Origin: an uncultured bacterium
Lineage (GTDB): Bacteria > Verrucomicrobiota > Verrucomicrobiia > Verrucomicrobiales > DEV007
DNA length: 64,000 nucleotides
Assembly (NCBI GenBank): GCA_963977015.1
Contig: CAXBMO010000004.1
Location: forward strand, 320,001 to 384,000
Reading direction: 5' to 3'
Shown here: piece by piece, positions 1 to 64,000 of the stretch
How the letters are laid out: each line of letters starts with the position of its first letter
Numbering within the stretch: the first letter of the stretch is position 1
Translations under genes and position numbers: made by a program
The notes under the pieces: generated by a model
What the model saw: only the letters and a program-made list of their open reading frames with translations
What the model was told of the DNA's origin: nothing
Database searches by the model: none

Positions 1-259
1 CGTCCAGGGTATCGCCAAAATTGGCAAAGTTTCCGCGCAGAGCCACGAAGTGTCCATCGAAGGACCAACACTTGGCACGGGCTTCTTCGAGCGCTTCGGG
101 ATCTCGATCAAACCCGATCACCTGCGCTCCATGCTCCAACAGTTCAAATGCGTGGCCACCTCCACCGAGCGTCCCATCAACGATCCGCTTGCCATCATCC
201 GGCTGGAGATACTCGATCGTCTCATCAAGGAGAACTGAAGTGTGGTAGTGGCTTGTCAC
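1..259 (-). CDS. rsmH: 16S rRNA m4C1402 methyltransferase RsmH (MraW), 5' part, truncated by window edge
   Basis: Manual minus-strand translation from GTG at 259: MTSHYHTSVLLDETIEYLQPDDGKRIVDGTLGGGGHAFELL...IGFDRDPEAL...GNFANF. It carries the RsmH HxSVLLxE, DGTLGGGGH and DRD motifs. Not in the ORF track; exact start uncertain. Confidence 0.92.
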   Translation of the reverse strand, partial: MTSHYHTSVLLDETIEYLQPDDGKRIVDGTLGGGGHAFELLEHGAQVIGFDRDPEALEEARAKCWSFDGHFVALRGNFANFGDTLD

Positions 260-638
260 CGTCCAGGAAGGAAGCCTTGAATTGTTACCTTTTCCACCCC
301 CGTGCTCCGTCCGCGCGTTTTTATCGCGCGGGCGGAACAAGGCTTGGGCGAAAAAGCTAGGTTGTGCGTAAATCGCGGCTAAACCCATAGTGTTTCAAGT
401 TTCAGTGTTTCGCCGGAACGGATTTGCCCATGTTTCTCGCATTTTTGAGACAAATCGCAGGCTCGGCGTCGTAATATCGATCTGAGAAAGCTTACTAAAT
501 TTTATTTTACTCACCCGGTCAATCATTAATTATAAATATTAAATATTTCCGTAATTTAATCTGGTTATAGCATCCAAAATCCTCGTGACCAGCTTTAGGC
601 TTGAGAATTACCGCAATACGGCTTAGATCGGAGCAACC

Positions 639-1826
639 TTGAAGGATCGAGCATTAGGGAAAGTCAGAAGCGCCTTGGGAGGAATCCTCCTCGGTGCAAT
701 CCTTGTGCTGGCAGGCCTCGCCCTTCTCTGGATGAACGAAAGCCGCGCGGTCGCCGATTACCGCTCAATCCGGGAATTGGAATCCTACACCATCCCGGTG
801 TCGCCTCATCGGGTGAATCCTGAAAACGAGGGAAGCGCGGTTTACCTGACCTGGCGAGCCAGCACTTCCGATACGCTGCGCGACCGGGAGTTTGGCATCG
901 AGCGCGTTGCCTTGCGAATGGTCCGAACCGTCGAAATGTTCCAATGGAAGGAAAATCGGCCTTCCAAACGCGAAATCGAGGCAGGCGTTGAGCCGACCTA
1001 CGAGCTGGATTGGAGCAGCGAAAGAATTGCGAGCGAAGAATTCCTCCAACCGGACAAGCATGAAAATCCCCCGATGCGCTACATCACCAAAACGTGGCTG
1101 GCTGAGGACATTTCACTCGGCGCCTTCCAATTGCCGGCGTCCCTGCTCCTCAAACTCGACGACTACGTTCCGGTTGATGCGACCAATGCGGTTCCCACGA
1201 TTCTTGAATCCGTGATTCACGATCAGGGCAATCTCTACCTTGGTGAAAACATCGCCGAACCGATGGTGGGTGACCTTCGCATCTCCTACCGCGCCCTCGA
1301 TCCGCAACAAATCAGTCTGATCGCCCGCCAGTTTGGGACCACGTTCGACACCTTTGTTTCCCGCGATGGACGAGTTCATGCACCGATTCGAACCGGTGTC
1401 CATACCCAGCAGCAATTGCTGAGCTATGAGCGCAGCAACGTGAAAGTGATTACGATTTTGCTGCGAATGCTGGGGTTCTTTCTCACCTTCGCCGGACTCA
1501 TGATGATTTTCAGTCCGATGACGATTCTCGCCGGTTCGGTGCCGGTTTTTCAGCGGGTGATGCGTTTTGGTTTGGCGATGGTCTGTCTGCTTTTCTCCGG
1601 CGTGTTGTCGCTCTTTGTGATTTCGATTTCCTGGTTTGCGCATCGCCCCTGGATCACCGCCGGACTCGGCCTGTTGATTCTGATTCTTGCGATCCTGATG
1701 AGCAAAGCCTTCAAAAAGCCCGACGAAATGGCGGTGCGATTGCGAAAGGCGAAACTGGAAGCGCGCCTCGCTTCCCGGAGCCGGTCCACCGATCTCCCTA
1801 CGAGCCCAAATAGCCCAGCCAGCTGA
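639..1826 (+). CDS. TMEM43/DUF1625 family membrane protein
   Basis: N-terminal TM followed by WMNESRAV, large soluble domain (R.VEMFQW.E, VGDLRISY) and three to four C-terminal TM helices. Confidence 0.8.
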   Translation: MKDRALGKVRSALGGILLGAILVLAGLALLWMNESRAVADYRSIRELESYTIPVSPHRVNPENEGSAVYLTWRASTSDTLRDREFGIERVALRMVRTVEMFQWKENRPSKREIEAGVEPTYELDWSSERIASEEFLQPDKHENPPMRYITKTWLAEDISLGAFQLPASLLLKLDDYVPVDATNAVPTILESVIHDQGNLYLGENIAEPMVGDLRISYRALDPQQISLIARQFGTTFDTFVSRDGRVHAPIRTGVHTQQQLLSYERSNVKVITILLRMLGFFLTFAGLMMIFSPMTILAGSVPVFQRVMRFGLAMVCLLFSGVLSLFVISISWFAHRPWITAGLGLLILILAILMSKAFKKPDEMAVRLRKAKLEARLASRSRSTDLPTSPNSPAS

Positions 1827-3255
1827 AGTCCTCGGAATAGAGAAACCAGCTGCTCAGGGTGATGTGGAGATTCATGAACGCGTGGAAGAGGATTCCCGGC
1901 CAGAGCGACCTCGTTCGCTGATACAGCCAGCACATCGCCATACCAAACACCGCAATAGAGATCAGCGCGGGCCAGGAGTAGAAGTGCATTCCGGCAAAGA
2001 TGAGGCTCGAGACAAGTGCTGCGATCCAAACGTTGAAGCGACTGCGGAGTGAAGTGAAAAGAAAGCCGCGGAAGAGCAACTCCTCGAAAACGGGAGCAAT
2101 GATCGCGGCGAGCACGATTTGGGAGATCAATCCCAGCTGCCCGGAATCGATCAGACCGGGGTCGAGAAAATCGCGGGTATCGATCGTGCCCACCCACTTT
2201 TCGAATTCGTAGAACCCAAAACTGAGAAACCCGTAAATCCCGTAGAAACCGAGCACGATTGCGAGGTTCTTCGCGTTGAAGAGATGGGAAAGGCCAAGTC
2301 CAAGCACGCGGCGAAAACTCCGCCCCGTCGGTAGCAGGAACCACGAAATCAGGATGACCGGGCCGGCCTGAATCAGCAGGTAAAAGACGTTGCTGGAAAG
2401 ATGGTAGCTCGGTCCTTCCCAAACTTGGGGAATACAGATATCGACGACCGAGGCCGCAACCGCTGCCAATCCATTCGCCGCGAGCATCGCCCAAAAAGTC
2501 AGTGCCAGCCCCAGCGCGGGAAGCCAGGTCGCCGTAATTCTCCAGGCTCGAGGTGTGGGACCACGAAAAAGGCCAAGAATTGCAGCTGGTGCAAAAAGCA
2601 GCGTGAACAGCCAAATTCCATAATAGCTGGTACCAACCCAAAGATGCCGCTGATACCACATGGGGAGTTGCGATCCCGCTTCATTGATGGGTTCCAATCC
2701 GCTTTGTTGAAGGAGAAATTGCCCGAACCAGCCGGAATCAGCGTCTTCGCCAAACTCACGAATCCAGTCCCGTTCATGCGCATCCAGCACCTTCTCTTCG
2801 GTCAGTTTTTGAACCACGACAGGGTAAATCTCCGTCGAGTTTGACAAATCCACACTCAATTCGACCTCTTCATCCGAACCCAGGTAGTGTCGCGCCAGCG
2901 CGTAGTCCGCTTGACCATTTTCGTCCAGCCATTGCGCCTTCGCCGCAGCCCCATACGCCATTCTCAACTCATCCGCGATCTCCTCTGCGGTGAAGTAGCC
3001 GGTGAGGAAACGAATCGGATTCCCAGCTTCCGCGTGGCGCACAAACGCCACATGGACCTCCAGCAATTGGTCGGCATAGCGATGGAGCAGCTCCCGGTCT
3101 TCCTCGATCCACGACTGATTGTGACCGCGATGTTCGGTAATCGTGTTCCAGGCGAGCAAGCCGCCACCGAGCACCACTCCCAACAACCATAATCGAGCGA
3201 TCTGCCACGAACCAATCCGCCGTCGTGGCATCGCCGCATCATTCCCCAGCGGCAT
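1798..3255 (-). CDS. CPBP (Abi/CAAX type II) intramembrane metalloprotease with N-terminal soluble domain
   Basis: APVFEELLFRG, FAGMH and HAFMN motifs in the hydrophobic C-terminal half. Confidence 0.85.
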   Translation of the reverse strand: MPLGNDAAMPRRRIGSWQIARLWLLGVVLGGGLLAWNTITEHRGHNQSWIEEDRELLHRYADQLLEVHVAFVRHAEAGNPIRFLTGYFTAEEIADELRMAYGAAAKAQWLDENGQADYALARHYLGSDEEVELSVDLSNSTEIYPVVVQKLTEEKVLDAHERDWIREFGEDADSGWFGQFLLQQSGLEPINEAGSQLPMWYQRHLWVGTSYYGIWLFTLLFAPAAILGLFRGPTPRAWRITATWLPALGLALTFWAMLAANGLAAVAASVVDICIPQVWEGPSYHLSSNVFYLLIQAGPVILISWFLLPTGRSFRRVLGLGLSHLFNAKNLAIVLGFYGIYGFLSFGFYEFEKWVGTIDTRDFLDPGLIDSGQLGLISQIVLAAIIAPVFEELLFRGFLFTSLRSRFNVWIAALVSSLIFAGMHFYSWPALISIAVFGMAMCWLYQRTRSLWPGILFHAFMNLHITLSSWFLYSEDFSWLGYLGS

Positions 3256-3262
3256 ACAGCAA

Positions 3263-4342
3263 CTAGAAAGAAGCTGGCTCCACCTCTACAATTGGGGCGG
3301 GTTCCACCGGAATCGGCTCAACGCGAACAGGATCACCTTCGGGACGAACGGGAACCTGGGGCACCACCATCGGAGCGCCGGGCGCAATCGGTGCCGCCGG
3401 GCTGACCACAGCTCCCGGCGTTCCCCCGGGATTCGGGGTTGGCGGAGCCAACGTTCCCGGTTGCGGCGAGGGATTGACCGGAGTGAGCGACCTGGCCGGC
3501 TCGACCGGCGAAACCTCCACCACGGGCGCTCCCGGTGGCGTGACCAGAGGCACCACTCCCGCAGTCACCCCTGCTCCCACAATCGGCATCTCCGTCTGCG
3601 GATTCACCGGTTCCAGCGTTACCTGCGGATTGGGAACGTCGGTTGGAAACGGAAGCGCTGGTGGCGCGGTATAATCTTCAGGAGCCGCCGAATCCACGAC
3701 CAGCGGATATCCGCGACTGCCACGGTTCCAGGAATACCAGACGGTCCGCAAGACCGTTCCCGTGGATCCGGAGAGATCGACGCGGCCCGCCACATAGCCG
3801 TCCACGTCGATGGCGGTCAGTCGCCAAAGCGGATCCCGGGTGAACTCCTGACAGGTGAGCTGGTAATTGACATGATTGAAGGAAACTCCCGCACGCTTGG
3901 CCTCCAATTCCAGAATCCGGAAACTGGCGGTCGAATCGATCAAGAGCTTCTGTTTGTCGATGAAGCCGGTGGGAACCTGATTCGGGTACTTGGGTTGCGC
4001 TTCTTTCTCGAGGCTGTGCTTTTCCGTGAGGGTGAATTCGCGGACGAAGAGCGGGCTTTGCCGGTCAAAAACCACCAATTCCCAGGAAATCGGCTGCGAC
4101 TGCCCCTGAAGCCCTCGCATCTCCACAATCGTTTCGGCAGCCTCAATGCCAAAGGTGGATTTCATTTTCTCCAAACCGGTAAATGCAGAAATGGGCGCGT
4201 CCTCTTTCTGCCGTCGTCCCCCGAAAAATCGTCGGTCTTCGGCCCAACTCTCAGCAAGAAGGCCTCCCAAAAGCCCCAGCGTGATTCCCAACTTCCAAAA
4301 TGATCGAGTTTTCATGGTCTTTTTCGAATTCAGCTTCGTCAA
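3263..4342 (-). CDS. Secreted hypothetical protein (possibly PepSY-like) with long Pro/Val-rich C-terminal tail
   Basis: Signal-peptide-like N-terminus (start may be one of the nearby in-frame codons), globular region, roughly 130-aa Pro-rich tail. Confidence 0.7.
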   Translation of the reverse strand: MTKLNSKKTMKTRSFWKLGITLGLLGGLLAESWAEDRRFFGGRRQKEDAPISAFTGLEKMKSTFGIEAAETIVEMRGLQGQSQPISWELVVFDRQSPLFVREFTLTEKHSLEKEAQPKYPNQVPTGFIDKQKLLIDSTASFRILELEAKRAGVSFNHVNYQLTCQEFTRDPLWRLTAIDVDGYVAGRVDLSGSTGTVLRTVWYSWNRGSRGYPLVVDSAAPEDYTAPPALPFPTDVPNPQVTLEPVNPQTEMPIVGAGVTAGVVPLVTPPGAPVVEVSPVEPARSLTPVNPSPQPGTLAPPTPNPGGTPGAVVSPAAPIAPGAPMVVPQVPVRPEGDPVRVEPIPVEPAPIVEVEPASF

Positions 4343-4360
4343 AATAGCACGTTCCCTGTT

Positions 4361-4389
4361 TTGACAACACTAGAACTTCAGCATTCAAT
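4361..4389 (+). promoter_or_regulatory. Candidate sigma70 promoter for the MntR-family gene
   Basis: TTGACA at 4361-4366, 17-nt spacer, TTCAAT at 4384-4389, 18 nt before the ATG. Confidence 0.35.
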
Positions 4390-4407
4390 CGGGGACCAAT
4401 TAGGCAC

Positions 4408-4833
4408 ATGCCAGACTCCAAATCCGAATCCGTTGCTGTCGAAGATTACCTGGAACAAATTCTCCAGCTAATTGACAGCAAGGGCTATGCCCGCGTGGCA
4501 GATATCGCGGACGGGCTGGGAATCGCGCAGCCCAGCGTCTCAAACATGGTTCGCCGTCTCGACGAGAAAGGGCTGATCAACTACGAAAAATACCGCGGGA
4601 TGACGCTCACGGCAGAGGGCGAACGCGTCGCGCTGCGCATCGTCAAACGCCATAATCTGCTTCAAGAGTTTCTCAATCTCCTCGGAATCGATCCCGAAAT
4701 CGCCTATCAAGACCTCGAAGGCATGGAACATCACATCAGCTCCGAAACGCTGCGCGGGATCGAACAACTGATCTGTGAGTTGAAAGACAATCCGGAAATG
4801 CAAACCCGGGTTCGCGATGCAGTTCGGACCTGA
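4408..4833 (+). CDS. mntR: DtxR/MntR family metal-dependent transcriptional regulator
   Basis: EDYLEQI...ARVADIA...PSVSNMVRRL wHTH; RH.LL..FL and EGMEHHIS metal-binding motifs. Confidence 0.88.
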   Translation: MPDSKSESVAVEDYLEQILQLIDSKGYARVADIADGLGIAQPSVSNMVRRLDEKGLINYEKYRGMTLTAEGERVALRIVKRHNLLQEFLNLLGIDPEIAYQDLEGMEHHISSETLRGIEQLICELKDNPEMQTRVRDAVRT

Positions 4834-4885
4834 CAATTGGCCAAAAGTTGGCTATCACTCCTCCCGTTTCCTCACCAACTACGAA

Positions 4886-5413
4886 ATGAAGCTCCCCTCA
4901 ATCCATTTCTGGATCGCCATCGCGATGGCCGGCTTGTTGTCCGGTTGCTCTACCCCTACCAGCTCAACCAACAACAATCGGAGTGGTGGCCGCCTCAGCG
5001 CCAATCATCCTGCCGTTGTTGCTCGCAACGCCCAGATCGCCGCCGAACCAAGGGGCGATTTTTACTACGGACGGCGGTTCTGGCTCGAGGGCACCCGGTT
5101 TTGGGGGTTTCTTCGCGAACCCGGCCAAACCTGGGCGGAAGCGAAGCTGGTGATGATGAATGAGACCGTCAAACACACGCCCGATCGCCTTCCGGAGGTC
5201 AATCCTGGCGGGAAAGCCTTCGGCTACGATCACAACCACGAATACCGGATTCGCGGCCGCTACACCGGAAAACGGGTTTATGATCCGAACAGCAACCAAG
5301 TGCTGCCCGAATTTCTCGCTACCGACTTCGAACTGATCAGCGAATACCCCGGATTTCTGTTTCATCCCGATCAGCAGTTCGAGAAGAACAAGGTTCCGAA
5401 GTCTCCTTATTAA
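4886..5413 (+). CDS. Hypothetical lipoprotein
   Basis: ATG 4886 gives MKLPSIHFWIAIAMAGLLSGC, a signal peptide with lipobox. Confidence 0.75.
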   Translation: MKLPSIHFWIAIAMAGLLSGCSTPTSSTNNNRSGGRLSANHPAVVARNAQIAAEPRGDFYYGRRFWLEGTRFWGFLREPGQTWAEAKLVMMNETVKHTPDRLPEVNPGGKAFGYDHNHEYRIRGRYTGKRVYDPNSNQVLPEFLATDFELISEYPGFLFHPDQQFEKNKVPKSPY

Positions 5414-5474
5414 GGAGGCGAAAGCCGGAAACCGGGAGTGCCGGCAAACCCGGCCTGGAGCATCCGAAAATGCT

Positions 5475-8219
<2,745 letters not shown>

Positions 8220-8453
8220 CTAGGCAACGTTGCGCTTCAGGGGGGCAAAATCCAGCGAAACCAGTTCTTCTAACAGCAAGCCATAACATTGCACAAAACA
8301 CGAAGATTTCACCCCGTTTTCAGGGTTTGTAAAGACCTGAATTGTAGGCGGGAATCCGGAGAAATCGAAGCATTCCACACGCTATTTTTCTACTGGTCAT
8401 GCGGGAATTACCTGCCTAGCTTAACAGGTTACAAACCCCAAAAATCAAATTCC

Positions 8454-9452
8454 ATGAATTCCAGCGATACCTCTCGTCGCGATTTCCTTCGCAAAACTGC
8501 AGCCACCGCCGCCGCCCTCGCCTCACCGGCCCTCCTTCAGGCCGAAGCCGAGGCAAAAACACCGGCCTCTGAGACTCTGGTCAAAACCTTCTACGACAGT
8601 CTCAACGACGCCCAACGCGAAGCGCTTTGCTTCCCATTCGATCACAGCCTGCGCAAGGCGATCGACAACAACTGGCATATCACGGAGCAAACCATCGGGC
8701 AGTTCCTGACCGCCGATCAAAACGCGATGGTTCGAGAGATTTTTCTGAATCTCCACAGTGAGGAATATCGTGAAGCCGTGATCAATCAGGTGGCTCACGA
8801 CAGCGGAAAACGCGGTTTTGGCGCAAGTTCGGTCGCAATTTTCGGGGATCCCGGGACGGATGAGTTTGAGTTCGTCCTCACGGGGCGACACTGCACCCGC
8901 CGTGCCGATGGCAATTCCGTGAAAGGTCGAGCCTTTGGCGGACCCATTTTTTACGGGCACGCGGCCGATGGCTTCAACGAGGGCCCCGACCACAAAGGAA
9001 ACGCCTATTGGTTCCAGGCCAAACGAGCCAACGAAGTTTATCAGATGCTCGATGGAAAGCAGCAGGAGCAAGCTCTGCTCGATCGCATTCGACAGGAACG
9101 GGGAAGTTCAACCATTCGGCTGGCGGGCGACGGCAAAGAAATTCCGGGACTGGCCGTTGCAGACATGAGTGCTGATCAGAAAGACGGAGTTCGCAAGGTG
9201 TTGGCCGATTTGTTGATGCCATTTCGCCCCGAAGACGTCACCGAATCGATGGCGTTGATCGAGAAAGGCGGATTCGACAATCTCCACCTGTCATTCGCGA
9301 AGAAAGGCGATATCGGCAACGACGGGGTTTGGGACAATTGGATGCTGGAAGGCCCCCACATGGTCTGGGTTTTCCGCGGATCCCCCCACGTCCACACCTG
9401 GGTTCATATCGCAGATCCTGATGGCCCCAGCGACCGCGACCGACGCGCCTAG
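8454..9452 (+). CDS. Tat-exported DUF3500-type protein
   Basis: ATG 8454 gives SRRDFLRK twin-arginine signal; GRHCT.R and C-terminal PHVHTW motifs. Confidence 0.75.
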   Translation: MNSSDTSRRDFLRKTAATAAALASPALLQAEAEAKTPASETLVKTFYDSLNDAQREALCFPFDHSLRKAIDNNWHITEQTIGQFLTADQNAMVREIFLNLHSEEYREAVINQVAHDSGKRGFGASSVAIFGDPGTDEFEFVLTGRHCTRRADGNSVKGRAFGGPIFYGHAADGFNEGPDHKGNAYWFQAKRANEVYQMLDGKQQEQALLDRIRQERGSSTIRLAGDGKEIPGLAVADMSADQKDGVRKVLADLLMPFRPEDVTESMALIEKGGFDNLHLSFAKKGDIGNDGVWDNWMLEGPHMVWVFRGSPHVHTWVHIADPDGPSDRDRRA

Positions 9453-9458
9453 ATTGAG

Positions 9459-10718
9459 ATGATGAAACCGCTCTCTGTTGTTGGCTTTTGCCTGATCCTG
9501 GCGTGCAACCTCACCCAATTGCTGGCGGTGGACTGGCCCGAACCTTCTGAACTCCCGGCTCGACCGGAATTGCCCGACGTTCTCGCCGGGGCAACGTCCG
9601 CCGAGGATTGGCAGACAACCAAACGTGGTGAAGTGATGCGCCAGTTTGAGCACTACGTCTACGGGCGTTCGCCTCAACTGCCCAAAACCGAGAATCTGCG
9701 TTTTGAAACCTTGTTCGAGAAGACGGCGTTTGGCGGAAAAGGACTCTTGCGGGAGGTCAGAATTTCGTATCCGCCCGAGGGCACCCCTCCCCTCTATCTC
9801 CTGGTCGCGATTCCCAAGAACCCAAAACCGGCACCAGCCTTTGTCGGCCTGAATTTTGGCGGCAATCATAGTTGCACGGACGATCCCGACGTCTGGCTGA
9901 ATGAAAATTGGATTCCGAAACACAAGAAAGGCGTGGTCGACCATCGCGCGACCGAGGCTGCGCGGGGAACATCGTCCGATCGTTGGCCCTTCGAATTCGC
10001 GGTCGAACGAGGTTACGCGATGGCGACGCTTTACCACGGTGATATCGATCCCGATTACGCGGATTTCACCAACGGCGTGCATCCTCACTTCTTCATGGAA
10101 GGTGTCGATGAGCCGCTGGCGGGAGATTGGGGAGCCATCGGGGCCTGGGCCTGGAGTCTGCGCCTCGCCGCCAGCTACCTGATAGCTAATCCCGCGATCC
10201 ATCCGGAACAGGTTTGCGTGATGGGCCATTCCCGAAACGGAAAAACGGCATTGTGGGCCGGTGCCCAGGATGAGCGCTTCGCTCTCGTTGTGAGCAATCA
10301 ATCCGGCTGTGGAGGCGCAGCCCTGAGCCGTCCGCGTCGCGGGGAAAAGCTGATTAACATCAACACGAATTTTCCGCATTGGTTCAACGACCGGTTCCAG
10401 GATTTCAATGATCGCGAAGATCATCTGCCGGTTGATCAACACCAACTGCTCGCCTTGATCGCACCGCGCCCCGTCCTGGTTTGCAGCGCAACAGGTGATA
10501 CCTGGGCCGATCCGGAAGGTGAATTTGAAACCTGCCGGAACGCCGCTCCCGTTTATCGTTTGCTGGGTTTCGACGACTTCACGGCCCAAAAACTTCCTCC
10601 GGAGAACCAGCTGATTGACAGCCGAATTGGCTATCACATCCGCCCGGGAAAACATGGGATCGGCAAGGCTGATTGGGCGGTCTTGTTTGACTTTGCCGAC
10701 AAGCAACTCGGCGATTAG
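9459..10718 (+). CDS. Secreted CE15-like esterase (glucuronoyl/acetyl esterase family)
   Basis: Signal peptide; GAIGAWAW, GHSRNGKTALWAGA nucleophile motif, LPVDQHQLLALIAPRP, WADP.GE, RPGKH. Confidence 0.85.
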   Translation: MMKPLSVVGFCLILACNLTQLLAVDWPEPSELPARPELPDVLAGATSAEDWQTTKRGEVMRQFEHYVYGRSPQLPKTENLRFETLFEKTAFGGKGLLREVRISYPPEGTPPLYLLVAIPKNPKPAPAFVGLNFGGNHSCTDDPDVWLNENWIPKHKKGVVDHRATEAARGTSSDRWPFEFAVERGYAMATLYHGDIDPDYADFTNGVHPHFFMEGVDEPLAGDWGAIGAWAWSLRLAASYLIANPAIHPEQVCVMGHSRNGKTALWAGAQDERFALVVSNQSGCGGAALSRPRRGEKLININTNFPHWFNDRFQDFNDREDHLPVDQHQLLALIAPRPVLVCSATGDTWADPEGEFETCRNAAPVYRLLGFDDFTAQKLPPENQLIDSRIGYHIRPGKHGIGKADWAVLFDFADKQLGD

Positions 10719-10727
10719 TTCGGTTCC

Positions 10728-11222
10728 ATGATTCGGCCGGTCACCCACAGCGATTGCGAAGCGATTCGCGAGATCTACAATTACTACATTGAGGAGACGA
10801 TCGTCACTTTTGAGGAAGAACTCGTGACGACCGACGAGATGGCCAGACGGGTGCGCGAAACGTCAGAATCCTACCCCTGGCTCGTTTGCGAGGAAGGCGG
10901 TGAGATTACCGGTTACGCCTATGCCCGAACCTGGCATCCGCGCTCGGCCTATCGTTTCTCGGTCGAAAGCAGCGTCTACCTCGGCAAGGGAAACGAGCGA
11001 AAAGGGCTCGGCAGCGCCTTGTATGCCGAGCTGCTGCCAAGGCTCCAAGCCCTGTCGATCCACTCCGTCATCGCGGGCATTTCCCTTCCCAACGAGGCAA
11101 GCGTTGCGATCCACGAAAAGTTCGGCTTCAAGAAAGCCGCCCACTATCGCGAAGTCGGCCGGAAATTCGATCGCTGGATCGACGTTGGCTACTGGCAATT
11201 GATCTTTGAGCCCGCTCCCTAG
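10728..11222 (+). CDS. GNAT N-acetyltransferase, phosphinothricin/methionine-sulfoximine acetyltransferase-like
   Basis: IYNYYI..T..TFE, R.AYRFSVE.SVY, GLGSALY, PNEASVAIHEKFGF, VGRKFDRWIDV. Confidence 0.9.
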   Translation: MIRPVTHSDCEAIREIYNYYIEETIVTFEEELVTTDEMARRVRETSESYPWLVCEEGGEITGYAYARTWHPRSAYRFSVESSVYLGKGNERKGLGSALYAELLPRLQALSIHSVIAGISLPNEASVAIHEKFGFKKAAHYREVGRKFDRWIDVGYWQLIFEPAP

Positions 11223-11563
11223 AAAACCTTGTCGTTCCATCCCCACATCCCCCGTTCGACATTTTCAAACGTGACGTAGGTGCGGCTTTTTTCGACCTTC
11301 AAGACGTTGCTCGACAGCTCGCAAAGGATCCTGGTTAGCTCGTCCGCCTTTTCCGCGGGCAACCCGAGCGCCTTCAACTCAAAAACCGCCGCAGGCTCCT
11401 CGCTTCCCCCAAACCGCATCGCTTGCCCGGCTTGAAGTGACGCCATGAAGTAATCCTCCGACTTCCCCAGGGCTTTGGAAACCTGTTGAGAAGCCAGTTG
11501 GAGCAATTCTCCACGAGCTTCCGGATCAACGTCTTGATTGGTGAGAACGGAGAGCAACGGCAT
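11219..11563 (-). CDS. MIF/phenylpyruvate tautomerase family protein
   Basis: Catalytic Pro directly after Met (MPLLSVLTN), GKSEDY, C-terminal WGWN..VF, 114 aa. Confidence 0.85.
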   Translation of the reverse strand: MPLLSVLTNQDVDPEARGELLQLASQQVSKALGKSEDYFMASLQAGQAMRFGGSEEPAAVFELKALGLPAEKADELTRILCELSSNVLKVEKSRTYVTFENVERGMWGWNDKVF

Positions 11564-11578
11564 GGCTCGACCTGACAG

Positions 11579-12439
11579 CTATTCTGACGACCAGGCTTGC
11601 GCGACTTGGCGCTGCTCGCCCAAGCTCTCAATGCCCAACTCGATCACGTCGCCGGGCTTCAGATATTGCGGAGGATCAAATCCCATCCCAACACCAGCCG
11701 GAGTACCGGTAGAAATGACGTCCCCGGGAAGCAGGCTCATGAACTGGCTCAGGTAACTGACCAAATGAGGAATCTTGAAGATCAAATTCGCGGAACTGCC
11801 GTCCTGCTTCGTCTCTCCATTGACCTTGAGCCACATCTTCAGATTATCCACATCTGCCACCTCGTCCCGGGTCGCCAGGAACGGCCCGAAGGGAGCAAAA
11901 CTGTCCGCGCTCTTTCCTTTGACCCACTGGCCCTGGCGCTCAATTTGGAAAGCCCGTTCGCTGTAATCGTTGTGCAGCGCATAGCCCGCAACGTAATTCA
12001 GCGCATCCGATTCCTCGACGTAGCTGGCGCGCTTGCCAATCACGACCGCGAGCTCAACTTCCCAATCCGTCTTCTCGCTTCCTTTGGGAATGACCAGAGC
12101 GTCATCAGGACCCGTCCAACTGCTGGTGGCCTTGGAAAAGATGATCGGCTCCGGCGGAGGCGTCATCCCGGTTTCTTCGGCGTGATCGCTGAAGTTCAAT
12201 CCGATGCAGATCAACTTGCTGGGACGACAGATCGCCGGTCCCAAACGCTCGGACGGATCCACCTTCGGAGCCGAAGCGGCATTCGCATCTGCCCAGGTTT
12301 TGAGCTTCGCCAGTCCATCGTCGCCAAAAAAAGCTTCGTCCCAGTCTGAACCAAACGCCGAAGCGTCAATGCGGGTGCCGTCTTCCAGTTGAAGACCGGG
12401 TTTTTCCTGACCGGGCTGGCCAAAGCGTATCAATTTCAT
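11579..12439 (-). CDS. Fumarylacetoacetate hydrolase family protein
   Basis: CIGLNF.DHA.E, DWEVEL, NDYSERAFQ, GKSADSF, GDVISTGTPAGVG. Confidence 0.93.
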   Translation of the reverse strand: MKLIRFGQPGQEKPGLQLEDGTRIDASAFGSDWDEAFFGDDGLAKLKTWADANAASAPKVDPSERLGPAICRPSKLICIGLNFSDHAEETGMTPPPEPIIFSKATSSWTGPDDALVIPKGSEKTDWEVELAVVIGKRASYVEESDALNYVAGYALHNDYSERAFQIERQGQWVKGKSADSFAPFGPFLATRDEVADVDNLKMWLKVNGETKQDGSSANLIFKIPHLVSYLSQFMSLLPGDVISTGTPAGVGMGFDPPQYLKPGDVIELGIESLGEQRQVAQAWSSE

Positions 12440-12540
12440 GAGAGGGTGAGTAAAGATTGGGAAGTGAGGGCGTCAAAGCAAAATCGCGGCTTTGCGTTGC
12501 TGCATCCCACAGATCGCCTCAACCGTTACCATTTTTCCTC

Positions 12541-12765
12541 ATGAAGATTTCCATCACCTACTGCGTTCAGTGAAACTACACCCCTCAGGCCACCAGTTTG
12601 GCGGCCGCAATTCAAGAAACCGACGGATTTGAAGTCGAACTCATCGAAGGTGGCGGTGGCATTTTTGACGTCGTGGCCAATGGCGAGCTGATTTACAGCA
12701 AACACGAAACCGGCCATTTCCCCGAGAACGAGGAGATCGTTTCGCTGCTCAAAAACGCGACCTAG
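12541..12765 (+). CDS. Rdx family (SelW/SelT/SelH-like) selenoprotein with in-frame UGA (Sec)
   Basis: MKISITYCVQ-UGA(12571-12573)-NYTPQATSLAAAIQETDGFEVELIEGGGGIFDVVANGELIYSKHETGHFPENEEIVSLLKNAT-stop. CxxU followed by the Rdx G.FDV...G.LIYSK...GHFP motifs in the same frame. Confidence 0.9.
12588..12606 (+). promoter_or_regulatory. Candidate bacterial SECIS hairpin
   Basis: GGCC-A-CCA-[GTT]-TGG-C-GGCC stem-loop, with a GU-containing apical loop 22 nt after the UGA. Confidence 0.6.
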
Positions 12766-13514
12766 CGCAGGTTCATCACACCACCGTCGAAGTCCCAGGC
12801 ACCTCCCGTGACAAATCCGGCATCGTCGGAACAGAGATAGGTCGCCAACTTCCCGATTTCATTCGGTTTCGCCATTCGCCCGATCGGCTGGGCGGCAGAA
12901 AGCTTTTCGAACATTTTCTCTTCTTCACCCGGGTAATTGTTCGCCAGGTAATTGTCGACGAAGGGCGTGTGAACACGAGCGGGACAGATGCAGTTGCAGC
13001 GAATTCCCTGTTCGATGTAGTCGTGCGCGACCGACAGCGTCATCGTGTAAACCGCCCCCTTGCTCATTGAATAGGCGAACCGGTCCTTCAGGCCCACTTT
13101 CGAGGCAATCGACGCCATGTTGAGAACCACCCCACCGCCTGACGCCACCATTTTGGGCAACGCGGCGTGGAGGAAGTTGTAAACGCCTTTGACGTTGACG
13201 TTGTAAACACGATCCATGTCCGCCTCGGTCGTGGTTTCGACCGTTCCGATGTGCGAAATCCCCGCGTTATTGACCAAGACGTGCAGTTGTTTCGCCGCCG
13301 TGACCTTGTCGATCAGCGCGTCGACCTCACTCTGATTCGAAACATCGCAGGCCAAAAACTCGCCGCCGATATCGTTGGCAACGGTCGTTCCCGCTGCCTC
13401 ATCGCGGTCGACAACCCAGACAAAGGCACCCTCCGCGGCAAATTCCCGAGACATCGCTTCTCCAATGCCAGATCCCGCTCCAGTTATGAGGACATTCTTG
13501 TCTTTAAATCGCAT
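12762..13514 (-). CDS. Short-chain dehydrogenase/reductase (2-keto-3-deoxy-sugar acid dehydrogenase-like)
   Basis: TGAGSGIG, NNAG, YSMSK catalytic motif, IRCNCICPARVHTPFVD. Confidence 0.9.
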   Translation of the reverse strand: MRFKDKNVLITGAGSGIGEAMSREFAAEGAFVWVVDRDEAAGTTVANDIGGEFLACDVSNQSEVDALIDKVTAAKQLHVLVNNAGISHIGTVETTTEADMDRVYNVNVKGVYNFLHAALPKMVASGGGVVLNMASIASKVGLKDRFAYSMSKGAVYTMTLSVAHDYIEQGIRCNCICPARVHTPFVDNYLANNYPGEEEKMFEKLSAAQPIGRMAKPNEIGKLATYLCSDDAGFVTGGAWDFDGGVMNLR

Positions 13515-13614
13515 GGTTGCGATTTAATCCGGCTAGCAAATTGCCGCAACCGGATTCGCATTTCCCGCTGGTTTATCGGTCAATTTCCGTCCATGGTGGC
13601 GCGCCTGACATTGT

Positions 13615-15042
13615 ATGAATTTTCGGCCTGCACTACTGCGTTTCGCTGGATTCGGGAGCGTGCTCGCTCTTGCTGGGTGCGCTGCGTTTACGATTTCCAG
13701 TCCTGAGTCTGAGGCTGGCAAAGACCTTACCTGGCCCGAAGCCTGGAAGGAAGCTGGAACCGGAAACCACGGCAGAATTTCGACCGGCTGGCTGAAAACG
13801 TTTCGGGATCCCGATTTGAATCAGTTGGTCGATTTGGCGATGGAAAACAACCGCGATCTCCAAGCCGCCGCGGCTCGCCTCAAAGTCGCCAAGGAACAAA
13901 CCGTGCCGGCGCGGGCGAATCGATTGCCGGTAGTCGGGTTTCGCGCAAATCAGTCCCGGTCTCGCGATGAAAACGGGCTGGAGAACGCCATTTTTCAGTC
14001 GAATTACCAACTCGGCCTGAACGCGTCCTGGGAAATCGATCTTTGGGGGCGGCTTCGCGATCTGGATTTGGCCGCGCGAGCGGATTTCGCCGGAGCCGAG
14101 GCCGATTTTCGAGCGGCGCGACTTTCGCTGGCTGCCGACACCACGATTGCATGGTTCAACTACATCACGACGGTTCAGCTCGCCAATTTGGCCGAAACCA
14201 CACGAGACAGCTTTGAACGGAACAACCGGATTACCGAGCGGAATTACAAGGCGGGCGACGACACGGCGAGCCCGTTGAATGTGCAATTTGGGCGCTCCAA
14301 CGTCGCTTCGGCGGAACGTTCCCTCGTCCGAGCGCGCCTCAATCAGGAAGAAGCGGCACGAAGTTTGGAGGTGCTGATTGGCCGTTATCCCAACGCGGAA
14401 GTGAAAAGCCGTTCCAACCTTCCCGTGTTGCCCGGCAACATTCCGGCCGGCATCCCTTCCCAACTGCTCTGGCGCCGTCCCGACCTCGCCGCCGCAGCCG
14501 CGGAACTTCTCGCCACCGCCAAACGCGCCGACGCGGCTCGCAAAGATCTGCTTCCCGCCATCAACCTGAACGGCGGCGTTTCCTCATCCGGTGCGGCGCT
14601 CTCCTCCATCCTGCTCGATCCGGATTACTTTGTCTGGACCGTCGCGTCCTCTCTCGCCCAACACGTTTACGAGGGCGGCGCTCCCTCCGCGGCGGCGCGC
14701 CAGGCGCTTGCCCAAAACGAAGTCGCGGTGCGAAACTTTGCCGCATTGGCCCTGGTCGCCTTTCAGGAAGTGGAATCCGGGCTCGCGACCGAAAAATCGC
14801 TCGCCGAACAGGAGGAATTTCTGAACGTCGAGCTCGCCCAGGCCAATTTGGCGGAAACCCAGGCATCGCGCGACTACTCGGAGGGCCTGGTCGGGATTCT
14901 CTCCCTGCTCGAAGCTCAGCGTCGCGCCGTCAGCGCCCGGACCGACATGATCACGCTTCGCAACCAGCGCCTGCGGAATCGCGTCAATCTCCACCTGGCG
15001 CTGGGAGGCGATTTCGAGACGGAACCTTCCGAGAAGCCGTAA
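13615..15042 (+). CDS. RND efflux outer-membrane factor lipoprotein (NodT/OprM family)
   Basis: LAGC lipobox; W...F.DP.L..LV..A..NN.DL; SWEIDLWGRL; LLWRRPDL; LHLALGG. Confidence 0.92.
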   Translation: MNFRPALLRFAGFGSVLALAGCAAFTISSPESEAGKDLTWPEAWKEAGTGNHGRISTGWLKTFRDPDLNQLVDLAMENNRDLQAAAARLKVAKEQTVPARANRLPVVGFRANQSRSRDENGLENAIFQSNYQLGLNASWEIDLWGRLRDLDLAARADFAGAEADFRAARLSLAADTTIAWFNYITTVQLANLAETTRDSFERNNRITERNYKAGDDTASPLNVQFGRSNVASAERSLVRARLNQEEAARSLEVLIGRYPNAEVKSRSNLPVLPGNIPAGIPSQLLWRRPDLAAAAAELLATAKRADAARKDLLPAINLNGGVSSSGAALSSILLDPDYFVWTVASSLAQHVYEGGAPSAAARQALAQNEVAVRNFAALALVAFQEVESGLATEKSLAEQEEFLNVELAQANLAETQASRDYSEGLVGILSLLEAQRRAVSARTDMITLRNQRLRNRVNLHLALGGDFETEPSEKP

Positions 15043-15113
15043 TCCCGCCAGCTCGCAACTCGCTGTGCCAAAATCGTGATTGCCGAAGCTTTCGCCACCT
15101 GAAAGAGTAAGGG

Positions 15114-15683
15114 ATGGATTCAGCTTCCTCCGCGAACGAACTGTTCAGCAGTTCAACGGGCCTCATCGCTTTTGCCTTTCTGCTGACGCTGCTTGTCGGG
15201 CTTTTGTGCCTTCGGATTGTTCGCGATCCGGAAATGTATTTGCAGCGAACCGGAAACCAACGCGGAATCACCGCCGATGACCCCACCGATCGAGATCAAC
15301 TTCTGCTCAACACTCGGCGTCGCGGCTACGTGGGACTCGGCCTGGTCTGTGTTTGCCTGGTGATCCTGGGAATTGCCACGGTTGGACTGCGCAGCGCTAC
15401 GCGGCGCCTTGCGGAGTTCGAGGCCGACCGCCATCAGTTGGTTCAATCGCTCAGAACTCAAACCGCTCACGTCAAAAAACATCAGGCGACTTCGGAATTG
15501 GATAGCGGGATCAAGTTGCTCGAAGAAGTCGTCAAAACGGGCGAGGCCGATGGAACGATTGACCAGGAAAAACTGAATGAGGCGTTGAAAGTGCTGGATC
15601 GGGGAATTGGCAAACTCAATGGCGTGGCGGAAATCTACCAGGAGGCGATCGAAGCTAACGAAAAGCTGGAAGACAAGGAATAG
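15114..15683 (+). CDS. Hypothetical protein with two TM helices and a C-terminal coiled coil
   Basis: Co-oriented ORF filling the gap between the OMF and MFP genes; two hydrophobic segments. Confidence 0.7.
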   Translation: MDSASSANELFSSSTGLIAFAFLLTLLVGLLCLRIVRDPEMYLQRTGNQRGITADDPTDRDQLLLNTRRRGYVGLGLVCVCLVILGIATVGLRSATRRLAEFEADRHQLVQSLRTQTAHVKKHQATSELDSGIKLLEEVVKTGEADGTIDQEKLNEALKVLDRGIGKLNGVAEIYQEAIEANEKLEDKE

Positions 15684-15766
15684 AGTGATTTCGCGACCTT
15701 TTGGTCGAAACTGTGCGTAAATTGGGAAAGACGTGTGTCGGCCTCCCGTTACCAAAACCCTTGTTC

Positions 15767-16987
15767 ATGCAACGCACCCTCCGAATCCTGATTCCTCTCG
15801 CCATCCTTGTGGTTGGCGGAATTGGTTATGGCCTGCTTTCCATCAAGGAGGAAAAGCCGAAGCGGCCGCCGCCCGAACCGCGCGTGCTCCGGACCGAAGT
15901 CATCACCCTAAAGCGTCAGGATTATCAAACCCGGATTCGAACCCAGGGCGTGGTTCGCCCCCACAAGGAAGCGGTTCTCACCGCACAGGTCGCAGGCAAG
16001 GTCCTCGAACTTTCGGAGTCTCTCCACGACGGCTCTTTTTTCGAAGCGGACGAAGTGTTGTTGCGCATCGATCAGGAAGACTTCATCGCGGAGCAAATTT
16101 CCGCGAAGGCGAATCTGGCTCGCGCGACGGCCGCCTTCGCCCAGGAACAGGCCAAAGCCAAACAAGCGCGGCTCAACTGGGAAGACCTGGGATACAAGGA
16201 CGAGCCCAATGAATTGGTGCTGCGCCTTCCCCAACTCCGCGAAGCCGAAGCCAACGTCAAGGCGGCCGAAGCAGCTCTCGAACGAGCCAGCCGGAATCTG
16301 GAACGCACCAGCGTAAAGGCGCCCTTTGCGGGTCGCGTTTTGACTCGAGAAGTTTCGATCGGACAATCGGTGACGTCGTCAACGCCGCTGGCGACCGTCT
16401 TCGAAACGGAGTTCGTCGAGGTTCGCCTCCCGGTTCCGGCCCGGGAAATGGCATTTTTGACGCTGCCGGAAAGCGTGGCTCAGGCATCTGTGCCGGTCGA
16501 GCTTCGCGACGCCTTGAATCCGGAATCGGTCGCGGTCTGGAACGCGGAAATCGTCGGAACCGAAGGCGCGCTGGATCCGGATTCCCGGGAACTTTTCGCG
16601 ATTGCCCGGGTTGCCGATCCCTACTCCCGCAAGACCGAAAGCAAGAGCTCCAATCCACCGTTGCGCATCGGTCAGCCCATCACCGCAGAGATTGAAGGCC
16701 GGGTACTTTCCGACGTTTTTGTCGTTCCCCGCTCAGCCGTCCGCGACCTCAACCAGATTCACCTTGTCGATCCCAAAGAATTGACGCTGACCCGCCATGA
16801 AATCGAGGCGCTTTGGTCCAATGAAGAGTTCTTGATCGTGGCGGACAACGAAATTCCCGATGGCGCCCTCCTGTCCGTGACCCGCCTTGTTTATGCACCG
16901 GATGGCTCGAAAGTTGAGATCATTCCAAGCACGGAGGAGACGCTCAGCGAAGTGAACGTGGGAACTCTGGACTCCCGAGGAACATGA
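15767..16987 (+). CDS. RND efflux periplasmic adaptor (membrane fusion protein)
   Basis: N-terminal TM from ATG 15767; QVAGKV lipoyl half, helical hairpin, T.VKAPFAGRV; overlaps the next gene by ATGA. Confidence 0.92.
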   Translation: MQRTLRILIPLAILVVGGIGYGLLSIKEEKPKRPPPEPRVLRTEVITLKRQDYQTRIRTQGVVRPHKEAVLTAQVAGKVLELSESLHDGSFFEADEVLLRIDQEDFIAEQISAKANLARATAAFAQEQAKAKQARLNWEDLGYKDEPNELVLRLPQLREAEANVKAAEAALERASRNLERTSVKAPFAGRVLTREVSIGQSVTSSTPLATVFETEFVEVRLPVPAREMAFLTLPESVAQASVPVELRDALNPESVAVWNAEIVGTEGALDPDSRELFAIARVADPYSRKTESKSSNPPLRIGQPITAEIEGRVLSDVFVVPRSAVRDLNQIHLVDPKELTLTRHEIEALWSNEEFLIVADNEIPDGALLSVTRLVYAPDGSKVEIIPSTEETLSEVNVGTLDSRGT

Positions 16988-19900
16988 TCCGCTGGTTCGC
17001 AAATAACGACATTGCTGCGAATTTTCTCCTCATCGCGATCCTGTTCGCCGGAATCTACACGGCCATGTTTCGGGTGCCGCTGCAGGTCAGCCCGACCTAC
17101 GAGTTTGAGAGCATCTTCGTAAAGATGAACTACCGGGGCGGAACGCCCAGAGACGTCGAAAAGTCCATCATCATCCCGATCGAGGAGGCGATTCAGGATT
17201 TGCCGGGCATCGCGAAACTCTGGACGTATGCCAACCCGGGACGCGGCTGGGTCCTCGCGCAAATGGAGGATGGCGTGGATCGGCGCGCCTTGCTTGAGGA
17301 AGTCAAAACGCGCGTGGATCGCATCACCACGTTTCCCAGCGAAACGGAGAAACCCGATGTCTACATTCCCGATTCCAATTCCTTCCGCGAAGTCATCAAG
17401 GTCGCCATCACCGGGAATCTCACCACAAAAGAGCTTCGCCATGCCGCGGAGCGTGTTCGCAATGAATTGATGGAGGCTGACGGCATCAGCCAGGTCGAGT
17501 TGGTTGGGGAACGCCCCTACGAGATCGCGATCGAAGCGGATCAGGAAAAGCTCCGGTCCTACGGAATTGGCTTTCAGGAAATCTCCGATGCGATTCGCCG
17601 ATCATCCGTCGACCTGCCAGCCGGGACCATCCAAAGTTCCAGCGGCGATCTCACGGTGCGGACCCGCGGACAGGCCTATACCGCACCGGAGTTCGCCAGC
17701 ATCCCGATTCGTGCTGCCGACGGCGCGGATCTGCGACTGGGTGAGGTCGCGACGGTCAAGGACGGTTTCGAAGAGGGCGAACAACTGGTGCGTTTCAACG
17801 GCGAACCCGCGATGATGGTGGAGATCATGCGTCACGACAAGGAGAGCGCGTTGGAGGTTTCGAGACTCGTTCACGAATATGTCGATTCCGCCGCCCTGCG
17901 TTTTCCTCCCGGCATCCACCTTTACGCCTGGGACGACGAGTCACTTTCGATTCGCGGTCGGCTCGGCACCCTAACCACCTCGCTGATTCAAGGCTGCATC
18001 CTCGTCTTCATTGTGCTCGCCCTCTTTCTCCGGCCATCCGTCGCCCTCTGGGTGGTGATTGGCATTCCGGTCAGTTTCGCCGGCGGAATCCTCTGCATGC
18101 CCTGGTTGGGACTTTCCGCCAACCTGATGAGCGTCTTTGGCTTCATCATTGTGGTCGGGCTCGTCGTCGATGACGCGATCGTGACGGCGGAGAACATCTA
18201 CTCCAAACTCAAAACCGGAATCGATCCGTTGGAAGCTTCCGTCATCGGAACCAAGGAGGTTGCCGTGCCGGTCACCTTTGGCGTGATCACCACCATCGTG
18301 GCCTTTCTGCCTCTGCTCTATTTTCAGGGCCACTGGGGCAATTTCGCCAAACAAATCCCGCCGGTTGTCGCGCCGGTTCTCATTTTTTCGCTCATTGAAT
18401 CCAAGTTGATTCTCCCGGCCCACCTCAAACATCTCAAAATTGGACGCGCCAAGTTTAACTTCTTCACGCGTTTCCAAAAGCGAATTGCCGACGGCTTGGA
18501 AACGTTCGTGGAGAAGGTCTATCAACCGTCGTTGAAGTTCGCAATCGAACATCGCTACTCGGTGTGCGCGGCGTTTTTCGCGATGGCCCTCCTCATGATC
18601 GGCTATTGGCAGGGCGGCCGGCTCGGCTTTGTGTCGATGCCTTCGGTCGATCGACTTCGCATCACCGCCTACATCGACCTTCCAAACGACACGCCTCTTG
18701 AACAAACCGATCTCTACGTCAAGCGAATCGCGTCCAAGGTCGATCAACTCAAGGCCGAGTTTGTCGACCAGGGCACCGGCCGTTCCCTGATCACCAATGT
18801 TCACGAGCAAACCGGCGACTACGATCGCGGAAGCTCCATCGTCAAGGAATCCGAAGGAGAGGTCGCGATCGAGATCCTGCCCCCGAGTCAGCGGAAGAGT
18901 CCCGGCCCGCGAAACAGCGTGATTGCCAATCGCTGGAAGGAACTTGTCGGCGAACTTCCGGAAGCCCAGTCGTTTCGGATCCGGGCCGAACAAAGCGGCC
19001 GGGGTCGTTCCGGCGAAAGTCGAGAGGAGGAGCCGATCGAGATTGAACTCCGCGGCCCGAGTTCGGCAAAGAAAGTGGACATCGCCCACCAGATCAAAGA
19101 CCTCCTCGAAAGTTACGAGGGAATCAGCGATGCCTACACCCAGGTCCGCGGCGATCTCGATGAATTGGAGATCACGCTCAAACCGCGCGCGGCGGAACTC
19201 CAACTCACGCAGCAGTCGCTCGCGAGCCAGATTCGACAAGCGTTTTATGGTGAGGAAGCGCAACGCGTTCAGCGCGGAACCGAGGACATTCGCGTGATGG
19301 TTCGCCTCACCTTGGAGGAACGCCAGTCACTCCACACGCTCGACACGATGCGCGTTCGAACCCCGGGCGGCAGCGATGTTTCGCTCGCATCGGTGGCGGA
19401 CGTCAAGATGGTGAAAGTTCCCGGCCGGATCGAAAGGATCGATGGGGCCGAAGTCATCGAAATCAAGGCGCTTCCCGTTGACGAGTCCATCGACATCATG
19501 GGCATCGCGGAAACTTCGAGTCCCGAAATTCAGGCAATCGTCAATCAGGGCGATGGACTGTCGTTCCGTTACACCGGATTCATTGCGGAAAACGCAGACT
19601 CGAAGCGCCGAACCATCATCGGCGCCATCGCCCTCATGCTCGCGTTGTATGGACTGCTCGCCATTCCCTTCAAGTCGCTCACCCAACCCATTTTCGTTCT
19701 TCTGGCGGTTCCGTTCGGAGTTGTTGGAGCCTTGCTCGGCCACATCATCATGGGAATCACGCCCTCCTATCTCAGCATCTTTGGAATGCTCGCGCTGGCC
19801 GGGGTCGTGGTCAATGACTCGCTCGTGATGGTCGATTTCATCAATCAACGACGAGCCGAGGGCATGCCGCTGAAGGAGGCGATCATCATTGCCGGAGCAC

Positions 19901-20145
19901 GGCGCTTTCGGGCGATCCTGCTCACTTCCATCACCACCTTTGCCGGGCTCATGCCACTGATGTTCGACAACTCGATCCAGGGTCAGTTCCTCATCCCCAT
20001 GGCGGTGTCACTGGGATATGGAATCCTCTTTGCGACCACCATCACCCTCTACCTGATTCCCTGCGCTTACCAGATCAACTCGGATATTGGCAAGGGACTG
20101 GTTTGGTTGAAGGATTGGTATTTGCGCCCGTTCCGATCCGCGTAA
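16984..20145 (+). CDS. RND efflux permease (AcrB/AcrD/AcrF family)
   Basis: 1053 aa; GLVVDDAIVTAEN, GVVVNDSLVMVD, RFRAILLTSITT. Confidence 0.95.
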   Translation: MIRWFANNDIAANFLLIAILFAGIYTAMFRVPLQVSPTYEFESIFVKMNYRGGTPRDVEKSIIIPIEEAIQDLPGIAKLWTYANPGRGWVLAQMEDGVDRRALLEEVKTRVDRITTFPSETEKPDVYIPDSNSFREVIKVAITGNLTTKELRHAAERVRNELMEADGISQVELVGERPYEIAIEADQEKLRSYGIGFQEISDAIRRSSVDLPAGTIQSSSGDLTVRTRGQAYTAPEFASIPIRAADGADLRLGEVATVKDGFEEGEQLVRFNGEPAMMVEIMRHDKESALEVSRLVHEYVDSAALRFPPGIHLYAWDDESLSIRGRLGTLTTSLIQGCILVFIVLALFLRPSVALWVVIGIPVSFAGGILCMPWLGLSANLMSVFGFIIVVGLVVDDAIVTAENIYSKLKTGIDPLEASVIGTKEVAVPVTFGVITTIVAFLPLLYFQGHWGNFAKQIPPVVAPVLIFSLIESKLILPAHLKHLKIGRAKFNFFTRFQKRIADGLETFVEKVYQPSLKFAIEHRYSVCAAFFAMALLMIGYWQGGRLGFVSMPSVDRLRITAYIDLPNDTPLEQTDLYVKRIASKVDQLKAEFVDQGTGRSLITNVHEQTGDYDRGSSIVKESEGEVAIEILPPSQRKSPGPRNSVIANRWKELVGELPEAQSFRIRAEQSGRGRSGESREEEPIEIELRGPSSAKKVDIAHQIKDLLESYEGISDAYTQVRGDLDELEITLKPRAAELQLTQQSLASQIRQAFYGEEAQRVQRGTEDIRVMVRLTLEERQSLHTLDTMRVRTPGGSDVSLASVADVKMVKVPGRIERIDGAEVIEIKALPVDESIDIMGIAETSSPEIQAIVNQGDGLSFRYTGFIAENADSKRRTIIGAIALMLALYGLLAIPFKSLTQPIFVLLAVPFGVVGALLGHIIMGITPSYLSIFGMLALAGVVVNDSLVMVDFINQRRAEGMPLKEAIIIAGARRFRAILLTSITTFAGLMPLMFDNSIQGQFLIPMAVSLGYGILFATTITLYLIPCAYQINSDIGKGLVWLKDWYLRPFRSA

Positions 20146-20266
20146 CCTGAAAATTTCGCGTTTTCGCCAACCTCTCGAATAAATCGAAACCCACTGCGGC
20201 CTAACCTGCTTGAAGGCTCTGCGTCACCATGAACCCGACCATTCCATTTTCTGATTTCGAAACCCC

Positions 20267-21322
20267 GTGTTTGGCTATTTTCTGGATCCCGCAAAGCGAC
20301 TCCGCAAACGCTTCGAGCGCGCGGTAAAACGGTTAACGCGTCTCCATCAGCAGGCCCATCGCATTGTCGATCATTCCATTCGGGAGCCCATTCTCAAGCG
20401 GCATGAGCGCCAGGCCATTCTGGTCGAACGCCTGGCTGATCGAATCGAGGAACTGCCTTTGATCCGCGCCAAAAGCTTCAACTGGCTTCGAGAGGATATC
20501 GACAAGCACCTCACCACCCTTGAAGCCGAGATCGAGCGCTTTCGGGACGAGGCCAGGCCCCTCGAATTCCACGCTCCTTCACCGGACAAATTTCCCCCGC
20601 CTCCCCTCCCCCTTTCCAAGACCGTTTCGGCCAAACCCAACCCACCTCTCTCCTCCCCAACCCTGCCCCATCCCCGAAAGGGAGCAACGGCTGCGCGCAC
20701 CGAGCCGGCGCGTACGAACCCAACCAACCTGGTTGGGCAAGCTCCCGAAGGACCCGGACCAAAGCAACGGCAACGGCGGACGCCGGATTCAGCACTCACG
20801 TTGAGTCCCGATCCCGCTGCGTTGCTCAAGTCCGGGTCCAATTTCGGGTCGCCGCCTTCATCCGCAACGATTCGAACGCTTCAGGAACGAGAATCCGGAA
20901 TGCGCGATCAACTTGATCAGTTGGCCCGCGATATTTTTCAATTGCAGGCCCACAAACCAGACCAGTTTTCGGTCTTTGATTGGAGCGAACTGACCCAGAA
21001 GGCGAGAACCCGGCTTCAACAGGCGCGAGTGCAGCTTGGCACCTGTTCGCGCTGGATTCTGGCCGGCAAGATGGTGGTGACGTCGCGGGACGACTGGAGA
21101 GACGACTTCCAGAAACTCGAGACGGAGATTCGCGATCTGCAGAATCAGGTTCAACGCCTTCGCAATCCCAACGCAGTTCGGGATCTCCTCAACGCGAAGA
21201 AGCCGCCCCAGGAACCTGGCCCAAAACCGGGTTTCAATCCGGTGTCTCTTTCACACCGTTCCGGTCCTCGCCGCCGCACCACCCCGGTTGGACTCCCCAC
21301 CAAGTCGCATCCCGGCCAGTAG
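20267..21322 (+). CDS. Hypothetical protein (two helical regions joined by a Pro-rich linker)
   Basis: 351-aa ORF filling the interval; no recognised motif. Confidence 0.55.
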   Translation: MFGYFLDPAKRLRKRFERAVKRLTRLHQQAHRIVDHSIREPILKRHERQAILVERLADRIEELPLIRAKSFNWLREDIDKHLTTLEAEIERFRDEARPLEFHAPSPDKFPPPPLPLSKTVSAKPNPPLSSPTLPHPRKGATAARTEPARTNPTNLVGQAPEGPGPKQRQRRTPDSALTLSPDPAALLKSGSNFGSPPSSATIRTLQERESGMRDQLDQLARDIFQLQAHKPDQFSVFDWSELTQKARTRLQQARVQLGTCSRWILAGKMVVTSRDDWRDDFQKLETEIRDLQNQVQRLRNPNAVRDLLNAKKPPQEPGPKPGFNPVSLSHRSGPRRRTTPVGLPTKSHPGQ

Positions 21323-21330
21323 TCCGATTT

Positions 21331-21624
21331 TCAGTCTCGCCTCGCCCGGCGATTGGAATCCCGGAAATCGATCGGACGTTTCTTCACCCACGCGACAAAC
21401 TTCTGGATTTCCTCGTGCTCCAGCAAGGCCTCAATCGTGCTGTAGTTCTTCGCCAATTCCGACTCCGTCAGCACACTGTGAATTTTGCCATGACAAATCG
21501 TGTGGAGAATCGCGATCGGCCCATGTTTCCCACCTTTTAGTTTGGGCGTCAGGTGATGACGACTTTCCAGGTGCGCGGGAATTTCGCGTCCGCAAAGAGG
21601 GCAGGTTTTCAATGGGGCCGTCAT
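21331..21624 (-). CDS. Small HNH-endonuclease-like zinc-binding protein
   Basis: CPLCGR...SRHHLTPK.KGG...LHTICHGKIH; starts 1 nt after the pbpC stop. Confidence 0.8.
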   Translation of the reverse strand: MTAPLKTCPLCGREIPAHLESRHHLTPKLKGGKHGPIAILHTICHGKIHSVLTESELAKNYSTIEALLEHEEIQKFVAWVKKRPIDFRDSNRRARRD

Positions 21625-21625
21625 T

Positions 21626-23959
21626 TCAATTGGCAGCTCGGACCTGGATCATCCGCTCGCAGGAACGACCACGATCATCGATGGCACGAACCGTGTAGGG
21701 ACCAACGATGGGAGAATCCCAAAACAAGGTATCCTCGGGCGGACCGGAGCCAAGAAACTCCTTTCCCGCGTACCAGAAAATGCGCCGCGCATCCGCATCC
21801 GCCGCCACCCGCAAGGGAATGTGAGTGAGTTCACCGCGCAGCGTGTAAATCGTATCCGGCTCTGGAGAAACGATTCGAAGCGGCGTTCCGGCGGACGCTT
21901 CGGCTGATCCTGCGCCGTGCCGAAACGGCGGAGGCTGGTTCATCGCGATACCGGCTTCGCGATAGAGTTGCAGAAGATCCGACGGCCAAAACTCGTAGAC
22001 TTTTCTGCTCACCTCTCGTGTGCCGTCATTCTCTTCCGGGCGAAGACGAAGACCGGTTTCCGCATCGATCGCCACCTGGCGGTGGATCGCGCAGGTGTCG
22101 ATCGGCGAACGGCCCGGAATAAACCAGCCCTCTCGAGAAGTCGGACAATGGGTATTCGGCATCTGACCGGAAACCGCACAGAGATTGATGCGACGAAGAT
22201 TGAGCCCGGTGGGCTGGGCAACGTAGCCGGATTCGTCAGGCTGATGCGCTCGAAGGGATCCGATCATGTCAAAGAGCAAAGGCGCAGTGGCTTCCCGCGC
22301 CACAAAGGAGGCATTGCCCGCCCCCCGAAAGTCTCCGATCCAGAGACCCAGAACATAGCGATCGAACACCGCAACCGCCCAGGCATCGCGGAAACCATGG
22401 GAAGTTCCGGTCTTCCAATACACCGGGCGATCGCGGCTGATTCCGTGGCGGCGGGACATGCCGGGCGCAGGAATGTCCCGAATCATGGAGAGGGTCAGGA
22501 AGGCGGCTTCCGGAGAAAGAATCTGGTGGCTGACGATCGGACCGGGATCCTCGTCGGAGTAGACAAGCTGTCGAAGATTCCCATCGTTGGGCAGAATGGT
22601 ATAGAGCCGGACGAGCTCCTCGAGACTGACCTCGGCACCACCGAGCGCAAGCGAGAGCCCGTAGTGGGACGCGGGATGCGGCAAGTCGATGCCGCCCCGC
22701 TGGAGGAAGGCGTAAAAGCTGGGGCGCTTCAGCGTCGCCATCAACGCGACGGCGGGAACATTTCGGCTGCGTTGCAACGCTTCCGTCGCCGAGAGAGGCC
22801 CGCTGTATCCTCGATCAAAATTCTCCGGGCTGTAGGCCCCAAAGGAGGCTTTGGCATCCTTGAGCAAGGTGTTGGGATGAATGATGCCCTGTTCGAGACC
22901 GAGGGCGTAAATGAACGGCTTGAGCGAAGACCCAGGTGAACGCCGCATTCGTATCCCGTCCACCTGTCCCTGAATCGGGACGTTCCAGAAGTCGCCAGAG
23001 CCAAGATAGGCGCGAACTTCCATGCTCGTCGTATCAACGAGCAGAGCGCTCGCATTGCGGAGTCCGATGCCGTGGTGACGCCGGAGGTAGGCACTCATGG
23101 ATGCTTCCAAAACCGCCTGTTGATCGCGATCGATCGTGGAGCGGATCTCAGGAACGAGCGGAAATTGTCTCAGGAGACGACGCGTCAGATGCGGCCCCTC
23201 GAAGGGACGCGTCGCCGGCTGGGAAATGGTAAACTGAGCGTCGAGCGGATCTGCCGCGAGACCTTCCTGGTCGCGAAATCGGGCGAACAGCCGGGCCTGG
23301 GCTTCGGCGAGATGCGGATTGCGCGAACCATCCCGAGCCGGCGTCCGGCGAGCCGGGCTTTGCGGAATCACGCTGAGGGCAATGGCTTCGCGGCGAGTTA
23401 ACTCGGAAGGCGCTTTGTCCAGATAGATTCGACTGGCCGCCCCGATCCCTTCCAGATTTCCACCGTAAGGCGCAAGATTGAGATAGGCTTCAAAGATCTC
23501 TTCCTTGGAGTAGTGACGCTCAAGCTGAACAGCTCGAAACATCTGCGCGACCTTCCCGGGAATGGAACGGCTCCGCATCCCAAAACGCAGCCGGGCCAAC
23601 TGCATCGTAATGGTGGAACCTCCCGTGCGCGGGCCGCCCGTGACCATGTTCCAGGCGGAACGAACAATCGCCGATGCATCCACGCCGGAGTGCTGATAGA
23701 ACTTGCGATCCTCGTGAAGCAAGGTCGCCCCCTGCAGCTCTTCGGAGATGTGGGCCAGCGGCGTGAAGATGCGATATTTGTCGTCCTGACTCAGGGTAAT
23801 GCGGAGAACCTGGCCGGAACGATCCAGGACAACCTGGGAGAATCCCGCGTTGGACGGATAGATTTCCGGCCGTGGCAGGAAAAGCCAAATGCCCGCCAAA
23901 AGCAGGACCATGCCGCTCGCAATTCGAACCGATCGTTTCCAGTGCTTCATGTTCACCAC
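21626..23959 (-). CDS. pbpC: Penicillin-binding protein 1C
   Basis: Transglycosylase EDRKF and GGSTITMQLAR; transpeptidase S.LK, SRN, KTGTS; C-terminal BiPBP_C-like domain; directly follows the macroglobulin gene. Confidence 0.95.
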   Translation of the reverse strand: MVNMKHWKRSVRIASGMVLLLAGIWLFLPRPEIYPSNAGFSQVVLDRSGQVLRITLSQDDKYRIFTPLAHISEELQGATLLHEDRKFYQHSGVDASAIVRSAWNMVTGGPRTGGSTITMQLARLRFGMRSRSIPGKVAQMFRAVQLERHYSKEEIFEAYLNLAPYGGNLEGIGAASRIYLDKAPSELTRREAIALSVIPQSPARRTPARDGSRNPHLAEAQARLFARFRDQEGLAADPLDAQFTISQPATRPFEGPHLTRRLLRQFPLVPEIRSTIDRDQQAVLEASMSAYLRRHHGIGLRNASALLVDTTSMEVRAYLGSGDFWNVPIQGQVDGIRMRRSPGSSLKPFIYALGLEQGIIHPNTLLKDAKASFGAYSPENFDRGYSGPLSATEALQRSRNVPAVALMATLKRPSFYAFLQRGGIDLPHPASHYGLSLALGGAEVSLEELVRLYTILPNDGNLRQLVYSDEDPGPIVSHQILSPEAAFLTLSMIRDIPAPGMSRRHGISRDRPVYWKTGTSHGFRDAWAVAVFDRYVLGLWIGDFRGAGNASFVAREATAPLLFDMIGSLRAHQPDESGYVAQPTGLNLRRINLCAVSGQMPNTHCPTSREGWFIPGRSPIDTCAIHRQVAIDAETGLRLRPEENDGTREVSRKVYEFWPSDLLQLYREAGIAMNQPPPFRHGAGSAEASAGTPLRIVSPEPDTIYTLRGELTHIPLRVAADADARRIFWYAGKEFLGSGPPEDTLFWDSPIVGPYTVRAIDDRGRSCERMIQVRAAN

Positions 23960-26900
23960 TTATTTCACGACGATTCGGCCCGGTAATCCGCGCGCCCGCA
24001 CCGAGCGATCATACATCGAATCCGCCAGAACCGGAGGCACGATGAACTCACCTCGCCGGGTAGGGGTGATCTTGTAGCGCAGCAATTGCACCTGCGGTTG
24101 CGCCACGCCGAAGAGCACGACCCGATCCTCCCGAACCTCGTTGAACGCCATTCCCGGCAAGGTCGAGCGCCCGGCCGACAAACTCTCCCGCACCACCTCA
24201 AACCCACCGGGCAACAGATCGGTTAGTGCGACATTGGTGATGGTTTGCCCCTGCTTCAGACTCCGGAGTTGGAGCTGAACGGTAATCGGCTCACCCAGGG
24301 TCGCTTCCGCCAGCGGGTTCCCGTCCTTGTCGAGATAGAGTCGCTCGACCTCAATGCCTTCGCGCAAGGGCTCCGTCGGAACGGTTCGCTCGAAACCGCC
24401 TTCCGTGACCTGATAAAAAATCCCGGACGGCCCGCCTCGGGACGGTGCCGCCGAAAACTTGACCGCATCAGCAGAAAGCGGGACCCCGGCCCGAACAAGC
24501 TTGGTTCCTTCCGTCGGCAGCGCCAACGTGGAATCATCGACGACCTGAGCCAACTCCAACTGAATTGGGAACTGGTCGGCCAGCTCAGAATACCCTTTGA
24601 GAGCCAACACACTGTAGGCAGCGCTGAGGGTACTGAACTCATTGCGGAGAAGAGGATCGAGCAGCGTGCGCAAATCATCACCACTCAGCTTCTTGGCTTC
24701 TTCGGGAAAGTGCCGAGTCAGAATCGCGAGATACTGAGCATCCTGAGCCAGTGCCGGATGAAAGTCATCTTCGGGCGCATCGTCCTTGGCCGGAGGTCGT
24801 TGGCTCGCTCGCTGATAGCCACGAATGAGCCGAGCCGCTTCGGTGCGCTGCTTGAGCAATTGATACGAACCCGCCAGATAGACCGCGGTCAGATCCTTCT
24901 GCCAGGCTTCTTCCTCAGCATTTTTTCTCAGGTAGTCACGCAGGTTGAGAATGTAGTTGGTCGTTACCACGCCGTTCCGGGTCAGCACATAAATGGCGTA
25001 GGCCTGGTCGCGGCAGTCCTGCTTCTCGAGCTTGGTCACTGCCGCCATTTTCCGAAGATTACCCAACGCCCGGGAATGAAGGGCTGGAGGAACCTCAAAT
25101 CCCGCGATCTGAGCCTCGCTGAGATAGTGCGTGGCGTAGATGCTGAGAAAATCGATCGCAGGCGTCTTGGCCGAATACCAATAGCCGAACCCGCCGGAGC
25201 TATTCATCCGGTTCCGCAACATTCGGCAGGTCGCATCCACCTGCTTCTGCACTTCTGCCTTGGTCAGGCCAAAGTCTGCTTCGTCAGCAATGAGCAACCG
25301 GGCCAGTGATCCGCTCACGAGTTGTTCCGTACAGCCATGGGGATACTTGGCGAGGTATTGATCCAAGCCGCGAGTCAGGCTGAGAGGCAACACCGAGGCG
25401 CTCGCTTCCGCCTGATGAAATTCTTCGTGCAAGTCGCGCCCCAGCGACACGTCGAGAGTCGATTTCCCGGTGTAACCGCTTTGCACAATGGTCGTGTAAG
25501 GCGTCGCCGGCCGAATGCTGAGCGTGGACGTTCGGGTGGAGGTTTCGTTGCCGCCGCTCGCCGCAAATTTGAGGGAGGCGCTGCCCAGTTCCCCGGTCGC
25601 ACGAACCCGGAAGGTCAACGTTTCCTCGCGCTCACGGGGAATGGTCATTCCAGCGGGCGGAGGCGTGATCACCTCAAGGTGCTTGCTTGGAGTGACGGTC
25701 AGGCGAATTTCAGCCTCTTCGCCAGTCTCAGGATCCAGGTTATTCCCCAACGTTACAGAGACATCAAACTCGTCACCCGGCGCGGCAAACGTCGGCACCC
25801 CGGGATTGATCAACACCGGGCTGACCAACGTGGTGCGGCTCTCGGCGTGGCCCATTCCATCGCGCGACGCCGCGATCGCCATCACCCGAAGGCTGCCATT
25901 GAAATAGTCGGGCACGTCATAGGTCACTTCGCGGACTTCGGGACCCGCATCCAAAATGCCGGACCAAAACACGACCGGCGCATCGGTGAGCCGCTTGAAT
26001 GGATTGAGCTGAAAATCCGCACCGCCTCCAAAGGCGGAAAGTTGCTCCTGAATGTGACGATGCTCGGGAATGAGGAGATCCAGGATCTGGTAAGTTTGGC
26101 AGAGCAGGGCCCGCTTTCGCTCGAAGTGCGGCAACGGTTTGGGCGTTTCATAGCGGGTAACCTGGAGGATTCCCTCGTCCACCGCGAAGATCGCAATCTT
26201 GCAGTTTCGATCGGCCTGGTAAGGGATGCGCAACGGTTTGCCGGGACGCGCCTTCTCCGCCGGATCGAGGGTCAATTTGATTTCGCGGGAATCATTGACC
26301 ACGCGAAACGGGGTAACCGCGTAACTGAGCGGGCTCATGAAGATTTCCGGAGAATCCAGGGATCGCACAAACGTCACATTGACGTAACCAGTTCCCTCCA
26401 GTTCGTCCGGAACCGCGATCGTCTGAACCGAACTGTTCGTGGTCGTGGTGAAGTATTTGTGCGCGTAAACGCGATCGCGCTCAATCGTGAGCAATCCCGT
26501 GCCGGTAAACGGAGCCGTGATGCTGAGCTCAATCTCTTCGCCACGCCGATATTCCGGCTTCGCCAGTTTGACGAACAACTCCGCATTGTCGTCGAGCGAC
26601 CGGCTCCGGTTTCCCTTGCCAACCACGGAGTATCCCATCTTCGAGAGAAGGTTCCCCTCGGCATCGGAAACCAACAAGCTGAACTCACCGGGCGCCTCGG
26701 TCGGCAGGGCCAGTTCAAAACCATCGGACTGGCCGATGCTCAGCGTTCCCGAGGCAACCTCACGCTCTTTCTTGACCGATTGATAGGCAAAATCGCCACT
26801 GCCCTGTTCTTTCAGAATGGAAACGTAGTAGGTTTCCTCAACGCTATAATTGAGATCCTGGAGATCGATCTTCTCCAATTGCGGATTCACGGCCACGAGC

Positions 26901-29806
26901 TGCACCTTGCGAATCCCGTTTGCCGGAATATAGCGCAATTCCCCATCCGGCTTGTAGCCGACGGCGTGTGGCAGGGGCGAAACCAGGAGACGATTGCTGT
27001 AGGCCTTCACGCTTCTCCCGCTATCGGGTTCGAACACCTCGGCTTGAAAGGAAACGCTGTAGGTCGCCGTTCCAATCGCGCTCATATCGATCGGAATCGT
27101 CACCGCCCCGTTGTCGTCCGTCTGGCTCTTCTTGGTGGCCCAGGTGTGGTACTTGGCCGCCTTGAGATTGCGGTCGAAAAAGACGTAATCCGGAAAGTCG
27201 TCGAAAGAGAAGCGAATCGGACGAGCGGTGACACTGCCCGATACCGAACGCTTTGTGGCCGGGGTCCCGTAGAGGTTCTGAGCATTGACGCTCGCGCTCA
27301 ACCCTGCGGGCGGGATCCAGCCTTTGCCGGACTCCGGCGTAACCTTGGTGCTTACCTTCATCGTGTCCGGCAGGAACTCTTCCACTCGGGCGGAGGTCGA
27401 GGCGAGCAAGGTATCCCTCTGCTTCTTCCCATCCTCATCTTCCTCGTGAACGAGGTAGGCATACAGTTTGTACTCGCCGGTGGAAGACGCGTATTCCGTC
27501 GGGCACTCAAAGTCCGCAAACCCGGACTGCGGCAACGAAACGAGTTGCTCCAGAATGGTTGAGTTGCGGGCGTCTTGAACCACGACCTTGATCGGCAATC
27601 CCGCCAGTTCGCCGCTCCAATCCCGCGGCTTGATGATAAGACCGGCGTGGATCGTATCTCCCGGTCGATACACGCCGCGTTCCGTAAACACAAATCCATC
27701 CAGATCACCAGCGGTGGGCGCGGAGAGACCACCGACATCAAACCGGGAGAAGCTGACGTGCTGCTGATAACGATTAAAGGGGATGAAACTGAGATCGCGA
27801 TCCTTGCGCGCCACGATCGCAACCGGCTGACTCTCGTCTCGAGCGGCTTCGTCCACCGCGGCCAACGTCGCACGCCCAGTTGAATCGGTTACCCCACTCA
27901 CCAACGGCACGCCGTTTTTTCCCAGGACCTGGACTTCCACCGCATCAACCGGAACTCCCAACCCTAACGACTGCACAAAAACGTCGCGCGTCCGGTCGTG
28001 GTTCACCTTGACGACAAGCCCCAAATCCGTGATGAGGACAAACGCGTTATCCCCTTCCTGACCGCCGCCCTTGACGGCTTTCTCTTCCTTGGGATCCCAA
28101 CCCAGCACTCGCAGAAAATAGAGACCCCGATTCAGATCGGGATCGTCCTGGTCCTCCAGATCGAGGAGACGGGAAAAGTCGAGGGTGGAATAATTCGCAG
28201 CATACGAGTCCGAGGAAAGGATGCTTTGCAGCTGCTCGGTGTAATGCCCGAGATTGGTGTCGTTGAAGTTTCGGGAAAAACCGGGGCGGTTAAAATTCCC
28301 GCTCGTCTGGCTCACCAGGTGGTTGATCTCTCCGGCCGGGACGCGACCCAGTCGATACTTCAATCCCGGGAGGTTGCGGGACTTCACCGTGATTTTCCGG
28401 TCTCCAGTCATCGCGAGCAGCCCGCCAAAGCGACCGAGCACATACAGCTCCCTTGGCCCCTGGGGCACGTTTCGCGTGGCGCGATATTCCTCCGCCAATC
28501 GATACCCTCCCAAAGCCGGCGTATCCTTGTCCACCACACAGAGGAGCTGCCGTTCTTCGGGAAGCCGGTCGAAGGTGAAGTCGTAGCGGTCAAAGTGCGT
28601 CCGGCGCTGATCCACGGGCTTGTCCGCATCCTCTCTCGCGTCCGGCGTCAGCTTCACTTCCGTCGACGTTGCGAGGATCTCCTGGCTGACCGAGTCAACC
28701 GTCCAACCCGTCTCCTCCGGCATCAACGGATCCGGATTCTCAGGCTTTTGCCACTTCGGAAGCAGGTAAACCTTGAGATGCTTCAGAAAATCCTCCGGGC
28801 TGGTCAGCCCCTGCGTCCGAATACGCAAGTGCGGTTCGGGCTCGCCGCTATCCTTCCGACGCGTCCCGACAAACACATCCTTGATCTGAAAATAGCTGTA
28901 GAGATCCGGAATCTTCACTTTGCCGGGGATCGCCTTTTCAGTTCGCGAATCCCCCAACGCCACCGGCATCCCGGACTTCAACGTCACCTGGACGAAGTCT
29001 TCTTTTCCCGGCAGTTCAATCGGCTTGGTCCGGACATAGGCGAGACGATCGAAGTCACCCAACCGAATCTCCTCGAGCCGCTCGTCTCCGGCAAACAAGG
29101 GCGCGTCCCCCAGAATCGCAATGTCCAAATGCTTGCGCAGGTCCACCTCCTTCACGCCATGGCTGAACTTGTAAGTGACGACCGCCTGCTTGATCTCCGG
29201 ATTTTTGGGGTTCTGATAGAACTCACCTCTGACCACCTGAGCTGTGAATTTGGCGGTCGCGAATTCCAGGACCGGTTCCTGCAGCGCAACCGTATCGACC
29301 AACAGCCTCTTCGGCTGCATGACCACTTCGTAGGTTCGATCCGGCAACCAGTCGTCGCTAGGGGTAAAGATGAGAACCTTGTCGTTCAGCCATTTCCACG
29401 CGCCGGCGAGCTCGGGTTTGAGCCGAATCCCCTCGGTCACGACACCCTTGCTTGGTTCCGCCAACAGCGCGAGGGGAGCCGAAGCCTCGCTGAACTGCAA
29501 TCGCAACGATGCAGGAACCAACCGGTTCTCCCCATCGATTCTTCGCACGGCGGCAATGCCCGGTTCGCTTACTTTGATCGTCACCAAATTGGGAGGAACC
29601 TTGTCAGGCTGCGCCGCGAGCCAGATCCACACGCTCCCCAGGATCAGCGCAAGAGCGGCCAACGAGATGGAAAATTTTGGTCGCGCGGAGAGCCACTTCC
29701 AGGCGGGCCTGGGCCATGGTGGCGGAGTCCACTTCACCGAAAACGAACCAACCAGGTTCGAGAGAAACGATCCGAGTCGGGACAGGAATTTGGACATAGA
29801 TAACAA
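23960..29806 (-). CDS. Bacterial alpha-2-macroglobulin (YfhM-like)
   Basis: 1948 aa; FTERGVYRPGD, AVDEGIL, thioester motif YPHGCTEQ, DLLPGGFE, REDRV; start is TTG 29806 or ATG 29797. Confidence 0.95.
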   Translation of the reverse strand: MLSMSKFLSRLGSFLSNLVGSFSVKWTPPPWPRPAWKWLSARPKFSISLAALALILGSVWIWLAAQPDKVPPNLVTIKVSEPGIAAVRRIDGENRLVPASLRLQFSEASAPLALLAEPSKGVVTEGIRLKPELAGAWKWLNDKVLIFTPSDDWLPDRTYEVVMQPKRLLVDTVALQEPVLEFATAKFTAQVVRGEFYQNPKNPEIKQAVVTYKFSHGVKEVDLRKHLDIAILGDAPLFAGDERLEEIRLGDFDRLAYVRTKPIELPGKEDFVQVTLKSGMPVALGDSRTEKAIPGKVKIPDLYSYFQIKDVFVGTRRKDSGEPEPHLRIRTQGLTSPEDFLKHLKVYLLPKWQKPENPDPLMPEETGWTVDSVSQEILATSTEVKLTPDAREDADKPVDQRRTHFDRYDFTFDRLPEERQLLCVVDKDTPALGGYRLAEEYRATRNVPQGPRELYVLGRFGGLLAMTGDRKITVKSRNLPGLKYRLGRVPAGEINHLVSQTSGNFNRPGFSRNFNDTNLGHYTEQLQSILSSDSYAANYSTLDFSRLLDLEDQDDPDLNRGLYFLRVLGWDPKEEKAVKGGGQEGDNAFVLITDLGLVVKVNHDRTRDVFVQSLGLGVPVDAVEVQVLGKNGVPLVSGVTDSTGRATLAAVDEAARDESQPVAIVARKDRDLSFIPFNRYQQHVSFSRFDVGGLSAPTAGDLDGFVFTERGVYRPGDTIHAGLIIKPRDWSGELAGLPIKVVVQDARNSTILEQLVSLPQSGFADFECPTEYASSTGEYKLYAYLVHEEDEDGKKQRDTLLASTSARVEEFLPDTMKVSTKVTPESGKGWIPPAGLSASVNAQNLYGTPATKRSVSGSVTARPIRFSFDDFPDYVFFDRNLKAAKYHTWATKKSQTDDNGAVTIPIDMSAIGTATYSVSFQAEVFEPDSGRSVKAYSNRLLVSPLPHAVGYKPDGELRYIPANGIRKVQLVAVNPQLEKIDLQDLNYSVEETYYVSILKEQGSGDFAYQSVKKEREVASGTLSIGQSDGFELALPTEAPGEFSLLVSDAEGNLLSKMGYSVVGKGNRSRSLDDNAELFVKLAKPEYRRGEEIELSITAPFTGTGLLTIERDRVYAHKYFTTTTNSSVQTIAVPDELEGTGYVNVTFVRSLDSPEIFMSPLSYAVTPFRVVNDSREIKLTLDPAEKARPGKPLRIPYQADRNCKIAIFAVDEGILQVTRYETPKPLPHFERKRALLCQTYQILDLLIPEHRHIQEQLSAFGGGADFQLNPFKRLTDAPVVFWSGILDAGPEVREVTYDVPDYFNGSLRVMAIAASRDGMGHAESRTTLVSPVLINPGVPTFAAPGDEFDVSVTLGNNLDPETGEEAEIRLTVTPSKHLEVITPPPAGMTIPREREETLTFRVRATGELGSASLKFAASGGNETSTRTSTLSIRPATPYTTIVQSGYTGKSTLDVSLGRDLHEEFHQAEASASVLPLSLTRGLDQYLAKYPHGCTEQLVSGSLARLLIADEADFGLTKAEVQKQVDATCRMLRNRMNSSGGFGYWYSAKTPAIDFLSIYATHYLSEAQIAGFEVPPALHSRALGNLRKMAAVTKLEKQDCRDQAYAIYVLTRNGVVTTNYILNLRDYLRKNAEEEAWQKDLTAVYLAGSYQLLKQRTEAARLIRGYQRASQRPPAKDDAPEDDFHPALAQDAQYLAILTRHFPEEAKKLSGDDLRTLLDPLLRNEFSTLSAAYSVLALKGYSELADQFPIQLELAQVVDDSTLALPTEGTKLVRAGVPLSADAVKFSAAPSRGGPSGIFYQVTEGGFERTVPTEPLREGIEVERLYLDKDGNPLAEATLGEPITVQLQLRSLKQGQTITNVALTDLLPGGFEVVRESLSAGRSTLPGMAFNEVREDRVVLFGVAQPQVQLLRYKITPTRRGEFIVPPVLADSMYDRSVRARGLPGRIVVK

Positions 29807-29874
29807 GAGGCTTCAGAGCGAATACGCATGCAACGGAAATTCCTTTCAGAATCCGGCAAAAAACGCTTCGAAAA

Positions 29875-29933
29875 AGCGGTCAGCTTTCAGGCGTCAGCTG
29901 TCAGCTTTCAGGCGTCAGCTGTCAGCTTTCAGG
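29875..29933. repeat. Heptamer tandem repeat (AGnnnTC x8) with 21-bp higher-order period
   Basis: agcggtc agctttc aggcgtc agctgtc agctttc aggcgtc agctgtc agctttc agg. Confidence 0.9.
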
Positions 29934-29983
29934 TTCGGCGCCACAAGCTCTTGGAAAACGCGAGGTCTGCGACGTCCCGTTTC

Positions 29984-30871
29984 CTACGGCTTGCCCACCG
30001 GTTCATCGCCCAAAAACTGTTGGCGGATGTAGTTCGTTGCCCGCTTGGCGGAGCCTGATTCTCCGCCCCCGGAAACACCGTGGTTCCCGCCCTTGACGAT
30101 GTACAACTCCACCGGAACGCCAGCGCCTTTCAATGCGGTTTCCAGCACCTCGGCATGTTCAAACGGCACGACGACGTCGGCATCGCCATGGACGATGAGA
30201 ATCGGGGGATCGTCTTCTGAAACAAAGCTCAAGGGCGACACGTCCTTTTTGAGATCCACCGACATTTCAGAGGCTGGAGTTCCCGGTTTGTATCCCAGCA
30301 ACTGCCGGTAGGCCGGGTGCTTGTGCTCGACCTTTCCGAGGAGGCCCCAATCCGTCGGTCCGGCGAACGGGATCGCGAAGGACACTCGGGAACTGAGTTT
30401 GGAAACCGGGTCGTCCGCGCCCGGATCCTGTTCGTCGTCCTGCAACGCGACGTAGGCCGAGAGATGCCCGCCGGCCGAGCCGCCCGTGACCCCGATGCGC
30501 TTCGGATCGAGATTCCACTCACCAGCATGGTGCCGGATGAATTGAATCGCGCGGGCACAATCATCGACCTGCGCCGGATGGATGGCGACATTGGTAAAGC
30601 GATACTCGACCGAAACGACGGCAAGCCATCCCGCAGCATTCGCTTCCGCCAAATAGCGTGGAATGCGATTCTTCGAGCCGGCACGCCATCCTCCGCCGTG
30701 AATGTAAACCATGACCGGGGCCGGTGCCTCCGAGTCGGCGAGGTAGACATCCAGAATTTGAGTGGGATGCTCATCATCATAGGGAACATCTTTGTGCGTT
30801 GGTGTCTGAGCATGGGCGATGAGCGGGCTCAGCCCAAACAGGGCGAGGAGGAGTCGAATCGGGGTTTTCAT
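29984..30871 (-). CDS. Secreted alpha/beta hydrolase (HSL/BD-FAE-like esterase)
   Basis: Signal peptide; IHGGGW, GGSAGGHL, HGDADVVVP, GGNHG. Confidence 0.9.
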   Translation of the reverse strand: MKTPIRLLLALFGLSPLIAHAQTPTHKDVPYDDEHPTQILDVYLADSEAPAPVMVYIHGGGWRAGSKNRIPRYLAEANAAGWLAVVSVEYRFTNVAIHPAQVDDCARAIQFIRHHAGEWNLDPKRIGVTGGSAGGHLSAYVALQDDEQDPGADDPVSKLSSRVSFAIPFAGPTDWGLLGKVEHKHPAYRQLLGYKPGTPASEMSVDLKKDVSPLSFVSEDDPPILIVHGDADVVVPFEHAEVLETALKGAGVPVELYIVKGGNHGVSGGGESGSAKRATNYIRQQFLGDEPVGKP

Positions 30872-31020
30872 GGGTTGATGGGTGGGACGAGGAAGGCGAG
30901 TTGGTTCCCGATCCCTTGCTTGCTTCTACCACTCGACCACCCCGGTTTGCAAGCCATTGCACACCCCTCTCCTTCTCTCGACTCCGCCAGTTTCCCTGAA
31001 TTCCCGAAATTCGTTCCCGA

Positions 31021-32496
31021 CTACCTTCGGGCGGAACGTCCATCCTCCGAGCCGGAACGCTGGGTTCCTCGCTTGTTGGGGAAGAGATCGTACTTGTCCA
31101 GTTTTTCGCGCAAGGTCACCCGGGAAACTCCCAGCAACCGGGAAAGCTTGCTCTGGTTGCCTCCTGCATAGTTGATGGCTTCGGAATAGGCGGCCCGCTC
31201 GAATTCTTCCTGCAAAATGGAGAACACCCGTGCTTCCTCTCCCGCCTCCGCTTTTTGCAGCAAATCACGCATCCGTTTTGCCACATTCAGCTCATCCGAC
31301 ACGGCGGAGAGTGGAACAGCGGTCAACAGCTCGTCGACCAGTTGCGCGGTGATGGCATACCCTTGATTCTGGAGGAGCGCTCTTCGTATGACGCTTTCGA
31401 GTTCCGTTACATTTCCCGGCCAGGAGTAGTCCATCAGCCGGTCGTACGCTTCGGGTTCAATTTCCGGAACGATCACGTCCAGGGAGGCGGCATACTGGTC
31501 CAGGATGTACTCAGCCAGCATTCGCACATCGCCTTCGCGCTCTCGAAGTGGCGGCACATAGACGTGAGCGGCATTGAGCCTCAGGAAAAAATCCTCGTTC
31601 ACTTCCTGCTCTTGAATCGCGTTCTCCAGATCGGAATTTGTCGCCGCTATCAACCGGACATTCGCCGGAATTTTCTCGAAACCTCCAATCCGTGTGAATC
31701 CCTGGTCCTGAAGTAGTTGAAGCAGTTTTGCCTGAATCTGGGGTTCGATTTCGCCCAGCTCATCCAAAAACAGGGTCCCACCATGGGCTTGCTCGATCCG
31801 CCCTATTCTGCGGGTGATAGCACCGGGAAACGCGCCTTTCTCATGCCCAAACAACTCGCTCTCCAGCATCGGCTCCGAGATCGTTGCACAGTTCACGGCG
31901 ATGAACGGTTTGTCAGCCCGGTCGCTATGTTGCCAGATGGCCCGGGCGACGAGATTCTTCCCTGTCCCGGCCTCGCCTCGAATCAAAACCGCGTCCGTTT
32001 TGTCTGCGATCCGACCCATATCCTTGTAGACTTGGTGCATGGCCCGGCTGTTGCCGATGATGAAATCCGTATCCTTCTGTTTGGCCGCGAGTTGCCCAAT
32101 TTGGACTCGCTTCTGGGTCAACCGAAACGCCTCAACCGCCCGCTCGACGGCTTCGAACAGCTCATGAGGCTGGTAGGGTTTCAAGATGTAGTCGTAGGCT
32201 CCTTTTCGAGTCGCTTCGATCGCCAGACTTGCCGTTCCGTGGGCAGTCATGAGAATCACCGGCAGGTGCGGATTTGACTCTCGCAACTTCTCCAGGAGCT
32301 CCATTCCCCCGACTTCAGGCATGCGAAAGTCGGTCAAAACAAGGTCGTATTTGGGCCCGCTTGCCGCGAGTTCCAACCCTTCCCGACCATTCTTTGCCCA
32401 ATCCACGGCGTATCCTTCCCGCTCCAAAAGTCGCTTGGTCACTCGGCCAACAGCTGGCTCATCTTCCACCAAAAGCAGAATCGGGTCCGAAGCCAT
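31021..32496 (-). CDS. NtrC-like response regulator (REC-AAA+-Fis HTH) with degenerate sigma54-interaction motifs
   Basis: REC (VEDE, TDFRMP, KP); GEAGTGK; ESELFGHEKGAFPGA; LFLDE; WPGNVTEL; GNQSKLSRLLGVSRVTLREKL. Confidence 0.92.
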   Translation of the reverse strand: MASDPILLLVEDEPAVGRVTKRLLEREGYAVDWAKNGREGLELAASGPKYDLVLTDFRMPEVGGMELLEKLRESNPHLPVILMTAHGTASLAIEATRKGAYDYILKPYQPHELFEAVERAVEAFRLTQKRVQIGQLAAKQKDTDFIIGNSRAMHQVYKDMGRIADKTDAVLIRGEAGTGKNLVARAIWQHSDRADKPFIAVNCATISEPMLESELFGHEKGAFPGAITRRIGRIEQAHGGTLFLDELGEIEPQIQAKLLQLLQDQGFTRIGGFEKIPANVRLIAATNSDLENAIQEQEVNEDFFLRLNAAHVYVPPLREREGDVRMLAEYILDQYAASLDVIVPEIEPEAYDRLMDYSWPGNVTELESVIRRALLQNQGYAITAQLVDELLTAVPLSAVSDELNVAKRMRDLLQKAEAGEEARVFSILQEEFERAAYSEAINYAGGNQSKLSRLLGVSRVTLREKLDKYDLFPNKRGTQRSGSEDGRSARR

Positions 32497-32563
32497 CTTT
32501 CTACTGAAGGGCTGAAGTTGATCTGGAAGACGTGATTGCCATTGGAACGTAAAATCAGGCTAC

Positions 32564-32593
32564 CTGTACAGAAAGTTTACACCAACTGTACAG
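32564..32593. promoter_or_regulatory. Candidate operator/UAS: two CTGTACAG palindromes 22 bp apart
   Basis: CTGTACAGA at 32564 and 32586; also reads TGTA-N9-TACA at 32565-32581; lies between the regulator and the divergent operon. Confidence 0.5.
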
Positions 32594-32762
32594 AGCTAGT
32601 TCAGAGCTGGAGGCCTAACAAGCGTAAAATCGGAAAATTCCCCCGAGAAAACACGAAATATTATAATTGTCATAAAAGTTATTTCGATTCTCTCTCTTCA
32701 AGCGAGCTTCTCATTGTCGTTGAAACACACCGGTTCAACGCCACCCCAGAACACATCTCACC

Positions 32763-33305
32763 ATGAAAGCTCAGTCTTCACTTTATCTCTTCTTTACCTG
32801 TTCCCTTTTCGCATCTCCATCCATTTCGAATGCGGAGCCACTTCGCGATTCGGTCATGCGCCCAAGCCTCGGCGGAGGTCAGATTTACCGGACCCAAGCC
32901 AACCCGGTCAACACGGGCAACTTCAAAACTGGAGTTCAGATTGAAGGAAACCGGGTGCTCTTGACCCACAATGGCGGCCGATGGGTTGAAGATTCCGTCC
33001 ATGTCGCCAACATCGCGGAACTAGGCAAGGACCGGCAGAGTGCGGTGGAACTGGTAACGGTTGTTCCTCATCAGCGCCTGAACCTACCTCCGCAAAACCT
33101 GATGTCGGTAAGCGGGAATCAGTGGAGTGAGCATACGCAGTCTCAATCCACCAAACGAGACGAAATCATTCACACGTATTCCCCCCCTGCGGAACTCACT
33201 CCCCGCCAGTACCCCACACGGCCAACCACAAAAGCAACCACTGCAAAACCGAAAAGCTCAGGATTTCTCTCCAACCTCTTCGCTTCGCTCTTCGGCACGA
33301 AGTAG
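32763..33305 (+). CDS. Secreted hypothetical protein
   Basis: Signal peptide (MKAQSSLYLFFTCSLFASPSISNA), beta-rich core, Thr/Pro linker, amphipathic C-terminus GFLSNLFASLF. Confidence 0.7.
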   Translation: MKAQSSLYLFFTCSLFASPSISNAEPLRDSVMRPSLGGGQIYRTQANPVNTGNFKTGVQIEGNRVLLTHNGGRWVEDSVHVANIAELGKDRQSAVELVTVVPHQRLNLPPQNLMSVSGNQWSEHTQSQSTKRDEIIHTYSPPAELTPRQYPTRPTTKATTAKPKSSGFLSNLFASLFGTK

Positions 33306-33341
33306 GCGGCTGAATCCTCTGAAACAAACACACACATCACC

Positions 33342-35468
33342 ATGAAAACTATGGGTATTTTCAGGTCTAACTTCAAAGCGATCACGGCAGGCTTGTTGGC
33401 CTTGTCCGTCGGCGGCCAAGCTGCCATTGCCGAGAACCTCCAATTCGTCGAAACCGCCGAAGTCAGCAAAGCTGATCTCCTTCAGGAACTCGTCACGATC
33501 CAAAAGCAGGCCGAGATCCAACTCGAGCATCACCGCAGAGAGGCGTTGGAATTCCAATCCCGCGCCGAGCGACTGGAGGGTCTTCAGCAAAAGGGCTACG
33601 CATCGGTGGTTGAGGTTCGGGAAGCCAACCTGAACACGGAAAAAGAGGAACTTCAGGCCAACAGCTTTGCCGCCATTCATCAAATGGCGAGCGAGATGGT
33701 TGACTTCGTCTCCACGGAAAACTTCGGACCGGCATCGGAACAGAAGCCAACCCTGAACCTGAGCCTCCCAACCGTCACTGTCGATCTCGCCGGAATTCGG
33801 TTAATGGGCTACACGCGTCCTGCAAACGAAGAGTTCGCCGAGGTCGCCTTCGACTACCTCTATAACCAGCAGGAAAATGCCCGAGCTGCCGTTCTTTCCG
33901 CAGATTCGGACAGCCGGGTGGCGCAGTGGAACCGGACCCTGAACTTTCCAGGCGCCCACCCAGCTGAAATCCGCCACATTCAGCGAAAAATCGCCAACAC
34001 GGAAACCCGCTGGCAGTTGGGTGGATTGGACAGGCTCATGATCGAACGCGACCTCCAGCGTTTGGAGCGCTTCGGCCGCCACTTGTCGCTCATTGAAGAC
34101 GGCGATGATCTTCCCTGTGCGTTTCCAGTTTTGAGCCAACCCCTGTTTCTGGGAGCTGGAGAAAACGTCCTCTCTCTGGAGCTCAACGATGAATCGTTGG
34201 CTCTGGTTCTTCCCGTCGCCGCAGCGATGGCCAGTCATGAAGGCCCGGTCCTCGTCCAGGAATCCAGACTGAATGATGCCGAGCGGAAACTCCGATGGAT
34301 CAAACGCGCCTATGACCGCGGCGCCGCCAGTTCCCGGGAATACGACCAGGCACATCTGGATAGCCACATTGCGAATGAGGTTCTGCAAGGAATGAAAGCC
34401 AACCTCGAAGCTGAGAAACTGAACTTCGTCAGATTGGCAACCCTGGCGCGGGAGAGAGGTTTGGAACTTCCCTCCGAGGGCGATCTGCAAAAAGAACTTC
34501 CCTCAATGGAAGATCTCCTCACCGAGATCCGGACCTACCGGGAAGGATCCACCCGGAGCACGTCAGTGCTTCTTGGCCTCGCCAACCGATTCCAGGAAAG
34601 CGCGCTCGCTTCGGCACAGGTTCAAGCCACCAAATTGGAGAAGGACTGGCACCAGGCCCAATGGGAAAAGAGCCAAAAACTCACCAACGCCAGGAAGTCA
34701 GAACTCGAACGCTTGGAGTCCAAATTCCAGCAGTCCACCGCAAAAACCATCGACGCGACGGAGAAAGAACAGCTCCGTTATCTGGAGTTGCAGCAATGGA
34801 TGAAAGCCTCCGAACTCCCCTCTGATCTGGAGCCTGATTCCGAGATCTCTGCGGAAATGATTCGCCTCGCCCAACCAGTTGCCGAAGCACGGGTCATTGC
34901 CGCTCAACACTATCGCTCAGCCCGCGAAATTGACCGCGACTACCGCTTGGATTTGCTTGGCAAATTGGACAGTCTTCATCAGCGGGGAAAAGCCCGAAGC
35001 AGCGAAGTCGCCAACGCCAAACAGAATCTCGCCATCTCGGAAGGCCGGTTGCAATCATCCGAACATCATTTGATGTCCATCCTCTCCGAGAAGCAGCTCA
35101 TCGCCAGCCTGATGGATTCCACCGATGCCAATGGGAAGGTGAATCTGGCTCAGCTCGGAGGTTCGCCCATGCAGCTCATCATCGAACTTTGTCACCATCA
35201 ACTCCGACCTGATCCAGGTATTATCCAGGAGTTGGAAGCCCGGCTTGAACAAGTCACGACCCGTCGTGACAAGCTGGCTGAACTCGCGGCAAAAGGTTAC
35301 GCATCAAACTTGGAAGTCACTCAAATGAAAGAAGCCGTCAACCATTACACCATCGCCTTGGGAGGCTTTCAAGGCCGGGAAGACATGGGTAAACTCCGCT
35401 CCGAACTCGTCGATCACGGATTGCAGCCAACTGGCTTGCTTCCGGTCTCGGGAACACCGGCGAAGTAG
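33342..35468 (+). CDS. Secreted all-helical protein with repeated MFP/TolC-type hairpin-tip motifs
   Basis: Signal peptide ending AAIA; repeats such as RLEGLQQKGYASVVE, WIKRAYDRGAASSRE, KLDSLHQRGKARSSE, KLAELAAKGYASNLE. Confidence 0.8.
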   Translation: MKTMGIFRSNFKAITAGLLALSVGGQAAIAENLQFVETAEVSKADLLQELVTIQKQAEIQLEHHRREALEFQSRAERLEGLQQKGYASVVEVREANLNTEKEELQANSFAAIHQMASEMVDFVSTENFGPASEQKPTLNLSLPTVTVDLAGIRLMGYTRPANEEFAEVAFDYLYNQQENARAAVLSADSDSRVAQWNRTLNFPGAHPAEIRHIQRKIANTETRWQLGGLDRLMIERDLQRLERFGRHLSLIEDGDDLPCAFPVLSQPLFLGAGENVLSLELNDESLALVLPVAAAMASHEGPVLVQESRLNDAERKLRWIKRAYDRGAASSREYDQAHLDSHIANEVLQGMKANLEAEKLNFVRLATLARERGLELPSEGDLQKELPSMEDLLTEIRTYREGSTRSTSVLLGLANRFQESALASAQVQATKLEKDWHQAQWEKSQKLTNARKSELERLESKFQQSTAKTIDATEKEQLRYLELQQWMKASELPSDLEPDSEISAEMIRLAQPVAEARVIAAQHYRSAREIDRDYRLDLLGKLDSLHQRGKARSSEVANAKQNLAISEGRLQSSEHHLMSILSEKQLIASLMDSTDANGKVNLAQLGGSPMQLIIELCHHQLRPDPGIIQELEARLEQVTTRRDKLAELAAKGYASNLEVTQMKEAVNHYTIALGGFQGREDMGKLRSELVDHGLQPTGLLPVSGTPAK

Positions 35469-35511
35469 ACTTGCCTTCCCTTTCCCCCGCCAGCCGTCTT
35501 TTCCCAAAGCG

Positions 35512-36336
35512 ATGCGATCCCACTATCTTAGCTCGATCCTCTGCCTCGCTTCAGCTCTTTCGGCAAACGCCCTGGTCACCAACCAAAGCAATCATCTCAC
35601 CACATCCGAAGAAGCCCTCCAAAACCACATCCGGAAAGTTATACCCAATAGCAAATCCTTCCCCTATTGGGGAAATGTGGGCCGCGTCCACCTGAGCACG
35701 GGAATCTATCTAGGAAATGGCTACGTCTTGACCGCAGCCCATGTAGGACCAGGAACCTTCCTACTTTCCGATGGTAGCGAGTATCCGGTGGTTCGCGGCT
35801 CGGCGGCTGTCTACCGAAATGCAGACAACTCGCAGACTGAGCTCTGCATCTTTAAAGTCGAAAGCCGCCGGAAGGATAGCCTGCGGAAATTGCCCTCCAT
35901 CAACATCAGATCCACGCCTCCAGACGTGGGAGAACTGATCCTCATGATCGGGCATGGTGCCAGCCAATACCCGGGCGACACCAAATGGGTCCAGGACGGA
36001 AAAAAGCGTTGGGGATGCAACCTGGTTTCCCGCATTGCCAGGCAACCCTTCGCCAACAGCTTTGGCCAAACCCATGGCTACTATACCAGGTTCGACCACG
36101 GATTGTTTGACTGTCAGGGGGCTTCCGGAGATTCCGGAGGCCCGGCATTCTACTATGATCAGGAGCAACAAGAGTGGCTCTTGACCGGGATGCTTGCCGC
36201 GGTGACCACTCCGGTCCATTTGGAGGAAACCAAGCACGGCGATTCCACCTTCATTGCTGACTTGAGGCCCATGTTGAGCAACCCCATCAAGATCATCGAC
36301 TCCCGCCTGGAATCCAGCCGGGTCGCTCGCAAGTAG
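35512..36336 (+). CDS. Secreted trypsin-like (S1) serine protease
   Basis: Signal peptide; YVLTAAHV and GDSGGP motifs. Confidence 0.88.
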   Translation: MRSHYLSSILCLASALSANALVTNQSNHLTTSEEALQNHIRKVIPNSKSFPYWGNVGRVHLSTGIYLGNGYVLTAAHVGPGTFLLSDGSEYPVVRGSAAVYRNADNSQTELCIFKVESRRKDSLRKLPSINIRSTPPDVGELILMIGHGASQYPGDTKWVQDGKKRWGCNLVSRIARQPFANSFGQTHGYYTRFDHGLFDCQGASGDSGGPAFYYDQEQQEWLLTGMLAAVTTPVHLEETKHGDSTFIADLRPMLSNPIKIIDSRLESSRVARK

Positions 36337-36372
36337 CGGCCAAACACAGCCCTTTTTGCCCTACCGTTGCCC

Positions 36373-38085
36373 TCAACGAAACGTCGCCTTCAACGGTTCG
36401 GCACGTTCGAACAGCAACCTCACTTCTTCGTCGGAAAGTGCGCGACGCCAGATCGCCAACTCATCAACGTTCCCTCCCAACCCTGCCAAATCTCCCGCAT
36501 TGCCATTCGTTCCGATTCGCAACCGATGCGTTGCGGGAAAGTGGGAACCCAGCGCCTTGTAGTTGAGATTTCCAACCTGCTCCCCATCGACAAACGCGCT
36601 CAGGGTTGACTCCCCTGGGTCGACGACCATGACCACTTGGTGCCAATTCCCATCACGCAGGACAGGCCAACGCCCACCGATCTGAGCCCTGTTGGAACCG
36701 TTGCACAGTCGAACCTGGAGCACATCACGATGGAGCGAAATCAGCCAACCCGGATCGGTCTTTTGGACCCCGCCATTGCCGAGCACCCGAATTTCCTTGC
36801 TGGCTCGGCCCCTCGATGGTGCCAATTGGATCCACAGACTCACCGTCATGGGTTCGTCGCGTAGCGCAAAGGTGCGCACTTTCCCAAACACGAGTCCGGA
36901 AGTCTCGTCGAGCTGGACCCCTTGATCAAATTTGCCCTCCGCGCGCCCCGGCATACCCACTCCCATTCCCTGATAGGGCGCCGTGCCGGCATAACCACGG
37001 GTCTCAGCATCGAGCGGCCAATATCCGAACAGGGACTCCGCTTCCGGCGGCAAAACTCCCGTCATGACAACCTCAGGACCCGGCGCGTCCGCAATCCCCA
37101 GGGGATCGGCAACGAGATCCCGTCGTTCCGGGTCAAAATACCAGGTGGCAAACCAACCCGCTCCAATCGCCAGCGCGATTAGCATGAGAATCAGAATCGT
37201 CGCGGAAGCCGATTTTTTGGTCACTTCACGGGAAACCCGTGCCACCTCTCCCGTCGTCGGCAGCTTCATCTTCGACACCCCAACATCCTCACCCGACGTT
37301 GCCGCCGGGGTGTGCATCGCCCGGGTGAACTGCTCCGAATTCTGCAACGCCGATGTATGGTGATCGATGATTTGAAGAAAGTAGGGAAAGGCGGACGAAC
37401 CGGACGCCGCCAAGTCTGCGCGATACTCCTCGGGATCGAATTCGATCCTCCGAAAATAGACATTCCCGGTATCGTCATCAAAAATCACATAACGCGCCCG
37501 GATGTCCTCGGGATTCCGCGGTTCGCCAACGGAACCTACGTTGATGATGTAACGCTGGTTGGGCTGACACTGAAAGTCCTCGTCCGGTTCCTGACTCACC
37601 AGACCATCCGCTTCCACAAACACGGTCGGATGATGGGTGTGACCGATGAAGGTGCACCAATGTCCGGTTGCGCCGAGATCTTCGCAGGCTTTCTCCACCG
37701 TCTCGACGTAGTCGAACCGGTCGGGAGCGGCCACTTCCGCGTGAACAAAGAGCAGGTTCTCCACTTCCGTCGCGTAGGGAACGTTGTTGAGAAACTCCAG
37801 TGCTTCTTCGTCCAACAAGGCGCGAGTGTGGGCGATCCCAGCTTTCGCGTTATCATTGAAATACGAAGAATCGAGACGGCCACAAGCCGCCGCATCGTGG
37901 TTGCCAAGGACAAACGCATGGGAGTTTTCCCGAATGCTTTGCAAGACTTCCGCAGGCCTCGGCCCGTATCCAACGGCATCTCCCAGACAAATCAACACCT
38001 CGCATTCGTTTGCCCGAATATCCGCCAACGTCGCTTCCCAAGCTTGGTTGTTCGCATGAATATCGGAAAAAATGGCGTAACGCAT
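36373..38085 (-). CDS. Metallophosphoesterase fused via one TM helix to a LamG/concanavalin-A-like domain
   Basis: SDIH, GDAVGYGP, GNHD, GHTH, NVGSVGEPR; TM ATILILMLIALAIGAGWFATWYF; TVSLW...WHQVVMV...FVDG...GNVDELAIWRRALS. Confidence 0.88.
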   Translation of the reverse strand: MRYAIFSDIHANNQAWEATLADIRANECEVLICLGDAVGYGPRPAEVLQSIRENSHAFVLGNHDAAACGRLDSSYFNDNAKAGIAHTRALLDEEALEFLNNVPYATEVENLLFVHAEVAAPDRFDYVETVEKACEDLGATGHWCTFIGHTHHPTVFVEADGLVSQEPDEDFQCQPNQRYIINVGSVGEPRNPEDIRARYVIFDDDTGNVYFRRIEFDPEEYRADLAASGSSAFPYFLQIIDHHTSALQNSEQFTRAMHTPAATSGEDVGVSKMKLPTTGEVARVSREVTKKSASATILILMLIALAIGAGWFATWYFDPERRDLVADPLGIADAPGPEVVMTGVLPPEAESLFGYWPLDAETRGYAGTAPYQGMGVGMPGRAEGKFDQGVQLDETSGLVFGKVRTFALRDEPMTVSLWIQLAPSRGRASKEIRVLGNGGVQKTDPGWLISLHRDVLQVRLCNGSNRAQIGGRWPVLRDGNWHQVVMVVDPGESTLSAFVDGEQVGNLNYKALGSHFPATHRLRIGTNGNAGDLAGLGGNVDELAIWRRALSDEEVRLLFERAEPLKATFR

Positions 38086-38169
38086 TTGGTTTGTGATCCG
38101 GCTGTCCGGAAACGATTATGGCCCTGCTAGGATACTTTGCCATGCCAAATCCGGCATTGGCAACTGAAT

Positions 38170-39597
38170 TTAAAATGTGACAACATAGAAGGCTCCCTGC
38201 GAAATGTCGGCAGCGTCTTCCGCCGGAACCCAGCGCTCGGTGTAACGCTCGCCCCAACTATCACTAAACGCAATCTCGTTGGTCTCCTCGTTGTAACCGA
38301 TAATCAGGGTGATATGCGCCCGATCGCGATCCTTGGCAAGCTCCCGGCCTTCCATCTCCGTCGCCAGTCTCTCCGCATACGCGTCCCAATCCTGCACGGT
38401 CTGGCGCCGCTTGGTGGTATCATTCGCCAACTGATTGAACGGCTCGGTGGAGTACATTCCCCACATGACCGGAATTCCTTCGTCGAGATACTTCGCGAGC
38501 TTGCGAAACTCCATTTCATCCATCCGAAACGTGTCAAATCCACGCCCTTTGCGTCGAATATCGCTTCCCACAGCATCCATCAGCGCGTTTCCGCTGGTTC
38601 CACCACCCATCGCCGTTTCACCCGCCATCGCCAACAAATACATGTCGGCCGGGATGCCGAGATAGCGCATGCAACGCTCGAACGTCGCCGGCACGCAGTA
38701 GCCTTTCGGTCCCTGATCCACCATCGGCAGGTTGGTCACGATCACGTCCCCGTTTTCCCTCCGCTCCACATTCGAGCGCGCCAACTTCCGGATGTCGAGG
38801 TCTTTGACCCGCTCCGACTGTCCCCCGGCATCGGCGAACGCCTTCGGCTGAATCTCCAAACTCACATACTCGTTTTCCTGCTCAAAAATCAGAAACGCGT
38901 GATCATTCCAATTCCAGCGCAAGACATTCTGCCGGCTGGAGCCCTCGCCAAATCGCTGCTTCTGCCCTTCGCCGAGCAGATCGGTCAGTTTTTCCGAAAG
39001 CGTCGCCACATCCGCCTCAATCAACGCGTTCAGAGCTTCGAGCTGATCACCCGCGCCTAACGCGGAAACACTGTCACCCTTGTTCGCAAACACCAGCGAC
39101 ATGGACGTGACCCCATCGTTCTCGCCATAGAGCGCCGCCGAATACGGCCGCGTTCCCAGCAACCGGAAATCGGCGCGCGGATAATCGCGAAAACTGCTGA
39201 CAAACTCCGTCTTCGACTCGCGCCGCCAATTCAGACGTCCGGCCACGTCTTCCGGTAGATCGTCCCACAGGTGAGTGTCCGCAAAAATCGGGTGGCCCAA
39301 CGTTTCGTTCACCACTTCCACGGCAACGTCGCTGGTCGCTCCCGGCGCGGTCGATCTCGGCATCGGCTTCCAACTCGCGATCATCTCCTGATCCGTCCCC
39401 ACGAACATCGTTGAGGCGACGGTGAACGATCGCCCGTCACGCCGCTCAATCGTGACGTTACCGCCGCTCACAGCCACGATTTTCGCCTCGATTTTCTGGC
39501 CTTTCGTGTTCGTGAAGACATGGAATTCGTCCTCAGCCACGGCCGCAGAAGCGCCAAGGAGCACCAATAGAGCAACAAGAAGTCGGTTTATCGTCAT
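38170..39597 (-). CDS. Secreted protein: SHD1-like N-terminal domain plus C39/papain-like peptidase domain
   Basis: FTNTKGQKIEAKIV...DQE.I (SHD1-like); DQGPKGYCVPA, HITLIIGYN, FSDSWG. Confidence 0.8.
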   Translation of the reverse strand: MTINRLLVALLVLLGASAAVAEDEFHVFTNTKGQKIEAKIVAVSGGNVTIERRDGRSFTVASTMFVGTDQEMIASWKPMPRSTAPGATSDVAVEVVNETLGHPIFADTHLWDDLPEDVAGRLNWRRESKTEFVSSFRDYPRADFRLLGTRPYSAALYGENDGVTSMSLVFANKGDSVSALGAGDQLEALNALIEADVATLSEKLTDLLGEGQKQRFGEGSSRQNVLRWNWNDHAFLIFEQENEYVSLEIQPKAFADAGGQSERVKDLDIRKLARSNVERRENGDVIVTNLPMVDQGPKGYCVPATFERCMRYLGIPADMYLLAMAGETAMGGGTSGNALMDAVGSDIRRKGRGFDTFRMDEMEFRKLAKYLDEGIPVMWGMYSTEPFNQLANDTTKRRQTVQDWDAYAERLATEMEGRELAKDRDRAHITLIIGYNEETNEIAFSDSWGERYTERWVPAEDAADISQGAFYVVTF

Positions 39598-39713
39598 TGG
39601 GGGTTTTTTGGATAAAACAGGTCTCTATCTAGCGCAGGTCATGGATTTTGGCCAGCAGGATCGTGGATTCCGGAATTCCGCCGATTCACGCCAAATCGCT
39701 TGATCTTCCCACG

Positions 39714-41153
39714 ATGAATTCGATGAAGTATCTCATGTTTGGTAAACCCCTTGCCCTTCTCCTCGTCCTTGGCCTCGTCTCGGCACCTGCACAGGAAAAG
39801 CCCAACGTTCTCCTCATCTGCATCGATGATTTACGACCGGAGTTAGGCTGTTTTGGCGTTGATTACATCCAGTCCCCCAATATCGACGCCCTTGCCGCGA
39901 AAGGACGCGCCTTTCATCGTCACTATGTGCAGGCCCCCACCTGCGGCGCATCCCGCTACACCCTCCTGACCGGACGCTACGGCCCCGCTTCCAACGCCGC
40001 CCTGTTTCAACGCGCCGAGAGGCTGAAGAAGAGTCCGGAAGACGTCTCCGCAAGCATGCCCGCGTGGTTTCGGAATCACGGTTACACGACGGTTTCTGTC
40101 GGCAAGGTCTCTCATCATCCGGGCGGACGCGGCGGCAAAAACTGGGACGACGACCTCTCTCCGGAGATGCCGAACTCCTGGGATCGACACCTGTTGCCGG
40201 CCGGCCCTTGGCAACATCCTCGCGGGTGGATGCACGGGCTCGCCCACGGCGAGATTCGCGGCGACGCCAAGAAAATGGCGGTGTTTCAGGCGGAGGAAGG
40301 CCCCGACACGATTTATCCCGATGGTCCCAACACCGACGAAGCAATTCGCCAATTGACCGAACTGGCGAACGACGAAGCCGGGAAGCCGTTTTTCCTCGCA
40401 TTCGGCATCGTCCGCCCTCACCTCCCCTTCGGCGCTCCCGCGAAGTATCTGGAACCCTATCGCGACGTCACGCTTCCAGAAATCCCCCACCCGGCCAAAC
40501 CCGAGGGCAAAACGACCTGGCACGGTTCGGGAGAATTCATGAAGTACAACCGCTGGGGCCGCAATCCGAACACCGATTCGGAATTCGCGACCGAGGTTCG
40601 CCGCCACTATGCCGCCTGCGTGACCTACGCCGACGCCCAGGTCGGACGGATCGTGAAACAGCTCGAAACACTGGGCAAACGCGACAACACCATCATCGTC
40701 GTCTGGGGCGATCACGGTTGGCATCTTGGCGAACACGCCATCTGGGGCAAACACGCCCTCTTTGAGGAATCGCTCCGTTCGCCACTGGTCATCACCGCTC
40801 CCGGCATGGCGAAGCCGGGCGAAGCAACAACGGCGGTGGTCGAAACGCTCGACATCTTCCCGACCCTGGCGGAATTGGCGGGACTGCCGAAGCCGGACGT
40901 TCTCGACGGCGTTTCCTTGGTTCCGATTCTGAAATCCCCCGGCGTCGAAGGCCATCCCGCGTTGGCCTATAAGAACAACGCGCAAACGATTCGCACGGAC
41001 ACCCACCGCCTGATCGCGCACAAGAGCGGCGACCTGGAACTTTACGATCATCGAAATCCGGACGCCGAAACCCGCAACGTCGCGAAAGAGCATCCGGAGG
41101 TCGCCGATGCACTGCTCACGCAACTTCGAGCTCGCCTTGCTTCATCCAAATGA
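39714..41153 (+). CDS. Sulfatase (iduronate-2-sulfatase-like, Cys-type)
   Basis: [50 protein letters not shown]. Confidence 0.93.
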
Positions 41154-41193
41154 AACAAGATCACCAACGTCCAACCCCCACCGCCTTCTCCTC

Positions 41194-41883
41194 ATGAAAC
41201 GAATCCTTCTCCTCACCCAACTCCTCGGTTGCCTCGCCCTGGCCCAGGATGAACCGCCGTTTGAATCCCTTTTTGATGGCAAAACGCTCGAAGGCTGGCT
41301 CGCGCCGGACATGAGTTACTGGTCGGTCGAAGATGGGGCGATCACGGCAACCTCCTCGGAGCAAAACCCGGCCGAAACCAACCAGTTCCTCGTGTGGCAG
41401 GGTGGCGACATCGCCAATTTCGAGTTCAAAATGAAGTTCCGCGTCATGGGCGGTCCCAGCGCGAATTCCGGCGTTCAGGTGCGCAGCAAAGTGCTGGAAG
41501 ACGGTCACGCCGTGGGTTACCAGGCCGACATCAGCCAACCCGAAGGCCCGTGGCTCGGCGCCATCTACGACGAACATGGCCGAAAGACCCTCGCCAAACG
41601 CGGCCAGGTCACCACGATCCAGGAAGACGGCACCATGATCACCGCCACCGTCGAAACGCCCGAGCAAGCCGCCGCAGGTATCGACATCACCCAGTGGACG
41701 GACTACGAAATCACCTTCATCGACAACGTCATGAGCATTCGCATCGCCGGCAAAGACATGTCCGAAGTCGTCGACAACCAGGAGAGCGAACGCGAAATGA
41801 GCGGCATCCTCGCCCTCCAGCTCCACTCCGGCCCGCCCATGAAAGTCCAGTTCAAGGACATCATGCTGAAGAAGCTTCCCTGA
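41194..41883 (+). CDS. DUF1080 / 3-keto-disaccharide hydrolase family, secreted
   Basis: SLFDGKTLEGW, ANSGVQVRS, GYQADI, GILALQLH, KVQFKDI. Confidence 0.9.
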   Translation: MKRILLLTQLLGCLALAQDEPPFESLFDGKTLEGWLAPDMSYWSVEDGAITATSSEQNPAETNQFLVWQGGDIANFEFKMKFRVMGGPSANSGVQVRSKVLEDGHAVGYQADISQPEGPWLGAIYDEHGRKTLAKRGQVTTIQEDGTMITATVETPEQAAAGIDITQWTDYEITFIDNVMSIRIAGKDMSEVVDNQESEREMSGILALQLHSGPPMKVQFKDIMLKKLP

Positions 41884-41895
41884 CCACCTCATCCC

Positions 41896-43575
41896 TTGCG
41901 AACGACTGGTGCCAGGTTCCCGGGAAGCGCCCTATTCTGGGCGATCGCGGTCTGCAGTTCCGGTGTCTTTGCAACGAATCCGCCTCCGGGTGCGGACCCG
42001 TCCGATTGGATTTTTCTCGACAACGGCGTCTACCGTCTTGGCGTCATCAAGAGCGCAGGAGCAGGAATTGGCTACCTGTCCCGGTCCGATTCCACCCGGA
42101 ATCTGTTGAATCACTACGACCGGGGACGCCTGATCCAGCAATCCTATTACGGCGACGCTGACGGCTCCAAATGGGTCGATCAACCCTGGTGCTTGAACCC
42201 GGTTCAGGGAGGCAGTTACGAGAACGCCATTCCCAAATTGATTGAGCTCCGCGCCAGGAAAACGCAGCTCTATTCCAAGTCGGTTCCACTTCATTGGGCC
42301 ACTGGCGAGTTGCTGGAGGACTTCGAAATGGAGCAATGGATCGAGCTGAAAGGCGCACTCGTTCAGCTGCGATTTCGCATGACCTACAAAGGCGCCGAAA
42401 CCCACGCTGCCCGTCATCAGGAAATCCCCGCCGTTTTTCTCGACTCCTCGCTCTCCCACCTCGCCATCTATCAGGGCGATTCTCCCGGGACCGGAGCCGC
42501 GATTTCCCGATTCCAACCCGGCAGGAAAAACGAATACTACCAAATTCCCGAGCATTGGGCCGCATTCGTCAATGAGAGCGACGTTGGGCTCGGAATCTAC
42601 GTTCCCATCGCCGAACAACTCACGACCTACCGATTTCCGGGCGGAGCGAATTCAGACTGCTCCTACCTCGCGCCGATCGCCACCTTCGCCTTCAAACCCG
42701 GTCTAACCTTTGAGTATGACGCCTATGTTTGCCTGGGTTCGCTCGTTGAGATTCGAACCCGGTTTCTGCGACTTGAAGGCGACCTCGAACGCGTCATGCG
42801 CGGCGAATCGGTTTTCGGTCGCAAGATGGCCAGGAAAGCGACCATCACCGACCCGGAACTGTTTGCCGACTTCCCCAGGGAAACACCAAACGAGAACCTC
42901 ATCGATGGAATCGCCGAAGCGCTTGAAAAGAACATCGGCAAGCCTCGTCAATCCGGTCACAACGTCATCTTCGCCTCCATCGCCATCCGAGCGCTCAAGG
43001 AACACCCGGAGCTGGCGACCCCATCCGTCGTCGTGGGCATTCGCAAACTGATTCACCAATTCGACGGCGCTCATCCCGGCAGCGGCTACTACGGCAAGGA
43101 ACGCGGTCGAATTACCGGCAACAAGATCCAGCTTCCCGAGGAAACCTCCGTTCCACCCTACAAAACGCTCGCAGCGATGGGCGACGCCGTCATCGCCGAA
43201 ATCCTCGCCCAGGATCCGAACGTCCATCGCCAGGGATACGGCAGCCTCGTCCACCTCATCAACCACGCTGGCGCGATCGTCGATCGGGCCAACTTCGGCT
43301 ACCCCGAGCTCGTCCCCCAGGCCCTCGCCTCTCACCACACCCATCTCCGCCTCTGGCAAGAGCTTCCCAATCTGGTCGATGAACTCGGCCCGGTTCCGGT
43401 TTCCCAACACACCCCGGATTCCGCCGCCTACTGGACCAGTGGAACCATCCCCTACGACCGCGCTCTCCTCACCCACTGCGTCAAAACGATGTTCGGGTTC
43501 GAGGAACTCGCTGAGGTCGTGGACAACGATTCCGAACGGAAAGCGGCTTACGAGAAGCTGCGCTACATGATGTAG
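41896..43575 (+). CDS. Hypothetical secreted protein, apparently two unrelated domains (possible chimera)
   Basis: 559-aa ORF with a beta-rich aromatic N-half and a helical His-rich C-half (GHNVIFAS.., H..NHA, LLTH). Confidence 0.65.
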   Translation: MRTTGARFPGSALFWAIAVCSSGVFATNPPPGADPSDWIFLDNGVYRLGVIKSAGAGIGYLSRSDSTRNLLNHYDRGRLIQQSYYGDADGSKWVDQPWCLNPVQGGSYENAIPKLIELRARKTQLYSKSVPLHWATGELLEDFEMEQWIELKGALVQLRFRMTYKGAETHAARHQEIPAVFLDSSLSHLAIYQGDSPGTGAAISRFQPGRKNEYYQIPEHWAAFVNESDVGLGIYVPIAEQLTTYRFPGGANSDCSYLAPIATFAFKPGLTFEYDAYVCLGSLVEIRTRFLRLEGDLERVMRGESVFGRKMARKATITDPELFADFPRETPNENLIDGIAEALEKNIGKPRQSGHNVIFASIAIRALKEHPELATPSVVVGIRKLIHQFDGAHPGSGYYGKERGRITGNKIQLPEETSVPPYKTLAAMGDAVIAEILAQDPNVHRQGYGSLVHLINHAGAIVDRANFGYPELVPQALASHHTHLRLWQELPNLVDELGPVPVSQHTPDSAAYWTSGTIPYDRALLTHCVKTMFGFEELAEVVDNDSERKAAYEKLRYMM

Positions 43576-43660
43576 GACATTTGGTGGCGCTGCTGAGCAA
43601 AACGTTGATGACCGGTTCCACCATGATCTTGGCGGATGTTAGGAAGGAGGCAATCGGGAA

Positions 43661-43726
43661 CGTAGCGGAAGATGCCAAATCTTCCGATGGCTGCCGGGAG
43701 CGGAATTTTTGGCAAATTCCGCTACG
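43661..43726. repeat. GTAG-family REP doublet (REPIN-like inverted pair)
   Basis: CGTAGCGGAAGATGCCAAATCTTCCG, 14-nt spacer, then CGGAATTTTTGGCAAATTCCGCTACG; each arm is GTAG plus an 8-bp hairpin with a GCCAA loop. Confidence 0.8.
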
Positions 43727-43808
43727 GATTTGGCTTTCTGAGATTTTCTTGCAGTTCGAGTGTCCAAAGGATAGGAATGTTGCCTCTTTCTCCCGAAGAA
43801 CCGAATTT

Positions 43809-46100
43809 ATGAAAACCCTGTCTCTAACTCTTGTCGCCCTCGTCACGTTCATCTCTGCCCGAGCGGCGGAGCCCATTTTGATTGAGGCGGAGTCGTTTGC
43901 CGAGCACGGCGGCTGGAAGCTGGATACCCAGTTCATCGAGATCATGGGTTCGCCGTATTTGATCGCCCACGGGATGGGGAAGCCGGTTGACGATGCGGTG
44001 ACGAAGGTGACGATTCCCGAGGCGGGCACGTGGCGCGTTTGGGCGCGGACGAAGGATTGGGTGGCTCCGTGGAATGCACCGGGAACTCCGGGACGGTTTC
44101 AGTTGATGATTGGCGGCGAGACGGTCGCAACGGAGTTTGGAACGACGGGTGCGCAATGGCATTGGCAAGACGGCGGCGAGGTCGAGCTGAAGGCGGGTGA
44201 AGTGGAGCTGCGGTTGCACGATTTGACCGGGTTCAACGGCCGTTGCGACGCGATCGTGCTGAGCCAGGGCGACGAGGCTCCCGACAACAGCAGCGAGGTG
44301 TTGCCGGTTTGGCGACGCGAGGCACTGGGTTTCCCGGCTGAGCCCGAAGACACGGGCGGGTTCGATATCGTGTTCATCGGTGGCGGTTATGCGGGAGCCT
44401 GTGGCGCAATTTCCGCCGCGCGGATGGGTTTGAAGACGGCGCTGATTCAGAATCGCGACGTGCTCGGCGGAAACGGCAGCTCAGAGGTTCGGGTTTGGGC
44501 GATGGGGAACACGCCGGGCGGTTTGTATCCGGTTGGCGACATCATTCGGGAGTTTGAAGATCACGCGAAGAGTTCACCGGGTTTCTACGAAGAATTTGGC
44601 GATGCGAAGAAGGAGCAGATCGCGCGGGCGGAGAAAAACTTGTCTCTCTTTCTCGGACACCACGCGTTTGACGTGGTGATGGACGGCGACAAAATCGAGG
44701 CGGTTCATGCGCTGGAGACGCGCACCGGGCGGATTCGCGAGTTCAAAGCTCCGTATTTTTGCGATTCGACGGGCCATGGTTATATCGGAATGAAAGCGGG
44801 CGCCGATCGCACGCAGATTCCGGAGGGACGCATGGGGATGAGCAATATGTGGCGCTGGCAGCAGACCGATTCGCCCAAGTCGTTTCCGGAAACTCCCTGG
44901 GCCCTGGATTTGGCCGAAGGCGAATTCCCCTACCCTCAGAAGTATCATGCGCAGTGGTTTTGGGAGAGCGGCTATGACAAGGATCCGCTCAACGATCTGG
45001 AGTTGATTCGCGATTGGAACCTGCGGGCGAACTTTGGCGCATGGAATGCGATCAAGAACAGCGGGGCCTATGGACGGAGCGATGAGTCCGGCAAGAATCA
45101 CGCCAATGCGGAGTTGCTTTGGATGGCTTATGTCGGCGGTCCGCGTGAAACGCAACAACTCCTTGGCGACGTGGTTTTGACCGAGGAAGACATCGTGACC
45201 AGTCGCAAATTCGACGATGCCTGCGTTTTGACGACGTGGTCGATCGACCTGCATTACCCGAAGGAGCAGTACATCGGAAAATACGAGGACAACCCCTTCA
45301 TTTCCTACGCGGTTCACGGCAAGGGCGTCGATCGCAAACGCGGCTACGCCGTTCCGTATCGCTGCTTCTACAGCCGAAACATCGACAACCTGTTCATGGC
45401 CGGTCGCAACGTCAGCGTGACCCACAAGGCGCTCGGAACCGTCCGCGTGATGAAGACCTGCGGCATGATGGGCGTCGTCGTTGGCAAGGCCGCGGCGATC
45501 GGCAAGAAGAACAACTGCAGCCCGCGTTACGTCTACCAAAGCTATCTGCCCGAGTTCATCGAATTGCTCAAACTGCCCGGCAACATGCGCCGCGAGTCCA
45601 TCGACGCGCCGTTCATGGAAGATCCCAATCTGCCGAAGTTTGAACCCATGACCGTTGCGGCGAGCTTTGGCGGCGTGGACGTGAAAAAATTGGATGGTCT
45701 GGTGATCGACGATGTGAAGGCGAAACTGACCGGAGACTGGGGTGGCGGCACCGGGTTGAAAGGGTTCATCGGCGAAGGCTACCGCTACCATGGCGCCAAC
45801 GATTCCGCGCAAGCGAGGTTCGAGTTCGAAGTTCCGGAAGCGGGAACCTGGGACGTCCGGATTTGCTGGCAGCCGCATCCCAATCGCTCCACCAAAACCC
45901 AGGTGAAGGTGGAAGTGGACGGCGAGGTCGCCGCGGAGAAGATCGTGAATCAGCGGGAGACCGCCTTGCTCAAAAACGGATTCCATTCCCTCGGGCGGCG
46001 CGAGTTTTCGGCGGGCCAGAAGGGTGCGGTGGTGATTTTGGCGAAGGGCGCGGACGGAAACGTGCATGCCGACGCCGTCCAGCTGATCAAGATCAAGTGA
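43809..46100 (+). CDS. Secreted FAD-dependent oxidoreductase with N- and C-terminal beta-sandwich (xanthan lyase/golvesin-like) domains
   Basis: Signal peptide from ATG 43809; IGGGYAG..GAISAAR.G, LGGNGSSE, DSTGHG, VPYRC.YSRNI.NLFMAGR, RVMKTCG. Confidence 0.88.
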   Translation: MKTLSLTLVALVTFISARAAEPILIEAESFAEHGGWKLDTQFIEIMGSPYLIAHGMGKPVDDAVTKVTIPEAGTWRVWARTKDWVAPWNAPGTPGRFQLMIGGETVATEFGTTGAQWHWQDGGEVELKAGEVELRLHDLTGFNGRCDAIVLSQGDEAPDNSSEVLPVWRREALGFPAEPEDTGGFDIVFIGGGYAGACGAISAARMGLKTALIQNRDVLGGNGSSEVRVWAMGNTPGGLYPVGDIIREFEDHAKSSPGFYEEFGDAKKEQIARAEKNLSLFLGHHAFDVVMDGDKIEAVHALETRTGRIREFKAPYFCDSTGHGYIGMKAGADRTQIPEGRMGMSNMWRWQQTDSPKSFPETPWALDLAEGEFPYPQKYHAQWFWESGYDKDPLNDLELIRDWNLRANFGAWNAIKNSGAYGRSDESGKNHANAELLWMAYVGGPRETQQLLGDVVLTEEDIVTSRKFDDACVLTTWSIDLHYPKEQYIGKYEDNPFISYAVHGKGVDRKRGYAVPYRCFYSRNIDNLFMAGRNVSVTHKALGTVRVMKTCGMMGVVVGKAAAIGKKNNCSPRYVYQSYLPEFIELLKLPGNMRRESIDAPFMEDPNLPKFEPMTVAASFGGVDVKKLDGLVIDDVKAKLTGDWGGGTGLKGFIGEGYRYHGANDSAQARFEFEVPEAGTWDVRICWQPHPNRSTKTQVKVEVDGEVAAEKIVNQRETALLKNGFHSLGRREFSAGQKGAVVILAKGADGNVHADAVQLIKIK

Positions 46101-46139
46101 TCTGAACGGCTCGATTCGTTACGCGGGCGCTTCAGGCGA

Positions 46140-46170
46140 CCCGAATCAGACGGCAACGACCTGATTCGGG
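46140..46170. terminator. Stem-loop between convergent genes
   Basis: CCCGAATCAG-N11-CTGATTCGGG perfect 10-bp stem overlapping the ldhA stop; no U-tract. Confidence 0.35.
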
Positions 46171-47141
46171 CACGAACGCCCGTTTTCAAGATCCGTCAGA
46201 TTCCGCAGAGTCGTCTCCGCGATCTCTCGCAATGCTTCGTGGGTGAAAAACGCCTGGTGGCTGGTGATGAGGACGTTTGGGAACGTCGTCAGGCGCATCA
46301 AGAGATCGTCATCAATGATTTCCCCGGACAGATCTTCGAAAAACAGGTCCGCTTCCTCCTCATAAACATCGAGCGCCAGGCCCCCGATGCGGCCTGACTT
46401 GAGTGCTCCGATCAAAGCCGGCGTATCGACCAACCCACCGCGGCTGGTGTTCACGAGCATGGCTCCCTGCTTCATTTGCTCCAGCGAATTGGCATTGATC
46501 AAATGGTGGGTTTGAGGAGAAAGCGGGCAATGCAGACTCACGATATCGGACTGGCCGAGCAGCTCCTCCAGCGCGACATACTCGACCCCGAGCGCCTCGC
46601 AGTCCGGATTTGGAAAGGGATCAAAGGCGAGAACGCGGCATCCAAACCCGTTCATGATCCGGCAGAAGACCTTCCCGATGTTTCCCGTCCCCACAACGCC
46701 CACCGTTTTGCCGTGGAGATCGAATCCCTCCAACCCGCGCAATTCAAAATTCCCCTCCCGCACCCGATTGTACGCTTTGTGGACGCGGCGGTTCAGGGTC
46801 AAAATCAGAGCCACGGCGTGCTCCGCAACCGAATATGGAGAATAGGCCGGAACCCGAACGACCTGGAGGCCGTACTTTGCTGCGGCGGTGAGATCCACGT
46901 TGTTGAAGCCAGCACAGCGCAGGGCAATAAACCGCACGCCATAGCCCGCCAGATCAGCAATCGATTCTTCGCTCAGTTCATCGTTCACGAAGACACAGAC
47001 CGCGTCTCGATTTTCGGCAAGACGACTGGAATGCGGCCGCAAACGGGCTTCATGAAAGTAGAGTTCATGATTTCCGGCGGCGTTGGCGGCCTCAAGTCCG
47101 CGCCGATCGTGCGGCTTGGTGCTGAATACGGCGATTTTCAT
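46146..47141 (-). CDS. ldhA: D-lactate dehydrogenase / D-2-hydroxyacid dehydrogenase
   Basis: [62 protein letters not shown]. Confidence 0.9.
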
Positions 47142-47258
47142 GGTGAGCTTCAAAAAACGGGGAACAAGAGACGTGGGTTGACCGGAATCTGAACCTTGAT
47201 GGAAGCATTGCGCAACCACCGGATCTCTGTCTTATTCGACACGTGTGAGGAACCTGCC

Positions 47259-48629
47259 ATGAGCGAACTTTTCGACGATTTTCCAGACGAATCCGGTCCG
47301 AGCGACGATTCGGTCTCCCCGAATGCGCCGCTGGCCGCTCGAATGCGTCCACGCAGCCTCGATGAGTATGCCGGGCAACAACACATTCTGGGGGAAGGCA
47401 AGCTTCTGCGCCGCGCAGTCGAGGCCGATCGCTTTACCTCGCTGATTTTTTACGGCCCACCCGGGGTCGGCAAAACCAGCCTTGCCCAGCTGATCGCGAA
47501 CCAGACTGAAACGCGATTCGTCAACTTGAGCGGCGTCGAAAGCAACGTGAAGGAGATCCGCGAATCGGTCGAGCTGGCAGCCAATTTTCTGCGCAACAAA
47601 AAGCAGACCACGACGCTCTTTGTCGATGAGATCCACCGGTTCAACAAAGCCCAGCAGGACGTTCTTCTGCCGCACATCGAGCGCGGAACGGTTCGCTTCA
47701 TTGGCGCGACGACGCACAATCCGTTTTTCTACATCAACAGTCCCCTCGTCTCGCGATCCCAGGTTTTTCAGTTGGAATCGCTCACCAACGAGGATTTGGA
47801 GGCCTTGTTGCAACGTGCGGTGACCGATCCCAAACGCGGCTTTGGCAAAAAACGCATCGTCATGAGCCCCGAAGCCTCCAAGCATCTGGCGGCGGCGAGC
47901 GACGGCGACGCGCGAAAGCTGCTGACGTCGTTCGAGCTCGGCGTGTTGACGACGCCTCCGAACGAAGATGGAGTGATCGATTTCACGCTCGAAGTCGCGG
48001 AGCAGTCGATTCAGCAGAAAACCGTGGTTTACGATGGCGACGGCGATGGTCACTACGACACCATCAGCGCCTTCATCAAATCGATGCGCGGCTCCGACCC
48101 TGATGCAGCGCTCTACTGGCTCGCCAAAATGCTCTACGCCGGTGAAGACATTCGCTTCATCGCCCGCCGTATCGTCATCGCCGCAAGCGAGGACGTCGGG
48201 TTGGCCGATTCCAATGCGTTACGCGTCGCGGTTGCCGCCCAACAAGCGGTCGAGTTCATCGGCATGCCGGAAGCGCGAATCCCGCTCGCTCACGCCACGG
48301 TTTACCTCGCCACCGCGCCGAAAAGCAATCGCGCCTATGCCGGCATCAACGCCGCGCTCGATGACGTGAAGAACGGCCGAACCCTCGCCGTTCCCGAACA
48401 TCTTCGGACGAAATCGCGCAAGAAACTGGCCAAGGCGGGTGGAACCAGCGATGCCGATCTTCAGTATCTCTACGCCCACGATGACGAAAGCGGCTACATT
48501 CCACAGGCCTATTTGCCCGAGGGAAAACGCTACTACGAGCCGACGGAAAACGGGCTCGAAGGTCGAATCAAGGAGCGACTCGATTTTTGGCGAAAGCAGT
48601 TCGCGGAAACGTTGGAGAATCGTCGATGA
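47259..48629 (+). CDS. rarA: Replication-associated recombination protein A (MgsA/RarA)
   Basis: PLAARMRP, GPPGVGKT, VDEIHRFNKAQQD, HYDTISAFIKSMRGSDPDAA, ASEDVGLAD, PKSN. Confidence 0.96.
   Translation: MSELFDDFPDESGPSDDSVSPNAPLAARMRPRSLDEYAGQQHILGEGKLLRRAVEADRFTSLIFYGPPGVGKTSLAQLIANQTETRFVNLSGVESNVKEIRESVELAANFLRNKKQTTTLFVDEIHRFNKAQQDVLLPHIERGTVRFIGATTHNPFFYINSPLVSRSQVFQLESLTNEDLEALLQRAVTDPKRGFGKKRIVMSPEASKHLAAASDGDARKLLTSFELGVLTTPPNEDGVIDFTLEVAEQSIQQKTVVYDGDGDGHYDTISAFIKSMRGSDPDAALYWLAKMLYAGEDIRFIARRIVIAASEDVGLADSNALRVAVAAQQAVEFIGMPEARIPLAHATVYLATAPKSNRAYAGINAALDDVKNGRTLAVPEHLRTKSRKKLAKAGGTSDADLQYLYAHDDESGYIPQAYLPEGKRYYEPTENGLEGRIKERLDFWRKQFAETLENRR
48526..48608 (+). repeat. Direct repeat copy 1 (rarA 3' end)
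   Basis: 83 bp, 79/83 identical to 49058-49140 by manual alignment. Confidence 0.92.
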
Positions 48630-48648
48630 GGTCTCGAAGTGCCGCCCC

Positions 48649-48769
48649 TTACTCGCGATCCGTCCCAAACTGCTCGTCCCGTTTTTCGTGGCGGATCGCT
48701 TCGCTCGTGATACCACTCAACGGCCTGGCGAATATCGTCCTTGGCCAAGGCCGTGATGATCACCCTCAC
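48649..48769 (-). pseudogene. RelE/ParE-family toxin remnant with internal deletion
   Basis: N-terminal MRVIITALAKDDIRQAVEWYHER joined out of frame to C-terminal AIRHEKRDEQFGTDRE-stop; GTGA overlap with the upstream antitoxin stop. Confidence 0.75.
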
Positions 48770-48984
48770 ACCGATTGCTTTAACTCATCGAGGAATTGGT
48801 CAAAGTCTGAATCGCCTTCTGGGTCATTTTCAGAAGCACGCTCACGCTCATCCGCCAACTTCACGCGCTCAGCTCGAGCGATTTCGTCAGGACGATTCAG
48901 ATAGTGATAAAGCCGATCAACCAAGTCGATCAACTCGGACTCGGGCAAAGCGAGGGCCGCTTTTTCGACATCGGAAGCGCTCAT
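48766..48984 (-). CDS. Addiction-module antitoxin (TIGR02574-like)
   Basis: 72 aa, acidic; EKAALALPESE...LVDRL pattern; translationally coupled to the ParE-like remnant. Confidence 0.72.
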   Translation of the reverse strand: MSASDVEKAALALPESELIDLVDRLYHYLNRPDEIARAERVKLADERERASENDPEGDSDFDQFLDELKQSV

Positions 48985-49057
48985 CGAATCCCAACGTAGA
49001 TCAAATCAACACGCATTCAAGTCGGCGAACTTTTCCAGACGGATATCCCGGAAATCC

Positions 49058-49140
49058 AACGCTACTACGAGCCGACGGAAAACGGGCTCGAAGGCCGTAT
49101 CAAGGAGCGACTCGAATTCTGGCGAAAGCAGTTCGCGGAA
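49058..49140 (+). repeat. Direct repeat copy 2 (orphan rarA 3' end)
   Basis: Reads RYYEPTENGLEGRIKERLEFWRKQFAE and continues AKG-stop; 532 bp downstream of copy 1. Confidence 0.92.
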
Positions 49141-49189
49141 GCAAAAGGGTGAATGGTTGACGTCTCGGTGAGGAGAACGATCTTGAACA

Positions 49190-49492
49190 ATGCTCCAGAT
49201 CCCGATTGAGCAGAAAGTCATCGATGCATTCTGCCGCAAGCATCACATTGAAAGGATTTCCGTTTTTGGATCTGCACAACGGCCGGACTTTGTTGCGGGA
49301 AAAAGCGATATAGATCTCTTTGTGGAGTATCTACCGGGTCATCATCCGGGCTGGGACATGATTCTGCAGCGAAACGAACTCGAGGCAATCTTCGGAACCC
49401 GAGTCGATCTCCTCACCGAATTGCCTTCCCGGTTCCACAAACGGGTGGAAAGTGATTTGGAAGTTATCTACTCCTGTCATGGCAAAGCATGA
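49190..49492 (+). CDS. Minimal nucleotidyltransferase (MNT) antitoxin
   Basis: FCRKHHI..ISVFGS..R.DF...SDIDL.VE; L..IFG..VDL. Confidence 0.88.
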   Translation: MLQIPIEQKVIDAFCRKHHIERISVFGSAQRPDFVAGKSDIDLFVEYLPGHHPGWDMILQRNELEAIFGTRVDLLTELPSRFHKRVESDLEVIYSCHGKA

Positions 49493-49808
49493 CCCTTCAC
49501 TGACTTTGGAGCAAATGCGCGAAGCTGCTCTTCAGGCGACCAAAATTGCGGAGGCAGACGACCAATCGATTGGTGAGGTGGAGATCTTGGCGCTGGAACG
49601 CTGTTTTGAAATTATCGGCGAAGCCGCTAATCGCCTCGGGCAGGAATTTCACGATTCCCATCCCCAGCTTCCCTGGGCTCAAATGGTGGGGATGCGTAAC
49701 GTTATCATCCACGGATACGATCACGTGGTTACTGAAACGTTACTTGTCACTGCGCGGAAAAACCTCCGCAGTCTGGTGCAACAAGTCGATGAATTGCTGT
49801 CCAAGTGA
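49479..49808 (+). CDS. HEPN (DUF86/HepT-like) ribonuclease toxin
   Basis: ER.FEIIGEAA, PW..M.GMRNVIIHGY (Rx4HxY); overlaps the MNT gene. Confidence 0.9.
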   Translation: MAKHDPSLTLEQMREAALQATKIAEADDQSIGEVEILALERCFEIIGEAANRLGQEFHDSHPQLPWAQMVGMRNVIIHGYDHVVTETLLVTARKNLRSLVQQVDELLSK

Positions 49809-49829
49809 GGACAGCCGACGCCCGGATCT

Positions 49830-49994
49830 TTAGTTGATCCCCTTCTTACTCAACTTCGTTCCCTTGGTGCGTCCCTGGCGGACTTTGAACTTCGGGTTGG
49901 TCTTGCAGATGACGTAGATGGTTCCACGGCGTTTCACAATCTGGCAATCAGAGTGCCGATTTTTTGCTGATCCGACGGAAGAAACGACTTTCAT
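49830..49994 (-). CDS. rpmJ: 50S ribosomal protein bL36, type B (zinc-independent, YkgO-like)
   Basis: [41 protein letters not shown] plus a 13-aa basic tail; ATG at 49994. Confidence 0.93.
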
Positions 49995-50135
49995 GACAAG
50001 ACTAGGTTGAGTGTGAAAACCCAGATTTCTGGGGAGCGGCAATATGTGGGGTCTCCTCGCGTTGTAAAGGGTTTTTTGCACCGAAGCTTGACCTTGGCGC
50101 AGGTTCGGCAAACTCATAGCCCCTTACACACCACC

Positions 50136-50672
50136 ATGATTCTCTCTGACAGCGCTATCCTGAAAGCCATTGAAGCCGGTACCATCGTCATCGATCCCTA
50201 TGATCGCGAATGCCTGGGCAGCAATAGCTACGATGTTCACCTGGGCAAAAATCTGGCGACGTATAAGGATCGGGTGCTCGACGCCCGCAAACACAACGAG
50301 ATCCAGCATTTCGAGATTCCGGAAGAAGGCTACGTCTTGGAACCCGGGATCAATTACCTGGGAATTACCCAGGAATACACGGAAACGCACGATACGGTCC
50401 CGTTTTTGGAAGGGAAATCCAGCGTTGGCCGGTTGGGAATGGACATTCACGCGACCGCCGGGAAGGGCGATGTCGGGTTTTCCAACCACTGGACCCTGGA
50501 AATCTCTGTGAAACAGCCGGTCCGCGTTTATGCCGGGATGCCGGTTGGTCAGTTGATCTATTTCGAGGTGGATGGCGATGTTCTGCGCCCCTACGACCAG
50601 AAAAAATCGGCGAAATACAATCAACGATCCGACCTGCCTCAGGAATCGATGATGTGGAAGAACGACTTCTAG
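50136..50672 (+). CDS. dcd: dCTP deaminase
   Basis: MILSDSAI, SYDVHLG, EGKSSVGRLG, TAGKGDVGF..HWTLEI. Confidence 0.95.
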   Translation: MILSDSAILKAIEAGTIVIDPYDRECLGSNSYDVHLGKNLATYKDRVLDARKHNEIQHFEIPEEGYVLEPGINYLGITQEYTETHDTVPFLEGKSSVGRLGMDIHATAGKGDVGFSNHWTLEISVKQPVRVYAGMPVGQLIYFEVDGDVLRPYDQKKSAKYNQRSDLPQESMMWKNDF

Positions 50673-50679
50673 GCCGGGA

Positions 50680-51669
50680 TCAGCGAGGAAGCGGGCTGTT
50701 CAGAAACTGCGCGTCCCGTGCCTCGCGAAGTTTGACCATGTAGGCCTGAAGCTCCTTTTTCTTGGCCTCTTCCTCCAAGCGACGCTTTTCCATCTGCTTC
50801 TGGCGAAAAATCACGAACGCGTTGTTTGCGCCATAGGTGCGCCAGGGGCCCTGGGGAATTTCATCCAGTTCTACAAACCGCCAATCGGTCTTCGCGCCAC
50901 TGCGCATTCCGAGGTAATCGCGAACTGCGGGCGAGATATCCAATCCCGCGCCTTTGTTTCCCGTCGTGCTGGGCCGGGCGTCGCCAAAGACATACTTGAA
51001 GTCGTCCACCAGAAACGGGCCGACATCTTCCCATTGGGCGTAACAAGTCCGTCCGGCGTAGCGAATCGCAATCCACTGCCCTTTCAGAATCGTCCGGCCG
51101 TCCTTCTTGTAGCGATCCTTGTACCAAGGAATCAGCTTCTGATCCGGGCGTGGATTTTTCCATCCCGCGATGTCGTTGTAGGGCAGGGCAAAGTAGAACG
51201 GGTTTTCCTTCGGGATAAACGATTTGGGCCGGAACTGCCCCGGAATACGATTCGCGGGATTGGGATCATCGTAACCGCCAAACGTCTCCTGCCACTTGGT
51301 GTCCCAGGAGCTGGCGGTGTTTGGTGTGGGATTGTTTTCCGTCGGCAGCTCGCCACACCAGAAAATCGTCGTCACGATATCCTCTTTCCACGGATACTTG
51401 GTGTAGATCTCCAGCGGACGCGTTGGCATGTAAATCCGTGGCGCAGCCGACGGTTTGGTTCGGCGGAGATCATAGCCAGGTAGATACCGTTCTCCTTCGC
51501 GATACTTTTCCTCAAGTTGCCTCAGCAACGCCTGAACTGCCGGATCCAGATTTTGATAGTTACTGGCAACCGCGGGCGACGAAAAACTCAGCCCAAAAAC
51601 GGCTGCCAACCAAATGGCGACGATTCTGAAGGTTGAGTGAGACAAGGGCATGGGCAGGGAAGAGCGCAT
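50680..51669 (-). CDS. Secreted hypothetical protein, possible double-psi beta-barrel glycanase-like domain
   Basis: Signal peptide; YFALPY, W.AIRY.G..CYAQWEDVGP, GLDISPAVRDYLG. Confidence 0.65.
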   Translation of the reverse strand: MRSSLPMPLSHSTFRIVAIWLAAVFGLSFSSPAVASNYQNLDPAVQALLRQLEEKYREGERYLPGYDLRRTKPSAAPRIYMPTRPLEIYTKYPWKEDIVTTIFWCGELPTENNPTPNTASSWDTKWQETFGGYDDPNPANRIPGQFRPKSFIPKENPFYFALPYNDIAGWKNPRPDQKLIPWYKDRYKKDGRTILKGQWIAIRYAGRTCYAQWEDVGPFLVDDFKYVFGDARPSTTGNKGAGLDISPAVRDYLGMRSGAKTDWRFVELDEIPQGPWRTYGANNAFVIFRQKQMEKRRLEEEAKKKELQAYMVKLREARDAQFLNSPLPR

Positions 51670-51826
51670 TTTAGGAAAACGAGAGGATTTTTCAAGAGAA
51701 AGCGGAACTGCGGCGTGGTTGCCCCTCTGAAATGGGAATTCGAAGCTCCGAAATTTAATTCAGAATTCTCACCTTTTAAGGCATTCTTATTTTTGACATT
51801 CAAATATTTTACATGAAATTAAACCA

Positions 51827-52999
51827 ATGCATCCCTGCGCATTCAAATTCTTGGGAATCGCGACTATTTCCCTCCTCCTTGGACTGGTTTCCGCCGTTGG
51901 CGCTCCCGTTGAAATTACCATCACGGGCGAGCGGGGTTTTCCGGTGATGGTCCGTGATTTCAATGGGGAAACAGGCACCCAAGCGACCGAAATCGTGACC
52001 GGGGATCTTTCCCAGGCCGGCTTTTTCCGGTTGATGACCCAAACTGCGGGAGCCTATGTGGTTTCCGGTGAGGCCAAGGCATCCGATTTGGCCGGAAAGC
52101 TCCTCGATCCCAACGGTAGAGTCGTCTTTCAGCGCGCCTATCGTGGAGCCAGCCTCTCGACCCTGGCCCACCGGTTTTCCGATGACGTGGTTCAGGAAAT
52201 TTCCGGCACTCCCGGTATTGCGAGCAGCCAAATCGCCTTTGTCAGCAATAAAACCGGCCGCAAAGAGCTTTACCTTTGCGATTACGACGGGGCGAATCTG
52301 CGACCACTGACGCGGGACAACTCCATCAGCGTGAGCCCCAGCTTCAGCCCCGATGGCCGAACCCTCGCCTACACCAGCTACCTTACCGGTTACGCTGACG
52401 TCTACGTGATCGATCTCCCGACCGGAAAACGCGACCGCATCATCAGCGAACCCGGCACCAATTCCGGAGCTACGTTCTCGCCCGATGGACAAAAACTCGC
52501 CCTGACGATGAGCTTTCCCGGCAATCCGGAGATTTTCACGATTGGCGTGGATGGACGCGGAGCAACGCGCCTGAGCCAGTCCAGAGCAGTGGAATCCTCA
52601 CCAACCTGGTCGCCTGATGGCAAAAAGCTGATTTATGTCTCCGACGCGACCGGAAAACCCCAACTATACCAGATCAACGCCCGCGGGAGCCGACCGGAAC
52701 ACTTGAAGCTGAACTACAGCTACTGCGTCGATCCCGATTGGTCGCCCGACGGCACGCGCATCGCGTTCAACGTCCGCGAGGGCGGCTCCAACCAGGTCGC
52801 GATCCACGATTTCCGAAACAAGGTCACCAAAACGATCACGTCGGGCAGCAACGCGGAAACTCCCGTCTGGGGAGCCAATTCGCGACACCTCATCTACGTC
52901 CAGAGCAATGCCATTTTCCTCCATGACGTGGAGTCCGGCGTACGGCGCGAGGTCGTGAGCGGATTTGGCGATCTCTCCGAGCTCGCTTGGACCCGCTAA
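51827..52999 (+). CDS. tolB: TolB-family beta-propeller protein
   Basis: AHRFSD...G.PG...S.IAFVS; repeated P.(F/W)SPDG (PD40) units; upstream of pal. Confidence 0.88.
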   Translation: MHPCAFKFLGIATISLLLGLVSAVGAPVEITITGERGFPVMVRDFNGETGTQATEIVTGDLSQAGFFRLMTQTAGAYVVSGEAKASDLAGKLLDPNGRVVFQRAYRGASLSTLAHRFSDDVVQEISGTPGIASSQIAFVSNKTGRKELYLCDYDGANLRPLTRDNSISVSPSFSPDGRTLAYTSYLTGYADVYVIDLPTGKRDRIISEPGTNSGATFSPDGQKLALTMSFPGNPEIFTIGVDGRGATRLSQSRAVESSPTWSPDGKKLIYVSDATGKPQLYQINARGSRPEHLKLNYSYCVDPDWSPDGTRIAFNVREGGSNQVAIHDFRNKVTKTITSGSNAETPVWGANSRHLIYVQSNAIFLHDVESGVRREVVSGFGDLSELAWTR

Positions 53000-53033
53000 C
53001 CTCTCCTTTTCCCTTTCCCTTACCAATCTCAGC

Positions 53034-53603
53034 ATGAAACCAACTCAGAAACAACTGACCCGGCTCATTCTCGCGACCATGGTCGTCTTGCTCGCTGGAG
53101 GATGTGCAAATCGTCAACGCCGTGCCGATCAAACCGATGCCGAATACGGTTACAGCGGCTACGATGCCTACGACCCATACGCAAACCCCAATGGCAGTGG
53201 ATACGCCGAAGATATCCCCCTGTCCGGACGCCCCGAGGGTGGCGTCAACTTTTACGGCGCGGATGTAAACCGGAACCTCTTTGCGCCGGTCTACTTCGCC
53301 TTCGACGAATACGAGATTTCCAGTGCGGAAGTCGGGAAAGTGCAGCAAATCGCCGATCATCTGCGGATGAATCCCGACAATCTCATCATCGCCGGCCACA
53401 CCGACTTGATCGGGACTTCGGAATACAACCGCAACCTGGGTGAGCTGCGCGCCATCGCGGTTCGCACTGCGCTTTCGCAGTTTGGAGTCGCTTCCGACCG
53501 CATTCACACCGTGAGTTTCGGGGAGGACAACCCGGCTCAGGACGGGGAAAGCGACTCCGCCAATTCCGCCAACCGACGAGCGGAGTTCGGTTTTTACCGG
53601 TAG
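53034..53603 (+). CDS. pal: Peptidoglycan-associated lipoprotein (OmpA_C)
   Basis: LLAGGC lipobox; VYFAFD, GHTD..GT.EYN..LGE.RA, SFGEDNP, NRRAEF. Confidence 0.92.
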   Translation: MKPTQKQLTRLILATMVVLLAGGCANRQRRADQTDAEYGYSGYDAYDPYANPNGSGYAEDIPLSGRPEGGVNFYGADVNRNLFAPVYFAFDEYEISSAEVGKVQQIADHLRMNPDNLIIAGHTDLIGTSEYNRNLGELRAIAVRTALSQFGVASDRIHTVSFGEDNPAQDGESDSANSANRRAEFGFYR

Positions 53604-53649
53604 ACACGATTGGCAATCCAGGGTCGACACTGCCAATCTTATCAGCAGA

Positions 53650-54483
53650 ATGGACGATCTAATTTGGAGTATTGCCAGCCCGTCTCTCATTACCGATGAA
53701 GATCGCGACGATGTTGCCACCGCCACTTGGGAAGCCGACGAGGTTGATCCCAAGCATCTCAAGGACTTCCTCGAAACGCGCAGCACCTATCGCGTGGGAG
53801 CCTATTTCGAGGACTTGATTCACTATTGGCTCGCCCATGTTCGCAAGGTCGATGTCCTTGCGCACGGCCGGCAGATTCGAGTCGGTAAACAAACCCAGGG
53901 AGAGCTGGACTTTCTCTTTCGGGACGAGCAGGGAATCCTGACGCACTGGGAGACCGCGGTGAAGTTTTTCCTCCACTACCCGGAGGAAAACCCGACCGGC
54001 AGCTTCTACATTGGCCCCAACGCCGCCGATACCCTCGAGCGCAAATCGCGAAAACTCTTCAAGCGGCAACTCCCTCTCAGTGAGCGGATTGACGAAAACG
54101 TGCAAAAGCGGCAAGCCTTCGTCAAAGGCCGGATTTTTTACCACGCCCGGCAGGAAAAGCCGGAGATCCCCAGTGATTTGCTCGCCAAAAACCATCTGCG
54201 CGCAACCTGGATCCGCGATTCGGAGCTGGATTGGCTCGAAGATCCGGCGATCGACGCAGTTCGCGTGATTCACAAACCGCATTGGCTTTCCACGCGGCCG
54301 AATCTCGGCAACGGAGTCGAGTTTACTTCCGTCGACGCTGAGCAAACCCGTCTGCGGGCGCACTTTGCAAAATCCCATCTTCCCAACCTGATTGGCCTCT
54401 ACCAAAAGGCCGGCAACGAGTTCATCGAGACCGATCGCGTCTTCGTCGTCCATCGCGACTGGCCAGAAACTCCAAAAAAGTGA
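53650..54483 (+). CDS. DUF1853 family protein (PD-(D/E)xK-like)
   Basis: RVGAYFE.L, T.GELDFL, HWETAVKF.L, GPN..D.L..K. Confidence 0.82.
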   Translation: MDDLIWSIASPSLITDEDRDDVATATWEADEVDPKHLKDFLETRSTYRVGAYFEDLIHYWLAHVRKVDVLAHGRQIRVGKQTQGELDFLFRDEQGILTHWETAVKFFLHYPEENPTGSFYIGPNAADTLERKSRKLFKRQLPLSERIDENVQKRQAFVKGRIFYHARQEKPEIPSDLLAKNHLRATWIRDSELDWLEDPAIDAVRVIHKPHWLSTRPNLGNGVEFTSVDAEQTRLRAHFAKSHLPNLIGLYQKAGNEFIETDRVFVVHRDWPETPKK

Positions 54484-54555
54484 CTTGCGGTTGAAAACTT
54501 CTCCACTAGCATCCACGTTCTTTGCCCAACGCGAGCAGACATCGTCTCTCTCTTT

Positions 54556-55026
54556 ATGAATCTGGCCGAATTACTCACGGCTGACCAGGTTGTTCCGGAA
54601 CTGAAAAGCACGGAGCATTTGGCAGCAATCGAGGAGTTGGTAGATCACCTCGAGGACAATCATCTGTTGGATGGCACCAATAAATCGGAGGTCCTCGAGC
54701 TGCTCTACCAACGCGAACAGCAGACCAGCACCGGAATAGGTTCCGGTGTTGCGATTCCGCATACCTTTGTCGAGGGACTCCCGGAGGTGGTCGCCGTGTT
54801 TGGCCGATCCAAGGAGGGCATCGAATTTTGTGCGCTGGACAATGCTCCCGTCTTTTTCGTGGTGCTCTTCATCGTTCCGCAAGCCAAGTATCACACCCAT
54901 CTCCGCACGCTTGCGGCAATCGCCAAGATGTTTAACAGCACAGAAATCCGGTCCCAACTTAGCAGCGCAGAATCCCCGGAGGAAATTCTCCAGATTCTCG
55001 CGAAAAAGTCCGAGGGCCGCTGCTAG
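54556..55026 (+). CDS. ptsN: PTS EIIA (Ntr/fructose-mannitol type) domain protein
   Basis: RE...STGIGSGVAIPH phospho-His motif; GIEF.ALD..PV; HL..LA.IA. Confidence 0.88.
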   Translation: MNLAELLTADQVVPELKSTEHLAAIEELVDHLEDNHLLDGTNKSEVLELLYQREQQTSTGIGSGVAIPHTFVEGLPEVVAVFGRSKEGIEFCALDNAPVFFVVLFIVPQAKYHTHLRTLAAIAKMFNSTEIRSQLSSAESPEEILQILAKKSEGRC

Positions 55027-55035
55027 ACGAACCCC

Positions 55036-56811
55036 GTGACTTTTCCCTCGATTCTCCAATCCCGCGTCGCTGACGCCATCGCCAAGACGTCCAAAGCCGA
55101 CGATCTGCCGGATGGCTTCTCCGTCGATGTTGTGTCGACCCAGGATCCCAAGTTTGGCGATTACCAGTGCAATGCCGCGATGGTGTTGGCCAAACGCCTC
55201 AAAACGAATCCCCGCGCGTTTGCCGCCGAGGTCGTTGAGCTCCTCGATGCCGATGACCTGATCGAAACGCCGGAGATCGCCGGCCCCGGCTTCCTGAATT
55301 TCCGCCTCAAACCCGAGGTCATCGCGAACCGATTGCTCGAACTGGTTCAGGACGAACGCCTTGGCGTTCCGCTCGTTGAGAATCCGCAGACGATCGTCAT
55401 CGATTTCAGCGCCCCAAACGTCGCCAAGCAGATGCACGTCGGGCACATTCGCTCGACCATCATTGGCGATTGCCTGGCCCGGGTATCGCGTTTTCTCGGT
55501 CACAACGTCATCACCGATAACCACATCGGCGATTGGGGAACCCAGTTTGGGATGATTCTCTACGGCTGGAAGAATCTGCTCGATGAGGAGGGGTTGAAAC
55601 AGGATCCCATCGTCGAGTTGCTGCGCGTTTACAAAGCGGTCAACGTGGAAACCAAGGACGACGAGAGCATCCTCGATTTGTGCCGCGAAGAACTGGTGAA
55701 GCTCCAGCAGGGCGACGCCGAGAATCTGGAAATCTGGAAGAAGTGCGTCGAGCTTTCCCTTCAGGGTCTCGCCAAAATCTACGATCAGCTCGACATCCGC
55801 TTCGATCATTTCCTCGGCGAAAGCTTCTACAACGACGCGCTCCAACCACTCGTCGAGGAACTGAAGGAAAAGGGAATCGCCACGGAAAGCGACGGCGCGA
55901 TCTGCGTTTTCTCCGACAACTCCGCAAAGCCGGAAAACGATCCGCTCAAGATCCAGAAGGACGGAGAATGGCGCGACATCCCCTGCATGATCCAAAAGAG
56001 CGACGGCGGGTTCAACTACGCCACGACCGATCTCGCGACGATCGATTACCGCGTGAACGAATGGAACGCCGACCAAATCTGGTATGTCGTCGGCGCTCCG
56101 CAGCAACTCCACTTTCGCCAGGTGTTCGAGGTCACCCGCATGCGCGGCCAAAACCCGAATCTGGTTCATGTCGCCTTCGGCAGCATCCTCGGCAAAGACC
56201 GCAAGATGTTCAAAACGCGCTCCGGCCAGAGCGTCGGACTTCAGGAAGTTCTCACAGAATCGATCGAACGGGCCGCCGCCTTTCTCGATGCGCGCGAAGC
56301 GGAAGACGACAAATTCACCCTTCCGGCTGAGGAGAAGCCCAAGGTGGCCCAGGTCATCGGGATCAGCAGCGTGAAGTACGCGGAGCTTTCCCAGGGAAGA
56401 ATGACCGACTACATTTTCGACTGGGACAAGATGCTGTCGCTGAAAGGCAACACCGCGCCGTATCTTCTCTACAGCTATGTCCGAACGCGCGGGATCTTCC
56501 GCAAACTGGATCAGGATTTTGTGCTGCCGGCTGAAGCGGAGATCACCGAACCCGCGGAACGCATTCTCGCGATGGCGTTGCTCCGGTTCGGCGAAATCGT
56601 TCCCGATGTCCTCAACGATCATCGCCCGAACGTCCTCGCCGCCTACCTCTACGATCTCGCCAAAGCGTATCACAGCTTCTTCCAGGCGTGCCACGTCCTG
56701 AGCGCCGAGGGAACGACGCGCGAGACCCGTCTCCTGCTCTGCGAAGCCACGTCCCGCGTTCTGCAAAAGGGGCTCGGCCTTCTCGGCATCGAGACGATCG
56801 AGCGCATGTAG
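55036..56811 (+). CDS. argS: Arginine--tRNA ligase
   Basis: FGDYQCN, IAGPGFLNF, DFSAPNVAKQMHVGHIRS, KSDGG..YATTDLA, FKTRSG, GNTAPYL, C-terminal ERM. Confidence 0.98.
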   Translation: MTFPSILQSRVADAIAKTSKADDLPDGFSVDVVSTQDPKFGDYQCNAAMVLAKRLKTNPRAFAAEVVELLDADDLIETPEIAGPGFLNFRLKPEVIANRLLELVQDERLGVPLVENPQTIVIDFSAPNVAKQMHVGHIRSTIIGDCLARVSRFLGHNVITDNHIGDWGTQFGMILYGWKNLLDEEGLKQDPIVELLRVYKAVNVETKDDESILDLCREELVKLQQGDAENLEIWKKCVELSLQGLAKIYDQLDIRFDHFLGESFYNDALQPLVEELKEKGIATESDGAICVFSDNSAKPENDPLKIQKDGEWRDIPCMIQKSDGGFNYATTDLATIDYRVNEWNADQIWYVVGAPQQLHFRQVFEVTRMRGQNPNLVHVAFGSILGKDRKMFKTRSGQSVGLQEVLTESIERAAAFLDAREAEDDKFTLPAEEKPKVAQVIGISSVKYAELSQGRMTDYIFDWDKMLSLKGNTAPYLLYSYVRTRGIFRKLDQDFVLPAEAEITEPAERILAMALLRFGEIVPDVLNDHRPNVLAAYLYDLAKAYHSFFQACHVLSAEGTTRETRLLLCEATSRVLQKGLGLLGIETIERM

Positions 56812-56869
56812 TCGGTTGATTGACGGGAGTTTTGGCCAACGGACGTCCAACGAGCTATCCGTGATTTCC

Positions 56870-58567
56870 ATGGCTCGATTTTCCACTCTCCTCCTTTTTT
56901 GGCTGACGGCGACGCTGGCTCGTGCCGAAAGCGCGGAGTTCCCAATTCACCTCGCGCCCGATTCGCCGCCTCTGACGCAGGCGGGCGTGCCCCAGCTCCA
57001 TGAATCGGTCGATCAGGCGCTTCACGCGGAAGATGGCCTCGCCTTCAACCCGGAGACGCCGTTCCAATGGGCTCATCTTGCATCGACACCAGCTCAGCAT
57101 CTTTCGTTTACGGCAGCGGCCGATTCCGAGCTTTACGATCACGCCACGCTCACGGTTTGGAACTGGCACAATCGCCCCGTCGCCCAACACCAGTTTGCAC
57201 CCGGAGAACCGGCGATCTTCAAGATCGCTGTGCACGGACTGGGAACCTATCAGGTTACGATCGATGGTTGTCGGAACGATCAAATCGTCAAACGCCGCGT
57301 TCGCAGCTTTGCCGTTACGGAGGATCTGAACGCCGCGCGCGAAACCTGGAAAACCGATGAGTTCTTCCTCGGCGTCTGCGCGTTTCCCGGCCGCTATCAT
57401 TGGTCCTTCAAGGGCAACCCCACGCTGCCCTCAGAACTCACCGAAGATCAGGCGCGTCAACTGGAGGCGACGCTGTTGGCGCGGCTCGGGTTTCAGGTCG
57501 TTCGACCCGATGAATCGCTTGAGATGGGCTTTCAGAATGGATCGTATCAGTTCGATGGGAAGCGGATGGATGCCGCCGTCGAGGCCTATACGTCGCGAGG
57601 ATTGCAATTGGCGCTTCAACTGATGAACGCGCCGGACTGGGCGATTGCCAACCGTTACGCTGATGTCGAAACGAACCTCTGGCGTTATCCGCGCGAAGAA
57701 GCGCATCAACGACACTACGTCCGAGAGCTGCTGCGGCGCTATGGAACCAACGCGCGGTTCATCCAGATCTTTAACGAGCCGGATCAGAAAGCGTTCTGGT
57801 CCGGGACACCTCAGGAATACGTCGCCCAGTTTCAATATACGACCGACGAAATCCGGAACGTCGATCCCGAGAAACCGATCGTGAACGGCGGCTACTCGCT
57901 CGTCGATCTGGACCGCACGCAAACCTTCGTCGAAGCGCTTCACGACGATGTCGACATGGTTGCCTATCACTCACACGGAAGTCTGCTCGACCTGAAAGAG
58001 GACGTCGCCATCATGAAGTCGCTTCACCGGCAAGCGGGATTGCCGATGCCGCGACTGGTCAATACGGAAATGGGGTATGACGGCTGGCGGCTCGATCAGG
58101 AACGCCGCAAGGGACAAATCGTGCCGCAAAAGACGCTCTACTGTTGGAAGTCCGGCCACGCCGGAGCGCTGCTGTTCGGCGGACGCATGACGCTCGGCCC
58201 TCGACGCACCAATCAGGACTTCGGCTTTCTCGATCACCACTTCTGTCCCCGCTTCGTTTATGGCTCCGTCGCCGCGCTGGTTTCCGTTCTGCAGGGAGCA
58301 CCCTATCATTCCACACTTCAGGAAACGGACGAGCTCTTCGTCTACCAGTTTCACCGGGACGAACAACGCATTCTCGCCGCCTTCACCCTCCGCGAAAGCG
58401 GAAGTCTCCACATCCAAAGCGATGCGGAGTCCGGAGAGCTGATCGATGAAATGGGGAATCGAACCCCAATCGATGATCCGCAGAACTTCCAGCTCAGCCT
58501 AACGGGTTACCCTCGTTACGTGATCCTGAACAACGCGACTTCCGTCACCAGCAACGCGGATCACTAG
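56870..58567 (+). CDS. Secreted clan GH-A glycoside hydrolase (GH39/GH5-like)
   Basis: Signal peptide from ATG 56870; QIFNEPD (acid/base), AYHSH, NTEMGY (nucleophile). Confidence 0.75.
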   Translation: MARFSTLLLFWLTATLARAESAEFPIHLAPDSPPLTQAGVPQLHESVDQALHAEDGLAFNPETPFQWAHLASTPAQHLSFTAAADSELYDHATLTVWNWHNRPVAQHQFAPGEPAIFKIAVHGLGTYQVTIDGCRNDQIVKRRVRSFAVTEDLNAARETWKTDEFFLGVCAFPGRYHWSFKGNPTLPSELTEDQARQLEATLLARLGFQVVRPDESLEMGFQNGSYQFDGKRMDAAVEAYTSRGLQLALQLMNAPDWAIANRYADVETNLWRYPREEAHQRHYVRELLRRYGTNARFIQIFNEPDQKAFWSGTPQEYVAQFQYTTDEIRNVDPEKPIVNGGYSLVDLDRTQTFVEALHDDVDMVAYHSHGSLLDLKEDVAIMKSLHRQAGLPMPRLVNTEMGYDGWRLDQERRKGQIVPQKTLYCWKSGHAGALLFGGRMTLGPRRTNQDFGFLDHHFCPRFVYGSVAALVSVLQGAPYHSTLQETDELFVYQFHRDEQRILAAFTLRESGSLHIQSDAESGELIDEMGNRTPIDDPQNFQLSLTGYPRYVILNNATSVTSNADH

Positions 58568-59943
58568 CCAAGGGCGGGAGGCGCGAAACCTTCCCGGTAG
58601 CTGCGGGACAGAATCGTGTTGTTCGCTTCTTCATGATTGGTGAAGCGGTAGTTCGCTCCGTCCCAACGCAATTCCTGTCCCGGATAACGTGTCGCTTTCG
58701 TCGCGAGCAAAGCGGGCTCGGTAATCCGGGTTCCGATATCAAACGGGGTCCACAGCGGCTTCTCGTTTCCGAGGCAGCAGTCGGCCCAGTCCTTCCAATG
58801 ATTCCGGGGAGCGACTTCCGGTTTTGGCTCATCTTCAACCAGCTTTCCGTTGCGGTAGATCTCCATCATTCCACCCGGCTCCAGCAAGAGCGCTCCCTCT
58901 TCGCAAACGATCATGGTGCAACTGCCCTTGATTCCCGAAACCGGCAGGCCCAGCGCCGCGAACGAAGGCCGAACGCCACTGTCATTGTATTGCACGGTGA
59001 ACTTCTTCCGGGCGAATCCTTCGCCGCCAGCATAGGTCAGCGTGCTGAGGTTGTATCCCGAATGCCCATCCCCTGCGGCCTTGATCGTGTTGGTCTGGAC
59101 CGCTTCCGGCGACGGCAGATCGTAGGCGAAATATAATACATCCAGAAGGTGGCAACCCCAGTCGGCCAACATCCCACCGCCCGTCTCCCAATAGGAGCGC
59201 CAGCGGCGCGGCGCCATGTCTTCACTGTAATTCATCGCCTTCGTCAGCGGACCATTCCAGAGGTCCCAGTTCATCGTCTCCGGCACGGGCTTGGCCTCGG
59301 GAAGGGAACTCCACGGATCCACAAAGTAGGTGCCGTATTTCATTCCCCCCGTCCAGATAAAGGCTTCCACGGGACGCCCCAATTGGTTCGACTTCAGAAT
59401 CTCGACCGCCTGCATCCGTCCGTTGGTGCAGGCCCGCTGATTGCCCATTTGCGTGAACAGGCTGGGATTCGCGGCGAGTGCTTCGCGGATCAATCGCAAC
59501 TCGTCGAGCTGATGGACGAGCGGCTTCTGCCCGTAAACATGCTTTCCGTGATTCAGCGCCGTCACCATCATGGGGGCGTGATGGAAGTCCGGTGTATCGA
59601 CAATCACCGCGTCAAACTCATCGACGCGATCCGCAAACGCTTCCCGGTAATCGGCAACCCGAAACGTGTCCGGGTGATCCGTGTCGACTTTGCTGAACGC
59701 GGTCGCGTCAACGTCACAAAACCCGGCAAACTCGACCATGGGATGTCCCTTGAGCCCGTTTCGCTGCATCCCGCCAATTCCGCCAACGCCAATCTGGAAA
59801 ATGCGAAGTCGGCTGTTCTTGTTCGTCGCCGCGCGAAGGGTCGCGGATGGCATCGCCGCAGCGGCCGCACCCACGACTGCACTGGTTTTGAGAAATTGGC
59901 GACGACTTGAGGAAAGGGAATTCGTAGGGGTTTCCGAGTTCAT
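58564..59943 (-). CDS. Tat-exported Gfo/Idh/MocA oxidoreductase
   Basis: ATG 59943; SRRQFLK; IGVGGIG; TPDFHH; KHVYGQKPL; WDLW.GP; DWGCH. Confidence 0.9.
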   Translation of the reverse strand: MNSETPTNSLSSSRRQFLKTSAVVGAAAAAMPSATLRAATNKNSRLRIFQIGVGGIGGMQRNGLKGHPMVEFAGFCDVDATAFSKVDTDHPDTFRVADYREAFADRVDEFDAVIVDTPDFHHAPMMVTALNHGKHVYGQKPLVHQLDELRLIREALAANPSLFTQMGNQRACTNGRMQAVEILKSNQLGRPVEAFIWTGGMKYGTYFVDPWSSLPEAKPVPETMNWDLWNGPLTKAMNYSEDMAPRRWRSYWETGGGMLADWGCHLLDVLYFAYDLPSPEAVQTNTIKAAGDGHSGYNLSTLTYAGGEGFARKKFTVQYNDSGVRPSFAALGLPVSGIKGSCTMIVCEEGALLLEPGGMMEIYRNGKLVEDEPKPEVAPRNHWKDWADCCLGNEKPLWTPFDIGTRITEPALLATKATRYPGQELRWDGANYRFTNHEEANNTILSRSYREGFAPPALG

Positions 59944-60028
59944 AGACACCCAGTCTAGAACGCAATTTTTGCGCATGCTACCCGAAACCACGATTTTACT
60001 CGGGAGCCAGTGCTTCGGCCTTTGCCGC

Positions 60029-62143
60029 CTATTTGACGTCCATTTCCAACTCGCGGGCGAGGAAACTCCACTTATCGACAATCTCCTCGATCTGCTTCGA
60101 CGTCGGCTTGCCCGCCCCGTGACCAGCCTTGGTTTCAATGCGCATGAGAACCGGTTCTTCGCCGATTTGGACGTGTTGAAGCGCCGCGCCGAATTTGAAA
60201 CTGTGAGCCGGAAAAACGCGATCATCGTGATCGGCAGTGGTGATCAACGTCGCGGGATACGCGACGGCTGACTGCACCCGGTGATAGGGCGAATACTCCA
60301 ACAATGCCGGGAACTCGTCCGCGTTGTCGGGATCGCCAAAGTCTTCGGTCCAGGCCCAACCAATCGTAAACTTGTGAAAGCGCAGCATGTCGAAAACCCC
60401 GACTTGAGCAATCGCAGCTCCATACAGTTCCGGACGTTGATTGATGCAGGCCCCAACCAGCAACCCGCCATTGCTTCCACCTCCGATCGCCAGCTTCTCG
60501 GTCTTGGTATAACCTTCCGAAATCAGAAACTCCGCCGCAGCCTGAAAGTCATCAAAAACATTCTGCTTCTGATCCTTGGTTCCGGCCAAGTGCCAGGCTT
60601 CACCATACTCTCCCCCACCCCGCAGGTTTGCGACCGCATAGACGCCTCCCATCTCCAACCACGTGGCAATGGATGTCGAATAGTAGGGCGTGAGGGATAT
60701 GTTGAACCCGCCGTAGCCATATAAATAGGTGGGATGACTCCCATCGAGTTCCAGATCCTTCCGGCAGGTCACGAACATCGGGATCTTCGTTCCATCGTTG
60801 CTTGGATAAAACACCTGGCGGGTCTCGAAAAGGTCCGCCTCGAAATCGACGTCGGGCTTCGCAAACAATTCGCTGGTTCCCGATTCGATCTTGTAGCGGT
60901 GAACCGACCCCGGCTCCGTATAGCCCGAATAGTAGTAGAACAGATCCCGGGTATCTCGTTTCCCTCCAAATCCCCAGATGGACCCCACGCCGGGAAGCTT
61001 GATCTTCTTCACCAGGTTTCCAGACAAATCATGGACCTGAACCCGCGCCAGAACGTCGACCATGTAGGTCGCGTAAAGGTGATTCCCAATCAGGTTCACA
61101 TCGTCGAGCGGATAGTCCGACTCCGGCAGGATTTCTTTGGGCGCCTGATCCGGATTCTCCGTATCAATGGAGATCACGCGTCCATTGGGCGCATTCAGAT
61201 TGGTCTTGAAATAGAATATGGCGCCATCGTTTCCAAGGATGCTGTATTCGTCTTCAATGTCCGGAATCAATTCCACAAACGGCGCCTCGGCTCCAGCCTC
61301 CAGATCCCGGTAAATCAGCGCATTCTTGTCTCCAGAAGATTCCCAGACGGAAAGGGTCAGATACTTCCCATCCTCGGTGACCCACGATGAAAAGCCCCAC
61401 TTCGAATGATCCGGACGCTCATAGACAAGTTGATCATCCGCCTGGGCATCGCCAACGCGGTGAAAGTAGACTTTCTGGTTGAGGTTCACCGCCTCCAGTT
61501 CCTCCTCGTTCTCAATTTCCGGATACCGGCTGTAGTAGAATCCGCTCCCATCACGAGCCCACGACGCTCCGGAAAACTTGATCCATTCGAGGTGGTCGTC
61601 GAGATCTTTCGCGGTCTCGACATCGCGAACCTTCCACGTCATCCAATCCGATCCAGCTTCGGAAAGTCCGTAGGCCAGATACTTCCCGTCATCGCTTACA
61701 CTCCAACCGGAAAGCGACACCGTCCCATCTTCCGAGAGCGTGTTCGGATCGAGAAGAAGCTGGAGTTCCGCTCCCGGCGCATCTTCCTGCCAAAACAAGA
61801 TCGACTGATTTTGAAGCCCGGTCTTCCGGGTATAAAACAGACGGTTTCCGACCTTGCGCGGCAGACCGTATTTATCGTAGTCCCACAACTCGGTGAGCCG
61901 CTTCTCGATCCATTCGCGGCCGGGAGCTTCCGCGAAATAGGAATCGGCCAGTTCGTTCTGAGCCGCGACCCAGGCCTTGGTTTCCTCGGAATCGACGTCT
62001 TCCAGCCAACGATACGGATCGGCCACACGTCGCCCGTGGATTTCATCGATGTGCTCCAGCCGTGTCGCGTCCGGATAATTCCAAGTTTGTGCCATCAGGG
62101 TAACTGGAGCCAGGAAACCGAGTATCACAGGGGCTAATTTCAT
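60029..62143 (-). CDS. Prolyl oligopeptidase (S9A), secreted
   Basis: DPYRWLED, YGYGGF, NLRGGGEYG, GGSNGG, ADHDDRV, AGHGAG. Confidence 0.95.
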   Translation of the reverse strand: MKLAPVILGFLAPVTLMAQTWNYPDATRLEHIDEIHGRRVADPYRWLEDVDSEETKAWVAAQNELADSYFAEAPGREWIEKRLTELWDYDKYGLPRKVGNRLFYTRKTGLQNQSILFWQEDAPGAELQLLLDPNTLSEDGTVSLSGWSVSDDGKYLAYGLSEAGSDWMTWKVRDVETAKDLDDHLEWIKFSGASWARDGSGFYYSRYPEIENEEELEAVNLNQKVYFHRVGDAQADDQLVYERPDHSKWGFSSWVTEDGKYLTLSVWESSGDKNALIYRDLEAGAEAPFVELIPDIEDEYSILGNDGAIFYFKTNLNAPNGRVISIDTENPDQAPKEILPESDYPLDDVNLIGNHLYATYMVDVLARVQVHDLSGNLVKKIKLPGVGSIWGFGGKRDTRDLFYYYSGYTEPGSVHRYKIESGTSELFAKPDVDFEADLFETRQVFYPSNDGTKIPMFVTCRKDLELDGSHPTYLYGYGGFNISLTPYYSTSIATWLEMGGVYAVANLRGGGEYGEAWHLAGTKDQKQNVFDDFQAAAEFLISEGYTKTEKLAIGGGSNGGLLVGACINQRPELYGAAIAQVGVFDMLRFHKFTIGWAWTEDFGDPDNADEFPALLEYSPYHRVQSAVAYPATLITTADHDDRVFPAHSFKFGAALQHVQIGEEPVLMRIETKAGHGAGKPTSKQIEEIVDKWSFLARELEMDVK

Positions 62144-62246
62144 ACGCTGTCACCGGTATACGGATGGACCGAGCTTCGCAAACACAACCCCGACCTGGGT
62201 TTTTTGCCAGATCGCTTTTCTCCCGGTCTCCCGACCTCGGATTCGA

Positions 62247-62633
62247 TTAGAGATGCTTGCTCAGCTTGTCGACGAGGACCGTTTTGGGCACCGCTCCCTT
62301 AATCTCCTCAACCACTTTGCCGTCCTTGAAAATCTTGAGATTGGGGATCGAGCGAATGCGATAGGATCTTGCCAGCGTTTTCTGTTGATCGATATTCACC
62401 TTCCCCACAATCAGCTTCCCATCATACTCAGCAGCGAGCTCTTCGATCGCCGGAGCAATCCGCTTGCAGGGACCACACCACGCAGCCCAGAAGTCGATCA
62501 AGACCGGCTGACCACTGGCGAGGATCTCGTCAATATTCTCCGCGGTGATGGTAATCGGCTTGCTGGATTCCTCAGCAAAGGAGAGCAGCGGAAGAACAAA
62601 GACGGATGCGATGAGTAGTAATTTCGAATTCAT
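62247..62633 (-). CDS. Thioredoxin with N-terminal signal peptide
   Basis: DFWAAWCGPCK; IRSIP; hydrophobic leader. Confidence 0.92.
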   Translation of the reverse strand: MNSKLLLIASVFVLPLLSFAEESSKPITITAENIDEILASGQPVLIDFWAAWCGPCKRIAPAIEELAAEYDGKLIVGKVNIDQQKTLARSYRIRSIPNLKIFKDGKVVEEIKGAVPKTVLVDKLSKHL

Positions 62634-62700
62634 AGGTAGAGATGCACCCTTGGACGTTTTAGACGAAAAATCCTGACAAACTTCCGAAAGTTTTTGCCAT

Positions 62701-63603
62701 TCACGCCTCGTTGGCAGCGCGTTCGATCACGCGGGTCGCGACGGTCTGGAGACCGGTGTGCTCAAAGTAGTTCGTCGTCATGTCGAGAAACGCGCCGAGA
62801 TAGTCGAGCTTGTCGTCCGAAACCTCAATGAACTGCTGCAGCTTTCCAACAACGCTTTCCCGTGAGAGCGCTGAATTGCTGGCAAAGTCGCTCAACTTTC
62901 CCGATGCGGCGTCGAAGGCATTTTTCACGAATTCAACCGACCCGAAGCCGGACGGGATAAACCCCTTGATGCGCCGGAACGTGGCGTTCTCTTCCAAGCC
63001 GCCTTCGGTCAATTTCTGAACCTGATCGCCACATTTGTCGATGAAGTCAGGCCCGAGAGGCACCAGCCCGTCAAACGCAACCAAGGCGGCGATCCGAATT
63101 TTTGATTCCTTGCTGTATTCTCCCAACGCCGCCGCAAAATCTCCGATGCCATCTCCGGGAATTCCATTGAGCTTCACATAGGCAAGCAACTCGGAAACCA
63201 ACTTCACCGTCAGGTCGATGGTTTGCGTGGTATCCGCGCTTGGGGTAAGGCGATCGAGAAATTTGAGCAGGCTCATCTTTCCTGCTAACTTGTCGGCCAA
63301 TGCGGCGGTGCCGAACAACTTGTCCGAGCTATCGACACGCTGATAGATTTTGAATGCCTTTTGATAGCCCTCACTCTTGTCCTCATAGATTTCGATCGAC
63401 TTCTTGCGTACATCCGCGAGAAACGATTCATCGGTGTCGTTCGTCACCTTGCGCATCAACTCGTCAAAATCCGTAATGTTCTCCCACTCACCGGGAGCGA
63501 CGAAATCGAGCGCCTTCAACGCGCGAACGGTGATGTTTTTCTCAGGCAGCTTATCGACATAATCGTCGATGCTCTTGTCTTCAAACAGTCCAAAAAAGGC
63601 CAT
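62701..63603 (-). CDS. Conserved-looking hypothetical helical protein
   Basis: 300-aa ORF with normal codon pattern; LPEKNITV..L.ALDF..PG.W.N, DGLVPLGPDF, TNYFEHTG.QTVA. Confidence 0.75.
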   Translation of the reverse strand: MAFFGLFEDKSIDDYVDKLPEKNITVRALKALDFVAPGEWENITDFDELMRKVTNDTDESFLADVRKKSIEIYEDKSEGYQKAFKIYQRVDSSDKLFGTAALADKLAGKMSLLKFLDRLTPSADTTQTIDLTVKLVSELLAYVKLNGIPGDGIGDFAAALGEYSKESKIRIAALVAFDGLVPLGPDFIDKCGDQVQKLTEGGLEENATFRRIKGFIPSGFGSVEFVKNAFDAASGKLSDFASNSALSRESVVGKLQQFIEVSDDKLDYLGAFLDMTTNYFEHTGLQTVATRVIERAANEA

Positions 63604-63633
63604 GGGTTTTGCGCTTAAGGGTTTGGGTAGGAA

Positions 63634-64000
63634 TTAGAATCCGGCCAGGTCGTCGAGCTGGAATCGGAAGAGCCAATCCTTGCGGTCGGATTCTGAAATC
63701 GTTCCGGAAAGGGATCGCACCTGAACCTGGAACCGGTTTCCGACCAGGGCGGCGGTTCCGGAATCACCCCGGGGGATAATCGGGTAACCCGAAACCTGTT
63801 CGGTGGACGCTTTAAATTTCTCAATCGCTTCGGTATCACCATTGAGATCGGAAATTGCAAACGTCGCCATTTCCTCCTCGCCCTTCTTCAAGGTAGCCTG
63901 CGCGAACCCCTTCTTTTCGGTGGTAACCGTGACGGTGAATCCATCGCGATCTGCTGGAAAAATGTCGTTAAACTTGTCCCCTTTGATCACGAGGGGTTCC
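63634..64000 (-). CDS. Hypothetical protein, 3' part (start beyond window)
   Basis: Frame is open to the window edge; FN..FP...G......EKKGFA.A.LKK, RFQVQVRS; co-oriented with the next gene. Confidence 0.7.
   Translation of the reverse strand, partial: EPLVIKGDKFNDIFPADRDGFTVTVTTEKKGFAQATLKKGEEEMATFAISDLNGDTEAIEKFKASTEQVSGYPIIPRGDSGTAALVGNRFQVQVRSLSGTISESDRKDWLFRFQLDDLAGF

Follow-up and report, generated by a model that had tools for sequence, protein, structure and literature searches.

Introduction

The stretch of DNA analyzed here (the window; 64,000 nucleotides from an uncultured member of the Verrucomicrobiales) contains a short reading frame interrupted by a single TGA, and the question raised by this locus is whether that codon ends translation or is decoded as selenocysteine (Sec). 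The frame opens with the ATG at 12541, reads MKISITYCVQ up to the TGA at 12571-12573 and then remains open for 63 codons, until the TAG at 12763-12765, giving a product of 74 aa when the internal TGA is decoded as Sec. An earlier note, made from the letters of the window, had described this frame as a hidden gene of the Rdx family, with the UGA exactly at the redox position of a CxxU motif; moreover, it had proposed that the organism uses Sec, and had called this notable for a probable Verrucomicrobiota genome. The sequence confirms the frame itself. Our analyses suggest that the unannotated SelW-like gene is real and that its codon-11 UGA likely specifies Sec, a reading to which we assign a probability of about 0.93. 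The features of the locus are collected in Table 1.

Table 1. Features of the SelW-like locus (positions in the window) and further candidate Sec sites elsewhere in the same genome.
Feature	Coordinates	Strand	Basis
CDS, Rdx/SelW-like, 74 aa, one UGA readthrough	12541..12765	+	profile matches, dN/dS
TGC, Cys8, first residue of CxxU (two genomes of the same family have TGA here, hence UxxU)	12562..12564	+	sequence, alignment
In-frame TGA, codon 11, predicted Sec11	12571..12573	+	homolog alignment
Predicted bacterial SECIS hairpin	12588..12606	+	fold, covariation, frozen codons, published model
Antisense shadow ORF of the public annotation, 63 aa; most likely not a gene	12526..12717	-	singleton cluster, no Pfam match
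CTAG palindrome, common TAG stop of the convergent Rdx and SDR (12762-13514, -) genes	12762..12765	.	
Further Sec candidates (G000); kinds: SelD, two thioredoxin-like, deiodinase/redoxin-like with EF hand, peroxiredoxin, ArsC, small UxxC protein without Pfam match, DsbD, Prx-like membrane protein, HMA-domain protein	C5:256614(-), C2:344553(+), C11:142397(+), C11:34317(+), C2:6232(-), C32:33013(+), C6:242104(-), C12:129476(-), C18:95273(-), C10:58446(-)		

Results

The interrupted frame encodes an Rdx-family protein

The 74-aa readthrough product matches positions 1-73 of the Pfam Rdx profile (PF10262) with 70.3 bits (cut-off 22.6) and the TIGR02174 model (CXXU_selWTH) with 58 bits (cut-off 34.2), which upholds the family identity proposed earlier; the 63 codons following the TGA match, on their own, Rdx profile positions 11-73. 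In the alignment, the motif C8-V-Q-U11 stands opposite the CxxC of homologs and the UGA occupies the second redox position, exactly where the earlier note had placed it. The domain starts at residue 1, with no leader, and this gene provides the single Rdx match in the whole genome. Ranking of TGA sites by the dicodon coding score of the downstream sequence places the Rdx site 6th among the 18,660 sites scored in the genome, and hence the frame is not a product of chance; in a genome-wide scan with a hairpin filter it comes 3rd among 127 TGA sites. The top-scoring NCBIfam model, SelTWH_Campy (NF041051), matches the full length of the product with 85.9 bits, which is just below its cut-off of 88, and therefore we do not assign the protein to this equivalog. 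Seven Cys-type Rdx structures in the PDB match nearly the whole protein by sequence (E 7.5e-11 to 1.1e-4), namely 2fa8 (Atu0228), 2ojl, 2oka, 2p0g, 2obk, 3dex and human C17orf37/MIEN1 (2ljk). These chains are longer (103-117 aa vs. 74 aa here), and in the two alignments inspected their CxxC lies opposite the CxxU, with Cys at the second position.

The genome carries the machinery for selenocysteine insertion

The genome (6.89 Mb, 95% complete) contains selA (contig C1), selB including its C-terminal wing domain (contig C7) and selD (contig C5), all above curated cut-offs, and selD has an in-frame TGA of its own in the motif CAGU. ARAGORN missed tRNA-Sec at default stringency and returned much noise at relaxed stringency, so the Rfam model was used instead, with 150 of 1338 candidates scored. 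One of them, with a UCA anticodon (C5:263260-263354), exceeds the tRNA-Sec cut-off (61.8 bits vs. 47) and fits the model over its full length. The proposal that the organism uses Sec is thus borne out by the presence of all four components. Since Cys-inserting tRNAs that decode UGA ahead of SECIS elements are among those described in PMC13582414, it might be argued that the UGA is read in a SECIS-dependent manner as Cys, by a tRNA of the SelC*/tRNA-ReC type, or partly as Sec and partly as Cys. We consider this improbable, as the one tRNA above the tRNA-Sec cut-off among the 150 candidates scored has the anticodon and the full-length fit noted above and selA, selB and selD are intact.

The UGA is conserved and the downstream frame is under selection

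Conservation of the Sec reading was examined in 41 genomes (the own genome and 40 relatives), which are related by descent and several of which are incomplete. An Rdx match is present in 15 of the 41, and in all 15 the codon-11 column holds TGA. Every Rdx-bearing genome also has a selA match (in G014 a partial one, below the cut-off), none of the 20 selA-negative genomes has any Rdx, and six more genomes are selA-positive without Rdx; in view of the relatedness and incompleteness just mentioned, these counts are purely descriptive. One of the 15 (G009, 82% complete) gave no match to the SelB wing and has a tRNA-Sec. Separately, in the relative G006 (C2:199285-200606) the selA match is split in two pieces, possibly owing to a frameshift or an assembly error.

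Among 57 homologs on named contigs, three of which repeat genomes from the set of 41, TGA occupies this column in 46 (mostly Planctomycetota) and TGC in 10 (alphaproteobacteria), while one has no aligned motif. Trp is found in none of these 57 homologs nor in the 15 own and relative genes, so the column holds TGA or Cys, in line with the Cys or Sec that the earlier note had expected there. The ten CxxC homologs form a separate, long-branched clade (support 100/98). Over the 58 codons compared after the TGA, dN/dS ranges from 0.08 to 0.25 in all seven pairwise comparisons, and the substitutions fall mostly at third codon positions; the post-TGA frame is under purifying selection. Additionally, public run X1 yields a 925-base contig from a related strain that covers the gene (95-99% identity); the TGA is retained in it, and both listed differences within the gene are synonymous. 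Five of the six public runs listed with the locus are labelled marine metagenome, but in the three of these five that were compared only short pieces aligned, and hence we claim no habitat; RNA data sets are absent from the listing.

These data bear on two readings in which the frame would not be a functional selenoprotein gene. The gene could be a pseudogene whose TGA arose by nonsense mutation or through misassembly, given that code 11 stops at codon 11 and that a single change turns TGC into TGA. However, the identical TGA in 15/15 own and relative genes and in 46/57 named-contig homologs from several phyla effectively refutes this, and the related-strain contig with its TGA and the low dN/dS downstream also speak against it, which leaves a pseudogene barely credible. 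Alternatively, the annotated antisense ORF could be the true gene and the Rdx frame incidental to it. This ORF is the sole entry of the standard ORF list at the locus, as the earlier note had remarked in calling it a shadow, and its product is recorded in the public protein collection; yet it stands there as a singleton cluster, a profile search of the product gave zero Pfam matches, and the substitutions follow the Rdx reading frame, falling on its third codon positions. Hence, the antisense ORF is most likely not a gene, and we regard the opposite view as highly improbable. In exact look-ups of the same collection, both the readthrough protein (with U written as C) and its post-TGA piece were absent.

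That this organism reads UGA generally as an amino acid (Trp or Gly), as a conserved gene with an in-frame TGA might suggest, has a practically nil probability and is refuted by the normal use of this codon as a stop (code 11), with 1266 of 3047 long ORFs terminated by TGA and the sequence past these stops scoring as non-coding as that past TAA/TAG, by the CCA anticodon of both Trp tRNAs found, and by the Cys, never Trp or Gly, in the homolog column.

A conserved hairpin follows the UGA

The predicted SECIS hairpin begins 14 nt past the UGA and consists of a 7-position stem with one A-C mismatch and the loop AGUUU (12595-12599), whose conserved G (12596) lies 23 nt past the UGA. With a folding energy of -9.9 kcal/mol, it agrees with the bacterial SECIS consensus as given in Fig. 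2 of PMC13188914 (loop of 3-9 nt with G in positions 1-2, stem of 4-16 bp, 16-37 nt from the UGA, MFE <= -7.5). Taken by itself, the fold energy is not exceptional (z -0.05 to -1.4), and the model is loose: 59 of 61 TGA loci pass it, but so do 7 of 10 Cys homologs and, among 150 true TGA stops, 27. The SECIS model alone is therefore weakly specific, and it is the comparative evidence that carries the case.

In the hairpin alignment, which covers 37 of the 61 TGA loci, 85% of the cells pair, all six slid control positions score worse than the hairpin, and both-side changes in the stem occur in 13 cells, a number reached in 0 of 500 shuffles. Three pairs covary, a count matched by 33 of 500 shuffles, and in 29 of the 37 sequences one particular pair of the seven in the stem does not form. 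Across 56 distinct loci, synonymous codons within the hairpin are frozen, with ACC for Thr in 46/46 and AGT for Ser in 49/49; the hairpin Ala is encoded by GCC in 50/55, facing GCG in 51/56 (GCT/GCA in 4 and 4), and the Thr, Pro and Ala codons adjoining the hairpin show free synonymous variation.

Some relatives carry UGA at both redox positions

In two of the 15 own and relative genes (L012 in G022 and L023 in G009), TGA is present at both redox positions (UxxU) with the same hairpin downstream, and both genomes have a tRNA-Sec. Separate origins of these two UxxU genes are unsupported (AU p 0.217). UxxU forms of Rdx were also found on 24 metagenome contigs (L093-L116), all 24 matching the double-TGA pattern and encoding 21 distinct proteins; as only loci with the two TGAs plus the hairpin could match the search pattern, this number indicates occurrence and not frequency.

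Further selenoprotein candidates

The genome-wide TGA scan revealed ten more Cys-type positions occupied by an in-frame TGA (Table 1). Nine of the ten candidates have the expected Pfam domains and five pass the strict SECIS model. They were picked by hand from a score-ranked list, and hence ten is a lower bound. No Sec-type formate dehydrogenase was seen in the genome, as 0 of 7 matches to molybdopterin domains have an internal stop.

Two further observations concern contig C5. Adjoining selD and divergent from it (L092:3780-6013) are the selenoneine genes senB, above its cut-off and with an in-frame TGA at codon 4, and a senA-like gene, which scores 402 against a cut-off of 420. A Cys-type deiodinase-related gene, below its cut-off, adjoins the tRNA-Sec gene (L092:10356-11267).

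Gene neighborhood and phylogeny

The genes around the Rdx gene (positions 11219-13514 of the window), encoding an SDR, an FAA-hydrolase and an MIF/tautomerase, all lie on the minus strand. Among NCBIfam models, the FAA-hydrolase best matches 2,4-didehydro-3-deoxy-L-rhamnonate hydrolase, with a score below the cut-off. The minus-strand genes are possibly a deoxy-sugar catabolic cluster, with the Rdx gene running in the opposite direction inside it. The FAA-hydrolase is kept in 3/3 same-genus genomes and the SDR in 2/3; neither is found within 1.5 kb of Rdx in 11 other relatives. Since the FAA-hydrolase and SDR genes lie on the opposite strand, they offer no operon argument, and a functional link between Rdx and its neighbors was rejected given this orientation and their retention within the genus only. 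A promoter scan at the Rdx gene gave no sigma-70-like site, and terminator-like matches number two, with 1.1 expected, which is uninformative.

The best three named homologs (81, 76, and 69% identity) are labelled Verrucomicrobiota or Verrucomicrobiales and have the FAA-hydrolase neighbor in common, which agrees with the origin suggested earlier for this DNA. Outside the genus, the closest named homologs are planctomycete, the next matches showing 61-70% identity, and the Rdx tree interleaves planctomycete and same-order sequences. In an AU test on 30 of the rows, placing all 15 same-order sequences in one clade was not rejected (p 0.337); thus, horizontal transfer from or to Planctomycetota is unsupported and cannot be claimed.

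Discussion

The gene described here shares with the known bacterial SelW-like selenoproteins its size, its Rdx domain, the N-terminal CxxU, the in-frame UGA and a SECIS element downstream within the coding region; it differs in that it comes from a Verrucomicrobiales genome and is unannotated. SelW-like proteins are listed with a CxxU motif and one Sec in the tables of two reviews, from 2026 (PMC13188914) and 2022 (PMC9312934). In the sections consulted of earlier surveys, 10 such genes are counted in a 2006 genome survey (PMC1794560), 48 in the Sargasso set (PMC1088965) and 427 in GOS (PMC2398784), the family being the most abundant in both of the latter. The present gene is one more representative of a very common bacterial selenoprotein family and nothing different in kind. 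Its immediate value is mainly an annotation correction, as the protein on public record is the spurious antisense one, and the real Rdx product is missing from the collection.

From the motif alone, the product is predicted to be a small cytoplasmic thiol/disulfide oxidoreductase. Its solved relatives, matched by sequence, have a thioredoxin-like fold. By analogy with the established bacterial pathway, SelD would make selenophosphate, SelA would charge the tRNA-Sec (UCA), and SelB would bind the GU-containing loop of the hairpin and deliver Sec at the UGA; when selenium is absent, translation would end after 10 residues. As may be expected from the family, the Cys8/Sec11 pair could then cycle between the reduced form and a selenenylsulfide, reducing or isomerising partner thiols. 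A 2026 review describes, in the part consulted, prokaryotic SELENOW-like proteins as largely uncharacterized (PMC13188914), and the Rdx gene adds one member to this common family with its little-characterized bacterial function.

The use of Sec in this phylum is not the surprise that the earlier note had taken it for, since it has already been published: in the files consulted from Peng et al. (2016; PMC5029168), 3 of 34 Verrucomicrobia have positive entries for SelD and in each of the two Sec columns. The same files, which give counts with the families unnamed, attribute 1, 4, and 3 selenoproteins to Rubritalea marina, SCGC AAA164-E04 and AAA168-F10, respectively. Our genome resembles these in possessing SelD and the Sec trait, but differs in the number of selenoproteins, with at least 11 candidates against the 1, 4, and 3 known ones.

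The wider points thus lie beyond the Rdx gene itself, in a selenoprotein-rich Verrucomicrobiales family and in the occurrence of CxxU and UxxU over one SECIS. The two reviews mentioned above list CxxU as the only SelW-like motif in their tables (PMC13188914, PMC9312934), and our literature searches found no publication describing a UxxU SelW in bacteria. In group 4 hydrogenases, one SECIS has been proposed to serve two UGAs, of which one may be read by a Cys-inserting tRNA, as set out in the part consulted of PMC13582414. We lean towards the view that the family is selenium-richer than tabulated, given the at least 11 candidates and the senAB-selD selenoneine cluster here versus the 1-4 selenoproteins published, and that, as the CxxU and UxxU forms over one hairpin suggest, one SECIS may serve two UGAs nine bases apart. 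If this is true, these genes would constitute a natural, minimal CxxU/UxxU pair for testing dual-Sec decoding in bacteria and the redox chemistry of the diselenide.

Follow-up and report, generated by a model that had tools for sequence, protein, structure and literature searches.

A verrucomicrobial protein with six predicted tandem hairpins related to those of periplasmic adaptors

The open reading frame described here lies in the window (the whole stretch of 64,000 nucleotides that was analysed), which belongs to the genome of a marine member of the Verrucomicrobiales, and has the following neighbours and N-terminal feature.

31021..32496, minus strand: divergent sigma-54-dependent response regulator, a neighbour whose position does not imply regulation of the reading frame
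32763..33305, plus strand: secreted protein of 180 aa that belongs to no known family, upstream, ending 36 nt before the reading frame
33342..35468, plus strand: six-hairpin protein (P0001), 708 aa, stop codon included in the coordinates, with full-length relatives
33342..33431, plus strand: signal-peptide-like N-terminus, about residues 1-30, with a basic start, the hydrophobic stretch AITAGLLALSVGG and AIA before E, read from the translation
35512..36336, plus strand: 274-aa secreted trypsin-like serine peptidase with TAAHV and GDSGGP motifs, downstream, 43 nt after the reading frame

The six-hairpin protein is probably secreted, as the putative signal peptide read from its translation suggests, and the absence of Cys from this N-terminus means that there is no lipobox; hydrophobic leaders also begin its relatives, and leader residues 1-38 have a pLDDT below 50 in the AF2 model. 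Among the genomes sampled, the protein family was found in only one taxonomic family of Verrucomicrobiales, with three divergent paralogs in the genome of the source bacterium, and neither Pfam nor NCBIfam holds a model for it. No shorter relatives (30-260 aa) came up in the profile search with an E cut-off of 0.001; two-hairpin relatives may nevertheless exist, and structural look-alikes of ~230 aa occur in Atlas. No hairpin-only or six-hairpin adaptor-like protein was found in the literature as represented by listings and review passages.

The two flanking genes suggest that the protein, at least in this subfamily, may be an accessory of a secreted-protease module formed with the 180-aa protein and the trypsin-like peptidase, acting as a periplasmic inhibitor, a cage, or a maturation or export factor. 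The three genes share one strand, with gaps of 36 and 43 nt, and all three products have signal-peptide-like starts; moreover, L010, the one ortholog contig that was readable, has the regulator, 180-aa, six-hairpin and peptidase genes in the same order, with proteins 59-68% identical, and just two homologs of the 180-aa protein were found, on contigs equal in length to those that carry the two close orthologs of the six-hairpin protein, P0003 and P0004. Nevertheless, the 180-aa gene is absent from the other 11 family loci, and a trypsin-like gene occurs at only one of them (L038), 2.8 kb off and on the other strand; since both neighbours are missing from most family loci, the fold and the tips described below are conserved independently of them, and we consider the accessory role improbable. 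The complex prediction for residues 39-700 with the upstream protein (residues 25-180) gave a score of 0.00, which is no answer and counts neither way on binding. At none of the 12 family loci compared was a transporter, MFP or OMF gene a conserved neighbour. A sigma-54 regulator also adjoins a distant family member (L036), and the window holds four matches to the sigma-54 -24/-12 promoter, against 4.2 expected, none of them upstream of 32763.

The first-pass annotation had read the polypeptide as carrying six tips like those of MFPs (HlyD-family periplasmic adaptors) and TolC, and had named structure prediction as a check; the protein modelled alone does contain repeated hairpins, with a helix-turn-helix tip at all six places. 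The AF2 model of the protein (pLDDT 86.3, pTM 0.84) and that of a paralog only ~24-26% identical to it (pLDDT 89.0, pTM 0.87) have the same six hairpins, although the family alignments are only 22-24 sequences deep and over-confidence of AF2 on coiled coils is possible. The predicted parts are the following.

33468..33716, plus strand: hairpin 1 (helix 43-84, tip 85-88, helix 89-125)
33750..33821, plus strand: linker after hairpin 1, with four short strands (137-140, 147-149, 152-154, 157-160)
33828..34097, plus strand: hairpin 2 (helix 163-200, tip 201-206, helix 207-252), with the variant tip FPGAHPAE and a conserved E209
34188..34454, plus strand: hairpin 3 (helix 283-325, tip 326-330, helix 331-371), the best MFP-hairpin match of the six
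34560..34808, plus strand: hairpin 4 (helix 407-445, tip 446-451, helix 452-489), with the variant tip LTNARKSE and an invariant E454
34851..35117, plus strand: hairpin 5 (helix 504-547, tip 548-552, helix 553-592), with K541-L545-R552 and conserved G549 and E555
35163..35423, plus strand: hairpin 6 (helix 608-650, tip 651-655, helix 656-694), with K644-L648-S655

The model is helical throughout, with a longest helix of 46 residues and strands of 1-4 residues, and heptad a/d stripes run along 11 of the 12 helices, a feature that does not discriminate a barrel from a bundle. In the family alignment, Q485-W486 at the base of hairpin 4 are conserved, and L648, G652 and A654 in hairpin 6 are nearly invariant. 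A SPOR match on residues 645-696 (19 bits, against a cut-off of 21) overlies hairpin 6 and was rejected as a chance helical match.

The earlier statement that lipoyl and beta-barrel segments are lacking holds at the domain level, where Pfam gave no hit, but it overlooked short linker strands of 3-4 residues, which the AF2 model places at 137-160, 277-279, 501-503 and 599-601. Biotin_lipoyl and Biotin_lipoyl_2 were not matched at E up to 1 in the protein or at E up to 0.1 in the 22 family members, nor was the HlyD_3 or HlyD_D23 beta-barrel or membrane-proximal domain found by Pfam in any of these sequences, whereas the true MFPs of the same genome do give HlyD-type beta-barrel and membrane-proximal matches; none of the Pfam HH_* hairpin families was matched at E up to 1. 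In adaptors, the lipoyl (biotinyl-like) domain is split by the hairpin, and the linker at 33750..33821, which carries a conserved phi-P-G-phi-S...G...F-T motif and has P143 and the A150 column among the most conserved positions, could be what is left of a lipoyl half-domain.

The tip motifs were found where they had been reported, the four strong ones at 83 (QKGYASVVE), 325 (DRGAASSRE), 547 (QRGKARSSE) and 650 (AKGYASNLE) and the two weak ones at 202 (FPGAHPAE) and 447 (LTNARKSE), and the tip-to-tip distances of 119, 123, 122, 100 and 103 aa agree with the spacing of 100-123 aa given before. In both AF2 models all six tips, including the weak two at about 204 and 449, fall on helix-turn-helix turns, as do the strong tips G85, G327, G549 and G652. 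The pattern [KR]G.A[SR]..E occurs four times in the protein, and at least two copies were seen in none of 20,000 residue shuffles; with the looser pattern G.[AS][SR]..E, four copies were never reached in 20,000 shuffles and three copies in two of them. All six turns are conserved in the 22-sequence family alignment, in which just two columns are invariant, one of them E454 at the supposedly weak tip 4, and conserved tip residues include L81/G85/S88, G327, E454, G549/E555 and L648/G652/A654. The excess of conservation at the tips is modest, with 1.99 bits versus 1.77 elsewhere, a value reached by 79 of 5,000 random window sets. In hairpin 1, R77-x3-L81-x6-S88 has the exact spacing of the RLS residues of MexA, given in a passage of PMC4446572 as R119, L123 and S130, and passages of reviews, that paper included, describe the RLS tip of adaptors as contacting the OMF tip. 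RLS-type tips are present in four of the six hairpins, those of hairpins 2 and 4 being a distinct variant.

The six hairpins are also linked to one another, at the level of sequence profiles, far above controls. Comparison of hairpin sub-alignments with hhalign gave probabilities of 93-97% among hairpins 1, 3, 5 and 6, of 92% for hairpins 2 and 4, 91% for 4 and 5, and 87-90% for 3 and 4, with scores of 27-57, and of 77-81% for hairpins 2 and 5 and 59-66% for 2 and 3, while reversed profiles scored at most 18.0 and column-shuffled ones at most 13.4. The hairpin types alternate as A-B-A-B-A-A in these comparisons. Taken with the AF2 models and the HMM searches, the results bear out a single polypeptide with six homologous MFP-type hairpins, conserved tips and no further MFP or OMF domain.

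Regarding the origin of these hairpins, sequence comparisons point to MFPs. The top six of the 12 rows of the PDB profile search are MFPs (AcrA four times, a MexC-like protein and fused TriAB; E 6.6e-4 to 0.017), the best of them, AcrA 2f1m_A (E 6.6e-4), aligns with profile positions 292-358 in hairpin 3, and no OMF is among the 12. When the hairpin HMMs were compared with the 9,944 ORFs of the same genome, all seven matches outside the family were HlyD-family proteins, matched on their hairpins, and the OMF genes, roughly 21 in number, gave no match (those at C9:171384, C2:479307, C3:184556 and C42:1793 have no MFP gene within ~7 kb); the hairpin-3 HMM found six HlyD-family ORFs identified by Pfam (best E 3.4e-9), and the hairpin-4 HMM three MFPs (E 1.4e-4 to 5.2e-4). 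Partial profile matches in the genomes of relatives are MFPs too, and in the structure search with hairpin 1 the top row is HlyD (5c21_A), with MacA, LipC, AcrA and EmrA in the top 28 (Z 11.8 to 9.1). An hhalign comparison of the family profile with the OMF and MFP of the window itself gave probabilities below 1%, single-sequence targets being too weak for this use. The first-pass description of the tips as MFP/TolC-like had left the choice open; at the sequence level, where seven MFPs and no OMFs were matched, the hairpins resemble those of MFPs and not those of OMFs.

Structural comparisons give more room to OMFs. OMFs (TolC, OprM and CusC among them) have two OEP repeats, four membrane-spanning beta-strands per protomer and helices of about 100 A. 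In the model, hairpins 3 and 4 show side-by-side, wall-like packing and align structurally with the lower alpha-barrel of OMF protomers (TolC 8zar_G, TolC 5ng5_C, TOprJ1 9j3d_A and CusC 4k34_A) over 188-197 residues, with rmsd 3.0-3.6 A and Z 8-9.3, so that a neighbouring hairpin pair packs like the corresponding part of one OMF protomer; the OMF trimer, like the six-hairpin protein, has twelve helices in all, and the G..S..E/D pattern of the tips resembles the OMF tip. These likenesses would fit a degenerate OMF, in which three two-hairpin units form a pseudo-trimer of the TolC-like lower alpha-barrel and the beta-barrel has been lost. In agreement with this, OMFs stand high in the Foldseek rows for both models, always sub-threshold (most top rows for model 1, with CusC 4k34_A at E 0.058, and SilC 9rmm_D at rank 3 for model 2), OEP-labelled clusters occur among the Atlas structure rows, in two of the 22 family members hairpin 3 reaches 18.3 and 17.4 bits with OEP, short of the 22-bit cut-off, and the A-B-A-B-A-A alternation of hairpin types would also be accommodated. 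Nevertheless, OEP (PF02321) has no match at any of the three family loci of the genome, against 40 repeats elsewhere in it, and, unlike OMFs, the presumably monomeric 708-aa chain has neither a beta-barrel nor 67-residue helices nor an OEP match at the gathering score, and its sequence affinity, in both the hairpin HMMs and the PDB profile search, is to MFPs; with no strand of membrane-spanning length and no helix above 46 residues, the protein falls outside the ordinary TolC family, and we regard a degenerate OMF as very doubtful.

The overall arrangement of the hairpins, which the first-pass annotation had pictured as a possible one-chain ring that could dock on, cap or extend a TolC or MFP channel, is less clear-cut. 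Whole-model searches of both models (Foldseek and VIA) found nothing that matches, at low rmsd, beyond about a third of the model, and no solved single chain in the PDB matches it as a whole; one Atlas row, with TM 0.74 by that row, places a 234-aa protein across query residues 1-689, an ambiguous result that is compatible with ring closure. The pTM values of 0.84 and 0.87 indicate, for the models, a fixed mutual arrangement of the hairpins and no more. The linkers between hairpins 4 and 5 and between 5 and 6 have only 14-15 residues, so these hairpins would lie side by side with their tips at the same end, and the short linkers suggest that the chain may present six adaptor tips together, like the hairpin tube of the MFP hexamer. 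By contrast, long-range alignments such as that of F-BAR 2v0o_A on 39..447 (rmsd 3.2 A over 136 residues, only the ends of the range being reported) hint that hairpin 1 possibly packs against hairpin 4, an uncertain contact that would be more in keeping with a compact bundle than with an open ring.

This possible contact would also suit a periplasmic helical scaffold or holdase that reuses the hairpin for a function unrelated to OMF channels, either as six coiled-coil arms tied at the base by small beta elements, a 'jellyfish' of the Skp or prefoldin kind, or as a compact 12-helix bundle. Such a role agrees with the lack of pump-gene neighbours at 12 of 12 loci, and the three divergent paralogs per genome would suit a general structural function. 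It agrees as well with the structure searches, in which Z values of 8-12 are within the stated background for helical proteins, and prefoldin (1fxk_A, Z 9.4), ESCRT-III, BAR and designed hairpins score alongside MFPs. However, much of the conservation is in the tips and not in the bases, the sequence affinity is specific to MFP hairpins, and the same pTM values argue against freely splayed arms; a scaffold is somewhat unlikely on balance, and more probable than the accessory role.

Compared with the HlyD-family adaptors (AcrA, MexA, MacA, EmrA and HlyD), the protein shares the antiparallel coiled-coil hairpin of ~40+40 residues, the RLS-type tip, whose spacing is identical in the case of hairpin 1, and sequence similarity at the profile level, and the short strand before each of its hairpins recalls the lipoyl-hairpin junction; six hairpins make up the MFP hexamer in total, and six stand in this single chain. 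It differs from them in that the lipoyl, beta-barrel and membrane-proximal domains and the anchor are all missing, in the variant tips of hairpins 2 and 4, and in that no transporter or OMF gene adjoins its gene. In assembled pumps, six MFPs form a 12-helix hairpin tube, and to our knowledge the adaptor hairpin is, in every described system, one part of a multidomain protein of which six copies surround a transporter. Engineered tandem-fused AcrA and the natural paired adaptors TriA/TriB are described in passages of PMC4446572 and PMC13328181. They resemble the six-hairpin protein in supplying more than one adaptor hairpin from one polypeptide or a fixed pair; nevertheless, they retain the full set of adaptor domains and act together with a transporter, whereas this protein is a hairpin-only hexa-repeat.

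The explanation that we tentatively prefer, ahead of the scaffold, is that the alpha-helical hairpin of an MFP was duplicated repeatedly while the rest of the adaptor was lost, and that the product would be a Sec-exported, soluble periplasmic protein whose tips may meet a trimeric OMF (TolC-like) channel tip-to-tip at its periplasmic end, with no inner-membrane transporter, and in this way may gate or cap the duct or keep it open. In a more specific form, which we judge unlikely, the chain would be a single-chain adaptor-hairpin pseudo-hexamer that docks alone on TolC-like channels and sets their gate independently of a pump, as an OMF cap or opener; if so, the three divergent paralogs might act on different OMFs among the roughly 21 that the genome encodes, and, in the opener form, the exit duct would become a pump-independent route from the periplasm to the outside.

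In summary, what is new here is a natural chain predicted to be built almost entirely of six tandem adaptor-type hairpins, an unnamed architecture. Even without docking, the protein defines an unnamed, well-folding family with no Pfam or NCBIfam model, and would be a clear case of the excision of a domain followed by its hexa-duplication. The six fused hairpins would offer a ready-made, stoichiometrically fixed probe of the contact between adaptor and OMF tips, and, if docking is true, the gating of OMFs would be controllable from the periplasm without a pump.

The six-hairpin protein is the product of exactly one ORF, coincident with the coordinates of the finding, and stands in the following gene group:

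Upstream of the 180-aa gene, divergent: sigma-54 response regulator.
Ending 36 nt upstream of the six-hairpin ORF: secreted 180-aa protein that belongs to no known family.
33342..35468, + strand: six-hairpin protein, 708 aa.
35512-36336, starting 43 nt downstream of the six-hairpin ORF: secreted trypsin-like peptidase with TAAHV and GDSGGP motifs.

By its sequence, the N-terminus of the six-hairpin protein resembles a Sec signal peptide (basic residues, hydrophobic stretch, AIA before E) with no cysteine and therefore no lipobox, and residues 1-38 are disordered in AF2. No Pfam family matches the protein above threshold, its sole match being SPOR on the last hairpin (19 bits, cut-off 21), and no NCBIfam model matches it, either of its neighbours or either of its paralogs. 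The six tip motifs reported in the first-pass annotation all lie where it placed them, and its spacing of 100-123 aa agrees with tip-to-tip distances of 119, 123, 122, 100 and 103 aa. The strict motif [KR]G.A[SR]..E is present in four copies, two or more copies being reached in 0 of 20,000 shuffles, and none of 20,000 shuffled versions reached four copies of the looser G.[AS][SR]..E; these positions, counts and spacings indicate that the recurrence is real and far beyond chance. In the first hairpin (h1; h1-h6 in chain order), R77, L81 and S88 have the spacing of the MexA RLS motif, the equivalents being K644-L648-S655 in h6 and K541-L545-R552 in h5. Published reviews place the MexA motif at R119, L123 and S130 (PMC4446572) and describe the adaptor RLS tip as meeting the VGL tip of the TolC-like outer membrane factor (OMF) tip-to-tip (PMC4446572, PMC13328181).

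Apart from the protein itself, the word-indexed search returned three relatives (P0003, P0004 and P0005; 62, 54 and 35% identity), and exhaustive phmmer returned 23 proteins at E <= 0.001 (8 at E <= 1e-10, 2 at E <= 1e-30), mostly of about 700 aa and colinear end to end at 20-24% identity. The family alignment, A2, contains 22 sequences (P0001, which is the six-hairpin protein, P0003-P0005 and 18 phmmer relatives), and omits four: P0002, which is the window's own product less three residues, two short sequences (P0016, P0021) and the two-stretch P0022. Each of the six turns is conserved across A2, in which the only invariant columns are E454, in the supposedly weak fourth tip, and W486. The AF2 model of the six-hairpin protein built on A2 (model 1; mean pLDDT 86.3, pTM 0.84) contains six helix-turn-helix hairpins whose turns coincide with the six motifs, its strands being short and confined to linkers (four in 137-160, then 277-279, 501-503 and 599-601). 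The six repeated hairpins expected from the sequence were found both there and in the model of a same-genome paralog of about 24-26% identity (26% over 607 residues), which was obtained from a re-ordered 24-row alignment (model 2; pLDDT 89.0, pTM 0.87). When A2 was cut into six hairpin sub-alignments and each compared with the others by hhalign, h1, h3, h5 and h6 matched mutually at 93-97% probability, with h2-h4 at 92%, h4-h5 at 91% and h3-h4 at 87-90%, and no direct match for h1-h2, h1-h4, h2-h6 or h4-h6; the hairpin types therefore run A-B-A-B-A-A. Linked pairs scored 27-57, against at most 18.0 for reversed-column and 13.4 for column-shuffled controls, which makes the six hairpins copies of a single unit.

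Foldseek gave no match at E <= 0.001 for either model, the top rows being mostly OMFs for model 1 (CusC 4k34_A, E 0.058, TM 0.11-0.2; all above E 0.001) and OMF rows scattered among other helical proteins for model 2. No chain in the fold searches matched a whole model. Among 48,161 chains searched with VIA-align, model 1 matched mostly single hairpins, including adaptors, or HlyD-type membrane-fusion proteins (MFPs), at Z values within the tool's stated background for helical proteins (HlyD 5c21_A 11.8, MacA 5nik_D 9.7, LipC 9.7, AcrA 2f1m_A 9.4, EmrA 9.1). Similar Z values were obtained for ESCRT-III, prefoldin, SMC and designed hairpins, and a generic periplasmic scaffold or holdase, to which such helical likenesses would be congenial and the conserved adaptor-type tips less so, is rather unlikely. 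As a pair, h3 and h4 superpose on OMF protomers, in their lower alpha-barrel (TolC 8zar_G, 197 residues, rmsd 3.0 A, Z 9.3; TolC 5ng5_C, 191 residues, 3.3 A; TOprJ1 9j3d_A, 193, 3.3 A; CusC 4k34_A, 188, 3.6 A), which places adjacent hairpins next to each other in the model, in the manner of a barrel wall; the paralog model gave poorer matches for this pair (CmeC 5.4 A, CusC 4.8 A). The linkers h4-h5 and h5-h6 have 14-15 residues, probably too short for these hairpins, about 60 A long, to face opposite ways. Some rows join hairpins that are far apart, such as F-BAR 2v0o_A on 39..447 (only range ends reported), and could reflect modelled contacts between non-neighbouring hairpins. The overall arrangement may be an open tube, a collapsed bundle of two layers or another form.

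The sequence affinities point to adaptors. In the A2 profile search of all PDB sequences, the best six of 12 rows at E <= 10 are adaptors (AcrA four times, a MexC-like protein and fused TriAB; E 6.6e-4 to 0.017), all aligned to h3, and no OMF is among the 12. Searched against 9,944 own-genome ORFs of at least 150 aa, hairpin-specific HMMs matched seven ORFs beyond the three paralogs (h3 six, h5 four, h4 three, h6 one; h1 and h2 none), all seven carrying HlyD_D23 and HlyD_3, matched on their hairpin; partial matches in relatives' genomes are HlyD-family proteins as well. Of the genome's 40 OEP repeats, spread over about 21 OMF genes, none lies at a family locus, and the hairpin HMMs match none of these genes. 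Sub-threshold OEP matches on h3 in two of the 22 family members (18.3 and 17.4 bits, cut-off 22) may be explained by the sequence likeness of adaptor and OMF tips. Of the 'MFP/TolC-like' tips first proposed, the MFP half is thus supported by the profile rows and the HlyD-family ORFs, but the OMF half is not, and an OMF-derived pseudo-trimer, in keeping with the h3+h4 superposition, is very improbable. The closest hairpins are those of three very short HlyD-family proteins of the same genome (about 270-340 aa; contig positions C3:50241, C12:122165, C11:105681).

Full membership in either class fails: for MFPs, the lipoyl, beta-barrel and membrane-proximal domains and the transporter context are absent, the first two as originally noted, with short strands in linkers only; for OMFs, there are no OEP repeats and no beta-barrel.

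The family is narrowly distributed. Besides four partial matches, A2 found three full-length paralogs in the genome itself, on contigs C4, C20 and C9. Matches at E <= 1e-20 occurred in 8 of 400 other genomes of an order-wide sample, all in the window's own family (8/118; other families 0/282) and in three genera (2/2, 5/54, 1/3); at E <= 1e-10, none of 200 other genomes of a phylum-wide sample matched, and among 60 relatives' genomes full-length matches were confined to three others of the same genus. Subfamilies are colinear despite 20-26% identity. NCBI names P0003 a hypothetical protein (Verrucomicrobiota MAG), and when ten distant members were looked up, the two with names were likewise hypothetical proteins (Verrucomicrobiota or Verrucomicrobiales MAGs). 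One member (L038, G555:C14:46933-48963) has one in-frame TGA reported within a 956-aa open frame, and marine metagenome runs contain the stretch.

All four genes of the group are kept in the one readable ortholog contig (L010), and the 180-aa protein has only two homologs, on contigs equal in size to those of two close orthologs. The other 11 family loci have the family gene alone in common: one has an adjoining sigma-54 regulator, one a trypsin-like gene 2.8 kb off on the opposite strand, and further neighbours include L,D-transpeptidase, two bactofilins, pyruvate kinase and sulfatases. A subfamily-specific role together with the neighbouring peptidase, compatible with the conserved group and less so with these loci, is improbable. 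The peptidase has E at the usual catalytic Asp motif site (ELCIFKV). The palindrome CTGTACAG occurs twice (32564-32571 and 32586-32593, starts 22 bp apart) in the 266-nt divergent region between regulator and 180-aa gene, and the pair could be a regulator-binding site. At L009 5546-7249 and L023 10910-12597, the C9-type paralog closely follows two bactofilin genes, which also occur close to its ortholog in a second congeneric species. Elsewhere in the window, 21626-29806 (-) encodes a bacterial alpha-2-macroglobulin (1948 aa; MG, bait-region and A2M domains) and, immediately downstream of it, a PBP1C-type transglycosylase/transpeptidase (777 aa, BiPBP_C domain), which we take to be the known periplasmic-defence gene pair, and 36373-38085 (-) a 570-aa protein combining, from the N-terminus, a calcineurin-like metallophosphoesterase, a predicted membrane helix and, at the C-terminus, a LamG/concanavalin-like domain.

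No conserved pump-component neighbour was found at the family loci compared. The docking partner originally proposed was the RND efflux operon at 13615-20145 (+), in which an OMF with two OEP repeats is followed by a 189-aa ORF that has no Pfam match, an MFP (HlyD_3/HlyD_D23) and an AcrB-type transporter; in the whole genome, at least four OMF genes lack an MFP gene within about 7 kb (C9:171384, C2:479307, C3:184556 and C42:1793, the last at a contig start).

It is firmly established that the proteins of this exported, unnamed family consist solely of six homologous hairpins of the adaptor type, conserved at their tips, the most fitting description being that of an adaptor derivative reduced to its hairpins. 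To our knowledge, the adaptor hairpin serves only to contact the OMF tip and line the periplasmic tube, and one six-hairpin chain has as many hairpins as an adaptor hexamer; for these two reasons, docking on an OMF trimer would be the most economical mechanism, held tentatively and at somewhat under an even chance. In the literature as far as consulted, no natural adaptor-like protein with hairpins only, or with six of them, is described, and the six-hairpin architecture is both surprising and testable.
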